From the NCBI RefSeq assembly GCF_030013205.1, contig NZ_CP122648.1: a stretch of 64,000 nucleotides of DNA, one strand, 5' to 3'. The position numbers and the translations under genes were made by a program. This DNA comes from Escherichia coli. GTDB lineage: Bacteria > Pseudomonadota > Gammaproteobacteria > Enterobacterales > Enterobacteriaceae. How positions within the stretch are numbered: position 1 is the first letter of the stretch; the number at the start of each line of letters is the position of its first letter. Shown piece after piece: positions 1-64,000 of this stretch. The notes under the pieces were generated by a model. The model did not search any database, was not told where the DNA came from, and was given only the letters and a program-made list of their open reading frames with translations.

Positions 1-532
1 GGAAGGTGACGGTAACTGCCGCCGCCGCCTGGCAACCTGGCTGCTGGACGGGAGTCAGCCGCCAACTCTATTACTGCCGGAGCAGGAAGGCATTAATGGC
101 ATTCGTTTCCCCATCTGGCTGGATGAAAACGGCAAACGTGTTGCCGCTGATTGCCCTCAGGCGCGACAAGAAATGATAAATGTCTGGCCGCTACCGCTGG
201 AACCCTGGTTGCCCGCATCAGAACGCCGCGCTGTGCGCTTACCACCGGCCTCGACAATTTGCCCGCCATACGGTCACGATGCACAACTCCCACTGCAGCT
301 GACAGGTGTTTGCGATGGCGCGATTATTAAACGTTTACCGGGCGCAGCGGAAGCGACTTTGCCGTTGCAATCAAGTGGAGGGGCAGGCGAACGCTGGTGG
401 TTTCTGAATGGCGAACCGTTAACTGAACGCGGGCGCAACGTGACCCTGCATTTGATGGATAAAGGCGATTATCAATTGCTGGTGATGGATGAGGTGGGGC
501 AAATCGCGACAGTGAAATTTGTCATGCAATAG
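1..532 (+). CDS. pbpC: penicillin-binding protein 1C, C-terminal part (5' end outside window)
   Basis: Frame is open from the window edge to TAG at 530-532. It lies directly upstream of ndk as in E. coli K-12 (yfhM-pbpC-ndk). Ends ...DYQLLVMDEVGQIATVKFVMQ. Confidence 0.8.
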   Translation, partial: EGDGNCRRRLATWLLDGSQPPTLLLPEQEGINGIRFPIWLDENGKRVAADCPQARQEMINVWPLPLEPWLPASERRAVRLPPASTICPPYGHDAQLPLQLTGVCDGAIIKRLPGAAEATLPLQSSGGAGERWWFLNGEPLTERGRNVTLHLMDKGDYQLLVMDEVGQIATVKFVMQ

Positions 533-680
533 TCTGTTTTGTCCCTGATTGTTGCTTAAACTAGGTTTATTTTAAAAAAATGTTACCTTCATCAATAGTC
601 AACGGCCCTGTTGCTCATTATAATCCGCGCCATCTCGTACGCTGGTACAGACAACAACAGAACAATTTACAGAGGTAAAA

Positions 681-1112
681 ATGGCTATTGAACGTACTTT
701 TTCCATCATCAAACCGAACGCGGTAGCAAAAAACGTCATAGGTAATATCTTTGCGCGCTTTGAAGCTGCAGGGTTCAAAATTGTCGGCACCAAAATGCTG
801 CACCTGACCGTTGAACAGGCTCGTGGCTTTTATGCTGAACACGATGGAAAACCGTTCTTTGATGGTCTGGTTGAATTCATGACTTCTGGCCCGATCGTTG
901 TTTCCGTGCTGGAAGGTGAAAATGCTGTTCAGCGTCATCGCGATCTGCTGGGCGCGACCAATCCGGCAAATGCACTGGCCGGTACTCTGCGTGCTGATTA
1001 CGCCGACAGCCTGACCGAAAATGGTACCCACGGTTCTGATTCCGTCGAATCTGCCGCTCGCGAAATCGCTTATTTCTTCGGCGAAGGCGAAGTGTGCCCG
1101 CGCACCCGTTAA
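681..1112 (+). CDS. ndk: nucleoside diphosphate kinase
   Basis: 143-aa [18 protein letters not shown]... with the NGTHGSD active-site His motif. Length and sequence match my recollection of E. coli Ndk. Confidence 0.97.
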
Positions 1113-1171
1113 TAATTTCGTAAATGCCGCGTGCAAACGTGGCATCCGTGCGCCAGAATTTGTACAATGCA

Positions 1172-1215
1172 GCGCCCCCGGACGAGCAGCCGCTCACCGG
1201 GGCGTTTCTTTTTTC
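1172..1215 (+). terminator. intrinsic terminator downstream of ndk
   Basis: GC-rich stem CGCCCCCGG...CCGGGGCG followed by TTTCTTTTTT. Confidence 0.7.
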
Positions 1216-1261
1216 AACCCTCCAGGGGCCATAACGTGTAATAACGAGGCCGGAATAGCAT

Positions 1262-2416
1262 ATGTCTGAACAATTAGTCACACCTGAAAACGTCACCACG
1301 AAAGATGGAAAAATCAACCTGCTGGATCTCAACCGTCAGCAGATGCGGGAGTTTTTTAAAGATTTAGGTGAAAAACCCTTCCGCGCCGATCAGGTGATGA
1401 AGTGGATGTATCACTATTGCTGCGACAACTTTGATGAGATGACCGACATCAACAAAGTGTTGCGCGGCAAACTGAAAGAGGTGGCGGAGATCCGCGCACC
1501 GGAAGTGGTTGAAGAACAGCGTTCATCTGACGGCACCATTAAATGGGCAATTGCCGTTGGCGATCAGCGCGTCGAAACGGTGTATATCCCGGAAGACGAC
1601 CGCGCAACGCTCTGCGTCTCTTCGCAGGTGGGGTGTGCGCTGGAGTGTAAATTCTGTTCCACTGCCCAGCAGGGCTTTAACCGCAACCTGCGGGTATCGG
1701 AAATTATCGGCCAGGTGTGGCGTGCAGCGAAAATCGTCGGCGCAGCAAAAGTCACCGGTCAGCGTCCAATCACTAACGTAGTGATGATGGGCATGGGCGA
1801 GCCGCTGCTCAACCTGAACAATGTCGTTCCGGCGATGGAAATCATGCTTGATGATTTCGGTTTTGGCCTGTCTAAACGTCGCGTGACGCTTTCCACTTCC
1901 GGTGTAGTTCCGGCGCTGGATAAACTGGGCGATATGATCGACGTTGCACTGGCAATTTCCCTGCACGCGCCGAACGACGAAATTCGTGACGAAATTGTGC
2001 CGATCAACAAAAAGTACAATATCGAAACGTTCCTTGCTGCGGTGCGCCGTTATCTGGAGAAATCCAACGCCAATCAGGGCCGAGTCACTATTGAATACGT
2101 GATGCTTGACCACGTTAACGACGGCACTGAACACGCGCACCAACTGGCGGAGCTACTGAAAGATACGCCGTGTAAGATCAACCTGATCCCGTGGAACCCG
2201 TTCCCGGGCGCGCCGTATGGACGCAGTTCGAACAGCCGTATCGACCGTTTCTCAAAAGTGCTGATGAGCTACGGTTTCACCACTATTGTGCGTAAAACTC
2301 GTGGTGATGATATCGATGCTGCCTGTGGACAGTTGGCGGGCGATGTTATCGACCGTACGAAACGTACTCTGCGTAAACGGATGCAGGGTGAAGCCATCGA
2401 CATTAAAGCGGTCTGA
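1262..2416 (+). CDS. rlmN: 23S rRNA/tRNA m2A methyltransferase, radical SAM
   Basis: 384 aa with the radical-SAM cluster motif CALECKFC (CxxxCxxC). K-12 synteny between ndk and rodZ. Confidence 0.95.
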
Positions 2417-2421
2417 TAGCC

Positions 2422-2464
2422 ATTACGCCACGGTTACTTTATGTACCGTGGCGTAATCTTTTAT
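2422..2464 (+). terminator. intrinsic terminator downstream of rlmN
   Basis: 12-bp stem ATTACGCCACGG / CCGTGGCGTAAT followed by CTTTTAT. Confidence 0.8.
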
Positions 2465-2700
2465 GAATGAAGTATTAAGTTGCAATTGTCTGGTCAATAT
2501 TAACGGTGCGTTTTTGCTGACTTTAAGGCAGTATGTAACGATGCAACAGTAAGTTAGCCTTAGTGAATGTGGGCTTTGTCACGAGCACACAGACGGTCTT
2601 ATACTGTATGATAACGGTTAACTTAACGGATGTTTCGCGGTGTGGGTGAGCATGATGGTTCACCGGCATCTCAATTCTCATTTAAACGTACCTGCAGCGA

Positions 2701-3714
2701 ATGAATACTGAAGCCACGCACGACCAAAATGAAGCACTTACTACCGGCGCTCGCCTGCGTAATGCTCGCGAACAACTAGGACTTAGTCAGCAGGCCGTTG
2801 CCGAGCGACTTTGCCTGAAGGTTTCCACGGTACGCGACATTGAAGAAGATAAGGCACCCGCCGATCTTGCTTCAACATTCCTGCGCGGATATATCCGCTC
2901 TTATGCGCGTCTGGTACATATTCCAGAAGAAGAACTGCTGCCAGGGCTGGAAAAGCAGGCTCCACTACGGGCTGCAAAAGTTGCGCCGATGCAGAGTTTT
3001 TCCCTCGGTAAACGCCGCAAAAAACGCGACGGCTGGCTGATGACCTTCACCTGGCTGGTGTTGTTTGTGGTTATCGGCCTGAGCGGTGCCTGGTGGTGGC
3101 AAGACCACAAAGCTCAGCAGGAAGAGATCACCACTATGGCCGATCAATCTTCGGCGGAACTGAGCAGTAATAGCGAGCAGGGGCAGAGTGTTCCGTTAAA
3201 TACGTCGACAACTACAGACCCGGCTACAACGTCCACGCCGCCAGCGTCTGTGGATACTACCGCAACCAACACGCAAACACCTGCCGTAACTGCGCCAGCA
3301 CCAGCTGTTGATCCGCAACAGAATGCGGTTGTTTCGCCTTCGCAGGCAAATGTTGATACCGCCGCGACCCCGGCACCAACGGCAACAACAACGCCAGATG
3401 GTGCTGCGCCGTTGCCAACCGATCAGGCTGGCGTGACCACGCCGGCGGCTGATCCGAATGCGCTGGTGATGAACTTTACTGCCGATTGCTGGCTGGAGGT
3501 CACTGATGCTACCGGTAAAAAACTGTTTAGCGGGATGCAGCGTAAAGACGGTAATTTGAATTTAACCGGCCAGGCACCGTATAAACTGAAAATTGGTGCG
3601 CCAGCCGCAGTACAGATCCAGTATCAAGGGAAACCTGTCGATCTGAGTCGTTTTATCAGAACTAACCAGGTTGCGCGTCTGACCCTCAATGCCGAACAAT
3701 CACCGGCGCAGTAA
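2701..3714 (+). CDS. rodZ: cytoskeleton protein RodZ
   Basis: 337 aa. N-terminal HTH ([12 protein letters not shown]), a single TM segment ([22 protein letters not shown]), then a Thr/Pro/Ala-rich linker. K-12 synteny. Confidence 0.95.
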
Positions 3715-3740
3715 CAGACGGGTAACGCGGGAGATTTTTC

Positions 3741-4859
3741 ATGCATAACCAGGCTCCAATTCAACGTAGAAAATCAACACGTATTTACGTTGGGAATGTG
3801 CCGATTGGCGATGGTGCTCCCATCGCCGTACAGTCCATGACCAATACGCGTACGACAGACGTCGAAGCAACGGTCAATCAAATCAAGGCGTTGGAACGTG
3901 TTGGCGCTGATATCGTCCGTGTCTCAGTACCGACGATGGACGCGGCAGAAGCGTTCAAACTCATCAAACAGCAGGTTAACGTGCCGCTGGTGGCTGACAT
4001 CCACTTCGACTATCGCATTGCGCTGAAAGTAGCGGAATACGGCGTCGATTGTCTGCGTATTAACCCTGGCAATATCGGTAATGAAGAGCGTATTCGCATG
4101 GTGGTTGACTGTGCGCGCGATAAAAACATTCCGATCCGTATTGGCGTTAACGCCGGATCGCTGGAAAAAGATCTGCAAGAAAAGTATGGCGAACCGACGC
4201 CGCAGGCGTTGCTGGAATCCGCCATGCGTCATGTTGATCATCTCGATCGCTTGAACTTCGAACAGTTCAAAGTCAGCGTGAAAGCGTCAGACGTCTTCCT
4301 CGCTGTTGAGTCTTATCGTTTGCTGGCAAAACAGATCGATCAGCCGCTGCATCTGGGGATCACCGAAGCGGGTGGTGCGCGCAGCGGGGCGGTTAAATCC
4401 GCCATTGGTTTAGGTCTGCTGCTGTCTGAAGGCATTGGCGACACGCTGCGCGTATCGCTGGCGGCCGATCCGGTTGAAGAGATCAAAGTCGGTTTCGATA
4501 TTTTGAAATCGCTGCGTATCCGTTCGCGCGGGATCAACTTCATCGCCTGTCCAACCTGTTCGCGTCAGGAGTTTGATGTTATCGGTACGGTTAACGCGCT
4601 GGAGCAACGCCTGGAAGATATCATCACTCCGATGGACGTTTCGATTATCGGCTGTGTGGTGAATGGCCCAGGTGAGGCGCTGGTTTCTACACTCGGCGTC
4701 ACCGGCGGTAACAAGAAAAGCGGCCTCTATGAAGATGGCGTGCGCAAAGACCGTCTGGACAACAACGATATGATCGACCAGCTGGAAGCGCGCATTCGTG
4801 CGAAAGCCAGTCAGCTGGACGAAGCGCGTCGAATTGACGTTCAGCAGGTTGAAAAATAA
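3741..4859 (+). CDS. ispG: 4-hydroxy-3-methylbut-2-en-1-yl diphosphate synthase
   Basis: 372 aa, [28 protein letters not shown]..., with C-terminal Fe-S cysteines (CPTCSR...GCVVNGPGE). Synteny. Confidence 0.97.
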
Positions 4860-4955
4860 TAACGTGATGGGAAGCGCCTCGCTTCCCGTGTATGATTGAA
4901 CCCGCATGGCTCCCGAAACATTGAGGGAAGCGTTGAGGGTTCATTTTTATATTCA
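4860..4955 (+). ncRNA. sroE: possible SroE small RNA (ispG 3' UTR / ispG-hisS spacer)
   Basis: From memory, K-12 has a ~90-nt sRNA in the gcpE(ispG)-hisS spacer on the gene strand. The spacer here has hairpin GGGAAGCG-CCT-CGCTTCCC and a long-range stem TGAACCC...GGGTTCA followed by TTTTTA. The ends are not determinable from sequence. Confidence 0.35.
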
Positions 4956-4969
4956 GAAAGAGAATAAAC

Positions 4970-6244
4970 GTGGCAAAAAACATTCAAGCCATTCGCGGCA
5001 TGAACGATTACCTGCCTGGCGAAACGGCCATCTGGCAGCGCATTGAAGGCACACTGAAAAACGTGCTCGGCAGCTACGGTTACAGTGAAATCCGCTTGCC
5101 GATTGTAGAGCAGACCCCGCTATTCAAACGTGCGATTGGTGAAGTCACCGACGTGGTTGAAAAAGAGATGTACACCTTTGAGGATCGCAATGGCGACAGC
5201 CTGACTCTGCGCCCTGAAGGGACGGCGGGCTGTGTACGCGCCGGCATCGAGCATGGTCTTCTGTACAATCAGGAACAGCGTCTGTGGTATATCGGGCCGA
5301 TGTTCCGTCACGAGCGTCCGCAGAAAGGGCGTTATCGTCAGTTCCATCAGTTGGGCTGCGAAGTTTTCGGTCTGCAAGGTCCGGATATCGACGCTGAATT
5401 GATTATGCTCACCGCCCGCTGGTGGCGCGCGCTGGGTATCTCCGAGCACGTAACTCTTGAGCTGAACTCTATCGGTTCGCTGGAAGCACGCGCCAATTAC
5501 CGCGATGCGCTGGTGGTATTCCTTGAGCAGCATAAAGAAAAGCTGGACGAAGACTGCAAACGCCGCATGTACACTAACCCGCTGCGCGTGCTGGATTCAA
5601 AAAATCCGGAAGTGCAGGCGCTTCTCAACGATGCTCCGGCATTAGGCGATTATCTGGACGAGGAATCTCGTGAGCATTTTGCCGGTCTGTGCAAACTGCT
5701 TGAGAGCGCGGGGATCGCTTACACCGTAAACCAGCGTCTGGTGCGTGGTCTGGATTACTATAACCGTACCGTTTTCGAGTGGGTGACTAACAGCCTCGGC
5801 TCTCAGGGCACCGTGTGTGCAGGCGGTCGTTATGACGGTCTGGTGGAACAACTGGGCGGTCGTGCAACACCGGCTGTCGGTTTTGCGATGGGCCTCGAAC
5901 GTCTTGTATTGTTAGTTCAGGCCGTTAATCCGGAATTTAAGGCCGATCCTGTTGTCGATATATACCTGGTGGCTTCAGGTGCTGATACACAATCTGCGGC
6001 TATGGCATTAGCTGAGCGTCTGCGTGATGAATTACCGGGCGTGAAATTGATGACCAACCACGGCGGCGGCAACTTTAAGAAACAGTTTGCCCGTGCTGAT
6101 AAATGGGGTGCCCGCGTTGCTGTGGTGCTGGGTGAGTCTGAAGTGGCTAACGGCACAGCAGTAGTGAAGGATTTGCGCTCTGGTGAGCAAACGGCAGTTG
6201 CGCAGGATAGCGTAGCCGCGCATTTGCGCACGTTAATGGGTTAA
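4970..6244 (+). CDS. hisS: histidine--tRNA ligase
   Basis: 424 aa with a GTG start, [18 protein letters not shown]..., class II aaRS. K-12 synteny. Confidence 0.97.
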
Positions 6245-6261
6245 GGAAGGAGAAGGACAGC

Positions 6262-6882
6262 GTGGAAATTTACGAGAACGAAAACGACCAGGTGGAAGCG
6301 GTTAAACGCTTTTTTGCTGAAAATGGCAAAGCACTGGCTGTTGGGGTGATTTTGGGCGTTGGCGCACTAATTGGCTGGCGCTACTGGAACAGCCATCAGG
6401 TTGATTCTGCACGCTCCGCTTCTCTTGCCTATCAAAATGCGGTTACCGCAGTGAGCGAAGGCAAACCGGATAGCATCCCGGCGGCGGAAAAATTTGCTGC
6501 TGAAAATAAAAATACTTATGGTGCGCTGGCTTCTTTGGAACTTGCGCAGCAATTTGTTGACAAAAATGAACTAGAGAAAGCTGCCGCCCAGTTACAACAG
6601 GGGCTGGCAGACACGAGCGATGAAAATCTCAAAGCCGTGATAAATCTGCGTCTTGCTCGCGTTCAGGTTCAGCTCAAGCAGGCTGATGCCGCGCTGAAAA
6701 CCCTTGATACCATCAAAGGTGAAGGGTGGGCTGCCATTGTTGCCGACCTGCGTGGTGAAGCATTGCTGAGCAAAGGTGATAAGCAAGGTGCGCGTAGTGC
6801 ATGGGAAGCAGGCGTGAAAAGCGATGTTACCCCGGCACTGAGCGAAATGATGCAGATGAAAATTAATAATTTGTCCATCTGA
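6262..6882 (+). CDS. yfgM: membrane-anchored TPR-like protein YfgM
   Basis: 206 aa with a GTG start, an N-terminal TM segment (ALAVGVILGVGALIGW) and a helical-repeat C-terminus. Synteny between hisS and bamB. Confidence 0.9.
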   Translation: MEIYENENDQVEAVKRFFAENGKALAVGVILGVGALIGWRYWNSHQVDSARSASLAYQNAVTAVSEGKPDSIPAAEKFAAENKNTYGALASLELAQQFVDKNELEKAAAQLQQGLADTSDENLKAVINLRLARVQVQLKQADAALKTLDTIKGEGWAAIVADLRGEALLSKGDKQGARSAWEAGVKSDVTPALSEMMQMKINNLSI

Positions 6883-6892
6883 GAGGGACCCG

Positions 6893-8071
6893 ATGCAATT
6901 GCGTAAATTACTGCTGCCAGGACTGCTTTCCGTTACCCTTTTAAGCGGCTGTTCGCTGTTTAACAGCGAAGAAGATGTGGTAAAGATGTCCCCATTGCCA
7001 ACCGTTGAAAACCAGTTTACGCCGACCACGGCGTGGAGTACTTCCGTTGGTAGCGGCATTGGCAACTTCTATTCCAATCTTCATCCGGCACTGGCGGACA
7101 ACGTTGTCTATGCAGCGGACCGCGCTGGTTTAGTAAAAGCGCTGAATGCGGATGATGGCAAAGAAATCTGGTCTGTCAGCCTGGCCGAGAAAGATGGCTG
7201 GTTCTCTAAAGAGCCTGCATTACTTTCTGGCGGTGTGACCGTGTCTGGTGGGCATGTCTACATTGGCAGCGAAAAGGCGCAGGTTTACGCGCTGAATACC
7301 AGCGATGGTACTGTGGCATGGCAAACTAAAGTCGCGGGTGAAGCACTTTCGCGTCCGGTGGTCAGCGACGGTCTGGTGTTAATCCACACCAGTAACGGTC
7401 AGTTACAAGCGCTGAACGAAGCTGACGGCGCTGTCAAATGGACAGTTAACCTCGATATGCCTTCGCTCTCTTTGCGTGGCGAGTCTGCGCCGGCAACGGC
7501 TTTTGGTGCGGCCGTCGTGGGTGGCGATAATGGTCGCGTCAGCGCAGTGCTGATGGAACAGGGCCAGATGATTTGGCAGCAGCGTATTTCCCAGGCGACC
7601 GGTTCAACCGAAATTGACCGTCTGAGCGATGTTGACACGACTCCCGTCGTTGTTAACGGCGTTGTTTTCGCGCTGGCCTATAATGGTAACCTGACGGCGC
7701 TTGATCTGCGCAGCGGTCAGATTATGTGGAAACGCGAACTGGGTTCGGTGAATGATTTCATCGTCGACGGCAACCGCATCTATCTGGTCGATCAAAATGA
7801 CCGGGTGATGGCGTTGACCATTGATGGCGGCGTTACGCTGTGGACACAAAGCGATCTGCTGCATCGCCTGCTGACTTCTCCGGTGCTGTATAATGGCAAC
7901 CTGGTGGTAGGTGACAGCGAAGGTTATCTGCACTGGATTAACGTCGAAGATGGTCGTTTCGTTGCCCAGCAAAAAGTTGATAGTTCCGGTTTCCAGACTG
8001 AACCGGTTGCCGCTGACGGCAAACTGCTGATCCAGGCAAAAGACGGAACTGTGTACTCTATTACACGTTAA
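6893..8071 (+). CDS. bamB: outer membrane protein assembly factor BamB (lipoprotein)
   Basis: 392 aa with lipobox LLSGC and repeated PQQ-like beta-propeller blades. Synteny. Confidence 0.95.
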   Translation: MQLRKLLLPGLLSVTLLSGCSLFNSEEDVVKMSPLPTVENQFTPTTAWSTSVGSGIGNFYSNLHPALADNVVYAADRAGLVKALNADDGKEIWSVSLAEKDGWFSKEPALLSGGVTVSGGHVYIGSEKAQVYALNTSDGTVAWQTKVAGEALSRPVVSDGLVLIHTSNGQLQALNEADGAVKWTVNLDMPSLSLRGESAPATAFGAAVVGGDNGRVSAVLMEQGQMIWQQRISQATGSTEIDRLSDVDTTPVVVNGVVFALAYNGNLTALDLRSGQIMWKRELGSVNDFIVDGNRIYLVDQNDRVMALTIDGGVTLWTQSDLLHRLLTSPVLYNGNLVVGDSEGYLHWINVEDGRFVAQQKVDSSGFQTEPVAADGKLLIQAKDGTVYSITR

Positions 8072-8092
8072 TCGTCTCTGTCGTTCACTTTG

Positions 8093-8129
8093 AAAACGGC
8101 TCCTGGACAGGGGCCGTTTTCCTGTTTTT
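8093..8129 (+). terminator. intrinsic terminator downstream of bamB
   Basis: Stem AAAACGGC / GCCGTTTT enclosing CCTG/CAGG, followed by CCTGTTTTT. Confidence 0.65.
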
Positions 8130-8188
8130 AACAACGACACGAATATAGCGTGCGTTGTCTGATGATTTATAAAAATGAGGCTTTAAAC

Positions 8189-9661
8189 ATGGTACCTGTG
8201 GTCGCGCTTGTCGGGCGCCCTAACGTAGGAAAATCCACGTTATTTAACCGTCTAACTCGCACCCGAGATGCGCTGGTTGCGGATTTCCCGGGTCTGACTC
8301 GTGACCGTAAGTACGGTCGTGCAGAAATTGAAGGCCGTGAGTTTATCTGCATTGATACCGGCGGGATTGATGGCACAGAAGACGGTGTAGAAACTCGCAT
8401 GGCGGAACAGTCGCTGCTGGCGATTGAAGAAGCGGACGTCGTACTGTTTATGGTGGATGCGCGCGCGGGCCTGATGCCGGCGGATGAAGCGATTGCTAAA
8501 CATCTGCGCTCCCGTGAAAAACCGACCTTCCTGGTGGCAAACAAAACTGACGGTCTGGATCCCGATCAGGCAGTGGTTGATTTCTACTCGCTTGGTTTAG
8601 GGGAAATCTACCCGATCGCCGCGTCTCACGGTCGTGGCGTATTAAGTCTGCTGGAGCACGTGCTGCTGCCGTGGATGGAAGATCTCGCACCGCAAGAAGA
8701 AGTCGACGAAGACGCTGAATACTGGGCGCAATTTGAAGCAGAAGAAAACGGCGAAGAAGAAGAGGAAGATGACTTCGACCCGCAAAGTCTGCCGATCAAA
8801 CTGGCGATTGTGGGTCGTCCGAACGTAGGTAAGTCTACACTCACTAACCGTATTCTTGGTGAAGAGCGCGTTGTTGTTTACGACATGCCTGGCACGACGC
8901 GTGACAGCATCTACATTCCAATGGAGCGCGATGGACGTGAGTATGTACTCATTGACACCGCAGGCGTACGTAAACGCGGCAAAATCACCGATGCTGTAGA
9001 GAAATTCTCGGTAATCAAAACGTTGCAGGCCATTGAAGATGCCAACGTGGTGATGTTGGTGATTGATGCGCGCGAAGGTATTTCCGATCAGGATCTCTCC
9101 CTGCTGGGCTTTATTCTCAATAGTGGGCGCTCACTTGTCATTGTGGTGAATAAGTGGGATGGCCTGAGCCAGGAAGTGAAAGAGCAGGTGAAAGAAACGC
9201 TGGACTTCCGTCTGGGCTTTATCGATTTTGCTCGTGTGCATTTTATCTCAGCCTTGCACGGCAGTGGTGTTGGTAATCTGTTTGAATCAGTACGTGAAGC
9301 GTATGACAGCTCCACCCGTCGTGTGGGGACCTCTATGCTGACGCGCATCATGACGATGGCTGTTGAAGATCACCAACCGCCGTTGGTACGCGGTCGTCGT
9401 GTGAAGCTGAAATATGCCCACGCTGGTGGTTATAACCCGCCGATTGTGGTGATTCACGGTAACCAGGTGAAAGACCTGCCTGATTCCTACAAGCGTTACT
9501 TGATGAACTACTTCCGCAAATCGCTGGACGTAATGGGATCGCCGATTCGTATTCAGTTCAAAGAAGGGGAAAACCCGTATGCGAACAAGCGTAATACCCT
9601 GACGCCAACCCAGATGCGCAAGCGTAAGCGCCTGATGAAGCATATCAAGAAAAGTAAGTAA
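8189..9661 (+). CDS. der: ribosome-associated GTPase Der (EngA)
   Basis: Start moved to ATG 8189 ([17 protein letters not shown]), which gives 490 aa and has a GAGG Shine-Dalgarno upstream. Two tandem GTPase domains, each with GRPNVGKST. Confidence 0.95.
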
Positions 9662-9723
9662 TCACTTATCTGGTTTCCCTTTCCACACGGAAAGGGAAAC
9701 CGAATAACGCGCGAGGAGTATTT

Positions 9724-9939
9724 ATGGCACTCAACTGTCCAACCTGCAAAACCCCTCTCGAACGCAATGGCGAGACTGCCCACTGTGCAACTTGCGACAA
9801 AGACTTTACCGTCCAGGCACTTTGCCCTGAGTGTCATCAGCCGTTACAAGTGTTAAAAGCTTGTGGTGCTGTGGATTATTTCTGCCAACATGGGCACGGT
9901 TTAATATCTAAAAAACGCGTTGAATTTGTTATTGCTTAA
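9724..9939 (+). CDS. yfgJ: zinc-ribbon protein YfgJ
   Basis: 71 aa with four Cys-containing pairs (CPTC, CATC, CPEC, CQHGH). Synteny downstream of der. Confidence 0.85.
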   Translation: MALNCPTCKTPLERNGETAHCATCDKDFTVQALCPECHQPLQVLKACGAVDYFCQHGHGLISKKRVEFVIA

Positions 9940-10148
9940 TATCATGTGAATATATTGTTTTATCATTTATATTTAATATGTGAATGGTAAAACAATCTGT
10001 TATTAGTGGAATAACTAATGTAATTGAGTGAAATCACTAATTTAAATAATTAAGAATATATTTATTCTTTATGACATGCCTTTCTGAATAATCAGGGATA
10101 CAATATTAAAGCTTATTTTTGACTGTATCATTGTTACAGGGAAAGTGC

Positions 10149-12326
10149 ATGCTGCGATGGAAACGCTGTATTATGCTAACATTTATCTCTGGTGCTGCTT
10201 TCGCGGCACCAGAGATAAATGTTAAGCAAAACGAATCGTTACCTGATTTAGGTAGCCAGGCAGCACAGCAGGATGAACAAACCAACAAGGGTAAATCGCT
10301 GAAAGAGCGCGGAGCCGATTACGTCATCAACTCCGCCACGCAAGGGTTTGAAAACTTGACCCCTGAGGCGCTGGAATCTCAGGCCAGAAGCTATCTGCAA
10401 AGTCAAATCACCTCAACCGCACAATCTTATATTGAAGACACACTCTCTCCCTACGGTAAGGTCCGTTCGAACCTCTCCATTGGCCAGGACGGCGATCTGG
10501 ATGGTAGTTCCATCGATTATTTTGTTCCCTGGTACGATAATCAAACCACTGTTTATTTCAGTCAATTTTCTGCGCAACGAAAAGAAGATCGTACAATCGG
10601 GAATATTGGTCTTGGGGTAAGACATAATTTTGATGAATGGTTATTGGGCGGAAATATATTTTATGATTATGATTTTACCCGAGGACATCGCCGTTTAGGT
10701 TTAGGCGGCGAAGCGTGGACTGATTATTTAAAATTCTCTGGCAACTATTATCATCCGCTTTCTGACTGGAAAGACTCTGAAGATTTCGACTTTTATGAAG
10801 AACGCCCTGCGCGCGGCTGGGATATTCGTGCCGAAGCCTGGTTACCTTCTTATCCGCAACTGGGGGGCAAAGTTGTCTTCGAGCAATATTACGGCGATGA
10901 AGTCGCCCTTTTTGGTACGGATAATTTGGAGAAAGATCCCTACGCGGTAACACTTGGACTGAATTATCAACCGGTGCCATTACTAACCGTTGGGGCGGAC
11001 TATAAAGCGGGGACCGGAGATAACAGCGATGTCAGCATTAATGCCACTCTTAATTATCAGTTCGGCGTTCCGCTAAAAGATCAATTGGATAGCGATAAAG
11101 TGAAAGCGGCTCACTCGTTGATGGGCAGTCGTCATGATTTTGTTGAGCGTAATAACTTTATTGTTCTGGAATACAAAGAAAAAGATCCGCTTGATGTCAC
11201 CCTGTGGTTAAAAGCGGATGCCACCAACGAGCACCCTGAGTGCGTCATTAAGGACACTCCCGAAGCGGCCGTCGGGCTGGAAAAATGTAAGTGGACCATT
11301 AACGCGCTTATCAACCACCACTACAAAATTGTCGCTGCGTTATGGCAGGCGAAAAACAATGCTGCCCGCACGTTGGTTATGCCGGTTATCAAAGAGAATA
11401 CCCTGACAGAGGGTAACAATAACCACTGGAACCTGGTGCTGCCCGCCTGGCAGTACAGCTCTGACAAAGCCGAACAAGAAAAACTCAATACCTGGCGAGT
11501 ACGTCTGGCACTGGAAGATGAAAAGGGCAACCGACAGAACTCTGGCGTGGTGGAAATCACCGTTCAGCAGGACCGTAAAATAGAGTTGATTGTTAATAAC
11601 ATCGCGAACGTGCCGGAAGAGAACAACCACAGCCACGAAGCCAGCGCTCAGGCAGATGGCGTTGATGGTGTGGTGATGGATCTCGATGTAACCGACAGCT
11701 TTGGCGATAACACCGACCGCAATGGCGATGCGCTGCCGGAAGATAACCTCACGCCGCAGCTTTACGACGCGCAGGACAAACGAGTGACGTTAACCAACAA
11801 GCCTTGCTCGACCGACAACCCCTGCGTTTTTATCGCTAAACAAGATAAAGAAAAGGGCACTGTCACCCTCTCCAGTACCTTACCCGGCACCTATCGCTGG
11901 AAAGCAAAAGCTGCGCCCTACGACGACAGTAACTATGTGGATGTCACTTTCCTCGGGGCAGAAATTGGTGGGCTAAATGCATTTATCTATCGTGTGGGGG
12001 CGGCTAAACCCAGCAACCTGATAGGTAAAGATAAAGAACCGCTGCCGCTCAACAACACTTATCGATTTGTTTTGTGGCGTGACAGCAATAAAGACGGTGT
12101 CTTCCAGCAGGTCGAAAAACTGACTGACGAAGAGATGGCGCAGTACGACTACAAGTGGGAATTTACCGGCAAGAGCATCAATGGTGAAGTGGGTGCACAG
12201 GCGAACACTTCCAATGAGGACATTGTGATTCCGGCCACTAACCGCGAAGCAGCGCAAACCTATGGCGCACAAGCGGGAGATGGCTTGCAGGGATACGGTT
12301 TACGCGTGCTGTATACCAAAAAATAA
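10149..12326 (+). CDS. sinH: intimin/invasin-like inverse autotransporter (SinH-like)
   Basis: Start chosen at ATG 10149 (signal peptide MLRWKRCIMLTFISGAAFA). The N-terminal beta-barrel region (YFVPWYDN..., GLGVRHNF, GLNYQPVP) is typical of intimin/invasin, followed by Ig-like passenger domains. Position yfgJ-sinH-sinI-ratA-xseA matches my recollection of the Salmonella CS54 island. An AT-rich upstream region spans 9940-10148. Confidence 0.8.
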   Translation: MLRWKRCIMLTFISGAAFAAPEINVKQNESLPDLGSQAAQQDEQTNKGKSLKERGADYVINSATQGFENLTPEALESQARSYLQSQITSTAQSYIEDTLSPYGKVRSNLSIGQDGDLDGSSIDYFVPWYDNQTTVYFSQFSAQRKEDRTIGNIGLGVRHNFDEWLLGGNIFYDYDFTRGHRRLGLGGEAWTDYLKFSGNYYHPLSDWKDSEDFDFYEERPARGWDIRAEAWLPSYPQLGGKVVFEQYYGDEVALFGTDNLEKDPYAVTLGLNYQPVPLLTVGADYKAGTGDNSDVSINATLNYQFGVPLKDQLDSDKVKAAHSLMGSRHDFVERNNFIVLEYKEKDPLDVTLWLKADATNEHPECVIKDTPEAAVGLEKCKWTINALINHHYKIVAALWQAKNNAARTLVMPVIKENTLTEGNNNHWNLVLPAWQYSSDKAEQEKLNTWRVRLALEDEKGNRQNSGVVEITVQQDRKIELIVNNIANVPEENNHSHEASAQADGVDGVVMDLDVTDSFGDNTDRNGDALPEDNLTPQLYDAQDKRVTLTNKPCSTDNPCVFIAKQDKEKGTVTLSSTLPGTYRWKAKAAPYDDSNYVDVTFLGAEIGGLNAFIYRVGAAKPSNLIGKDKEPLPLNNTYRFVLWRDSNKDGVFQQVEKLTDEEMAQYDYKWEFTGKSINGEVGAQANTSNEDIVIPATNREAAQTYGAQAGDGLQGYGLRVLYTKK

Positions 12327-12380
12327 GATTGGCGTAAGGCCAGTCGGCCAGTCGCTGAAGGTTCATTAAGGAGAGCATCA

Positions 12381-13358
12381 ATGAAGCAGGATAAAAGACG
12401 CGGTCTGACCCGGATCGCATTGGCGCTGGCACTGGCAGGTTATTGTGTGGCACCTGTGGCACTGGCGGAAGAAAGCGCCTGGGTCGACAGCGGCGAAACC
12501 AATATTTTCCAGGGAACCATTCCGTGGCTCTATTCGGAAGGGGGAAGCGCTACGACAGATGCCGACCATGTAACGTTGACTTCTGATCTAAAAGGCGCTC
12601 GCCCGACAGGTAGTGAAACGGACAAGCGTCTTTACTCGGGTGATAAATTAACCGTAAGTTGGGAAATTGGTGATACCGAAGGCGACGTGGATCTTGGGGG
12701 ATTGGGCGATAACGCAAAGACTATCGATACTATCCGCTGGATGAGCTACAAGGACGCTCAGGGTAACGATCCAAAAGAGCTGGTAACGAAGGTGACCAGT
12801 TACACCCTTACCGATGCCGACCGTGGTCGTTATATCGGTATTGAAATTACGCCAACCACGCAGACCGGTACGCCAAACGTCGGGAATGCGCTGCATCTTT
12901 ATGACATTTCCACTGCCAGCGGCGGCGGAAGCGACAGCGACAACGTTGCGCCAGGGCCGGTGGTTAACCAGAACCTGAAAGTCGCCATCTTTGTTGATGG
13001 TACCAGTATCAACCTTATCAACGGCAGCACGCCAATCGAACTTGGCAAAACCTACGTGGCCAAACTGTACTCGGATGAGAACAAAAACGGCAAGTTTGAT
13101 GCGGGTACCGATGCTGACGTTACCGCCAATTATGACTTCCGTTGGGTACTTTCTGGCAGCAGCCAGCAGCTCGGCACCTCGGGTGGTATCGTTAACTCAA
13201 GCTTCGATAATAACAATCTGGTCATCCCTGCGACCAACGAAGACGCCAGAACCAACCTTAACGGCCCTGCGCGCGATGGTAAAGAAGCTCTTACCATCCC
13301 GACCAACGGCGACGGGGTACAGGGGTACAAACTTCACATTATTTACAAACACAAATAA
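12381..13358 (+). CDS. sinI: SinI-like secreted protein
   Basis: 325 aa with signal peptide ...VAPVALA. The C-terminal ~90 aa are paralogous to the SinH C-terminus (...IPATNxxA...GDGxQGYxLxxxYxxK). Confidence 0.7.
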   Translation: MKQDKRRGLTRIALALALAGYCVAPVALAEESAWVDSGETNIFQGTIPWLYSEGGSATTDADHVTLTSDLKGARPTGSETDKRLYSGDKLTVSWEIGDTEGDVDLGGLGDNAKTIDTIRWMSYKDAQGNDPKELVTKVTSYTLTDADRGRYIGIEITPTTQTGTPNVGNALHLYDISTASGGGSDSDNVAPGPVVNQNLKVAIFVDGTSINLINGSTPIELGKTYVAKLYSDENKNGKFDAGTDADVTANYDFRWVLSGSSQQLGTSGGIVNSSFDNNNLVIPATNEDARTNLNGPARDGKEALTIPTNGDGVQGYKLHIIYKHK

Positions 13359-13369
13359 CGCGTACTCAG

Positions 13370-13398
13370 CAGCATTCCCGCAAGGGAATGCTGTTTCC
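13370..13398 (+). terminator. intrinsic terminator downstream of sinI
   Basis: Stem CAGCATTCCC-GCAA-GGGAATGCTG followed by TTTCC. Confidence 0.65.
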
Positions 13399-13399
13399 G

Positions 13400-13434
13400 C
13401 ATATTTTGCTTAATCCCGGATTAAGCAAAATATG
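13400..13434. repeat. 35-bp perfect palindrome between sinI and ratA
   Basis: CATATTTTGCTTAATCC-C-GGATTAAGCAAAATATG, with 17-nt arms that are exact reverse complements. Confidence 0.9.
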
Positions 13435-13478
13435 TTGATGCGACAAGCGTCCGTTTAACAACCGGTGGAGTTTCTGTC

Positions 13479-16400
13479 ATGTCCCTGACCCTGAATAAAA
13501 TCCTTGTGTTATGCGCATTGCTGATAAGCGCAATGCTGCCTGGGTGGTCATGGGCAGAATCTGCATGGCAAGACTCTTCAGATACGGTCGGCGAATTTAA
13601 CGGTACCGTGCCCACCGCCGACAGTGCCAGCATACCCGTCTACCAGGGCAGTGTCTTTCTGGATCCTGCAAAGACGCATGAGGTAGCGTTTACCGCTAAA
13701 CCGAGTGAATTCAGCGCGGATATTAGCGTCTCTAAATTGCTCGTCACCAATCCGCAAGACAGAGAAGGCGATATCATTTCCACCCCACGTTGGGAAAACC
13801 AAACGCCACCGACAGTATCTTTAGTTTGGGCGGATGCCGCGACGCCGGACACCTTACTGGACCCACAGCCAGTCGCAGATCGCTCGTTTTGCGCTCAGGG
13901 ACTTGCCGGGCGTTCGCTGGTCGCCTGGGCGCAGCCTGATCCCCAACAGACCATGCCGCTGTTATATTTACTCACCTCGACGGGCTATCCCTATGAAAGT
14001 GTTCTGACGCTCGCCGATCAGAAAGTGACGCTGAAGATTGCGCCCGCGCAGGGTGACCTTATTTCCGTCAGCGCCGCGGGCTATGACGAATCCTCCGGTG
14101 CGGCGAAAACGACGGTTGGCGGCAGTATCACGTTAACGGTCACCACCAAAGATTGCGTCGGTAATGTTGTGGGGAATATTCCTTTTGTTATCAAACGCAA
14201 AGATGCTGAAAACCGCCAGGGTGTGGTGAACAATACTGCGCCGGTAAAACTGGGCACGACCGAATTAACCACCACCGCGACGGAATATCGTGGTACTACC
14301 GATGCGAATGGTGTTGCCACGGTTACGGTCACCCAGGCCAACGGCCCTGGTGTAAAAACGCCGTTGGTCGCGAGCCTTGCGGGTATTGCTCAGGCCAGTG
14401 AAACGGCAGTGATCTTTACCGTCCTCACCAGCCCGGATGTCCCGCAGGCTACAATGTGGGGTCATATGCCCGATACGCTGAAGGCCCGTGATTACACTTT
14501 TAGTCGACCAAAACTGGCGGCGGAAGTCGATAATGAAGACGGTACGGTTAACGATCACAATGAAACCTGGTCCACCTTTACCTGGAGCGGCGCGGATAAA
14601 CATTGCGACATTTTGCCCGGAATGCGTCAGTTCGGTGCGCTGGCGACGGTGGTGCCAACGTCAGTGCAGGATGTGGCTGGTTGGCCGATGCAGGGTAATT
14701 TCTACTGGTCATCACTGGCGGGGATGAGTGGCCAGCACCATGCGGCGGATGTTTCGAACCGCAGCGAAGCGCAAAAACCGGACGATACGACGTTTATTGT
14801 GAGCTGTGTCGATAAAGAAGCGCCCGATGTTGAACCGAAGCTGGTACTGACGCCGGGCAGTTATGATTCGACGATAAAAGCGATGAAAGTAAAGGTGGGG
14901 GAAGAGGCTTCTTTACGCCTGACGATTACCGATAGCAAGAACAACGATCAGCCGCTGGCGTACTACTACTTTTCGCTGCATCTGGATGACGGCGTTAACC
15001 GTAAGAATCAAACTGACACCGCGTGGCAGGCGAATCCGGTACAAATAGCGGGCGGCAGTAATGTCCATCAGGTTGACGCGCATACCTATGAAGGGATCAC
15101 TGATGCTAACGGAGAGGCCTCTCTGACGCTGACCCAGCCAGGCGGTGTGGGGGTGAAAACTCACATCACCGCGAGAATGCGCAGCGATTTTACCGCCTCG
15201 GATGAGAAAGACGTTATTTTTACGGTGATCACCAGCCCTGATTCCGACAAAGCGCGGATGTGGGGACATATGTTGGGCATTATTGAAGCGAATAATATCT
15301 TTAAACGCCCACGGCTGGCGGATGAAACCGACAACGAACTGGGTGCAGTGCGGGAAAATAACGAAGACTGGGCGCTGTTTGATCAGAATAGCAGTATGCA
15401 GGCTGAGTGTGGTTTAGGTCATATTCCGAGCCAAAGCTCATTGCACAGTTTGTTTGCCGCACATCCAGCCAATGTCATCGGCACCGAATATGGCTGGCCA
15501 ACGTTGCAAAAAGCGTATCTTAGTGCGGTGGAAGAGACGTCGCACGCGTCGGTGAACCTGGCCACGGGCAACATCGACACCTATTCCGGCTTTAAGCAAA
15601 ACTACCTTTCTTGTTCGGGCAATGAGATGGTCGCCCAGATTGCTGCGACCACCGATCATGATGTTTCCACAAGCAGCAGAGCGCAGGCTAAAGTGGGTGA
15701 AACGATTACCATGACGGTACGCACCTTTAATGCCTTGAATAATGCGCCCGTGCCGTATACCGCGTTCACCATCACTAAAGATATGGGGAAAAATCGTCAG
15801 GGGCAGAGCACGGGTTTCGATGATCCAACCCGCGGCGCAATCGAGATGAATGGCACGCTCTACGGAACATCGCAACCGTCTTTAGTCTATGCAGGTACTA
15901 CGGATGCGCAGGGTTTTGCTACTGTGGAAATTAAGCAACCGCAAGGTGTGGGCTTAGCGACGCCGCTGAATATTGCGCCTGTAAACTCCTATATTCCCAA
16001 TACTGTTAATTACAATGTGATTTTCACTACGCTCACCAGTCCGGATGCGGTTGGCGCGCAGATGTGGGGGCATATGGATGAGACGATTACCGTCGATGCA
16101 TTAACCTTTGCCCGACCCCGGCTGGCTGCGGAAGTGTCCAGCCCGGACGGCACATTAACGGAAAATAACGAAGTGTGGTCGCGCGTTAGCCAGGCCAACA
16201 CTTCCAGCACCAGTAAAGGTGGCTGTGGTGCCAATATGCTCCCACGCCGTTCCCAGCTTAACGCGCTCTATGATGCTAACAGCGGTAACGCCGTTCAAAC
16301 GGTACACGGTTGGCCAACGCAGCGTCAGCCCTACTGGAGCAGTTCGCCCGCGGATCAGGTGCCGCATTACTACACCATAGCCCTCAACGATGGCGCGCGG

Positions 16401-19400
16401 ACCGTTGGCGGTAGCACGGCGGTTTATGTCAGTTGCCTGACGACGGCTAACAATCCTGCCAGCAGCATTACGCTGGAAGTGGTGGACCCGGCGCAGTGGA
16501 ACGCGGCAGCAAATGCGGCGAAGCTGAAAAAAGGCGAAACGCTACAGGTGAAGGTGACGGTAAAAGATGCTCAGGGCAATCCATTGGGTGATATGCCTTT
16601 TACGCTGAAGCGTGGCGATGGTTATACCCGATCAAACGAAAAACACATTGCCGGTAGCGGTGATGCGCTGGTTGCGCCGGTTGTGATCAATAGTGGCCTG
16701 GCGGATGAAACTTCGCTCAATGATACCGCCGCAGCATACAGCGCGATGACCGGTAGCGATGGCACTAAAATTCTCACTATTACCCGCCCGGATACCCATG
16801 GCACAAAAACGTCGCTGACCGCCGCGCTCTATTCAGACACAACGAAAAAAGCGACCCTCGATACCATTTTTACCGTTGTCACCAGCCCAGACAGCAATAA
16901 AGCGAAAATGTGGGGGCATATGCCGGAAACGGTGACGGCTGCGGATGGAACGGTCTTTAAACGCCCATTATTGTTGAAAGAGTTATCCAGTACGTCGGGT
17001 CGAACAGCGATTGCAGAAGATAATGAGGACTGGGCGCAATTTACCCAAACTCAGGCGACAAGCACATCCTCTAATGGTTGTGGTAGTGAATATGTTCCCT
17101 CTCAGGCCGGGCTGGAGTCATTGTATGAAGCCAACCGCGGCAATGCGATGAAAACGGTTCAGGGCTGGCCCGTCGCCTCAAGTTACCTTACCAGCACGAC
17201 AGGCAGCAGTAGTCTGGAACAGCGTGACTTAAAGGCCGTCAATCTCAGTTCAGGCACCAGTTCGATAATTCCATCGGCCACAAAAGAACTGCTTACCTGC
17301 CAGACGACGCCGATCGTCAAGGCTAGCCAAATCGTTCTTGAGGCTGCGGACCCCACAAAATTTGACAGTACGAATAATGTTGTCAAAGCGAAAAAAGGGG
17401 AAGAAGTCGTGGTTCGCGTGACCACTAAAGATTCGCAGGGTAACCCGGTGGGAAATACCGCGTTTACGCTTAAACGTAACCTTAGCGTCAATCGGGCAAA
17501 TGCGTCTACAACGGTGACAGCAGGCGCGCTCATCGTGACGGATGCCTGGGGTAACACGCAGAGTAATTTTTCCTCAACAACAGCACTGATTTATGGCGTT
17601 ACCGGCGCAGATGGTACGACAACACTTGCACTGAAACAGGACAATACCACGGGTTTAAAAACCGAACTGACCGCCATGCTGGATACAGATAATAACGTAA
17701 AATCAATGCTTCCGGTGGTCTTTACGGTGATAACCAGCCCCGATACCCCTAAAGCAAAATTCTGGGGGCATATGGCCGAAACGATGACCGGTGCAGGCGG
17801 GCTTATTTATAAAAGACCGTTATTGCAAGATGAGCTTTCCGTTACAACCAGTCGAAGCTCTTTTCAGGAAGATGGAGAGAGCTGGTCACTGTTCTCGCCG
17901 GACCAGTCGAACAACACATCTGTAAATGGTTGCGGTGCAGGATATGTCCCGATTGAAAGTGAGCTGGAGTCACTGTATGCCGATGAAGGTTACGTGCCAA
18001 TACATGACGTTACGGGATGGCCTGTATCACGCGCCTATATCTCCAGTACGGTTGTTGCCTATTACACTCAAACATTTAATTTTAAAGCGGTTTCGTTAAA
18101 AACGGGTGATGGAACGGAGGTCATGTCAAGCAGTCTAGGACTGCTAAGTTGTCGGGCTACCCCAGTGGCGGTGACCAGCCACATTATTGTTGAAGCGAAC
18201 GATGCGACACAATTTGTCAAAGTTGACGAAACCCTCAGCGCACTAAAACGGAAAAAAGGTGACGACGCGGTGATTCGCGTGGTGACAAAAGATGCGCAGG
18301 GAAATGTCGTACCAAATGTTCCGTTTATTCTCAAACGTGAAGGATCGACAAATCGCCAGAATGTACAGTTGTCGAACAGAACTATCACTGTAATCAACGC
18401 TGCGGGAACGTCGGCAAGAGTGGATACTCCATCAATCTCCCTTTATGCGGTGACAGGTGCAGACGGGACAGCCACGTTTACGGTAAAGCAGGATGATTCT
18501 ATAGGCCTGGTAACCAATGTGTACGCTCAGGCCTATCAGTCGAGCCTGGAATCCAACAAATTACCCGTGATGTTTACCGTGATAACCAGCCCGGATACCC
18601 CCCTGGCAAGTTACTGGGGGCATATGGCGGAAACGTTCACTACGCGTTCTGGTACTGCCTTCAAACGCCCCTTACTCTCTGCTGAAAGATCGTCGGGCCA
18701 GTCGTTTATAGAAGACAATGAAGAGTGGGCCGTGTTGAGATCGGCAACAAAGGGGGATATCGATAAAAGCGGGTGCGATGTACATTATCAACCACTGTTA
18801 AGCGAACTACAGGCATTGTACGACGAACACCCAAGTCGTGCGATAAAGACCGATCTGGGTATTCCGGTAAATAGCTACTGGTGGGCTTACGACATGGTGG
18901 CATATGCGGGTAACTGGTACGATCAATATATTTATCTGTTAAATGGATCAAGTGGAAGAGCGTCTTCAACCACCTCGGCATTAATGCTGTGCCTGGTAAA
19001 CCCTCATCCAGAGGCGGCTTCTATTGAAATGACCTCAACGGCGGAGGATGCAACGAAAACGGCCAGCAATGATGGCAGGCCCAGCGCAACAGCGAAGAAG
19101 GGAGAGGTTATCCCGATGACTGTTACGGTGCGAGATAGCGCAGGCAATCCACTGCCAGGTGCCAGCTTTAACCTTAAACGAGGAACTGCGCTGAACCGCG
19201 CTAAAGCTGCGTACGATGCCTCTGCAGATGATCTTACCATCATACCTGTGGAACCTACTGGGGTAACGTCAATCTTGTATGGGGATGGGACGCAGGCTCT
19301 TCTGAAGACAGGGAGCGATGGTAAAGCTACGTTTGAGGTCAGCCAGAATAGCAGTTATGGGCTGTCAACGCCGCTCAGCGCAGAACTCATGCGCGATACC

Positions 19401-21521
19401 TCGAAAAGCGTCACGCTGGATGTCATTTTCACGGTGATAACCAGCCCGGATTCGCCAAAAGCGAAATACTGGGGCCATATGCCGGAAACGTTTACCAGTT
19501 CGGCAGGCGTGACCTTCAAGCGCCCATTACTGGCAGCGGAAGCGACTACGGGGAGCTCGGTAAACGGTAATAATGAGACATGGTCATATATATATAGTAC
19601 TCAAAAAGCGACGGCAGATTGTTCGCTGGAATATCAACCGCGCCTCAGCGAATTGCAGGGGTTATATGACGATCACCCAAACGGGGCGTTAACGAAAGAT
19701 CTGGGGTTGCCGATAGCGTCAGGAAACTGGTGGATTTATGAATTGCTTAACTCCAATGGTAGCTCCTGGTATTATCAGGTCTTTAACCTAAGTACGGGAC
19801 GAGTATCATCCGCACTCTCTCCGGTTGCTCTAATGCTCTGCCTGGCACAGCCTCACTCTAAGCCGTCAAGCGTTACCCTGACTTCAATAGCATTTGATGA
19901 GACGAGAACCGCAAGTAACGGCGGCACACCTTCGGCATCGGCGAAAAAGGGCGAGACAATCCCGTTAGTCGTGACAGTAAAAGACCAAAATGGCAACCTG
20001 GTGAGTGGTGAGGGCGTGACGCTTCAGCGGGCGCAGGCGAAAAGTCGTTCAGGAATTAGGCCCTCATCGTTGGCAGATGATCTTATTGTAGATGTTGTCA
20101 CACCGACAGCAACCCGTATTTCTTTTGCTCAGGATACGGCAAAATGGCTTGGTTTTACCGGCAGTGATGGCACAGTGACGTTCAATGTTACGCAAAACGC
20201 CACCACCGGCCTGGCAACGCCGTTTACGGTCTCGCTTGCACAAGATCCGCAGATCACGTCAAACTTGGACCTGATATTTACCGTGGTCACCAGCCCTGAC
20301 GCCCAGGATGCCGACTACTGGGGTCATATGCCAGAAACGGTGACAGCGGCAAATGGAACCGTCTTTGAACGACCGAAATTGTGGAAGGAGCTGCCATCGA
20401 CCTCCGGGGTAAATAAAACCAATAACAATAATGAGGACTGGCCCTATTTTTCGTCAACCACTAAAGCAAATGCCAGCCTCAGCCCTTGTGAGGAAGCCCG
20501 GCAACCGTTGCTCAGCGATATGAAGTCACTGTATCAACGTTATCCCAATAACACCCTTACGACGGAAACTGGCTGGTCAGTTTATTATTACTGGTGGGCG
20601 CAGGATAAGACTACAGATGGTAAAAATCAGTCGCTCAATATGAAAGATGGCACAACGACATTGAATGGTAATGCCGCTTATCAGGCGTGTCTGGTGTCTG
20701 CGCGCGCGACGGTTTCCAGCGTCACACTGACCTCAACAGCGTTTGATGCTGACAGCCAGGCGGCGAAAGTGAAAAAAGGCGAAGCCATGCCCGTTACCGT
20801 GACGGTGAAAGACAGCGCCGGGAATACGGTACCGAATGTGGAATTTACTTTGAAACGTGGCGATGCATCGCCGCGTAACGCTGGGGCGACGTTGTATGGT
20901 GATGTGGTGGCGATGGACGATCTCATCGTTCAGCCGTTATCTGGTTCGGCTGTTACGCTGAGTGAAAGCGGTAATACCATTAGTGGCATGACAGGCGCGG
21001 ATGGGACGGCAAGTTTTACGCTCCGCCAGGATAATACCCCTGGTTATAAAACGCCACTGACGGTTACTCTGGCTAATTACGCTTCCGCGACAGACACGCT
21101 GGACGCTATTTTTACGGTACCAACCAGCCCGAATGTTTCCTCGGCGCACTTTTGGGGACATATGGCAGACACTGTAGTGGTGAATGGTAAATCGCTACAT
21201 CGACCGTTGTTAACGACAGAATTGCCGTCCGGGGCTAATCCCGTATCCTCACCGATTATTAACTACGAAAACTGGGCTTCTGCACATATCATTGATGCCA
21301 GTAAATGGGATATTGCAAGGCAGTGTGGCAGCATAGAAAATGCACCGACATACAATGAATTAGAGTTGTTGCACACTGTTTTTAATTCACTGGGATGGCC
21401 GTCTTCACCAAGTTTTCCTTATTTGTCCTCTCAACAGTGTGGGATGGACGAAGGCACTGGAGCACAGGATTGTAGTATCACGCTAATGAATAAACCGGGT
21501 CTGGTGACCTGCTTCCAGTAA
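13479..21521 (+). CDS. ratA: RatA/RatB-like giant repetitive surface protein (Ig-like + lectin-like modules)
   Basis: 2680 aa with signal peptide ...GWSWA. Nine tandem modules each contain a conserved block (I/V)FTV(I/V)TSPDxxxAxxWGHMxET...RP(L/R)L...(N/E)(E/D)W...C(G)...GWP...YW(S/A). The position after sinI matches the CS54-type island. Confidence 0.75.
14410..21150 (+). repeat. nine in-frame tandem modules (~0.80-0.85 kb period) inside ratA
   Basis: The FTVxTSPD motif recurs near 14415, 15215, 16020, 16866, 17720, 18572, 19425, 20275 and 21110. Confidence 0.85.
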
Positions 21522-21580
21522 CCAGCATGGCGCATCTGGCGTGGCCTGGGAGCCAGTGCCGGATGCGATGCTGGCGCATC

Positions 21581-22987
<1,407 letters not shown>

Positions 22988-23019
22988 TTATTCAGTCGAT
23001 AGTAACCCGCCCTCCGGGG

Positions 23020-23082
23020 ATAGCAAGCATTTTTTGCAAAAAGGGGTAGATGCAATCGGTTACGCTCTGTATAATGCCGCGG
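23020..23082 (+). promoter_or_regulatory. guaBA promoter region
   Basis: Perfect -10 TATAAT at 23070-23075, followed by the GC-rich discriminator GCCGCGG. An A/T-rich UP-like tract (GCATTTTTTGCAAAAAGG) lies upstream, about 45 nt before the guaB ATG. Confidence 0.6.
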
Positions 23083-23118
23083 CAATATTTATTAACCACT
23101 CTGGTCGAGATATTGCCC

Positions 23119-24585
23119 ATGCTACGTATCGCTAAAGAAGCTCTGACGTTTGACGACGTTCTCCTCGTTCCTGCTCATTCTACCGTTCTGCCGAATACTG
23201 CTGACCTCAGCACCCAGCTGACGAAAACTATTCGTCTGAATATCCCTATGCTTTCCGCAGCAATGGATACCGTAACGGAAGCGCGCCTGGCTATTGCTCT
23301 GGCTCAGGAAGGCGGTATCGGCTTTATCCACAAAAATATGTCCATTGAACGCCAGGCGGAAGAAGTTCGCCGTGTGAAAAAACACGAATCTGGCGTGGTG
23401 ACTGACCCGCAGACTGTTCTGCCAACCACGACGCTGCGCGAAGTGAAAGAACTGACCGAGCGTAACGGCTTTGCGGGCTACCCGGTCGTTACCGAAGAAA
23501 ACGAACTGGTGGGTATTATCACCGGTCGTGACGTACGTTTTGTTACCGACCTGAGCCAGCCGGTTAGCGTTTACATGACGCCGAAAGAACGTCTGGTCAC
23601 CGTGCGTGAAGGTGAAGCCCGTGAAGTTGTGCTGGCAAAAATGCACGAAAAACGCGTTGAAAAAGCGCTGGTGGTTGATGACGAATTCCACCTGATCGGC
23701 ATGATCACCGTGAAAGATTTCCAGAAAGCAGAACGTAAACCGAACGCCTGTAAAGACGAGCAAGGCCGTCTGCGTGTTGGTGCAGCGGTTGGCGCGGGTG
23801 CGGGTAACGAAGAGCGTGTTGACGCGCTGGTTGCCGCAGGCGTTGACGTTCTGCTGATCGACTCCTCTCACGGTCACTCTGAAGGCGTTCTGCAGCGTAT
23901 CCGTGAAACTCGTGCTAAATATCCGGATCTGCAAATCATCGGCGGCAACGTGGCAACAGCTGCGGGGGCACGCGCTCTGGCAGAAGCTGGTTGCAGCGCG
24001 GTTAAAGTCGGCATTGGCCCTGGCTCTATCTGTACGACTCGTATCGTGACTGGCGTAGGTGTTCCGCAGATCACCGCCGTTGCTGACGCCGTAGAAGCCC
24101 TGGAAGGCACCGGTATTCCGGTTATCGCTGACGGTGGTATCCGTTTCTCAGGCGATATCGCCAAAGCTATCGCCGCAGGTGCAAGCGCGGTAATGGTGGG
24201 TTCCATGCTGGCGGGTACTGAAGAATCTCCGGGTGAAATCGAACTCTACCAGGGCCGTTCTTACAAATCTTACCGTGGGATGGGCTCTCTGGGTGCGATG
24301 TCCAAAGGTTCTTCTGACCGTTACTTCCAGAGCGACAACGCTGCCGACAAACTGGTGCCGGAAGGTATCGAAGGTCGCGTGGCCTATAAAGGTCGCCTGA
24401 AAGAGATCATTCACCAGCAGATGGGCGGCCTGCGCTCCTGTATGGGCCTGACCGGCTGTGGTACTATCGACGAACTGCGTACTAAAGCGGAGTTTGTACG
24501 TATCAGCGGTGCGGGCATTCAGGAAAGCCACGTTCACGACGTGACCATTACTAAAGAGTCCCCGAACTACCGTCTGGGCTCCTGA
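23119..24585 (+). CDS. guaB: IMP dehydrogenase
   Basis: Start moved to ATG 23119 ([21 protein letters not shown]), giving 488 aa. CBS pair and catalytic loop [11 protein letters not shown]. Confidence 0.97.
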
Positions 24586-24653
24586 TTCTCTTCGCCCGAC
24601 TTCATGTCGGGCGATTTATATTATCTGTTTCACTTGCCTCGGAATAAGCGTCA

Positions 24654-26231
24654 ATGACGGAAAACATTCATAAGCATCGCATCCTCATTCTGGACTTCGG
24701 TTCTCAGTACACTCAACTGGTTGCGCGCCGCGTGCGTGAACTGGGTGTTTACTGCGAACTGTGGGCGTGGGATGTGACAGAAGCACAAATTCGTGACTTC
24801 AACCCAAGCGGCATTATTCTTTCCGGCGGCCCGGAAAGCACCACCGAAGAAAACAGCCCGCGTGCGCCGCAGTATGTCTTTGAAGCAGGCGTACCGGTAT
24901 TCGGCGTTTGCTATGGCATGCAGACCATGGCAATGCAGTTGGGCGGTCACGTTGAAGCCTCTAACGAACGTGAATTTGGCTACGCGCAGGTTGAAGTCGT
25001 AAACGACAGCGCACTGGTTCGCGGTATCGAAGATGCGCTGACTGCAGACGGTAAACCGCTGCTCGATGTCTGGATGAGCCACGGCGATAAAGTTACCGCT
25101 ATCCCGTCCGACTTCGTCACCGTAGCCAGCACCGAAAGCTGCCCGTTTGCCATTATGGCTAACGAAGAAAAACGCTTCTATGGTGTACAGTTCCATCCGG
25201 AAGTGACTCACACCCGCCAGGGTATGCGCATGCTGGAGCGTTTTGTGCGTGATATCTGCCAGTGTGAAGCCCTGTGGACGCCAGCGAAAATTATCGACGA
25301 CGCCGTAGCTCGCATCCGCGAGCAGGTAGGCGACGATAAAGTGATCCTCGGCCTCTCTGGTGGCGTGGATTCCTCCGTAACCGCAATGCTGCTGCACCGC
25401 GCTATCGGTAAAAACCTGACTTGCGTATTCGTCGACAACGGCCTGCTGCGTCTCAACGAAGCAGAGCAGGTTCTGGATATGTTTGGCGATCACTTTGGTC
25501 TCAATATTGTTCACGTTCCGGCAGAAGATCGCTTCCTGTCAGCGCTGGCTGGCGAAAACGATCCGGAAGCAAAACGTAAAATCATCGGGCGCGTTTTCGT
25601 TGAAGTATTCGATGAAGAAGCGCTGAAACTGGAAGACGTGAAGTGGCTGGCGCAGGGTACTATCTACCCTGACGTTATCGAATCTGCGGCGTCTGCAACC
25701 GGTAAAGCACACGTCATCAAATCTCACCACAACGTGGGCGGCCTGCCGAAAGAGATGAAGATGGGCCTGGTTGAACCGCTGAAAGAGCTGTTCAAAGACG
25801 AAGTGCGTAAGATTGGTCTGGAGCTGGGCCTGCCGTACGACATGCTGTACCGTCATCCGTTCCCGGGACCAGGCCTTGGCGTTCGTGTTCTGGGTGAAGT
25901 GAAGAAAGAGTACTGTGACCTGCTGCGCCGCGCTGACGCCATCTTCATTGAAGAACTGCGTAAAGCGGACCTGTACGACAAAGTCAGCCAGGCGTTCACC
26001 GTCTTCCTGCCAGTACGTTCCGTTGGCGTAATGGGCGATGGTCGTAAGTATGACTGGGTTGTCTCTCTGCGTGCTGTCGAAACCATCGACTTTATGACCG
26101 CACACTGGGCGCATCTGCCGTACGATTTCCTCGGTCGCGTTTCCAACCGCATTATCAATGAAGTGAACGGTATTTCCCGCGTGGTGTATGACATCAGCGG
26201 CAAGCCGCCAGCTACCATTGAGTGGGAATGA
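24654..26231 (+). CDS. guaA: GMP synthase (glutamine-hydrolysing)
   Basis: 525 aa with a GATase domain (GVCYGMQ) and ATP-PPase motif SGGVDSS. The last 4 codons plus the stop lie inside the prophage attL core. Confidence 0.97.
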
Positions 26232-26233
26232 TT
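26217..26233. repeat. attL core (guaA 3' end)
   Basis: ATTGAGTGGGAATGATT, identical to 55362-55378. It covers guaA codons I-E-W-E-stop. Confidence 0.85.
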
Positions 26234-26277
26234 AACAGCTAACTCATAGCAAATCATTCCTATTCAGATGCCAACTC

Positions 26278-26310
26278 AACCCTCTGTTTTTGCAGAGGGT
26301 TTTTGTTTTT
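26278..26310 (+). terminator. phage-borne terminator now serving guaA
   Basis: AACCCTCTG-TTTTTG-CAGAGGGTT followed by TTTTGTTTTT. Its stem arms are identical to the native terminator at 55403-55432. Confidence 0.8.
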
Positions 26311-26356
26311 ATGTATTCATTTCTATTCACTCTACACCATATTTTTCGGCGGTACA

Positions 26357-26367
26357 GGTGACGGTAT
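26357..26367 (+). repeat. candidate integrase arm-type site (copy 1)
   Basis: GGTGACGGTAT, repeated at 55280-55290 near the other prophage end. GGTAC submotifs lie nearby at both ends. Confidence 0.35.
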
Positions 26368-26381
26368 TACCTTAAAGGTAT
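26367..26381. promoter_or_regulatory. phage palindrome site A (TTACC-TTAAA-GGTAT), upstream of int
   Basis: One mismatch to TTACC-N5-GGTAA. The right half overlaps the -10-like TATACT, 42 nt before the int start. Confidence 0.55.
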
Positions 26382-26423
26382 ACTCTCATACCGTCATGAA
26401 AATGGTTTCTATACGGGTGAATT

Positions 26424-27674
26424 GTGCTTACCGATACAAAATTAAAAAACCTCAAGCCGCAGGACAAACTGTACAAGGTCTCCGATCGTGACGGGCTGTA
26501 TGTAGCTGTGCTTACGTCAGGCACGGTCTCATTTCGTTATGACTACCGTATCAACGGTCGCCGCGAAACACTGGTAATCGGGCAGTATGGGCGTGACGGT
26601 ATCAGCCTGGCAGAAGCGCGGGAAGAACTGATTGCTGCAAAGAAGCTGCTTAAAGCAGGCCAGTCACCGGCTGCGGCTAAACGTGACGGTATCAAAAAGA
26701 TTCGTGGTGCCGAAACGTTTGCGGTACATACCGACAGTTATATGAAACACGTCATCCTGGCTGAAAGTACCCGCGCAATGAAGCAGGCAGTGATCGACCG
26801 TGACATACTTCCGGTTCTTGGCAACAAAATGATGGCTGAAATTACCACATCGATGGTTCGTGATTTGTGTGACCGGATTGTCGAACGCGGTGGCCGGGCA
26901 ACAGCAGTGCAGGCCAGGGAGATCATCAGCAGCGTATACCGTCACGCCAATGACCGTGGTCATGGTTTGTTTAATCCTGCGGCTGACATTAAGCCTTCGT
27001 CTATCGCCATATTTAAACCACGAGAGCGAACACTGACACCAGAAGAAATTGGCCTGTTCTTCCGCACGTTGGATGCCATTGGTGCTATGGGCACTATGAA
27101 AATGGCTTTAAAACTGGTGCTTATCACTATGGTTCGTAAGGGCGAATTCACCAATGCAACGTGGGATGAAATAGATTTTAAAAAATGGACATGGACAATT
27201 CCTTCAGACCGCATGAAGGGAAGCCGGGCGCATGTTATTTACCTGCCTAAACAGGCTCAGGATATATTGGTCGGGTTGCAGATGTGCGCTGGTGGAAGTG
27301 AATATCTGGTTCCTGGTCGTTACAATTTCCGGAAGCCATTATCTAATGCCGCGCTGAACTCTCTGATCGACAGAACGGTGAAAATAATAAATGAAGATGG
27401 TGAGCATATTCAGGATTTCACCGTACACGATATGCGCCGTACAGCCAGTACGTTGTTGCATGAGGCTGGTTATCCTTCAGACTGGATTGAAAAGGCTCTG
27501 GCACATGAGCAGAAAGGTGTGCGCGCCGTATATAACAAAGCGGAATACGCCAGACAGCGCGCCTACATGTTGCAGCAGTGGGCCGATATGATTGATTCCT
27601 GGATTAACGGGGAGCATACGGATCTGATTCCGTTCTCCCCGTCGAAGTTTGAGAAGTGGATGGCGGGGGAATAA
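26424..27674 (+). CDS. int: tyrosine integrase (P4-type, DUF4102 N-terminal arm-binding domain)
   Basis: 416 aa with a GTG start. N-terminus LTDTKLKNLKPQDKLYKVSDRDGLYV. Catalytic region HDMRRTASTLL...LAHE...VYNKAEY. Adjacent to attL. Confidence 0.92.
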   Translation: MLTDTKLKNLKPQDKLYKVSDRDGLYVAVLTSGTVSFRYDYRINGRRETLVIGQYGRDGISLAEAREELIAAKKLLKAGQSPAAAKRDGIKKIRGAETFAVHTDSYMKHVILAESTRAMKQAVIDRDILPVLGNKMMAEITTSMVRDLCDRIVERGGRATAVQAREIISSVYRHANDRGHGLFNPAADIKPSSIAIFKPRERTLTPEEIGLFFRTLDAIGAMGTMKMALKLVLITMVRKGEFTNATWDEIDFKKWTWTIPSDRMKGSRAHVIYLPKQAQDILVGLQMCAGGSEYLVPGRYNFRKPLSNAALNSLIDRTVKIINEDGEHIQDFTVHDMRRTASTLLHEAGYPSDWIEKALAHEQKGVRAVYNKAEYARQRAYMLQQWADMIDSWINGEHTDLIPFSPSKFEKWMAGE

Positions 27675-27677
27675 CGT

Positions 27678-27872
27678 TTAATTATTCTGCTGATTTTCTT
27701 CCATCTCGGCTTCTGCTGCCAGTGATTCAATTTTATCTGTGAATATTGCTGACAGTGTTGCAAATTCAGCATCAGTGACAGCGGGAATTGGAACAAACCT
27801 GATCCCGCTGTGTGCAAGCATGTTTGCAGTTTCAAGGCATTTCCTTAAATCTGATGGTGATGCCCTGTTCAT
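27678..27872 (-). CDS. small phage protein, unknown function
   Basis: Start placed at ATG 27872 (MNRASPSDLRKCLETANMLAHSGIRF...), which overlaps the methylase stop as ATGA (translational coupling). 64 aa with an acidic C-terminus. Confidence 0.6.
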   Translation of the reverse strand: MNRASPSDLRKCLETANMLAHSGIRFVPIPAVTDAEFATLSAIFTDKIESLAAEAEMEENQQNN

Positions 27873-28531
27873 GCTGCACGCTCCCGCCCCTGGTTGTCTG
27901 TTGGTGACAGCGGAGCATTGCTGAATGCATTTGTTAATCTGGCAATATCCAACGCGTATCCAGGGTGTAGTTGCACTGCCGGGTCTTCGCACTGATTACC
28001 CCAAACATCGAAACCATGAGACGACTGGCGGGCGAACAGTTCAATGCGAGAAACATCGCCTAACAATTGCACAAGTTTTTCACGAACGATATCTGGTTTT
28101 CTTGAATGCTCAAGCCGCGGTGCGGTAAATGACTGAACGATCCCTGCATTAATGCGCGTAGGTAGTTTTCCCTTTACTGCAAACAGGCAATCTTCACTAT
28201 TGGCGCGAGTCATGTGACCCATACCCATAACCAGTTTATCTGGTTGTCGACTACCACATTTTATCCACGTGAATCCCTTCATGGTCATCAGACGGAATCC
28301 CCAGGCCTCAACAACTTTTAGTGCTTCGAGTGGTTGTGTTGGCACCCACCACATGGCCAACAGACAGTTTTCATCGGCCAAATCCCACACAGGAAGGCGG
28401 CAGATATCCAGCACACTCATAACCGGATATTTAAAACCGGCACCGCGATTACCATCTGCGGCTTTGTCCCGGTATACCCAGGGTGGATCTGCATAGATTA
28501 GTGTGTATTTCTTAGTCATAAACCACCCCAC
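27869..28531 (-). CDS. MT-A70 family DNA N6-adenine methyltransferase (no cognate endonuclease visible)
   Basis: 220 aa with the catalytic motif IYADPPWVY and MT-A70-like blocks (LLAMWW, EAWGF, FTWIK). Confidence 0.8.
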   Translation of the reverse strand: MGWFMTKKYTLIYADPPWVYRDKAADGNRGAGFKYPVMSVLDICRLPVWDLADENCLLAMWWVPTQPLEALKVVEAWGFRLMTMKGFTWIKCGSRQPDKLVMGMGHMTRANSEDCLFAVKGKLPTRINAGIVQSFTAPRLEHSRKPDIVREKLVQLLGDVSRIELFARQSSHGFDVWGNQCEDPAVQLHPGYALDIARLTNAFSNAPLSPTDNQGRERAA

Positions 28532-28811
28532 AACATCCTATGCCGCTATAGTCGCCACGGCGAAGGCCGTTACCTTTTGTGATACATTGGTCCCTGCGAA
28601 CCGCGATCCTTGCACGCTCAACATCACCAGAAGCAACATCCATACACTGAAGCCAAAGGTGAGCGGCAATGCGGAACTGCCCTTTTTTCTCTCTTTCAAT
28701 CGCGCGTTTTTCGATCTCTATCGCCGCAGGAGTAACGGCGACAATCTTTGACGGACTGCGCATTGAAACCTTGTTCATGTGATATTTTTCAAGTCGGCTT
28801 AACTTTCTCAC
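28512..28811 (-). CDS. PerC/Pch-like transcriptional activator family protein
   Basis: 99 aa with an uncertain GTG start. Core AIEREKKGQFRIAAHLWLQCM...ERARIAVRRDQCI resembles the PerC pattern (LExxGxxRRAAxxW...C). Confidence 0.5.
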   Translation of the reverse strand: MRKLSRLEKYHMNKVSMRSPSKIVAVTPAAIEIEKRAIEREKKGQFRIAAHLWLQCMDVASGDVERARIAVRRDQCITKGNGLRRGDYSGIGCCGVVYD

Positions 28812-28920
28812 TTAATCCAACCCTCTCTGAAAATTAATGCCAGCAGATAAAGCCATGCTGAAACAGAGGCCAGGAATAAGTACCATCCTGACCATTTGCT
28901 CCAGTGCCTTAGCAGCACAC

Positions 28921-29169
28921 TCATGCCGCGTTGCTCACGGGACGATATACACGTTGCTGAACAGGAGGTTTTTTACCCTGGAACTCTGCCGGGCTTGCTG
29001 CCTGACGTTCATCAAGCCAACGCTCAACTTCATCACGGTTCCATGCGCAGCGTTTATCGGTGATATACCAGCGTTTAGGAAATTCCCCTGCGCGCTCCAT
29101 ACGGTCGATAGTGCTCCATGACAGTGGAACCACCGCCAGGAGTTCCTTCTTACCTAATGCACCTTTCAT
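28921..29169 (-). CDS. AlpA-family HTH protein, likely excisionase/regulator
   Basis: 82 aa. LSWSTIDRMERAGEFPKRWYITDKRCAWNRDEVERWL matches the AlpA/Xis-type winged HTH. Confidence 0.75.
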   Translation of the reverse strand: MKGALGKKELLAVVPLSWSTIDRMERAGEFPKRWYITDKRCAWNRDEVERWLDERQAASPAEFQGKKPPVQQRVYRPVSNAA

Positions 29170-29218
29170 AAATACCTCTCTTGGTTGCAGTGCGGCGCGC
29201 GTGGCGCCGCGGTGGTGG

Positions 29219-30160
29219 TTACATAGATGTTTCGTTTAATTCTTCCCGACGAACGCTGTAAACGTCGGTGGCTTTTGCCAGCAGTTCGTCATCATCTGAA
29301 AGTTTTTGTGCAATGTATTTGTAAGCCTTATCCAGTTCGGAGACAGTGCTGTAATTCATCGCTGCGCTGGTAAAGGCCATCAGCATTTCTTCTGGATCAC
29401 GGCTGTCCGATTTACGCGTTTGCTCATCAGGCTTTTTCGCTGGTTTAGCGTTGATCAGACTGTTCATTCCCGCAGCAGTGGTCGTTTGCGGAGTAATGTC
29501 TCGCTCAACGCGCGGTGCCGTTTCCTGTAATTCGTCTGGGGTGTAGACGCCCATGATTACGTCAGGACAGTGCAGGCGAGACCAGCGTTTTGTCGCAAGG
29601 TATGCGAGTTGTTGTTTCGGATCACTGGCCCAAAGTGTGGAGTTTCTTACCTGTGCTTGAGACAGCATTAACTCAAGCACTCGAGGTTGATCCTCGCCCT
29701 TCATGGTTGCCCATACGCGAACACCGCAGCCTTCTTCGTCTTTTAGAGTCCAGCCTGGTGCGATATATGGATTGCCGTTTTTGGATGTTTTCTCAACAAA
29801 CTTACCGATCACGCGTTCCCACGGCCCGAACCACTCGTAGTTGATGCGATCTTTTGTTGGCGACATCGTTGAGATAACTGCGTTTACTAATTGGGCTTCA
29901 TAACCTAGCGTGCCGTTCACAACATGGGTTTTCTGAGCCACGGCAAACGGGTTCATTCCCCACTGCGCAGCCTGCATTGCCACGGCCATGCAATCAGCTG
30001 GTTTCCCGGCGAGGTGCGCCGGTACCGTTACGCGGCTTTGCGCCATTACCTCGGCGAATTTCATCAGTTGGTTCAAGCCGTCTGGGCTGAAAATAGTTGC
30101 AGCAGTTCCAGCGATTGCTGTGTCTACTGGTGCGTTGATGTTTGCGATGTCGTTGCTCAT
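29219..30160 (-). CDS. RecT-family single-strand annealing protein
   Basis: Start at ATG 30160 (MSNDIANIN), overlapping the upstream stop as ATGA. RecT-like core ...WGMNPFAVAQKTHVVNGTLGYEAQL... Confidence 0.8.
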   Translation of the reverse strand: MSNDIANINAPVDTAIAGTAATIFSPDGLNQLMKFAEVMAQSRVTVPAHLAGKPADCMAVAMQAAQWGMNPFAVAQKTHVVNGTLGYEAQLVNAVISTMSPTKDRINYEWFGPWERVIGKFVEKTSKNGNPYIAPGWTLKDEEGCGVRVWATMKGEDQPRVLELMLSQAQVRNSTLWASDPKQQLAYLATKRWSRLHCPDVIMGVYTPDELQETAPRVERDITPQTTTAAGMNSLINAKPAKKPDEQTRKSDSRDPEEMLMAFTSAAMNYSTVSELDKAYKYIAQKLSDDDELLAKATDVYSVRREELNETSM

Positions 30161-30978
30161 ATGTACATATCCTGTTTGCGTGCCCACTCAGGGCGTTTAA
30201 TGATTTCCACACCGCCCCATTCATCATTGATGCGGCATTCGTGATAGGTATTCAGATCCCGGCGGAACAGAGCGTGCCCGGCATCGACATCCTGCGCATC
30301 CAGCTCGAACACGCGTACCGGATACCGACCACAATCAATGCTTTCGCTCACGGCAAGAAAGAAAAAACCATGCGGCTGACCAGTAACCCTCATTGCGCCT
30401 TCGCGGTACATTGCGTCCTGCACGTGGTAGCGGAATTCCTCGATGTGGCGTGCAAAACGGTCCATATCTGCAACCTTTTTCACGTCGACGATCACGTTGT
30501 GCTCGTTCAGCCATTTGTCTGGACGAATTCGGCACAACTCCCCCGTCTCTTCATCGTTCCAGTACATTGATGCTTCGCAGTAACCAGGTGCTTCCAGCAT
30601 CCAGCGTGCCGCCGGGTGAGCCATTGCGCTATCACGCATCAGCTCCAGTTTCCGCCACTGCTCGGCATCAAGTACCGTAATCCCCATATCCGCCACATCA
30701 CGAAGAAATTCCTCTTCGTCAGCTTTACCTTGTTTCGTCCGACGATCGAATTTCGGTGAAACAATGAAGCGTTTGTCGAACTCTCCAGGCTCCAGAAGCA
30801 GACAGTGCAATGCGGTTCCCATATCCAGTGCAGACTTTTTCTCTTCGTCTTCTGGTGCTGCCTGAACCCATTTAAGAAGCGCCGGATTCTTGGCAACCAT
30901 GTCCAGTTGCGACTTACTCACGCCGTCACCGGCGTGGTAGTCTTCGTTGCTGATGTCGAAATAAATTCCCGGTTTCAT
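30157..30978 (-). CDS. PD-(D/E)XK exonuclease (RecE-like, DUF3799-type)
   Basis: 273 aa. N-terminus GIYFDISNEDYHAGDGVSKSQL and nuclease motif IVDVKK. Paired with RecT. Confidence 0.75.
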   Translation of the reverse strand: MKPGIYFDISNEDYHAGDGVSKSQLDMVAKNPALLKWVQAAPEDEEKKSALDMGTALHCLLLEPGEFDKRFIVSPKFDRRTKQGKADEEEFLRDVADMGITVLDAEQWRKLELMRDSAMAHPAARWMLEAPGYCEASMYWNDEETGELCRIRPDKWLNEHNVIVDVKKVADMDRFARHIEEFRYHVQDAMYREGAMRVTGQPHGFFFLAVSESIDCGRYPVRVFELDAQDVDAGHALFRRDLNTYHECRINDEWGGVEIIKRPEWARKQDMYI

Positions 30979-31274
30979 GCCGCGTCCCTCTGCCCATCAA
31001 GCTGATCAGCCAGATCCCAGCGGGCGATAATTGCCATTGCCTCGCGCCGGTAGGCATCCATTAGTTCTTCGAACTCAGGGCTGTCTTTAGCGGCCTCCAG
31101 TACTTCCTGGCGAACGCCTTTAACTGTTACAACGTCGAAAGTTGATGCCAGTTGATGAAGCCGGATACTCTCAATCAGTTCAACTTGTCGGTCATATAGC
31201 TGTTCTGACAGACGGTAGTCCTTGTCGAATGCCAGCATGATTTTTTGAAGATTTTTCTGCTGATTAACGTTCAT
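30975..31274 (-). CDS. hypothetical early protein
   Basis: ORF with its start placed at ATG 31274 (MNVNQQKNLQ...). Its stop overlaps the exonuclease start. Confidence 0.55.
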   Translation of the reverse strand: MNVNQQKNLQKIMLAFDKDYRLSEQLYDRQVELIESIRLHQLASTFDVVTVKGVRQEVLEAAKDSPEFEELMDAYRREAMAIIARWDLADQLDGQRDAA

Positions 31275-31276
31275 TA

Positions 31277-31429
31277 TCAGCCCTCCCATATCTCGTTATC
31301 GTTGGCCACATCGCGAGCTTCTTTGCTGACGAAAGCCCACTTAATGCCTTCCTGTAAGGTGCGGAACTTCCAGCTCATGAATCCGCATGCAGTAACGCAG
31401 TACCAACCGTTGATGATTTTCCACTGCAT
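31277..31429 (-). CDS. hypothetical 50-aa early protein (first gene of leftward operon)
   Basis: Hand-translated MQWKIINGWYCVTACGFMSWKFRTLQEGIKWAFVSKEARDVANDNEIWEG, below the ORF-track cutoff. A GAGGT Shine-Dalgarno lies 10-14 nt upstream, and the ORF sits just downstream of palindrome site B. Confidence 0.45.
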   Translation of the reverse strand: MQWKIINGWYCVTACGFMSWKFRTLQEGIKWAFVSKEARDVANDNEIWEG

Positions 31430-31448
31430 AACTTGTTACCTCGGTCTG

Positions 31449-31463
31449 TTACCGTTGAGGTAA
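31449..31463. promoter_or_regulatory. phage palindrome site B (TTACC-GTTGA-GGTAA), leftward early promoter
   Basis: Perfect half-sites, 19 nt upstream of the 31429 start. The -10-like AATTAT abuts it on the upstream side. Confidence 0.65.
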
Positions 31464-31510
31464 TAATTATGCGTATATGGTTTGATGTCAATAGATATGA
31501 GTTAAAAAAA

Positions 31511-31525
31511 TTACCCGTTAGGTAA
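31511..31525. promoter_or_regulatory. phage palindrome site C (TTACC-CGTTA-GGTAA)
   Basis: Perfect half-sites, located between the repressor-gene terminator and site B. Confidence 0.6.
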
Positions 31526-31535
31526 TCGAATAGGC

Positions 31536-31561
31536 AATAAAAAAGCCGCCATAAGGCGGCT
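31536..31561 (-). terminator. intrinsic terminator of the repressor gene
   Basis: Minus strand reads AGCCGCC-TTAT-GGCGGCT followed by TTTTTATT. Confidence 0.8.
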
Positions 31562-31582
31562 TACTTACTGAAAAATATGGTT

Positions 31583-32167
31583 TTATTGTTTGTTTTTTTC
31601 GTTCTGGTTGATGACAAATTCAATGTAACTTTCGATCTTTGCTTTCTCGGTTTCGGGTAACAATGCGTAGCGCGAGCGATCATAGTTGATGGTCGCAGGG
31701 TCGTGCGGGTGAATCAGTAATTCATAGCCGTGACGCCCGAATGCGGATGCAACATTCTCCAGGGTGGAAATGGAAACGCTGACCTCATTGTTTAACAGGC
31801 GGCTGATTGTCACCTGGGCTACGCCGGATGCGCGGTGAAGTTTTCCCTGTGTTGAAAGGTCGCGGCTTTCGCTCATCCAGCGTTCCAGGTTGTGAGCCGC
31901 CAGCTGGCCAATGTCGCTTGGGCCGACAGGCTGAAAACCTTCCTGAGAAAGCGAGCGATCGATATCAAGCCAGTTACGGGGTTTATTGGCGGCAGCTTCA
32001 ATTTTTCGTGCAACCTGGTCGCCGATAACCTTCTTGCCAAGAGCCCAGCGGTTTACCAGATTTGCCTGAGTTCCAAGTTTTTCAGCCATCCGCGTCTGAA
32101 CACCATTGAATTCACGGTCGATCAAGTCGTTGAGATTTTGCCTGCGGACGTCCTGGATACTTTTCAT
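31583..32167 (-). CDS. prophage repressor candidate with two XRE-type HTH domains
   Basis: 194 aa. HTH 1 is QTRMAEKLGTQANLVNRWALGKK. HTH 2 is QGKLHRASGVAQVTISRLLNNEVSVSISTLENVASAFG. Divergent from a Cro-like gene across a region with three palindrome sites. I see no S24 peptidase-like C-terminus. Confidence 0.7.
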   Translation of the reverse strand: MKSIQDVRRQNLNDLIDREFNGVQTRMAEKLGTQANLVNRWALGKKVIGDQVARKIEAAANKPRNWLDIDRSLSQEGFQPVGPSDIGQLAAHNLERWMSESRDLSTQGKLHRASGVAQVTISRLLNNEVSVSISTLENVASAFGRHGYELLIHPHDPATINYDRSRYALLPETEKAKIESYIEFVINQNEKNKQ

Positions 32168-32222
32168 TTTCTGGAAAATCGCCTCATATATGAATCAGTA
32201 GATGATTCAATTTAAAGCAATA

Positions 32223-32237
32223 TTACCCAACAGGTAA
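32223..32237. promoter_or_regulatory. phage palindrome site D (TTACC-CAACA-GGTAA)
   Basis: Perfect half-sites in the repressor/cro intergenic region. On the repressor strand GGTAATATT supplies the -10-like TAATAT. Confidence 0.65.
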
Positions 32238-32239
32238 AT

Positions 32240-32254
32240 GCACCTCATAGGTAA
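32240..32254. promoter_or_regulatory. phage palindrome site D' (GCACC-TCATA-GGTAA)
   Basis: Degenerate left half (2 mismatches), 2 nt from site D. Confidence 0.45.
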
Positions 32255-32270
32255 CTATCCTTGATTTTTG

Positions 32271-32285
32271 TTACCTTATGGGTGA
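32271..32285. promoter_or_regulatory. phage palindrome site E (TTACC-TTATG-GGTGA), overlaps rightward promoter
   Basis: One mismatch. It overlaps a candidate promoter with -35 TTGTTA (32268-32273), a 17-nt spacer and -10 TATTAT (32291-32296), ahead of the cro-like ATG at 32322. Confidence 0.6.
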
Positions 32286-32321
32286 ATATTTATTATCTGA
32301 AATAAATATCAGGCAATAGCT

Positions 32322-32552
32322 ATGAGCGATAACGGACATTTCGATTTCAAAAAGCACTGGCTTGCACTTACTCCGGATGAGCGTGAAGCCTTCGCACAGG
32401 AAGCCGGAACGACGAGTCACTATATCCAGACTCACTTAACAGGTAAGCGCAAAATGCCAGGTAAAGTATTGATGAATGGGCTTTTTAAAGCCTGTAAAAC
32501 AAGACAATGGCTGCGCTCAAAAGCAGAACTGGCATACTTCTTCTACTCATGA
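32322..32552 (+). CDS. Cro-like small DNA-binding protein
   Basis: 76 aa, divergent from the repressor gene. HTH-like segment EAFAQEAGTTSHYIQTHLTGKRKM. Confidence 0.6.
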   Translation: MSDNGHFDFKKHWLALTPDEREAFAQEAGTTSHYIQTHLTGKRKMPGKVLMNGLFKACKTRQWLRSKAELAYFFYS

Positions 32553-32573
32553 TATCCAGCTACAACCCTCTGT

Positions 32574-32597
32574 AGACCGCCACCCGGCGGTCTTTTC
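32574..32597 (+). terminator. intrinsic terminator after the cro-like gene
   Basis: AGACCGCC-ACCC-GGCGGTCT followed by TTTTC. Confidence 0.75.
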
Positions 32598-32607
32598 ATA
32601 TCTATTC

Positions 32608-32622
32608 GTACCTCAAAGGTAA
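32608..32622. promoter_or_regulatory. phage palindrome site F (GTACC-TCAAA-GGTAA)
   Basis: One mismatch, 11 nt after the terminator and upstream of the replication-module genes. Confidence 0.55.
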
Positions 32623-32702
32623 TAAATAACCAAATCTGGTTGATCTTTTTTTTGTGTCAGCACAAAATGACCGTAATCCCAATACTAATAACAGGGCTTA
32701 CC

Positions 32703-32903
32703 ATGGAAATCATTACACGTATTGATGCCGCAAAGCGCGGACTTAAACGCTACTACACCGGAAAACCATGCAAGCACGGACATGACAGTGAACGCTGGGT
32801 TTACAACGGACACTGTGTTGAGTGCACCATGGAATCAAACCGTCGTATCAGGGCAGAGATTAAGCAGATCATGATTAATTCCTCCCCACAACATTCAAGC
32901 TGA
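32703..32903 (+). CDS. small Cys/His-rich (zinc-binding?) phage protein
   Basis: Start placed at ATG 32703 (MEIITRIDAAKRGLKRYYTGKPCKHGHDSERWVYNGHCVECT...), 66 aa. The upstream part of the track ORF looks non-coding. Confidence 0.55.
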   Translation: MEIITRIDAAKRGLKRYYTGKPCKHGHDSERWVYNGHCVECTMESNRRIRAEIKQIMINSSPQHSS

Positions 32904-32918
32904 TAGCGGAGATTAATC

Positions 32919-33752
32919 ATGAGCAGACATGCAACAGATTGGGCCTGGGAGACAGATCCAGGTAGCTCGTCATTAAAGCTCATACTGCTCTCGATGGCTG
33001 ACAGAGCCGATGAATATAACCTCTGCTACCCCAGCATAGAACGCCTCGTTAAAGACACTTGCCTGAATAAAAAAACCGTGCAGGCCGGGCTTATATCGCT
33101 CATGAAAATGGGGCTTATTTCAGATACCGGAGAGAGAAAGGGAGCGACGAAAAGAGTGCGGGTTTTCTCTCTTAATATAACCAAAAACGGGAACATTAAA
33201 GGCAACCGGGAAGGGGGTAATGGACCCGAAAACGGTAATGTTACCGAAAACGGTAATGTTACCGAAAACGGGAATATACCCAAAAACGGGATGTTGAATG
33301 ATCCCAAAAACGGGATGTTGAATGATCCCAAAAACGGGATCCAGAACCAGTCATATAACCAGTCATTTAACCAAGAGAGGGAGAGCAGGACAAAAAGCGG
33401 GGATTCTGTGCCTCATGACCCCGGCGCAAACAACGCCGTGATGAATAACTTTGTTCCTCCTGGTGGGCCAGGGCAATTAGGCAAATTTGTCATGCATGAA
33501 CAATGGCAGCCATCAGATGACTTTCTTCGGAAAAGCTCATTGCAGGGGATCTACCTGGACAGTCTGCCAACGGCACAGGAACTTGCAGAGTTCAGAATTT
33601 ACTGGATGGCTGAGGGTAAGGCATACCATCAGGCACAGTGGGAGCAGAAGCTGGCAAGGCGGCTGCAGATTAGCAGACAGAAGCAATCAACATTACCTGA
33701 TAACAACGTTCCGCACTGGAACAGCCCTGAAGCATGGGAGGATTTCTTGTGA
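32919..33752 (+). CDS. replication initiator (winged-HTH N-terminus, DnaT-like C-terminus; lambda O analogue)
   Basis: 277 aa. N-terminus LKLILLSMADRADEYNLCYPSIERLVKDTCLNKKTVQAGLISL. The C-terminus WQPSDDF...EFRIYWMAEGKAYHQAQWEQKLARRLQ is DnaT-domain like. The central Asn/Gly repeats are encoded by iterons. Followed by a lambda P-like gene. Confidence 0.75.
   Translation: MSRHATDWAWETDPGSSSLKLILLSMADRADEYNLCYPSIERLVKDTCLNKKTVQAGLISLMKMGLISDTGERKGATKRVRVFSLNITKNGNIKGNREGGNGPENGNVTENGNVTENGNIPKNGMLNDPKNGMLNDPKNGIQNQSYNQSFNQERESRTKSGDSVPHDPGANNAVMNNFVPPGGPGQLGKFVMHEQWQPSDDFLRKSSLQGIYLDSLPTAQELAEFRIYWMAEGKAYHQAQWEQKLARRLQISRQKQSTLPDNNVPHWNSPEAWEDFL
33181..33345 (+). repeat. iteron array (candidate origin of replication) inside the initiator gene
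   Basis: Seven AAAACGG cores at 33184, 33229, 33247, 33265, 33283, 33307 and 33331 (spacings 45, 18, 18, 18, 24, 24). Two 24-bp units CAAAAACGGGATGTTGAATGATCC are identical. Confidence 0.75.
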
Positions 33753-34534
33753 ACAACGTTTTTACCGCGATACAAAACCGTGACGGAGAAGCCCTTTCTC
33801 GCATGTCAGGTTATGAGCATCAGTACGTCAACAATGACAATGTGGTGAACATGTCAGCAGAGAGGCTTGTTGATGCCCTTTTTAAACAGCTGAAACAACT
33901 GTTTCCGGCGGCAGTGGTAACCAACCTGAAGACGCCAGAGCAGGAAGTTGCTGCAAAACAGCAGTGGATTGCTGCGTTTGCCGAAGGGGGGATCCGAACC
34001 CGTGAACAGGTTTCTGCTGGTATGCGCCACGCCCGCGCCAGTGAGTCTCCGTTCTGGCCGTCGCCAGGGCAATTCATCAAGTGGTGTAAAGACAGCAAGA
34101 TGGTTCTTGGCGTCACCATTGACGATGTGATGGCGGAGTTTCACCGGTACAGCAAGGAAAAAAGTTTATATCCTGGTGGTCCCGAAAGATTCCCGTGGCG
34201 ACATCCGGTTATGTACTGGGTCGTATGTGATACCCGCCGTGCAATGTATCAGCGCCAGCTTAGCGAGATTGAGGTTGAGAAACACGCGCGCAGGCTGCTC
34301 GATGATTGGGCGAAAAAGGTGGCTTCCGGACAGCAGATACCCGATCCGGTGATCAGCATACAGGCAAAGCCAGAGCCCATGAGTACGCCTCCGGACACAG
34401 GGAGAGACGTTTACCATCCACCAGGGCGAAGTTTCGGGTGTATGCCTAACGCCGCCACCCTGGGGGGAATAACACCGGCGCAGTGGCTGATAGAGGAATA
34501 CAGGCGGGGAAAGGCGGCAGGATTTATCAAGTAA
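33749..34534 (+). CDS. lambda P-like replicative helicase loader
   Basis: QWIAAFAEGGIRTREQVSAGMRHARASESPFWPSPGQFIKWC closely parallels lambda P as I recall it (RQWVLAFRENGITTMEQVNAGMRVARRQNRPFLPSPGQFVAWC). GTG 33749 is preferred because GGGAGG lies 7 nt upstream and it overlaps the upstream stop. ATG 33734 is the alternative. Confidence 0.85.
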   Translation: MNNVFTAIQNRDGEALSRMSGYEHQYVNNDNVVNMSAERLVDALFKQLKQLFPAAVVTNLKTPEQEVAAKQQWIAAFAEGGIRTREQVSAGMRHARASESPFWPSPGQFIKWCKDSKMVLGVTIDDVMAEFHRYSKEKSLYPGGPERFPWRHPVMYWVVCDTRRAMYQRQLSEIEVEKHARRLLDDWAKKVASGQQIPDPVISIQAKPEPMSTPPDTGRDVYHPPGRSFGCMPNAATLGGITPAQWLIEEYRRGKAAGFIK

Positions 34535-34571
34535 TACCAGCGCGATAGCGCATTTTTTTACGTCTCAATAA

Positions 34572-34586
34572 TTACCCATCGGGTAA
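34572..34586. promoter_or_regulatory. phage palindrome site G (TTACC-CATCG-GGTAA)
   Basis: Perfect half-sites. The -10-like AATAAT abuts the left half. Confidence 0.6.
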
Positions 34587-34633
34587 CAAAACATTCTAAA
34601 CTCTATTGATTTCGTGTCTTATGTGGTTTTTAA

Positions 34634-34648
34634 TTACCTTAGAGGTAA
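34634..34648. promoter_or_regulatory. phage palindrome site H (TTACC-TTAGA-GGTAA)
   Basis: Perfect half-sites, 3 nt before ATG 34652, so the site contains the Shine-Dalgarno AGAGG. The upstream candidate promoter is TTGATT-17-TTTAAT, whose -10 overlaps the left flank. Confidence 0.65.
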
Positions 34649-34651
34649 ATC

Positions 34652-34996
34652 ATGAGAAAACAGATACAGGCTCTTGGTCGACTCAAAACAGGCCAGATGA
34701 ACAAAACAGAATCTGCGTATTGCCAGCACCTTGAGCAGCGTAAACGTGCAGGGGAAATCGCCTGGTATCGATTCGAGGGTATCAAGCTGCGGTTAGCTGA
34801 CAACACGTTCTATACGCCCGATTTTGCTGTGATGCTCGCCACCGGCGAGATGGAACTGCACGAAGTGAAAGGTTTCTGGACCGACGACGCCAGGGTGAAA
34901 ACCAAAGTCGCCGCAGATCAGTATCCGTTCCGAATCATCGGGGTAACGGTTAAGCCAAAGAAAGCAGGTGGTGGCTGGAACATCGAAGAGTTCTGA
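34652..34996 (+). CDS. DUF1064-type phage nuclease-fold protein
   Basis: 114 aa. MNKTESAYCQHLEQRKRAGEI...YTPDF...HEVKG...DARVK pattern (PD-(D/E)XK-like D...E-V-K). Confidence 0.65.
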   Translation: MRKQIQALGRLKTGQMNKTESAYCQHLEQRKRAGEIAWYRFEGIKLRLADNTFYTPDFAVMLATGEMELHEVKGFWTDDARVKTKVAADQYPFRIIGVTVKPKKAGGGWNIEEF

Positions 34997-35057
34997 ATCG
35001 ACGATCTTTTTAGTTATCAATGTAATCAATAAGTTATGTGGATAAGCGAGGGTAAAG

Positions 35058-35447
35058 ATGGAAAGTAATATCAAAGGGTTAGTTGCCGCCGGGCATGAGA
35101 TGGCTTCGGAACTGAAAGCAGAATGTGGTGCCGTTGATATGCGTAGTGTGGCAAAACTGATCAGCGATTTGGCAACGCAACTGGAAGTGCAACTGGTGCG
35201 TGCTAATGCGCTGGCAGCGGAGAATGCAAAGCTGAAGGATTACCTGGCCCCTATAGGGCTGAAGGTTGAAGGGACTCCAACCACCGACGCTGTCCTGGCT
35301 GAAATTGAACGCAAAGCAATCCGCAAGTTCATTAACAGCATTGAACACATCCTGCGTGACAAGTTATCACCGTATGACACCGAAGAGATGCTTGAGGCTA
35401 TGCGTATTTTTCTGGAAGAACAGGGAGGTGAGCAAAAATGGCAATAA
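35058..35447 (+). CDS. hypothetical coiled-coil phage protein
   Basis: 129-aa ORF in the rightward early/middle operon. No motif recognised. Confidence 0.5.
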   Translation: MESNIKGLVAAGHEMASELKAECGAVDMRSVAKLISDLATQLEVQLVRANALAAENAKLKDYLAPIGLKVEGTPTTDAVLAEIERKAIRKFINSIEHILRDKLSPYDTEEMLEAMRIFLEEQGGEQKWQ

Positions 35448-35755
35448 CAAAGCAACGTGTAGAAGAAATCATATCCCGTATTGAAATGTATGGGCATGGC
35501 GCAGGGTATACAGTCGAAGAGGTTTATGACCTTGCTGTACTGGCGCTGAATTTATCAAATATCGCAAAACTCAAGCGATACGAGCTTGATATGGATGGTT
35601 GTGACTCGTTCGGTCAGGATTGTGGCGCTGACATGACTGAAGATTCTGATGGCGATTATGTCCTGTTTGATGACGTGGTTAAGTTGTTTGAGTTTGATAC
35701 AACCACTCAGAAGTTAGAAAGCACAGCAAAGGAGGCAGCCAGTGAGCGAGATTGA
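35438..35755 (+). CDS. hypothetical acidic phage protein
   Basis: 105-aa ORF that overlaps both neighbours by a few codons (operon packing). Confidence 0.5.
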   Translation: MAITKQRVEEIISRIEMYGHGAGYTVEEVYDLAVLALNLSNIAKLKRYELDMDGCDSFGQDCGADMTEDSDGDYVLFDDVVKLFEFDTTTQKLESTAKEAASERD

Positions 35756-36317
35756 CTATCAGGCACTGCGTGACAAGGCAGAGAAAGCAACGTGTGGTGA
35801 GTGGTCGATCGAATATGGAGATGGCAGCTTTGATGGTGATGATGCACTAATTCATCGCGAGGCTGCTGGATATATTCCCATTTGCAGAATTGAAGGAGCG
35901 CATCCTGAAAGCGGTTTCGATGAAGATTTCCAAATGGAACAGCAGGCCAATGCTGAATTCATCGCTGCAGCCAATCCGGCTACCGTCTTGGCGCTGCTTG
36001 GCGAGCTGGAAGCAGCAAAAAAGCGCATAGCAGAACTGGAAGCCGAACTCGTAAGCCAAACTTACAAGTTGAACGAGCTATCGGGCAACTCTCCGGTAAC
36101 TCCGGATGGTTGGATAAGCTGTAGTGAGCGAATGCCGGATAGCAAAACAGCCGTTCTTGTTGCCAGGGAGTTTGACAGGAAAGGTGACTGGCGAATGAAA
36201 TGGGCGACTTACATCCCTGGGCATCCTGACGCTAATGATGGGTGGATAATTCCTGGTGCGTCGTGGATACCATCACACTGGATGCAACTACCAGAACCGC
36301 CGCAGGAGGCGAAATGA
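35742..36317 (+). CDS. Ead/Ea22-like protein with DUF551-like C-terminus
   Basis: 191 aa. N-terminus ALRDKAEKATCGEW, a coiled coil LLGELEAAKKRIAELEAEL, and a C-terminus W(I)SCSERMPD...SHWMQLPEPP typical of DUF551. Confidence 0.6.
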   Translation: MSEIDYQALRDKAEKATCGEWSIEYGDGSFDGDDALIHREAAGYIPICRIEGAHPESGFDEDFQMEQQANAEFIAAANPATVLALLGELEAAKKRIAELEAELVSQTYKLNELSGNSPVTPDGWISCSERMPDSKTAVLVAREFDRKGDWRMKWATYIPGHPDANDGWIIPGASWIPSHWMQLPEPPQEAK

Positions 36318-36407
36318 TGGACTATTCACAGTTAAGTGATTTTGAAATTAACAGAAGAGGCGAAATGATGGACTATTCACAGTTAAGTGATTTTGAAATT
36401 AACAGAA
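36306..36407 (+). repeat. perfect 51-bp tandem duplication (2 copies)
   Basis: GAGGCGAAATGATGGACTATTCACAGTTAAGTGATTTTGAAATTAACAGAA at 36306-36356 and 36357-36407. It duplicates the ribosome-binding site, the start codon and the first codons of the next gene, in frame. Confidence 0.95.
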
Positions 36408-36718
36408 TGGTAGGAGACATAATTTTTAAAGGCCTTTGGGCGTGTAAACCGGAAACATCAGGGAATAACACCAACAAATGGTATTACGGAAATACTGATA
36501 CAACTTTTGAGCCATTAAACCCTTTACCTGACTACTGCAATAATCCATCGGATGCATGGCCTATTATTGTTGATAATAAAATCAGTCTAACCTGCCACCA
36601 CTCTCGCGGTGAGTGGTCAGCAGTTTTTAATGCCGACAACATTTGCTTTCATGCGAATAATCCACTCCGAGCCGCCATGATTGTATTTCTCATGATGCAG
36701 GAAAATCAGAATGGCTAA
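36314..36718 (+). CDS. NinX/DUF2591-like phage protein
   Basis: MMDYSQLSDFEINR... N-terminus, present twice because of the duplication. An alternative start is 36365. ...NPSDAWPIIVDNKISL...NPLRAAMIVFLMMQE. Confidence 0.6.
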   Translation: MMDYSQLSDFEINRRGEMMDYSQLSDFEINRMVGDIIFKGLWACKPETSGNNTNKWYYGNTDTTFEPLNPLPDYCNNPSDAWPIIVDNKISLTCHHSRGEWSAVFNADNICFHANNPLRAAMIVFLMMQENQNG

Positions 36719-37115
36719 ATCAGCAGCAGAGCGCAAAGCCGCTCAGAGAGCCAGACAAGCTGCATCTGGCGTGCGTAAGCTGGAAATTGTGCTTGATGCT
36801 CAGGAAATTGAAATGCTGGAGCGTAACTGTGCCACGCGTCGCCCCGGGCGTGCGCCTTACGAATTTGGTGAGTATATAGCGTTACTGATCCGCCAGGATG
36901 ATGCACGCGTGCGCGGGCGTATAAAATCGATCAGCAGAAAACGTTGCGGTAAGTGCGGCGAGATAGTTCCTGTGAATTCATGCCCGTGTACCGTACCCAT
37001 TACAAATGGGACAACGGACTTGCTCTGCGTGACTGGCGTTATGTTGTTCGCATTGCAAACATCGATGTCAGCAATCTTTCAGAACCTTCCTCTGCCGCAA
37101 ATATTGCGAAGTTGA
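36711..37115 (+). pseudogene. early-region gene (MAKSAAERKAAQRARQA... family) running into head-gene remnant DNA
   Basis: The first ~85 codons look like a normal small phage protein ending in a Cys cluster (CGKCGE...CPC). The rest is read out of frame across DNA that encodes a capsid-like C-terminus in another frame. Confidence 0.4.
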
Positions 37116-37333
37116 TGGTTAAAGCACTGCATCGCATTCCAAATCGTGGCATGGGTCGCCCGGTGTTCTACATGAACCGCACTGTAGGCCAGGCTCTTGA
37201 TCTGCAATCTCTGGAGAAAACATCTCTGGCGATCAGCGTAAAAGAGACAGAAGGCGAGTGGTGGACTTCATTCCGTGGTGTACCAATCCGTGAAACTGAT
37301 GCGCTTCTGGAAACAGAAGCCCGCGTGGTGTAA
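36953..37333 (+). pseudogene. major capsid protein, C-terminal remnant
   Basis: The frame is closed by TAA at 36950-36952 and has only a GTG. The translation ...RYVVRIANIDVSNL...MGRPVFYMNRTVGQALDLQ...FRGVPIRETDALLETEARVV looks like the last ~115 aa of a capsid protein. No N-terminal part, portal or terminase lies upstream. Confidence 0.45.
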
Positions 37334-37384
37334 CGCCTGTTATTAACCTGTGGGTCGTAACAGACCCACTAATGGAGAAAGAAG

Positions 37385-37753
37385 ATGATCACCGACAAAC
37401 TGTTGATGTTCTCCGAAGCTCAGGCGGTTACGAATACCGCGGCTTCTACTGACGTAATCGATCTCGGTCCAATTGACGGAAAACGTCGTGATATCGGCGT
37501 GGGTTACCCGCTTGAGTTTTGGGCGCTGGTTAACACAGCCGCCGCGGCAAGCGGTGATGCAACTGTAAACATCCAGTTGCAGGCGAGTGAGAATAACAGC
37601 TCATGGACCACTATTTATGATAGTGGCGCACTGGCAAAGACCGCCCTGACAGCAGGTAAACGAGTTGTTTCTGCAAAGGTGCCTGCCGGTGTTCAGCGAT
37701 ATCTGCGTGTTAACTACTCCGTCGCAACTGGCCCACCGGGACAATTACGTTAA
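37385..37753 (+). CDS. capsid decoration/cement-like protein, possibly 3'-truncated
   Basis: 122 aa. MITDKLLMFSEAQAVTNTAASTDVIDLG...YLRVNYSVATGP resembles Bbp16/epsilon15 gp10-type cement proteins as I recall them. The C-terminus ends abruptly just before another junction. Confidence 0.4.
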   Translation: MITDKLLMFSEAQAVTNTAASTDVIDLGPIDGKRRDIGVGYPLEFWALVNTAAAASGDATVNIQLQASENNSSWTTIYDSGALAKTALTAGKRVVSAKVPAGVQRYLRVNYSVATGPPGQLR

Positions 37754-37794
37754 CGGCAAGCGCCTCTATTTTTGGCGCGGAGCAGGTAGGCAAA

Positions 37795-38391
37795 TTGTTC
37801 TATCTGGAACAGCCTGCAGTGGATTCTGTGCCGGTAACCAGCAATACCGCTGTAGTGGTTCGTGCCAACAGGAACGTCCCGCCATCCCTCAGGAATACGG
37901 CCACCACGAACTGGCAGATGGCGCGCCGGACATTTGGAGGCCTGTCTCATCTTGAAGGCCAGACCGTAAACATTCTCTCTGATGCGAGCGTGGAACCACA
38001 GAAAGTGGTTTCCGGAGGTGCCGTCACGCTGGAATCTCCGGGGGCTGTAGTGCACATCGGCCTGCCAATAACTGCTGAATTCGAAACACTGGATATCAAC
38101 ATTAACGGACAGGAAACGCTGCTGGACAAAAAACAGGTGATCCCCTCCGTTACTCTGGTTGTGAATGCCAGTCGCGGCATCTGGGCGACTACGCCTGGCG
38201 GTAAATGGTACGAATATCCACAGCGTGAATTCGAGTTCTACGATGATCCTGTTGATGATGCTACCGGAAAAGTAGAAGTGAAACTGGACAGTAACTGGGG
38301 CAAAAACGGACGTGTAAAAATCCGTCAGCTTGATCCGTTGCCGCTGTCTGTTCTTGCCGTTATTCCTCGCCTTACTGTTGGGGGATTTTGA
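37795..38391 (+). pseudogene. virion/tail protein, C-terminal remnant
   Basis: The frame opens only at 37714, with no ATG (a TTG at 37795) and no Shine-Dalgarno. The translated ...GGLSHLEGQTVNILSDASV...GLPITAEFETLDI... looks like an internal-to-C-terminal part of a larger structural protein. Confidence 0.4.
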
Positions 38392-38855
38392 TGATCGACG
38401 TTAAAATTATTCCCGCTACCGAAGAGCATCTTCAGATGATTTTGCCGGATGTTCGTCAGGCTGATATTGACGAACTGTATGCGGTATCGCTGATGACTAC
38501 CGAAGATGCGCTGCGTGTTGGTCTGCGCACTGCGACTATGGCCTGGTCAGGGTTCGCGAACGGAGAACTGGTAACCATGTTTGGTGTATCTCCGGCGTCA
38601 ATGATCGGTGGCAATGGTACGCCTTGGCTGGTAGGAACCAGCCGTATTGAAAAATATCAGAAGACATTTCTTCGCCACTGCCGACCTGTATTGCAGCAGA
38701 TGCTGGCAGTTTATCCGCGCCTGGAAAACTACGTCGACGAGCGAAACCATGTTGCCAAAGCATGGCTGCACTGGCTTGGATTCAGGCTTGAAGAAGCCGC
38801 GCCTTATGGTGCTCTTGGTCTTAATTTCCACAGATTTCACATGGAGAGAAAATAA
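38388..38855 (+). CDS. structural-module protein, unknown function
   Basis: 155-aa ORF whose start overlaps the upstream stop (ATGA). It occupies the position before the internal virion protein genes. Confidence 0.55.
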   Translation: MMIDVKIIPATEEHLQMILPDVRQADIDELYAVSLMTTEDALRVGLRTATMAWSGFANGELVTMFGVSPASMIGGNGTPWLVGTSRIEKYQKTFLRHCRPVLQQMLAVYPRLENYVDERNHVAKAWLHWLGFRLEEAAPYGALGLNFHRFHMERK

Positions 38856-39400
38856 TGTGCGATCCGGTTATTGCTGGTGGCGCAATGCTCGCCATGAGTG
38901 GCATTCAGGCATACACCCAGTACCAACAGGGAAAGTATGCCTCGAAGGTTGCAGAAGCGAACGCAGATATAGCCACAGCTCAGGCAAATGATGCAATAAA
39001 CAGAGGTAACGCTGAAGCTGAGCAACGGCGCAGAGAGACGCGACAGCGGCTTGGTACACAGGCGGCGACAATGGGGGCGACCGGCGCTGATTTATCTACC
39101 GGTAACGCGCTGGATATATTTGGTGACACTGCTCAGTTTGGCGCTCTTGATTCGCTGACGACGGTGAATAACGCGCAACGCGAGGCTTACGGTTATCAGG
39201 TTCAGGCTGCCAACTATAAAGCAGAAGCCAGTTCAGCCCGTAAACAGGGGAATGTGGGAGCAGCAACAACATTGCTCACTGCGCCTCTGAAGGCATACGG
39301 TGCGTACCAGATGTTTGGTGGGACGTGGAGTCCGTTTACTCAAAGCACCCCCGCGCCAATCAGGGCAGCAGCAGGAACCAGATTACCCGGAGGATTATAA
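38855..39400 (+). CDS. internal virion protein (Ala/Gln-rich)
   Basis: 181 aa. The stop overlaps the next start (TAATG). Composition and position resemble podovirus core proteins. Confidence 0.55.
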   Translation: MCDPVIAGGAMLAMSGIQAYTQYQQGKYASKVAEANADIATAQANDAINRGNAEAEQRRRETRQRLGTQAATMGATGADLSTGNALDIFGDTAQFGALDSLTTVNNAQREAYGYQVQAANYKAEASSARKQGNVGAATTLLTAPLKAYGAYQMFGGTWSPFTQSTPAPIRAAAGTRLPGGL

Positions 39401-42021
39401 TGCCAGTCGTACCAACAGTATCCGGACGTCAGGTTGAGAGCCGTGGAGTTCAGTCAGCAGGCTTGCAGACGTTTTCTCAGCCAGGTATTGGTGATGCTTT
39501 TGTTCGGGCAGGGACAGAGGCAATTGATGTTCTGGGTCAGGCAAAACAGCGCGCCAATATTGCCTTGATTCAGGAGGCATCCCTTAAACTCAGTCAGACA
39601 GGCAGTGATCTGCTGAATAATCCTGAAACAGGATTGCTTAACCTGAAAGGGAAAAATGCTATTGGAAAAGGTCAGGAGTATACGCAGCAGTTTGATGCCC
39701 AGGTCGAGCAACTGGCTATGTTGCTGCCGGATGAACAGGCTCGTAATGCTTTCATGCAGCAGGCGCAGCAGCAGCGCATTCAGTTCACTACGCAGGCCGG
39801 GAGGTACGAAATAGGACAGGTTCGCCAGTATGAGGCGGATATGCAGGATGCGACACTAAAAAACCTATCGATGCAGTTCCGTAACCCGACAATGGCAAAC
39901 CAGGCAGGATTGAAGGCATATCATAGCATCATCGCTTACGGCGAAGCCCACGGCCAGAGTCAGGAAGAGATCGAACAGAACTGGGTTTCGTGGCGCGAGA
40001 ATGCCGCGAACGGTGCGGCGGAGGCGTGGTATGTGCCGATGTATCAACAGATGATGGGTCCGAACGGCAAGATTGAGGTAACCGATACACCGAGTGAGGC
40101 GCAGTTATTCTCTGCAATAATCTGGCAGGAGAGTGGCGGAAATCAGTACGGAAAGGACGGAACACCTCTGGTGTCGCCAAAAGGCGCTGTTGGCGTAGCG
40201 CAGGTGACGGAAGATACTGGCCCCGAAGCTGCCCGCCTTGCTGGCGTGCCGTGGGACCGCGATAAATGGTTGAATGACCCGCGCTATAATGCCCGCTTGG
40301 GGCAAGCTTATTTCGGCGCGCAGATGAAGAAATACGACAATAACCCGGTTCTGGCAGTAGCTGCCTATAACGCTGGCCCAGGAAAGGTTGACGGCTGGAT
40401 TAAACAGATTGGCGACCCGCGCACAGGCGAAGTCAGTAACGCCCAGTTTGCCGCAGCTATCCCATACGACGAGACGCGCAATTATGTGGCAAAAGTAACT
40501 GGCAGTGCTGGAGCTATTCCTGGATCTGCGACGATGGAAAACCTCATCGCACAGCCATTCTGGAACGCCATGAGTCCGGACAAAAAGTCGCAGATGATGA
40601 GCAAGGTTGCTGGCATGTACGACATGCAGGCTTCAGCCGGTCGCGTTGCGCTACAGAGTCGAATGCAGGACGACCTATCCAAAATTGAGGCCGGTAAGCA
40701 GGTGACGCCTATTTCAGCGCACGAATGGGCCGCCGTTATGCCGCTTCAGGCAGCGCCTGCCGAGCGCCTGCAGATGGAAAAAACCTTCCAGCAATACCAG
40801 CAGGCAATGACGCTACAACCTGTTTATCAGACCATTATGCAGGGCAACGTCCAGCAGGGTACCGCCGCCGTGCAGGCAATGGCACCGCAGGAAAACGCCC
40901 CTGACTTTAAATACAAAGCAGAGCTTTATGCATCGGCAAAGGTCAAGCTTGGGCAGGTACTGAAGGCGCGGGAAGCGGATCCGGGGGCATGGCTGCAACA
41001 AAACTCTCCGGTTGTGCAGGCTGCATTCCAGCAGTACCTGAATGACCCTTCATCTGGTGAATACCTAGTTTCCCGCATACAGTCTGAAAAAGACCGCCTG
41101 GGGATAATGAGCAAAAAAGTTTTACCGGAGTCCATGGTCAATGATGTACTGCAGCGTATTGACAACACGCAGGAATCTAGCGTTAAGGCCATTCAGTCGG
41201 TGGCGCAGTCGTTCGGCAAATACTCGGATCAGGTGATGCGGCAGGTGCAAAATAAAGCATTCCCAGCTTTAAAGGTTGTAATGTCTACAGAAAACCAACG
41301 GGCAGCAGATGCGTTGTGGCAAATACGGAATGTACCTACTTCTGATTTGAGATCTGGTTTGGATAAAAACCAGGCAGACAGTGCAGACTCATCGTGGACA
41401 GATCAATTTAAAGATTTTTCTTCAACTCTTATTCCTCAGAGAAATGGTGCTGAAAACTGGACTATTTATAACGAGCAGGGAAAACGCTTGACCTACAACT
41501 ACATGCAGCGCGGAATGTCGGCGTCTGATGCAGCAAAACAGGCGTATCAGGACCTTCTCGGCGAGCAGTACCAGACCAATGGCACTTGGCGGCTACCTAA
41601 TCGTGCAGGGGTAGATATTCGTGACGTTAACGATGGTGCCAATGCGTATCTGAAAAACCTGTCAGCAGATCAGATTATGCCGCTTATTGGTGACCCAAGG
41701 CTACCTGATGAGGTCAACCGTGAGCAGAGTATCTCCCGCATTCGTGATAATGCGCAGTGGGTTACCAACAGCGACGAAACAGGACTTACCCTGATGCTCA
41801 ACGGGCTGATCGTCAACGGTGCCGACGGCAACCCGATTACGGTGACGTTCAACGATCTGGCGAAACTGGGAACAACCAACCGATCAGTATGGAACCGCAT
41901 TACCAAGTTCATTGATACTCCGGTGAAATATACTCCCGGACAGTCTAAGGAATACAGCGCAGAAAGTCAGCGCGACAACCTGATTAACATTTTCCAGAAC
42001 GGCCAGCAATCAGGACGATAA
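39400..42021 (+). CDS. internal virion/ejection protein with lytic transglycosylase (SLT) domain
   Basis: Start moved to ATG 39400 (GGAGG upstream), giving 873 aa. SLT motifs IIWQESGGNQ...GAVGVAQV...AAYNAGPGKV. Confidence 0.8.
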   Translation: MPVVPTVSGRQVESRGVQSAGLQTFSQPGIGDAFVRAGTEAIDVLGQAKQRANIALIQEASLKLSQTGSDLLNNPETGLLNLKGKNAIGKGQEYTQQFDAQVEQLAMLLPDEQARNAFMQQAQQQRIQFTTQAGRYEIGQVRQYEADMQDATLKNLSMQFRNPTMANQAGLKAYHSIIAYGEAHGQSQEEIEQNWVSWRENAANGAAEAWYVPMYQQMMGPNGKIEVTDTPSEAQLFSAIIWQESGGNQYGKDGTPLVSPKGAVGVAQVTEDTGPEAARLAGVPWDRDKWLNDPRYNARLGQAYFGAQMKKYDNNPVLAVAAYNAGPGKVDGWIKQIGDPRTGEVSNAQFAAAIPYDETRNYVAKVTGSAGAIPGSATMENLIAQPFWNAMSPDKKSQMMSKVAGMYDMQASAGRVALQSRMQDDLSKIEAGKQVTPISAHEWAAVMPLQAAPAERLQMEKTFQQYQQAMTLQPVYQTIMQGNVQQGTAAVQAMAPQENAPDFKYKAELYASAKVKLGQVLKAREADPGAWLQQNSPVVQAAFQQYLNDPSSGEYLVSRIQSEKDRLGIMSKKVLPESMVNDVLQRIDNTQESSVKAIQSVAQSFGKYSDQVMRQVQNKAFPALKVVMSTENQRAADALWQIRNVPTSDLRSGLDKNQADSADSSWTDQFKDFSSTLIPQRNGAENWTIYNEQGKRLTYNYMQRGMSASDAAKQAYQDLLGEQYQTNGTWRLPNRAGVDIRDVNDGANAYLKNLSADQIMPLIGDPRLPDEVNREQSISRIRDNAQWVTNSDETGLTLMLNGLIVNGADGNPITVTFNDLAKLGTTNRSVWNRITKFIDTPVKYTPGQSKEYSAESQRDNLINIFQNGQQSGR

Positions 42022-42022
42022 C

Positions 42023-43720
42023 ATGCCAATTTACACAGATGATCCGGGACAGGGAATTAACCAGCCAATTGGCAACGCGCCAGCAGGGCTTGGCGAATCG
42101 CTGCTTTCTTCCCTTAAGCAGGGATTTGAAGAGGGGCCGGTCATGTCCGGCTACCGTTTTGCGCAGGCCGACTCGCTGGCGAATGACCCAAACTCTACAG
42201 TTATCAGTAAGCAGGAAGCGGATGAGCTCCTGAAGCAGTACGGCGTAAAGAGCATAAACGTGCCAGATTCTGGCGTTACGCAGGCTTTTCTCGATCATGT
42301 TATTGCCGAACGCAAAGATTCTCTGGCACGCCAGCAGATCGCGATGTCGGCACCGAGCGGGTGGGTAGCCACGCCGCTTAATTTCGCAGCCAGCCTAGCT
42401 GGTTCAATGGCAGATCCTGGTAACGTGGCGCTGGCGCTGGTTCCGTTCGCTGGAGAAGCAAAGGCGGCTTCTGTGCTTGGCCGATTTGGCGAGCGATTTG
42501 TTGCTGGTGCACGCATGGGGGCAGCGCAGGCGTTGGTGACCGTGCCGCTTACCGGGCTGGCAGCGGCGGCGGAAGGTGACGACTTCACCTATAGCAACGC
42601 GTTGGAAAGTACTTTCTTTAACACGATGGCTGGCGGTCTAATGCATGCCGGCGGCGGCCTTATCGCCGATATCGTGCGACCGCGTCGCGTTCCCGATGCT
42701 GCAACGGGAGAGTCCCCGGCGTTTTCTGGCGATGCGCAGCCAACCCCGGTGATAACGCCTGACAACATTCCGGCGGGCGTGAATATCCCTGAGGTTGGCG
42801 CTAACGCAGATCTGGCGGCGGCCATTTCCAGTGAAGCGGAGAGCTACGCATACAGCCGGGCTTATGACGACGTGGTTCCTGACTATATGGCGCGCCAGCA
42901 GGAGTTACAGAGCGGGCAGATCGGTAACGTTGCCGACCTGCGTGCCGAGCTTGCGGCTAATCAACGTCATGCTGACTCGCTTGATGCGACGCTGCAGCAG
43001 CGCACCAAAAAGTATCAGGGGCAGCGGATGAAGTTTAAGGATGCGCGCTCTAGGGCACTGAAAGAGATTCAGGCCGAGAAAGACGCCATCGCTGCACGCA
43101 ATCAGGAGATCAACACATCGCTGGAGCAGAACGCGACAGCAGAGCAGGCGCGCTGGCGCCAGTCTCAGATTTCCCGCGGCGAGATCCCCGACGACCTGAA
43201 AGTCACCATTTCCGAGCGTGCGCAGCAGATCCTGGACGGCATGCAGATGTCTCCGGTCGCTGGCGCAGTTCGCACTGCCGCAAGCGCCATCAGGGATGCT
43301 GACTGGAGCGTGAACCAGCAGGCGTATCGCGCTGCGCTGGCACACATGATGGAAGGACGTATCCCAGATGTTGAGCCCTTCTATGAACTGCACAAACCGG
43401 CACTGCGTGAACGCGCCATCCATCGCATACAGAACCCGGCACGGCAGGTTGATGAAACGGCTCGCCCAGCAAGCGAAACAGCCGATCGGGTTTATCAAGA
43501 AACGCAAAAGGCAGATCATGAAATTACCGCTGCCGCTGCAGACCTTGATAACGAGCTCAACCTGAGTAACGCACTGCTTGACGATATCGCTGTCGATAAC
43601 CCTGATCTTGCGACCACGTTGCGCCAGAAACTCAATGATATTCGTGCCGACGCCAGCGACAATAGCATGAGCAACGCTTTCCGGGCATTTGCCGCCTGTA
43701 TGATTAACCGGGGGATGTGA
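42023..43720 (+). CDS. internal virion/ejection protein
   Basis: 565-aa intact ORF, tightly packed between two other large virion ORFs, with a coiled-coil-rich C-terminal half. Confidence 0.65.
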   Translation: MPIYTDDPGQGINQPIGNAPAGLGESLLSSLKQGFEEGPVMSGYRFAQADSLANDPNSTVISKQEADELLKQYGVKSINVPDSGVTQAFLDHVIAERKDSLARQQIAMSAPSGWVATPLNFAASLAGSMADPGNVALALVPFAGEAKAASVLGRFGERFVAGARMGAAQALVTVPLTGLAAAAEGDDFTYSNALESTFFNTMAGGLMHAGGGLIADIVRPRRVPDAATGESPAFSGDAQPTPVITPDNIPAGVNIPEVGANADLAAAISSEAESYAYSRAYDDVVPDYMARQQELQSGQIGNVADLRAELAANQRHADSLDATLQQRTKKYQGQRMKFKDARSRALKEIQAEKDAIAARNQEINTSLEQNATAEQARWRQSQISRGEIPDDLKVTISERAQQILDGMQMSPVAGAVRTAASAIRDADWSVNQQAYRAALAHMMEGRIPDVEPFYELHKPALRERAIHRIQNPARQVDETARPASETADRVYQETQKADHEITAAAADLDNELNLSNALLDDIAVDNPDLATTLRQKLNDIRADASDNSMSNAFRAFAACMINRGM

Positions 43721-46269
43721 TGGCAGCAAACGAATTTTTGACGCAGTGCGAGCGCAGTGTAAATGCTGCCGCTGGTCGCGAGCTTTCTTCCGATGAGATG
43801 GAGTCGCTGGTGCGTGACATGAACGACACCACTAGGCGAATTCTGGCGACCAATGAGGCGCTGTCTCTGGAAGAGGCCGCGATGCGCGCAGCGGAAGAAC
43901 TGAGCAATGCCGATATGCTGGCAAAACAGATTGAGGCTCGCAATAAGGCAATCAACACCCGTATTGCCGCACAACGACTTAGAGAGCTTCGTACTATCTG
44001 GAAAGACCGCCCGGATATCGGGCTTGAAGCAATGCTGGTTGGCCGCAACGATGCGCGTACCGGCGCCCGCCGGTCGGTATCTTCGGAGGTGGCGCAACTG
44101 CGCGGCAAGTATCATTCCGGTATCAACTACGATTTTGACCGTGCCGGGCTGGTGCAATTCATCGCCAGCGGCAGCAATGACAGGGAAATTGCCGATGCAA
44201 TGTGGCGCATAGGGCGCGGGCAGTCAACTGACGGTATGACAAAGCAATCCGTAAGCGCTGCACAAATCATCATGAAATGGCAGGAAACTGCGCGCATTGA
44301 TGAGAACCGCGCCGGGGCATGGATACGCAAAGAGCCGGGCTATATAGTGCGCCAGTCACACGACATCATGAAGATCCGCGCCGCAGGTTATGAAGCATGG
44401 CGAAATGCTATTCTCCCGCGCCTTGATGAGCGCACTTTTGACGGCGTGGCTGACCGCGAGCAGTTCATGCGTAACATTTATAACGGGCTGGCTTCCGGCG
44501 TGCATCTTACATCTGAAAAGCCAGATTGGATGAATGGCTTTAAGGGATCGGCGAACGCAGCTAAACGCGCCAGCCAAGAGCGAATTTTGCACTTCAAAGA
44601 TGGTATCTCGTGGCACGAGTACAACCAGCAATTCGGCACCGGCAGCCTGCGAGAGGCGCTGTTTGGTGGCTTAAACAGCGCTGCCCGCACAACGGGCATG
44701 ATGCGCGTACTGGGCACTAACCCACAGAACATGTTTAAGTACCTGACGGACACCATTGCTGAAGATATCAGCAAATCCGGAAGACCGGCAGCGTTGGCTG
44801 ACTACATGACGAAGGTGCGTCGCATTAACCGTACCGTAATGCCGCAGGTTGACGGCTCGCTAAATATTCCTGGCAGCGTAGGCTGGGCCAATGCGTCGGC
44901 GGCTGTACGCGGCTGGTTGCGTATGAGCCAGCTTGGTGGCGCGGTAATCTCATCGTTTAACGACGTGCCTATCGCCGCTACCGAGATGCGCTACCAAGGG
45001 CAGAATTTTATGCAGGCGTTGCTTGGTGCTATGAGAGGCCGCTTCACGCGTTACAACAGCGCGGAGCAGAAAGAGATCCTTTCCTCTATCGGAGTTTATT
45101 CCGACTCCATGACGCAGGAAATCATCCGGCGCATATCTGGTGATGACACGCTGAATGGAAAACTTGGTCGCGCGCAGCAGCTTTTCTTTAAGTACAACCT
45201 CATGAACTTCTGGACCGAGAGCGGTCGTAACAGCAACGCCATGATGATAACCAACTGGCTTGCAAAGAATGCTGACCAGTCTCATGCGCGGCTACCGGAA
45301 GACCTGCGACGCGTGCTGGATCTGCACGGTATTGGCGAACGTGAGTGGGAAATTTTTCGTAACATGGACATGGCCGATAGCGAAGGTCGTAAGTTCATGA
45401 CGACCAGCGGCATGCGCGGCGTGCCTGACGAAGTGATTGCCGGTTATGTAGAGAGTAAGGGGATCAAACCAACGCAGCGCGCTATCGCTGACGCACGCGA
45501 TCAATTGGAAGGGCAGTTGCGCGGCTACATCCTTGACCGCCTGAATATCGCCATGTCAGAGCCTGGCGATCGCACGCAGGCGTTTATGAAGATGGGCACG
45601 GTGCCAGGAACGGTGGCTGGGGAAGCAATACGATTCGCTGGTCAATACAAATCGTTCACTGCAAGCTTCATGCAGAACGTACTAGGACGCGAAGTATTCG
45701 GGCGTGGTTATATTCCTGCTGGGCTTGGTGAGTCGAAAACCGGATCGCTGACGAATGCGCTGCTACGTAACGGGAAGGGGGCTTTCCTTGGTGCTGCAAA
45801 CCTCTTTGTCTGGGCGACTATGTTTGGTTATATCTCCATGCAGTCAAAACTCATGCTGAAAGGGCAAACACCACGCCCGGCAGATGCCAAGACGTTTCTC
45901 GCAGCCGCATCTCAGGGGGGCGGTCTTGGCATCTTGGGTGACTTCATGTTTGGCGAGGTCAACCGCATGGGGGCCGGGCCGGTTACGTCGCTAATGGGGC
46001 CAGCAGCATCGAACGCTGACAGCATTATCACGCTGCTCCAGCAGACCACGAGAGGGGATGCAGATTTGGGTGACTGGTATCGCACGGCACTTGACAATAC
46101 GCCATTCCTCAACGTGTTCTGGCTTCGTACGGCGATGAATGGTTTAATATTGAACCGGATACAAGATGCCCTTGACCCAGGCTCTCTTGAGCGTTATCAG
46201 CGCCGTGTTGAGCGTGAGCAGGGTAACGACTTTTTGATCCCACCATCGCAGTTCATGCTAGGTAAATAA
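43717..46269 (+). CDS. internal virion/ejection protein (largest)
   Basis: 850-aa intact ORF whose start overlaps the upstream stop. Hydrophobic segments near the C-terminus (AFLGAANLFVWATMFGYISM). Confidence 0.65.
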   Translation: MMAANEFLTQCERSVNAAAGRELSSDEMESLVRDMNDTTRRILATNEALSLEEAAMRAAEELSNADMLAKQIEARNKAINTRIAAQRLRELRTIWKDRPDIGLEAMLVGRNDARTGARRSVSSEVAQLRGKYHSGINYDFDRAGLVQFIASGSNDREIADAMWRIGRGQSTDGMTKQSVSAAQIIMKWQETARIDENRAGAWIRKEPGYIVRQSHDIMKIRAAGYEAWRNAILPRLDERTFDGVADREQFMRNIYNGLASGVHLTSEKPDWMNGFKGSANAAKRASQERILHFKDGISWHEYNQQFGTGSLREALFGGLNSAARTTGMMRVLGTNPQNMFKYLTDTIAEDISKSGRPAALADYMTKVRRINRTVMPQVDGSLNIPGSVGWANASAAVRGWLRMSQLGGAVISSFNDVPIAATEMRYQGQNFMQALLGAMRGRFTRYNSAEQKEILSSIGVYSDSMTQEIIRRISGDDTLNGKLGRAQQLFFKYNLMNFWTESGRNSNAMMITNWLAKNADQSHARLPEDLRRVLDLHGIGEREWEIFRNMDMADSEGRKFMTTSGMRGVPDEVIAGYVESKGIKPTQRAIADARDQLEGQLRGYILDRLNIAMSEPGDRTQAFMKMGTVPGTVAGEAIRFAGQYKSFTASFMQNVLGREVFGRGYIPAGLGESKTGSLTNALLRNGKGAFLGAANLFVWATMFGYISMQSKLMLKGQTPRPADAKTFLAAASQGGGLGILGDFMFGEVNRMGAGPVTSLMGPAASNADSIITLLQQTTRGDADLGDWYRTALDNTPFLNVFWLRTAMNGLILNRIQDALDPGSLERYQRRVEREQGNDFLIPPSQFMLGK

Positions 46270-46271
46270 TA

Positions 46272-46832
46272 ATGAAGGCAATTATATTTTTTGTTTCAAT
46301 ATTGATGTCTGCATTTTCTTTTGCAGGGCAAAATGTTAAATGCGAACTTCAATACTTTGGAGATAGCGATAAATTTAAGGTAACTCAGTTTTCTTTTATG
46401 GGGATTCCATCTGATTCATACCTTTATACCTGTGCCGACTGTGGAGGCATCCAGATAAACGTGTTCCCATCTATTCAGACTGTTGCTTCCTACTCATTTG
46501 AAAACAACATTGATTTCGAAAGGAAAATCAATGCTGAATACAACAGAAAAGACATAGCTAAACTTGAGATGGAAAACGTTACTCAAGGCGGGAGAATAAA
46601 ATATTCAATCACCGATACTGGTTTGGCAGAGTTTTACCCAGAGGGCAAAAAGATAAGCTACCTCTACTTTTTAGCCAAGCAACAAAATGGTAAAGAACAA
46701 GTAGGTTATTCAGGATTTGTTACCTCTAACGGGGATAAGTCATGCTCAATTATTGCGACATATCCAGGAAAAGAAATTTCTTTTCTGGGAAGTAAATCTT
46801 TAAGCTACTTTATGAATCATATATCAATGTAG
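46272..46832 (+). CDS. secreted/periplasmic protein, unknown function (accessory gene)
   Basis: 186 aa with signal peptide MKAIIFFVSILMSAFSFA-GQ. Visibly AT-rich compared with the upstream virion genes. It starts 2 nt after the preceding stop. Confidence 0.65.
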   Translation: MKAIIFFVSILMSAFSFAGQNVKCELQYFGDSDKFKVTQFSFMGIPSDSYLYTCADCGGIQINVFPSIQTVASYSFENNIDFERKINAEYNRKDIAKLEMENVTQGGRIKYSITDTGLAEFYPEGKKISYLYFLAKQQNGKEQVGYSGFVTSNGDKSCSIIATYPGKEISFLGSKSLSYFMNHISM

Positions 46833-46845
46833 CGTGACATGTCAC

Positions 46846-46870
46846 AGGCCGCTTTCGCGGCCTTGTTTTT
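46846..46870. terminator. terminator after the 186-aa gene
   Basis: AGGCCGC-TTTC-GCGGCCT followed by TGTTTTT. Confidence 0.8.
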
Positions 46871-47030
46871 AACGAATGCCACCGCCACCCGGGCGGGAAT
46901 CCGCAGAACGCCCACCGCAGCGGGAGCCGTCAGCGGCAGTATCGCTGTCGTGCTGACAACGACCGGCAAAGGCCTGAGTTGAAGCTACCAGAGACAACAA
47001 AACGAACAGTGCAGCAAATGCTTTTTTCAT
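46869..47030 (-). CDS. small secreted Gly/Arg-rich peptide (53 aa)
   Basis: Start placed at ATG 47030. Signal peptide MKKAFAALFVLLSLVASTQAFA, then GRCQHDSDTAADGSRCGGRSADSRPGGGGIR (2 Cys). The Shine-Dalgarno is weak. Confidence 0.5.
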   Translation of the reverse strand: MKKAFAALFVLLSLVASTQAFAGRCQHDSDTAADGSRCGGRSADSRPGGGGIR

Positions 47031-47043
47031 TGTGAAGTTTCCA

Positions 47044-47071
47044 TCTATAAGCCACCTCAATGTGGCGTCAA
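47044..47071 (-). promoter_or_regulatory. candidate sigma70 promoter for the small-peptide gene
   Basis: Minus strand reads TTGACG, 16 nt, TATAGA. The predicted leader is very short. Confidence 0.4.
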
Positions 47072-47100
47072 TGAGTGTAGCACTGGCTTTTGTTTCGTCC

Positions 47101-47124
47101 ACAAAAAAAGCCCGCAGCGCGGGC
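47101..47124 (-). terminator. intrinsic terminator of the 69-aa/288-aa operon
   Basis: Minus strand reads GCCCGC-GCT-GCGGGC followed by TTTTTTTGT. The stem overlaps the stop codon. Confidence 0.8.
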
Positions 47125-47990
47125 TATTCTTTTTTGCTATTTCTTTGATATATATTTCTTCCATTTTTGGTAACACGAATAACGTGCCCCCTGGATTCTA
47201 CTTTGTTATTTGTTGCTTTATATACTTCAAAATCAAACCATGATATATAACTTATTTCGTCAATAGACACCATGATCTCAAGTCCTGGCACTTTCTTTCT
47301 GCTAATTCCTCTTATTGCTGCAGTCCGCTTGACCTGTATTTCTCCTGGATAAGCATTAGTGAATGTGACAGATAAGTTGTCTTTGTTCCTGTATCCTGAC
47401 ATTAAAGGAACAAAAGATATGTGCTGATGCGGACCCTGATTTTCCGTTGGTTCACCAGAACCATTTATTATTCCAACATACACTTTGTTTGATGATAAAG
47501 TAATCAGCATTGGTCGTTTAGGATCCGATTCAATAGCATCAAGCAATAGTAAGTCTAAAGAACCTTGCGAGTAAGTTTTTCGCAGTACTCTGGCCTTCAT
47601 TGCCTCTGTTTTTTGCTCGTAAATATCACGTTTATAAAAACAACCAAGAAGAAAATCTTTCACCCACACAACAGACACATAACACAAAGAGAAGCAAATG
47701 GATGTGGCTGAGAGAAGAAGCAGCCACATGTAAATTCTATCTGTTTCTGGTTTTGATGTTACATTAAAAGTTTCCACCATATCGTGAACTAGGTGAAAAT
47801 CAGGCCATTTATATTTTATAGCGGCTGCAATTATTACTGATGCAACAAGGCAATATGTACCTAGTGCCGCTACTTTCATATAAAGAAGCTGGCCTTCGTG
47901 TCGGTATAAACGGAAATAATGATACTGGTTAGCGGTTATCATAATATAACCGCTAACCAGGATTGGGATAATTAGAAGAGCTAGCAACAC
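47124..47990 (-). CDS. membrane protein with ~170-aa C-terminal soluble domain, unknown function
   Basis: 288 aa with a GTG start preceded by AAGGAAG. Three or four N-terminal TM segments (LLALLIIPILVSGYIMI, VAALGTYCLVASVIIAAAI, IYMWLLLLSATSICFSLCYVSVVWV), then a soluble domain (...PMLITLSSNKVYVGIINGSGEP...SFVPLMSGYRNKD...). AT-rich. Confidence 0.7.
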   Translation of the reverse strand: MLLALLIIPILVSGYIMITANQYHYFRLYRHEGQLLYMKVAALGTYCLVASVIIAAAIKYKWPDFHLVHDMVETFNVTSKPETDRIYMWLLLLSATSICFSLCYVSVVWVKDFLLGCFYKRDIYEQKTEAMKARVLRKTYSQGSLDLLLLDAIESDPKRPMLITLSSNKVYVGIINGSGEPTENQGPHQHISFVPLMSGYRNKDNLSVTFTNAYPGEIQVKRTAAIRGISRKKVPGLEIMVSIDEISYISWFDFEVYKATNNKVESRGHVIRVTKNGRNIYQRNSKKE

Positions 47991-48199
47991 TACTTCCTTA
48001 CAGTGGCAAGATCCTGTTTAACAATTGCAGCAGCGAGACGACGCATCTCCTTAACCTCAGGAAGCTCAGAAATTTGCTGTGATGAGATATATACTCCACC
48101 ACGCTTGTTAACCTGCGCTGACGCCGGAACTTCTGCATTTTTTGCCTGAGGGCTGGGTGCATTATCCCTCGTTTTTGTACGAGCGAACCAAAATCCCAT
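47990..48199 (-). CDS. 69-aa protein, unknown function (first gene of the two-gene operon)
   Basis: ATG with a GGAGGA Shine-Dalgarno. Its stop TAG overlaps the GTG of the 288-aa gene (TAGTG). Confidence 0.6.
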   Translation of the reverse strand: MGFWFARTKTRDNAPSPQAKNAEVPASAQVNKRGGVYISSQQISELPEVKEMRRLAAAIVKQDLATVRK

Positions 48200-48225
48200 A
48201 TATCCTCCTCATGTAAACACATGGT

Positions 48226-48240
48226 TTACCTTTAAGGTAA
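48226..48240. promoter_or_regulatory. phage palindrome site I (TTACC-TTTAA-GGTAA)
   Basis: Perfect half-sites, 27 nt upstream of the 48199 start. On the gene strand the -10-like TAATAT abuts the site (TAATATTACC). Confidence 0.65.
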
Positions 48241-48270
48241 TATTACGCGAATCTACATCACATCGCCAAT

Positions 48271-48298
48271 GATTATTTTAAAGGCACATCCCTGTGCC
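48271..48298 (-). terminator. terminator after the BRO-N gene
   Basis: Minus strand reads GGCACA-GGGA-TGTGCC followed by TTTAAAATAAT. Confidence 0.55.
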
Positions 48299-48306
48299 GC
48301 CGCTCG

Positions 48307-48999
48307 TCAGAAGAACCCTGCCTTGTCGTTGATGTACTCCGCGTGCGTCTGGATATCACGCAGGCATTTGCTCACACCGACGATGTAGCAGAACATGGTG
48401 GTCAACTCCGCCGCCGCGCCCGATACGTCGTGCCCGTCTTCCTGTAACTGGTTCAGCAGATTCATCAGCAGTGAGTTCTCCGTCAGGCCGAGAACACCAG
48501 ACGGAGAATGAATCAGGCTGCGGTAGCCGGGCTTCAGCGGGGCACTGTAGGTTTTGTTCTCTATCTTCATTGCCTGCATCACTGCTGATGCTGTGGCGTT
48601 GGCTACCTGGTCGGCAACCATCTTTATGCGTTCTTCCTGCGGGAGCGAGTTTTTAATGTAACTTCCGGTGCGGCGGATCTGAGGAAGAACCTCACCTGTA
48701 ACCCATTCAAGAAATCTGAATGCTCTCGTTCCCTCAGTCATTGCCTCTTTGCAACGCAGAATAAGGATGTAGAGACCTGATTCTGAAACGATGGATAGTT
48801 CTTGTATTCCACCAGGGGTCTGTATTGAATACAGCCCCTTTTTGTTCCAGCCTTTTTTATCAAGTTTTCTCGCTTGTGTAACATCAATATTCAAAGCATT
48901 GCACACATCTTTGGTGACAAACCAAGGTTCTCCGTCAATCATGAACATACGGATCTGGCAGGATGACTCAAAGGAAAAGATGGAAGGTTTGGTATTCAT
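48307..48999 (-). CDS. BRO-N domain protein (antirepressor-like) with uncharacterised C-terminal domain
   Basis: Start placed at ATG 48999 (MNTKPSIFSFESSCQIRMFMIDGEPWFVTKDVCNALNI...), 230 aa. The N-terminus is a typical Bro-N/KilA-N-type DNA-binding domain. The C-terminal 72 aa are paralogous to the 85-aa ORF at 50145-50402. Confidence 0.75.
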   Translation of the reverse strand: MNTKPSIFSFESSCQIRMFMIDGEPWFVTKDVCNALNIDVTQARKLDKKGWNKKGLYSIQTPGGIQELSIVSESGLYILILRCKEAMTEGTRAFRFLEWVTGEVLPQIRRTGSYIKNSLPQEERIKMVADQVANATASAVMQAMKIENKTYSAPLKPGYRSLIHSPSGVLGLTENSLLMNLLNQLQEDGHDVSGAAAELTTMFCYIVGVSKCLRDIQTHAEYINDKAGFF

Positions 49000-49149
49000 G
49001 GCGATCACCTTTGTAGTTAGGTTAATCACCACCGCTGAGACCAATCAGATGGTGGTGAACTGTGCAGAGTTGGTCTTACCGGCTACAAAGGAACCCGGCG
49101 CACCTTTCGGTGCCCCCACACAGCCCACCATAGAATAGGTGCGCTTTAC

Positions 49150-49262
49150 ACATAAAAAAACCGCTTATGCGGCATATGTGCCTCTGTAGTAATCCGGGAG
49201 ACCAATCCCGGCACTGGATTTTGCCAGTGCCCGATTACTATGGCACAAGAGGAGTGCGATGT
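49150..49262 (-). promoter_or_regulatory. structured leader upstream of the BRO-N gene (three-way junction plus weak terminator)
   Basis: Outer stem 49187-49194 (TAGTAATC) pairs with 49233-49240 (GATTACTA) and encloses two abutting hairpins, CCGGGA-GACCAA-TCCCGG and CACTGG-ATTTTG-CCAGTG. On the minus strand this is followed by CCGC-ATAA-GCGG plus seven U (49154-49172). Confidence 0.4.
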
Positions 49263-49266
49263 AAAT

Positions 49267-49281
49267 TTACCGCAAAGGTAA
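49267..49281. promoter_or_regulatory. phage palindrome site J (TTACC-GCAAA-GGTAA)
   Basis: Perfect half-sites. On the minus strand the candidate promoter is TTGATT, 17-18 nt, TATCAT, with the -10 abutting the site (TATCATTACC). Confidence 0.6.
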
Positions 49282-49359
49282 TGATAAACGCGAAGAAATA
49301 TTAAAATCAACCGTATTTGGTTGATTGCGTTTAACGCTTGATCACCTGAAAGCAAGATA

Positions 49360-49374
49360 TTACCTTTAAGGTAA
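49360..49374. promoter_or_regulatory. phage palindrome site K (TTACC-TTTAA-GGTAA)
   Basis: Perfect half-sites, 20 nt upstream of ATG 49395. Confidence 0.6.
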
Positions 49375-49394
49375 TGTTATTGTGAGGAAAGGCA

Positions 49395-50123
49395 ATGGAA
49401 GTTTTCTGGGTAGTTGTTGGTGTGGTTGCGGTGATTATTTACGTTATCAACCAGAACAAGACTAAGATCTCTGATCGTACGGTCGTTAATCATAACAAAA
49501 CGATAAAGACTGAAGATGGGGAGATAACGATTAATCGTACACAGGTGATAGAACACACCTCCACTCAGTTTCAAAAAACGGGAGATAATGCGCCTAATAT
49601 TTCCGTACCTCCTGCTTATGATAGCGCGGTAATCCAGACATATTATAAACAGCAGGAGTTAGCAAAAGAGAGGCAACTGATTCAGCCAAAGCCGTTTACA
49701 GCTGAGCTTCCACCCGGAGTGTCAACGCGTCCGGCATATCATGGAAGATTCCCTGGTGATGACATATCGTCTCAGTCATCTAAAAAAGCACCTCAGGCAG
49801 TATCAGAGCCAGCAAGAATACCTTCTGTATCGCCGCCAAAAGAAGAATCAGCTAACAGAGTTTCAAGTGGTAGCAAGCAGTGCTTGCGATGCAGAATAAA
49901 CCTTCCATATGAAAAATTCAGGAAATCGTCAAAAAATCCAGATGGATTGACTAAGTGGTGTGCAAGGTGTCTCGATGGCCCAAAGAATACACGCCATATG
50001 AAGTGGTGCCCAATTTGTAATGTCCGCAGAAAACGAACTAGCTTTTACCCTAATAATCAAAATGCGGACGGCTTAATGGCATGGTGCAAAACGTGCTGGG
50101 ACGAGCACAAAGCGAAACGATAG
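49395..50123 (+). CDS. membrane-anchored protein with two C-terminal zinc-ribbon-like repeats
   Basis: 242 aa. N-terminal TM segment MEVFWVVVGVVAVIIYVI, a low-complexity linker, then two units CxxC-x(n)-DGLxxWCxxC (CLRC...DGLTKWCARC and CPIC...DGLMAWCKTC). Confidence 0.65.
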   Translation: MEVFWVVVGVVAVIIYVINQNKTKISDRTVVNHNKTIKTEDGEITINRTQVIEHTSTQFQKTGDNAPNISVPPAYDSAVIQTYYKQQELAKERQLIQPKPFTAELPPGVSTRPAYHGRFPGDDISSQSSKKAPQAVSEPARIPSVSPPKEESANRVSSGSKQCLRCRINLPYEKFRKSSKNPDGLTKWCARCLDGPKNTRHMKWCPICNVRRKRTSFYPNNQNADGLMAWCKTCWDEHKAKR

Positions 50124-50146
50124 GCCGCTAGAGCGGCCTTTTCTTT
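50122..50146. terminator. bidirectional terminator between convergent genes
   Basis: AGGCCGC-TAGA-GCGGCCT followed by TTTTCTTTAT. Confidence 0.75.
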
Positions 50147-50402
50147 ATGTGGTTTGTTTTCGTAATTGTTCGGCACAATAGTCGAGATGTGTTTGCAGAT
50201 CCTGCATAGACATCTGTGAGCTGGTGACGTAGTTAATCAGTGCAGTCAGTTCGGCAAGTGGGCCATCGACATTAAATCCATCCTTATCGAGATCCCGGAG
50301 TAATTTCATCAAGTGCGATCCCTCCACCAGTGATCTGACGCCTCCCGGCGTGTGAATCCTTTCGGTAAATCCGTCTTCCAGTGGATAGTGATACTGCTGC
50401 AT
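50145..50402 (-). CDS. 85-aa protein paralogous to the BRO-N protein C-terminal domain; candidate SOS-controlled antirepressor
   Basis: Start placed at ATG 50402 with a GGAGAA Shine-Dalgarno. 31 of 72 residues are identical to the BRO protein C-terminus in an ungapped hand alignment. A LexA box lies about 20 nt upstream. Confidence 0.65.
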   Translation of the reverse strand: MQQYHYPLEDGFTERIHTPGGVRSLVEGSHLMKLLRDLDKDGFNVDGPLAELTALINYVTSSQMSMQDLQTHLDYCAEQLRKQTT

Positions 50403-50421
50403 CTTATCTTCTCCATGCAAT

Positions 50422-50441
50422 AACTGTATATTTATACAGTA
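50422..50441. promoter_or_regulatory. LexA (SOS) box
   Basis: AACTGTATATTTATACAGTA compared with the consensus TACTG(TA)5CAGTA. CTGT-N8-ACAG is intact, and ACTGTATA-TT-TATACAGT is a perfect dyad. Confidence 0.75.
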
Positions 50442-50478
50442 TCAAATAATTTGTTTGCTATCCAGCACGTTTTGCAAA

Positions 50479-50493
50479 TTACCCGAAAGGTAA
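50479..50493. promoter_or_regulatory. phage palindrome site L (TTACC-CGAAA-GGTAA)
   Basis: Perfect half-sites in the divergent region between the 85-aa gene and the tailspike gene. GGTAATATC provides the -10-like TAATAT toward the tailspike. Confidence 0.6.
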
Positions 50494-50597
50494 TATCTAT
50501 TCGTATTCACAGTCTTTCTATCCATATGTGGTTTTTCAGGTAATAGAATAACCAGATATGCGGCGCAACGGGTGCTGCGACTATCTGGAGATTTAAC

Positions 50598-52967
50598 ATG
50601 ACGGTCTCAACCGAAGTTGACCACAACGAATACACAGGTAACGGCGTTACGACATCATTTCCGTATACCTTCCGTATTTTCAAAAAATCCGACTTGGTTG
50701 TTCAGGTGGTTGACCTTGATGAAAATATTGCTGTGCTGGCTCTTGATACTGATTACACAGTAACTGGTGCGGGAGGGTACAACGGCGGTAATGTAATTCT
50801 GTCGAAGGCGTTGGCTAACGGTTATCAGATTTCTATATCACGAGACCTCCCGGTTACGCAGGAAACTGATTTGCGTAATCAGGGTAAGTTCTTTGCAGAA
50901 GTGCATGAGGATGCGCTTGATAAGCTAACGATGCTGATTCAGCAGGTTCGAAGCTGGTTCCGGCTGGCGTTGTGTAAGCCATCCAGTATAGCGAATTGGT
51001 ATGACGCACTTAATAACTATATTCGTAATCTGAAAGACCCACGCGACCCTCATGATGCAGCTACAAAAAACTATGTAGATACCATTGTATTCTCTAACCT
51101 TAGCCGAACTCTCCGAGTTCCTGAGCCAATAAATCAGTTACCTCCAGCAGCAGTTCGGCGGAATATGATGCCAGCATTTGATAATGATGGTAATGCGATT
51201 GTTGTTATTCCTCCATCTGGGTCAGCATCTGATGTGCTTATTCAGTTAGCAAGTTCTTCCGATGGAAAGGGGGATGCTTTAGTTGCAGTTAAACAACCTT
51301 ATGCTAATTCTGTAACTATTACTCAACATCAGCACAACACCTATCTTCTTACCCCTTACCACTTCGGAGCAAAGGGAGATGGTATTGCAGATGACACTCT
51401 TGCCCTAAACCGCTGGTCCAATTGCGGAGCTAAGGTACTCTATTGGCCAGCAGGAAAATATCTGGTGAGCCCTACAAATGGTGTTTCTCTGGATATGGAT
51501 AACTACCATACAGGGGATTCCGCACTGACGGCGTGCGTAACCGTTCCCTATGGCGTGAAAATTTATACGGCTGGGACAGAAACCCAGTTATGCGTGAAGG
51601 ATGCTGACTCAGCATCGACCGTAGGTCTGGCCGTTAGCTACCCGGAGTCAAGTTATTCCCAGGGAGAAACCGACATCGGAAAATTCATGATTCGCCTGGA
51701 AAACGGAAATGGTCGGTACGGTATTCTTACTCCACTCAGGGAGGAAATGTTCACTGCGCACCGGGCGAAGTTCAAATTAGGAGCGCATTTCGGTCCTCAA
51801 CAGGGGCGTGATGACCTGACGGTGCTACAGTATTCGTGGGTAAATGGCATGCTGATTGGCGACGCTTTTAGCGGCTCAGTGCATGTCACTGGATACGGCA
51901 GCTATAACGTGCAGCAGGTTGAAGGTACGCAATTCCAGTGCGTGGCCGTTAAGATGAAGTCCGTTCGAGGTAACGTAGGTGTAGACATCAGATTCAACAC
52001 AAACAACTGGTGGAAGTTTGTCGAACTGAGTGACGGCGTTGAAGGGTTTGTTGTCAAGGACAGCGAAGGGCTTGGGGCATTTGTTGGAATCGACCTAACC
52101 AACCCAGCCAGCGAGCCAGGTGGATTTATCGATAACGTACACGTCAACGTTAAGCAAAACGGAGTACGAGCCAGAAACAGGCCATCCCTGCAAATCGGAA
52201 ACATTGAAGTCTATAAAAGTGATGGATTTGCCACTGACCTTGTTTACGATGCGGTGCTTCTGGTTGACTGCCAGGAAGTGACTATCAACTCTATTCACGC
52301 AATCGTCGGCAACTCAATCACAAATGCTCAGTCAGTAGTTAACTCGACAAACAGCACATTCCGCCTGAACTCATACTTTGCGCAAAACATCAGGTTCGTC
52401 GATTTTGTGGTTAATAGCCCTGACTGCTATGTCGGAGAGGGGACAATTAACCAGGTCGAGGCAGTTCACTCACTTTCTGGATCACAAAGCAACGACTTCC
52501 ACGGTAGTGATGTTCTGGTTAGATCCTACAGAAACAACGTTCGCCCACTTTACGCAGTGATGGATTCCGCTTTCAACAGGGCAAGGGCGAGGTTTCCACA
52601 AAATACAAGCCTCCAGGTGAGAACCTTTCTCGACTACACTGTGGCAGCAGCTGGGACTTTAACAATAGAACCAAGGCTTGACCCCTCCAGGTACTACATC
52701 ATCATGAGTGCTGGTACAGGTGCCTTCACCTATTCAATTGAGCTGGATAAAGTGTCTGCCGTAGTTGGTGATATTGTTTACATAAAGATAGCCGGGTCAT
52801 CATCTGCTAACCCAACAGTTTTGGTTAAAAATGGTATTGGTGGGACAACGCTCAGCACATTCAATAATATCGGTCCGATTCGTTTGAATTGTGCTTACAG
52901 ATTTAATGAGTCAGGTAACTGGGTGGCCTACTACATTACCCAAAGCGTTGAAACCACTTATGGCTAA
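50598..52967 (+). CDS. tailspike (epsilon15-type N-terminal adaptor domain, beta-helix depolymerase body)
   Basis: 789 aa. N-terminus MTVSTEVDHNEYTGNGVTTSFPYTFRIFKKSDLVVQVVD matches my recollection of the epsilon15 gp20-type head-binding domain. The FGAKGDGIADDTLALNRW motif is typical of pectate-lyase-fold tailspikes. Confidence 0.8.
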   Translation: MTVSTEVDHNEYTGNGVTTSFPYTFRIFKKSDLVVQVVDLDENIAVLALDTDYTVTGAGGYNGGNVILSKALANGYQISISRDLPVTQETDLRNQGKFFAEVHEDALDKLTMLIQQVRSWFRLALCKPSSIANWYDALNNYIRNLKDPRDPHDAATKNYVDTIVFSNLSRTLRVPEPINQLPPAAVRRNMMPAFDNDGNAIVVIPPSGSASDVLIQLASSSDGKGDALVAVKQPYANSVTITQHQHNTYLLTPYHFGAKGDGIADDTLALNRWSNCGAKVLYWPAGKYLVSPTNGVSLDMDNYHTGDSALTACVTVPYGVKIYTAGTETQLCVKDADSASTVGLAVSYPESSYSQGETDIGKFMIRLENGNGRYGILTPLREEMFTAHRAKFKLGAHFGPQQGRDDLTVLQYSWVNGMLIGDAFSGSVHVTGYGSYNVQQVEGTQFQCVAVKMKSVRGNVGVDIRFNTNNWWKFVELSDGVEGFVVKDSEGLGAFVGIDLTNPASEPGGFIDNVHVNVKQNGVRARNRPSLQIGNIEVYKSDGFATDLVYDAVLLVDCQEVTINSIHAIVGNSITNAQSVVNSTNSTFRLNSYFAQNIRFVDFVVNSPDCYVGEGTINQVEAVHSLSGSQSNDFHGSDVLVRSYRNNVRPLYAVMDSAFNRARARFPQNTSLQVRTFLDYTVAAAGTLTIEPRLDPSRYYIIMSAGTGAFTYSIELDKVSAVVGDIVYIKIAGSSSANPTVLVKNGIGGTTLSTFNNIGPIRLNCAYRFNESGNWVAYYITQSVETTYG

Positions 52968-53297
52968 TAGTCATTATTAATATCCTGCAGATGTGACCTA
53001 ACGACAAGCGTCGCCACGATGACAACTACGGAAAGGATGCCGATAACCCACCACATAACTTACCCGCGCAAAATGAATGGATAAAAATCATCCGCTGATT
53101 GATCCTAATCTTTGCATATTTTTCGAAGATGTTACGTTTAGTGGGGCGAAAAAAGCAATTACAGCAATGCCACCTATCGACGTAAGTCCGAAAAAGCCAG
53201 GCTCAGGTCTGCCGCTAATTGGGTATTGATGGCTTACAAGGACTACAAGTGATGCGATAAGCCTGATCACGTCAAAGCAATTATGTCTGTTATTCAT
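52964..53297 (-). pseudogene. O-antigen acyltransferase (acyltransferase-3 family) remnant with internal deletion
   Basis: The N-terminal ~50 aa MNNRHNCFDVIRLIASLVVLVSHQYPISG...GGIAVIAFF fit the FDxxRxxAxxxVxxxH...AVxxFF start of Oac-type acetylases, then the sequence becomes unrelated and stops. A separate 30-aa ORF (53056..52964, MWWVIGILSVVVIVATLVVRSHLQDINNDY) looks like the last TM helix. Confidence 0.5.
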
Positions 53298-53334
53298 ACA
53301 TCCATACTGTAGGAAATAGCGATACGAAACAATA

Positions 53335-53349
53335 TCACCTCACGGGTAA
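53335..53349. promoter_or_regulatory. phage palindrome site M (TCACC-TCACG-GGTAA)
   Basis: One mismatch. Located between the acyltransferase remnant and the lysis genes. Confidence 0.5.
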
Positions 53350-53453
53350 TTTAGAGATAGGTGGACTCATAAAATTTAATTCATATATGGTTTGTGTGTA
53401 TTATAAACCCAATAACCAATGGGGTGGATTATACACAGTAATCGGCGGTCTTT

Positions 53454-53858
53454 ATGTCAGTTCAACTAACTAGTGAGTCTTTAAATCAGTGGCTTAGTAT
53501 GAGTTCTCTTGCAGCAGTAATAGCTGGAGTACCTCCAGAAGTGGCGTTGGGTTCTTTGGCTGGTGCGGTAATTTTTGTTACCTCTGCTGTAGAATATCCA
53601 ATCCGCCGCCGGGTGCTCCTGTCGATGCTCAGCTTTCTTTGCGGTCTTCTCTTTTACAAACCAGCAGCATCAATTCTTATCGGCATAGCCACCCTGATCC
53701 CTACCATCACACAGGACTCTTTTGAGAAAGGGATTGTTTTCTCTGCTGGCGCATTCGTGTCAGCAATTGTCGCGGTGCGTGTTGGTATATGGCTCTACCA
53801 CCGTTCCGATAATCCACGCGAGTTAATTCCGGGGAGAAAAGACGATGGTAACGCATGA
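53454..53858 (+). CDS. holin-like membrane protein
   Basis: 134 aa with 3-4 TM segments and a charged C-terminus ([19 protein letters not shown]). First gene of the lysis cassette. Confidence 0.6.
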   Translation: MSVQLTSESLNQWLSMSSLAAVIAGVPPEVALGSLAGAVIFVTSAVEYPIRRRVLLSMLSFLCGLLFYKPAASILIGIATLIPTITQDSFEKGIVFSAGAFVSAIVAVRVGIWLYHRSDNPRELIPGRKDDGNA

Positions 53859-54153
53859 GTTTTTTTTGCTTATCACCAATGCAGTTATTTGTACTGGTAT
53901 AGCAATTCGTGTTGTCACATTCCGGCGTAACGGTTCACAACACCGAAGATGGGGAGGGTGGCTTGCTTATTTCCTTATTGTTGCTGCGGCCAGTATTCCT
54001 GTTCGTGTCGTCTATGCAATCTGGTTATGCACGCCAATGGCTGTGGATTTATCTGAGGTCATTATCAACGCTGTCATGCTTGCTGCGGTTCTTAAAACTC
54101 GCGGTAACGTCGTTCAGATTTTCAAAATAACGAGGTCTAAACATGGAGATTAA
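53845..54153 (+). CDS. second holin/antiholin-like membrane protein
   Basis: 102 aa with three TM segments and a basic C-terminus. It overlaps both neighbours. Confidence 0.6.
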
Positions 54154-54772
54154 ACAATTCCAGCGAGCTGCTGGTATTAGCGAGGCGCTGGCCGCACGCT
54201 GGTTCTCGCATATAACTTCTGCTATGAAAGAGTTTGGTATCAGCAAACCAGAAGATCAGGCAATGTTTATTGCTCAGGTCGGGCATGAGTCTGGGGGCTT
54301 CACCAGATTGGAGGAGAATTTCAACTACAGTGTCAGCGGTCTGGCTAACTTCGTTCGGGCTGAGCGTCTCACTCAGGGGCAGGCTAATGCACTGGGTCGC
54401 CGTGCTGGTGAACCACCATTGCCACTCGAGCGCCAGCGAGCGATCGCCAATCTGGTGTACAGCAAACGCATGGGGAACAATTCCCCTGGTGACGGCTGGA
54501 ATTACCGAGGCCGTGGACTTATCCAGATTACCGGTTTGAATAACTATCGTGACTGCGGAAACGGCCTGAAAGTGGACCTGCTGGAGAATCCTGAACTGTT
54601 AGCGCGGGACGAATATGCGGCTCGTAGCGCGGCGTGGTTCTTCTCCAGCAAAGGTTGCATGAAGTATACCGGAGATATTGCACGTGTAACTCTGATTATC
54701 AATGGTGGCAGGAATGGCATCGACGACCGGCGCGCGCGCTATGTCACTGCCAGTAAGGTGCTGGCTGTATGA
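54143..54772 (+). CDS. endolysin, glycoside hydrolase family 19 (chitinase-like)
   Basis: 209 aa. [22 protein letters not shown] and [15 protein letters not shown] are hallmark GH19 phage endolysin motifs. Confidence 0.85.
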
Positions 54773-55251
54773 TCTGGGCATTCGTAAAATCATACTGGAA
54801 ACAGTTACTTATCATGGCGGTGCTTGCTGTTCTGGCCATATCCGGAGTTGTTGCCTGGAGTGTACACGGCAGTCGTCAGTACGACGCCGGGTATGCACAG
54901 GCGAAAGAAGACCGCAAAACCGAAGATGAGAGAGTTCGTCAGCACTACGAACAGGAGAAAGCGATCAATGAACGTGAAGCGCAGCAGAGGATCGACCAGG
55001 CGCGCAATGATGCTCTTGATGCTGCCGCTCGCACTGGCCGGTTGCAGCAACAGCTCGTTGCCATCCGTGAGCAGCTCAGGCACTATAACGCCATTGTCGG
55101 CGCTGGGTCGTCAGCCGCAGACACCGGAGTTTTGCTTGCCGACGTGCTCAGCAAATCTCTCGAGAGAAACAGACAACTGGCAGAGTATGCTGACCGGGCA
55201 GCCGAAGCCGGAAGAGTCTGCGAAACACAGTACGACACCCTGACCAGATAG
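54769..55251 (+). CDS. i-spanin (Rz-like)
   Basis: 160 aa with an N-terminal TM segment ([18 protein letters not shown]) and a coiled-coil periplasmic part. The start overlaps the endolysin stop. Confidence 0.8.
54968..55243 (+). CDS. o-spanin lipoprotein (Rz1-like), embedded in the +1 frame of Rz
   Basis: [26 protein letters not shown] with lipobox LAGC, followed by a Pro/Ser-rich mature part. An alternative start is ATG 55007. Confidence 0.75.
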   Translation: MNVKRSRGSTRRAMMLLMLPLALAGCSNSSLPSVSSSGTITPLSALGRQPQTPEFCLPTCSANLSRETDNWQSMLTGQPKPEESAKHSTTP

Positions 55252-55279
55252 CATGGCATTTTTTATGGTACTGATTTCC

Positions 55280-55290
55280 GGTGACGGTAT
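55280..55290 (+). repeat. candidate integrase arm-type site (copy 2)
   Basis: GGTGACGGTAT, identical to 26357-26367. Confidence 0.35.
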
Positions 55291-55361
55291 ATAAAACGGT
55301 ACGGGAAAAATTCATCTTTGGAAAAATGTTATCACTCAATTGGTTATGGTATCCGTAAATA

Positions 55362-55378
55362 ATTGAGTGGGAATGATT
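55362..55378. repeat. attR core
   Basis: ATTGAGTGGGAATGATT, identical to the guaA 3' end at 26217-26233. Confidence 0.85.
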
Positions 55379-55402
55379 TTGATCCCTGCACTATGAATGA
55401 AC

Positions 55403-55432
55403 AAAACCCTCTGTTACTACAGAGGGTTTTTT
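55403..55432 (+). terminator. native guaA terminator, now displaced ~29 kb from guaA
   Basis: AAAACCCTCTG-TTACTA-CAGAGGGTTTT followed by TTAT. Confidence 0.8.
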
Positions 55433-55470
55433 ATCTTCAAGAATTATAGGCTTGAAGTTACTTACATCGA

Positions 55471-56010
55471 TTAATTAAACCAGCTGTCCGATTTGTTCTC
55501 TTCTGCTTTGCCCACGCTTTTCATCAGATCTCGACCGCCCTCAGTCATATTCCTGTTTGCGTCAGCTTCAGATTGCACCACATCGGTTTGCGCAGCTTTG
55601 TGCTTCAGTTCCTGATCGATAAATTCGTTTTCTCGCTTAACGCGGGCTTCTTCTTTCGCCAGCGCCAGTTTTTGTTTCTGAATCTCTAAGCTGCGTAGCT
55701 CATCTTGATAACTTTGATCGCGTTTTTTGTCCGCAGAGGCTTCGGCGTCCAGTTTATCCTGACGAGCTTTCTTATTTGCCGCTGCCGTTGTCGCTCTTTT
55801 GTTAGCGGCGGCCTGGGCGTTTGCGCGACGTTGCTTCTCTTGCTGGATTTCCCTGTTGCGCTCCGCGACCCATTCGTCATGCTGCCTTTGCTCTTCATTT
55901 TTACCTTGCTGTTCCGCTTCTGCGACAGCAGAGAGTTGATCCTGCAATGATGAGGCGATAGCCGGATAGCTTAAGGAAGCTAAGATGGCGCAAAGAAAAA
56001 CTTTCTTCAT
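55471..56010 (-). CDS. yfgI: YfgI (periplasmic/coiled-coil protein)
   Basis: 179 aa with signal peptide MKKVFLCAILASLSYPAIA and a Gln/Ala/Lys-rich coiled coil. K-12 synteny next to guaA. Confidence 0.85.
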   Translation of the reverse strand: MKKVFLCAILASLSYPAIASSLQDQLSAVAEAEQQGKNEEQRQHDEWVAERNREIQQEKQRRANAQAAANKRATTAAANKKARQDKLDAEASADKKRDQSYQDELRSLEIQKQKLALAKEEARVKRENEFIDQELKHKAAQTDVVQSEADANRNMTEGGRDLMKSVGKAEENKSDSWFN

Positions 56011-56421
56011 GACTCCTCCTGATTATTAGCTCTTTTCAGGACATTTGGTATTTGGCTGAATACGCGTTTCGTTATACGTCGTGGTAATAACAACGGCTAA
56101 ACCTGTCGTAAACTGGCACTCTTTACCCACCTGGGTGGAGGTATACACTTTGGTGCCTTCCTTATACGTTAGAGAAACACCTTCCACTAAGGTTTTATCA
56201 TTCACCATAGAACCCGCTGCCGCGCCAACAGCTCCGCCGCCAACTGCACCTGCCGTCGTTCCGGAATTGCTGCCAGACCCGACGTTGTGGCCAATAACAC
56301 CGCCAGCGACTGCACCAATAAGCGCGCCGAAGGCTTGTGCGTTTCGTTTATTTTGGGAGTTGTCTAGGTGATGCTGCCAACTTACTGATTTAGTGTATGA
56401 TGGTGTTTTTGAGGTGCTCCA

Positions 56422-56697
56422 GTGGCTTCTGTTTCTATCAGCTGTCCCTCCTGTTCAGCTACTGACGGGGTGGTGCGTAACGGCAAAAGCACCGCCGGAC
56501 ATCAGCGCTATCTCTGCTCTCACTGCCGTAAAACATGGCAACTACAGTTCACTTACGCCGCCTCTCAGCCCGGTACGCACCAGAAAATCATTGATATGGC
56601 CATGAATGGCGTCGGATGTCGCGCCAGTGCACGCATTATTGGCGTTGGCCTCAACACGATTTTCCGCCACTTAAAAAACTCAGGCCGCAGTCGGTAA
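56422..56697 (+). CDS. insA: IS1 InsA
   Basis: 91 aa, [40 protein letters not shown]... Confidence 0.95.
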
Positions 56698-57119
56698 CCT
56701 CGCGCATACAACCGGGCAGTGATGTGATTGTCTGCGCTGAAATGGACGAACAGTGGGGCTACGTCGGTGCTAAATCACGTCAGCGCTGGCTGTTTTACGC
56801 GTATGACAGGATGCGGAGGACGGTTGTGGCGCACGTCTTCGGTGAACGCACTCTGGCCACACTGGAGCGTCTTCTGAGCCTGCTGTCGGCCTTTGAGGTC
56901 GTGGTATGGATGACGGATGGCTGGCCGCTGTATGAATCACGCCTGAAGGGAAAGCTGCACGTTATCAGCAAGCGTTATACTCAGCGCATTGAGCGGCATA
57001 ACCTGAATCTGAGACAACATCTGGCAAGGCTGGGACGGAAGTCACTGTCGTTCTCAAAATCGGTGGAGCTGCATGACAAGGTCATCGGGCATTATCTGAA
57101 CATAAAACACTATCAGTAA
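56616..57119 (+). CDS. insB: IS1 InsB' frame (expressed as the InsAB' transposase by -1 frameshift)
   Basis: ORF overlapping the insA 3' end. The slippery TTAAAAAAC run is at 56671-56679. ...[21 protein letters not shown]... Confidence 0.9.
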
Positions 57120-57630
57120 GTTGGAGTCATTACCGTTGTCTACGGCAACTTTTGCGGGAAGAATGGAAATAATATTAACGGTTTTAGTTTCTTGTTTGGT
57201 ATTCAGTTGATCGGTTTGATAAACATCGGCGGCATGATCATCAGCATTTGACTGGCATCCTGCCAGAGTGAATGACGCTAACATTACCACAGGCAGAAGA
57301 CATTTTTTAAATTTCATCACTATTCCTTGTTATACACATTACGAAAAATAAGACATTTAAGATCATCAAAAGAGGAAAGTAAATGTATTGCGTATTAAGG
57401 AATAGATTAAATTTATTAAAATTCATGTGGAAAATAATTTATAAAAATACATCATTAAAACATATGTATTAATTTTATATTTATTTCGCAGCCAAACAGG
57501 ATAAACATCAGTCAGGACAAAGACGTAAAATTTAAGATGAAAGAATATCTGCCGCTTTGATAATCCCAAAGAGCAAAAGCATCCGACAGCGAGGTGCCGT
57601 TATGTTCTGTGAAAGTGGAGAAGGTAACCG

Positions 57631-57822
57631 CTAACGTTGTACCGGTGATTCGACGGAGAGTGTGGATTGCTGAGCTTCTTTTTTGCTCTGATGGTGCTGC
57701 CATGCACCGACGGACGAGTAGATAAAACGGCCAAAGAAGAAGATAAAGCTGATGAGCAGTACGATACGGGTCATGCGACTGTTAAATCGGTGTCGTTTTC
57801 GCATACTGGTTGCCTGACTCAC
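57631..57822 (-). CDS. yfgG: small membrane protein YfgG
   Basis: 63 aa, MSQATSMRKRHRFNSRMTRIVLLISFIFFFGRFIYSSVGAW... K-12 synteny between yfgH and yfgF. Confidence 0.8.
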   Translation of the reverse strand: MSQATSMRKRHRFNSRMTRIVLLISFIFFFGRFIYSSVGAWQHHQSKKEAQQSTLSVESPVQR

Positions 57823-58173
57823 AAAAGGTTCCTTGAAGTATGTCCCACGCTGTGGACGGTACTTACATTAAGGCACAACAGGACAAAATGGTCAATTCTT
57901 CGTTATGTAAAAAAGCGTCAGTGGATACATATTTTAATGTTATGGAAGTTAATTTAATTATTTACAATGATGATGTAATAATGATGAATTAACATGATAA
58001 ACGTAATAATTCATTAATCAGGGTTATTTTGTTTGATATATATCAATTGGAACTTTCATATGACACTTAGAATCAATGCTCTCTATAGTGATGAATAATC
58101 ATCATTCGAAGTCAGGTGGGATGCCTGTCTGAATACACCTCCTTCAGGATGTGGGGGATTCTGCTGAGCATCT

Positions 58174-60416
58174 ATGAAACTGAATGCAACTTATATAAAA
58201 ATACGTGATAAATGGTGGGGCTTCCGCTGTTCCTGCCTTCTTTAATCTTGCCCATTTTCGCCCACATTAATACTTTCGCGCATATTTCTTCCGGTGAGGT
58301 TTTTCTCTTTTATCTGCCTCTGGCTCTGATGATCAGCATGATGATGTTTTTCAGCTGGGCGGCATTGCCAGGGATCGCCTTAGGGATTTTTGTCCGCAAA
58401 TATGCAGAGCTGGGTTTTTACGAAACGCTCTCATTAACGGCTAATTTTATTATCATTATCATTCTCTGTTGGGGCGGTTACAGGGTCTTTACTCCCCGGC
58501 GTAACAACGTTTCACATGGTGATACCCGTTTAATTTCCCAGCGTATATTCTGGCAGATTGTGTTTCCTGCAACGCTGTTTCTGATACTTTTCCAGTTTGC
58601 TGCGTTTGTAGGATTACTGGCGAGCAGAGAAAATCTGGTCGGCGTCATGCCTTTTAACCTCGGGACCTTAATCAATTATCAGGCCTTACTGGTGGGCAAT
58701 CTGATTGGTGTCCCGCTGTGCTACTTCATCATTCGTGCAGTGCGAAATCCGTTTTATTTACGTAGTTATTATTCGCAATTAAAACAGCAGGTTGATGTAA
58801 AAGTCACCAAAAAAGAGTTCGCACTCTGGCTACTGGCATTAGGTGCTTTACTGCTGCTGTTATGCATGCCGTTAAATGAAAAAAGCACAATTTTTAGCAC
58901 CAACTATACCTTGTCATTATTGCTGCCCCTGATGATGTGGGGAGCGATGCGCTATGGTTATAAGCTAATTTCGCTGCTCTGGGCGGTCGTGTTGATGATC
59001 AGCATCCACAGCTATCAAAATTACATTCCCATTTATCCTGGCTATACCACGCAGCTGACCATAACCTCCTCCAGTTATCTGGTATTCTCTTTTATTGTCA
59101 ATTATATGGCTGTACTGGCAACCCGTCAGAGAGCGGTAGCCAGACGCATTCAGCGGCTTGCGTATGTGGACCCGGTGGTTCATCTGCCAAATGTTCGCGC
59201 CCTGAATCGCGCGTTGCGTGATGCCCCCTGGTCTGCGCTTTGTTATTTACGCATCCCTGGCATGGAAATGCTGGTTAAGAACTATGGCATCATGCTGCGG
59301 ATTTAATACAAGCAAAAACTTTCTCACTGGCTGTCACCCTTGCTGGAACCGGGTGAGGATGTTTATCAGCTTTCGGGTAACGATCTCGCGCTGCGACTGA
59401 ATACAGAATCGCACCAGGAGCGCATTACCGCACTGGATAGCCATCTCAAGCAATTTCGTTTCTTTTGGGATGGAATGCCGATGCAACCGCAGATTGGCGT
59501 CAGTTACTGCTATGTGCGCTCGCCAGTGAATCATATCTACCTGCTGCTGGGAGAGCTAAATACGGTCGCCGAGCTTTCCATCGTGACCAACGCCCCTGAA
59601 AATATGCAGCGTCGCGGGGCAATGTATTTGCAACGCGAATTGAAAGATAAAGTCGCGATGATGAATCGGCTACAGCAGGCGCTGGAACACAACCATTTTT
59701 TCCTGATGGCCCAGCCGATTACCGGTATGCGTGGCGATGTCTACCATGAAATTCTTCTGCGTATGAAAGGTGAGAATGATGAACTGATCAGCCCCGACAG
59801 CTTCTTGCCGGTCGCGCACGAATTTGGTTTATCGTCGAGTATCGACATGTGGGTCATTGAACATACGCTGCAATTTATGGCTGAAAACAGAGCGAAGATG
59901 CCCGCTCACCGTTTTGCCATTAATCTGTCGCCAACCTCGGTATGTCAGGCTCGTTTTCCCGTTGAAGTCAGTCAGCTGCTGGCTAAATATCAGATTGAAG
60001 CGTGGCAACTTATTTTTGAAGTCACCGAAAGTAATGCTCTGACCAATGTTAAGCAGGCGCAAATCACCTTGCAGCATCTTCAGGAATTAGGCTGCCAGAT
60101 TGCGATTGATGATTTCGGCACCGGCTACGCCAGCTATGCGCGGCTTAAAAATGTGAATGCCGATCTGCTTAAAATTGACGGCAGTTTTATCCGCAATATT
60201 GTGTCAAATAGTCTGGATTATCAGATAGTGGCGTCGATTTGCCACCTGGCGCGAATGAAGAAAATGCGGGTAGTGGCAGAGTACGTTGAAAACGAAGAGA
60301 TCCGCGAGGCGGTGCTCTCTTTGGGGATCGATTATATGCAGGGTTATCTTATTGGTAAGCCGCAACCGTTAATTGATACGCTGAATGAAATCGAACCCAT
60401 TCGCGAAAGTGCCTGA
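58174..60416 (+). pseudogene. pdeF: c-di-GMP phosphodiesterase PdeF (YfgF; MASE1, degenerate GGDEF, EAL) with an in-frame TAA and a probable N-terminal frameshift
   Basis: ORFs 58212..59306 and 59340..60416 share one frame, separated by TAA at 59304-59306 (...GIMLRI*YKQKLSHW...). MASE1 TM helices are followed by the EAL motifs (FEVTE, DDFGTGYAS). ATG 58174 is out of frame by one nt with the long ORF across a G4 run (58217-58220). Confidence 0.8.
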
Positions 60417-60420
60417 ATAA

Positions 60421-60447
60421 TGCGGGCCGACATTTCTTGTCGGCCCG
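60421..60447. terminator. hairpin between convergent pdeF and ppx
   Basis: GCGGGCCGACA-TTTCT-TGTCGGCCCGC. There are no strong U-tracts. Confidence 0.5.
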
Positions 60448-60454
60448 CAAAGCA

Positions 60455-64000
<3,546 letters not shown>

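Follow-up and report, generated by a model that had tools for sequence, protein, structure and literature searches.

A LexA box and small antirepressor gene in a defective epsilon15-like Escherichia coli prophage, probably orthologous to the Ant/Rep/LexA switch of Salmonella phage SPC32H

We found that an 85-aa gene and the LexA box in front of it, in a 64-kb stretch of Escherichia coli DNA (the window), are very probably the antirepressor gene ant and the LexA operator of an epsilon15-like prophage, orthologous to the Ant/Rep/LexA switch of Salmonella phage SPC32H. Both belong to an E. coli prophage of the epsilon15-like genus Uetakevirus, inserted at what we take to be guaA. In the undamaged lysogen, LexA would occupy a box overlapping the ant promoter and ant would be silent, and the prophage repressor Rep, which is without a self-cleavage domain, would shut the lytic promoters via TTACC-N5-GGTAA operators. 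Upon DNA damage, RecA would become active, LexA would cleave itself and ant would be transcribed; Ant would then bind Rep and dismantle the DNA-bound Rep tetramer, and the prophage would be derepressed. For the window, LexA occupancy, Ant-Rep binding and tetramer disassembly are predicted from the work on SPC32H. One report (PMC7380047, citing Kim & Ryu 2013 among others) describes Ant synthesis after LexA self-cleavage under SOS and inhibition of the repressor by Ant through protein-protein contact; another (PMC9638917) describes SPC32H Rep binding DNA as a tetramer, and tetrameric Ant binding two Rep dimers and breaking that tetramer. The Ant/LexA/Rep induction route of epsilon15-like phages was already described in 2013-2016, and the value of the present result is the annotation of a gene labelled hypothetical, with little added to the biology. 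The small ant gene would explain the mitomycin-inducibility of prophages whose repressor cannot cleave itself, and here the SOS-triggered module is still intact in a head-less prophage.

The LexA (SOS) box, AACTGTATATTTATACAGTA (50422-50441 in plus-strand reading, core CTGT-N8-ACAG at 50424-50439), is a perfect 8+8 dyad with ACTGTATA and TATACAGT arms around TT, and departs at two positions from TACTGTATATATATACAGTA, the LexA consensus of E. coli. An earlier reading of this DNA made from the letters alone (the sequence-only reading) had given the same box, core, dyad and mismatch count, all of which were correct when the sequence was re-read. The bare core CTGT-N8-ACAG is not significant alone (2 matches in the window vs 0.87 expected), but AACTGTATATTTATACAGTA is the only site with at most three mismatches to TACTGTATATATATACAGTA in the 64-kb window, where 0.00 are expected (100 shuffles). 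The weight-matrix scoring proposed in the sequence-only reading was run with a symmetrised matrix from 26 E. coli LexA sites, an approximate list after Lewis 1994 and Fernandez de Henestrosa 2000, and the box scored 27.9 bits, above every one of the 26 training sites (range 13.0-26.7) and above the largest maximum in 40 Markov-simulated 64-kb sequences (20.0 bits; mean maximum 12.2). The claim that this is the sole SOS box held for the whole 64 kb, with no other strong LexA-type site.

Two other sites in the window were rejected as LexA sites. The runner-up in the matrix scan, at 35864 and within an ORF, reaches 13.7 bits and is no better than chance, with about 0.23 sites of that strength in each simulated 64-kb sequence. 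The other CTGT-N8-ACAG match, at 37348 (CTGTGGGTCGTAACAG), has a GC-rich interior and is missing from the top matrix matches.

Next to the box lies ant, an intact minus-strand ORF for 85 aa (50145..50402, stop codon included; ATG at 50402), with the Shine-Dalgarno sequence GGAGAA read at 50409..50414 on the same strand, 6 nt before the ATG. The surrounding Shine-Dalgarno region, GCATGGAG, is conserved among enteric ant homologues. The sequence-only reading had proposed this gene, start codon and GGAGAA with a spacing of about 20 nt from the box, and was right; the 20-mer ends 19 nt before the ATG. When the product was compared with the PDB (phmmer), we found one solved structure, 5D50 chain E 'Anti-repressor protein' (E 1.3e-47, residues 2-85 aligned with 3-86), which is Ant of Salmonella phage SPC32H. 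Corroborating this match, BLASTP against the annotated ant product of SPC32H (KC911856) gave 88% identity (E 1e-57). The proposal of a LexA-controlled antirepressor is therefore borne out to the extent that the protein is an SPC32H Ant homologue and its putative LexA box stands in the SPC32H register. Codons of the two ant genes differ by 34 synonymous and 10 non-synonymous changes, and ant is, as judged at the codon level, under purifying selection. The window Ant is 100% identical to Ant of phages TL-2011b and EC.W1-9.

Domain searches placed Ant in no Pfam family (DUF724 reached 17.6 bits, below its cut-off of 38.4), and the Pfam scan of the 85-aa protein gave no Bro-N, P22_AR_N or ANT/KilAC domain. 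Its PHROG matches were phrog_450 and phrog_15539, both of unknown function, plus the C-terminal end of phrog_1760, an anti-repressor family in which the matched part is the tail of the Bro-N antirepressor. A search of 5.8 billion proteins with Ant returned only close enterobacterial relatives of at least 70% identity and with no Pfam domain; most of them have about 86 aa, and some gene calls are longer or truncated.

We then compared the box across 15 loci, namely the window, five Enterobacteriaceae genomes from a genome scan and nine phage records; the scan of genome contigs used a single-protein query, and its five extra loci are close relatives only. The source organisms span eight genera (E. 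coli, Salmonella, Citrobacter, Erwinia, Pseudocitrobacter, Scandinavium, Enterobacter and Klebsiella). The distance from box to ant ATG is fixed in all 15 loci, at 19 nt or, in the Klebsiella phages, 18 nt. Both in this comparison and in a 12-locus alignment, the CTGT and ACAG arms are conserved and the interior N8 varies freely, as one would expect if LexA contacts are under selection. In a five-way alignment, the window box matches those of SPC32H and epsilon15 column for column. Three Klebsiella phages (L010, L011 and L012) have one ATGT arm in place of CTGT (ATATGTATATATATACAGTA), with scores of 16-18 bits about 20-40 nt upstream of ant; from this arm, LexA repression may be weaker in these relatives.

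A mutated counterpart of this box is found in phage SPC32N. Kim & Ryu reportedly found in 2013 that SPC32H and SPC32N differ by two nucleotides genome-wide, and that the change in the LexA site of SPC32N leads to constitutive Ant synthesis and forced lytic growth. We found two base differences between SPC32N and SPC32H in an aligned stretch of 241 nt, one that turns CTGT into CTTT inside the LexA box and one in the tailspike N-terminus. The first drops the matrix score from 25.1 bits (SPC32H) to 18.4 bits (SPC32N). In the alignments, the window box lies at the position homologous to the mutated SPC32N box, in the ant promoter region.

A sigma-70 consensus scan of 49000-50700 called no promoter for ant, and two hand-built layouts were compared on the 12-locus alignment. 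In one (layout A), TGGATA (50464..50459) would be the -35 and, 17 nt further, the left arm of the box, TACTGT, the -10, so the start site would fall within the box and the Shine-Dalgarno sequence would be retained in the leader. TGGATA is part of a conserved block, TGCTGGATAG (50458..50467, minus strand; CTATCCAGCA in plus-strand reading), that has the Rep palindrome on one side and the LexA box on the other and is invariant in 10 of the 12 aligned loci; it may represent a binding site or the -35 region from which ant is transcribed. In the other (layout B, the placement put forward in the sequence-only reading), the -35-like hexamer TTGATA (50440..50445, minus strand) would be the -35 and the box the spacer, as in the recA promoter, and only a poor -10 (TTATTG/TATTGC) follows; the transcription start would then fall inside the conserved Shine-Dalgarno sequence. 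The sequence-only reading had noted TTGATA abutting the box on the upstream side, and we confirmed it at 50445..50440. Of the 12 aligned loci, the 10 that are not from Klebsiella keep TTGnTA or CTGnTA here, and in the two Klebsiella phages TTGATA lies one base further upstream. On this alignment the two layouts appear equally possible, and under either one LexA would cover core promoter DNA.

The flanks of ant also carry conserved elements. A GC-rich hairpin, a terminator (50122..50139), lies between ant and a convergent 242-aa ORF, and its homologue is annotated as a rho-independent terminator in epsilon15. Two blocks upstream of the divergent tailspike gene, ATCCATAT and GGTTTTTnnGGTAATAGAAT (50520-50550), are conserved across the genus, and a -10-like TAGAAT (50544-50549) stands there without a recognisable -35. 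From these elements, the tailspike gene may have a late promoter that depends on an activator.

The presumed target of Ant is Rep, a 194-aa prophage repressor encoded on the minus strand (31583..32167). Against the PDB, Rep matches 5D50_A 'Repressor' over its full length (E 4e-42), and it is a full-length homologue of SPC32H Rep at 42% identity. Pfam placed HTH_3 at residues 106-147 and a weak HTH at 21-61, and found no Peptidase_S24 domain in the 194 aa. The sequence-only reading had named this gene as the repressor candidate, with two HTH domains and no S24 module; HTH families are indeed the only ones that Pfam reports, and the homology to SPC32H Rep adds to the assignment. Rep is 100% identical to the repressors of phiV10 and ZX5. 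In its N-terminal 60 residues, which include NLVNRW, the window and SPC32H proteins are 55% identical, which fits an operator common to both phages. Conservation between the two extends to the region of the C-terminal helix and to NLVNRW as the putative recognition segment. Since Rep is only 42% identical to the co-crystallised protein, we infer rather than assert Ant-Rep binding for the window pair, from the co-occurrence of the two genes. Between the E. coli and Salmonella branches, identity is 88% for Ant against 42% for Rep, yet the two branches share the same operator half-sites. The asymmetry suggests a conserved surface of Rep as the site that Ant recognises, and Ant could be active on diverged Rep variants too.

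The presumed Rep operator is the phage palindrome TTACC-N5-GGTAA. The copy in the ant intergenic region, TTACCCGAAAGGTAA (50479-50493), had been pointed out before and is present as one of 10 exact copies in the window, which cluster on both sides of rep and before a cro-like gene. With at most one mismatch, there are 17 copies in the window vs 1.1 expected. SPC32H likewise has 10 exact copies in equivalent places, and the epsilon15 record labels the copy next to ant, homologous to 50479-50493, 'protein_bind: repressor'. In 13 of the 15 loci the palindrome keeps a position of -91 relative to the ant ATG, and in the window some 65-70 bp separate it from each of the divergent promoters (ant and tailspike). 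It may act on ant, as the dual control proposed in the sequence-only reading would have it, on the tailspike gene, or by looping. One operator pair (32223..32285; 32223 exact, 32271 with one mismatch) lies between rep and the divergent cro-like gene (32322-32552, phrog_35 match); the palindrome scan placed another (31449..31525) downstream of rep and upstream of the leftward early genes. Away from rep and cro, further palindromes occur at 34572 and 34634 (62 bp apart) and, with one mismatch, at 32608-32622.

The prophage is bounded by copies of a 17-bp att core, ATTGAGTGGGAATGATT, at 26217 and 55362, and spans 26217-55378 (about 29 kb). The same 17-bp core was reported for phiV10, epsilon15 and ZX5, and ZX5 integrates at the guaA 3' end (PMC9782041). 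Here the copy at 26217 lies at the 3' end of a 525-aa ORF (24654..26231), which by analogy with ZX5 we take as guaA. The region of ant and the tailspike gene (50598..52967, plus strand), its divergent neighbour and the mark of the conserved ant position, shares 96-99% identity with TL-2011b, phiV10, ZX5 and other phages of E. coli, and about 75% with epsilon15, SPN1S and SPC32H of Salmonella; all are Uetakevirus. The order of a terminator hairpin, then ant, divergent from the tailspike gene, is the same in SPC32H, epsilon15, TL-2011b and ZX5. A Rep homologue is present in each of the 35 phage records in which Ant is encoded.

The prophage is defective, with its regulatory and lysis modules intact. 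Two segments of TL-2011b have no equivalent in it. The first, 11443-18471, holds the genes for both terminase subunits, the portal and the protease and most of the capsid gene, and its loss leaves a junction at window 36988/36989; the second, 19220-22543, has its junction near 37736-37834. With head genes missing, the switch cannot end in virion release here. The ant locus is present in 530 of 5,426 complete E. coli genomes (about 10%), where it is annotated "hypothetical protein"; the small gene has the same label in phiV10, TL-2011b and ZX5, whereas the SPC32H record annotates it as 'ant: anti-repressor protein'.

ZX5 links the module indirectly to an induction phenotype in the E. coli branch. 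It has the identical box, the identical Rep and an Ant identical over residues 1-84, and mitomycin C lifts the titre of its lysogen 100-fold, from 1e7 to 1e9 PFU/mL (PMC9782041). The same 2022 study of ZX5 lysis and lysogeny deals with a Bro-N antirepressor only and mentions neither LexA nor SPC32H (PMC9782041).

A counterpart of that Bro-N protein is encoded in the window about 1.1 kb from ant. This second antirepressor (231 aa, ATG 49002; 48307..49002, minus strand) has a Bro-N domain (Pfam, E 2e-13) and an Ant-like C-terminal domain, and matches phrog_130 'anti-repressor Ant' as well as phrog_450 over residues 162-243; Pfam found no KilAC/ANT domain in it. It is 81% identical to ZX5 ORF4, and the two show no difference in the 124 residues that run from position 108 to the C-terminus. 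Overexpression of ZX5 ORF4 cuts lysogeny about 1000-fold (PMC9782041). The gene is preceded on the same strand by a trio of RNA elements that is also found in ZX5: a C4 antisense RNA (49048-49135; Rfam 78.6 bits, GA 45), an isrK-like RNA (49154-49230; 74.7 bits, GA 50) and a c4 a1b1 target (49191-49243; 39.9 bits, below the GA of 46.7). Rep palindromes flank the gene at 48226, 49267 and 49360, promoter-like sites overlap or abut the one at 49267, and the LexA matrix scan found no LexA box of its own. By its composition, 48307-49374 is a module like P1 immI and Gifsy isrK-anrP.

The two antirepressor genes of the window are separated by the 242-aa plus-strand ORF (49395-50123; phrog_6762), which has repeated CxxC zinc-ribbon segments resembling endonuclease VII and Stc1. 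ZX5 is without this ORF, and its small ant, isrK, C4 and Bro-N antirepressor are consecutive on the same strand.

The last 80 residues of the Bro-N protein are 42% identical to the small Ant (E 7e-16), and Ant matches only that part. We offer only tentatively, as a possibility we think somewhat doubtful, that the small Ant is a stand-alone version of a domain which binds the repressor and also makes up the Bro-N C-terminus, and that the two are differently wired inputs into the same Rep. If so, the inputs in E. coli Uetakeviruses would be SOS via LexA and an immI-type C4/IsrK circuit with Rep operators, the latter of which could serve as a Rep-derepressed amplifier or as a superinfection sensor. 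The conservation of Ant far above that of Rep would then allow action on diverged Rep variants genus-wide.

The presence of a second antirepressor bears on whether the small Ant still acts on Rep. With Rep so much more diverged than Ant between the window and SPC32H (42% against 88% identity), and with ORF4 able to lower ZX5 lysogeny about 1000-fold when overexpressed, Ant might no longer act on the diverged Rep of the E. coli lineage, so that the Bro-N antirepressor drives induction, or Ant might have a different target. We consider this very unlikely: Ant and Rep occur together in every record, Ant is under purifying selection, and Rep retains both NLVNRW, its putative recognition segment, and the region of the C-terminal helix. 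Moreover, the Bro-N antirepressor has no LexA box and so cannot alone explain the mitomycin induction of ZX5. We give still less credence to the idea that the ant-LexA module is a relic, left over without consequence for the cell now that morphogenesis genes are lost. The prophage measures only 29 kb between its att copies, with both TL-2011b segments gone, but no damage is seen in the ant ORF, its box, Rep, the operators, the integrase or the lysis genes, Ant is identical to that of TL-2011b and EC.W1-9, and SOS derepression would still drive the excision, replication and lysis genes. In any case, a relic would concern the outcome and not the identity of the element.

The box might also regulate the divergent tailspike gene, which shares its intergenic region, or another transcript, or be a chance AT-rich palindrome, as the bare CTGT-N8-ACAG, no rarer than chance, would allow. 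This is exceedingly unlikely, since the full 20-mer is far beyond chance, and the box is 19 nt from the ant ATG vs 156 nt from the tailspike ATG, with the ant spacing fixed across eight genera. The SPC32N change, too, falls in the box, and is reportedly the cause of constitutive Ant synthesis given in the Kim & Ryu 2013 abstract. We retain the reading of the locus as ant with its LexA operator, orthologous to the SPC32H switch.

That switch, the SPC32H Ant/Rep/LexA system, is the subject of Kim & Ryu 2013 (J Virol 87:11775) and Kim et al. 2016 (PNAS 113:E2480), with PDB entries 5D4Z and 5D50. The window resembles it in the 88%-identical Ant, the two-domain, S24-less Rep, the box position, the ant-tailspike synteny and the TTACC-N5-GGTAA half-sites. 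Unlike SPC32H, the window has E. coli as host, not Salmonella, a Rep diverged to 42% identity, a box nearer to consensus (27.9 vs 25.1 bits), a -35-like TTGATA where SPC32H has CTGTTA, deleted head genes and an adjacent immI-like module with a second antirepressor; around ant, the SPC32H and epsilon15 records have no second antirepressor gene annotated.

Kim & Ryu are also said to have found Ant structurally distinct from the antirepressors of siphoviruses and myoviruses. Our Pfam and PHROG scans of Ant gave no match labelled Tum or GfoA. The sequence-only reading had named 186 Tum, the Gifsy phages and N15 as precedents, and their logic stands, but as functional analogues; by sequence, the homologous precedent is instead SPC32H Ant/Rep. 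Tum of 186, the Gifsy-1/-3 and Fels-2 systems (Lemire et al. 2011, PMC3121763) and N15 AntC share this logic as functional analogues only, and PMC7380047 describes a LexA-repressed small antirepressor that inactivates a non-cleavable prophage repressor as a common logic. The Bro-N antirepressor region, for its part, is like P1/P7 immI (c4 RNA-icd-ant) and Gifsy-1 isrK-orf45-anrP (Hershko-Shalev et al. 2016, PMC4825925), with which it has in common C4 and isrK upstream of a Bro-N antirepressor and repressor operators overlapping the promoter region. Unlike P1/P7 and Gifsy-1, the Bro-N antirepressor of the window is without KilAC/ANT and has a C-terminus homologous to SPC32H-type Ant.
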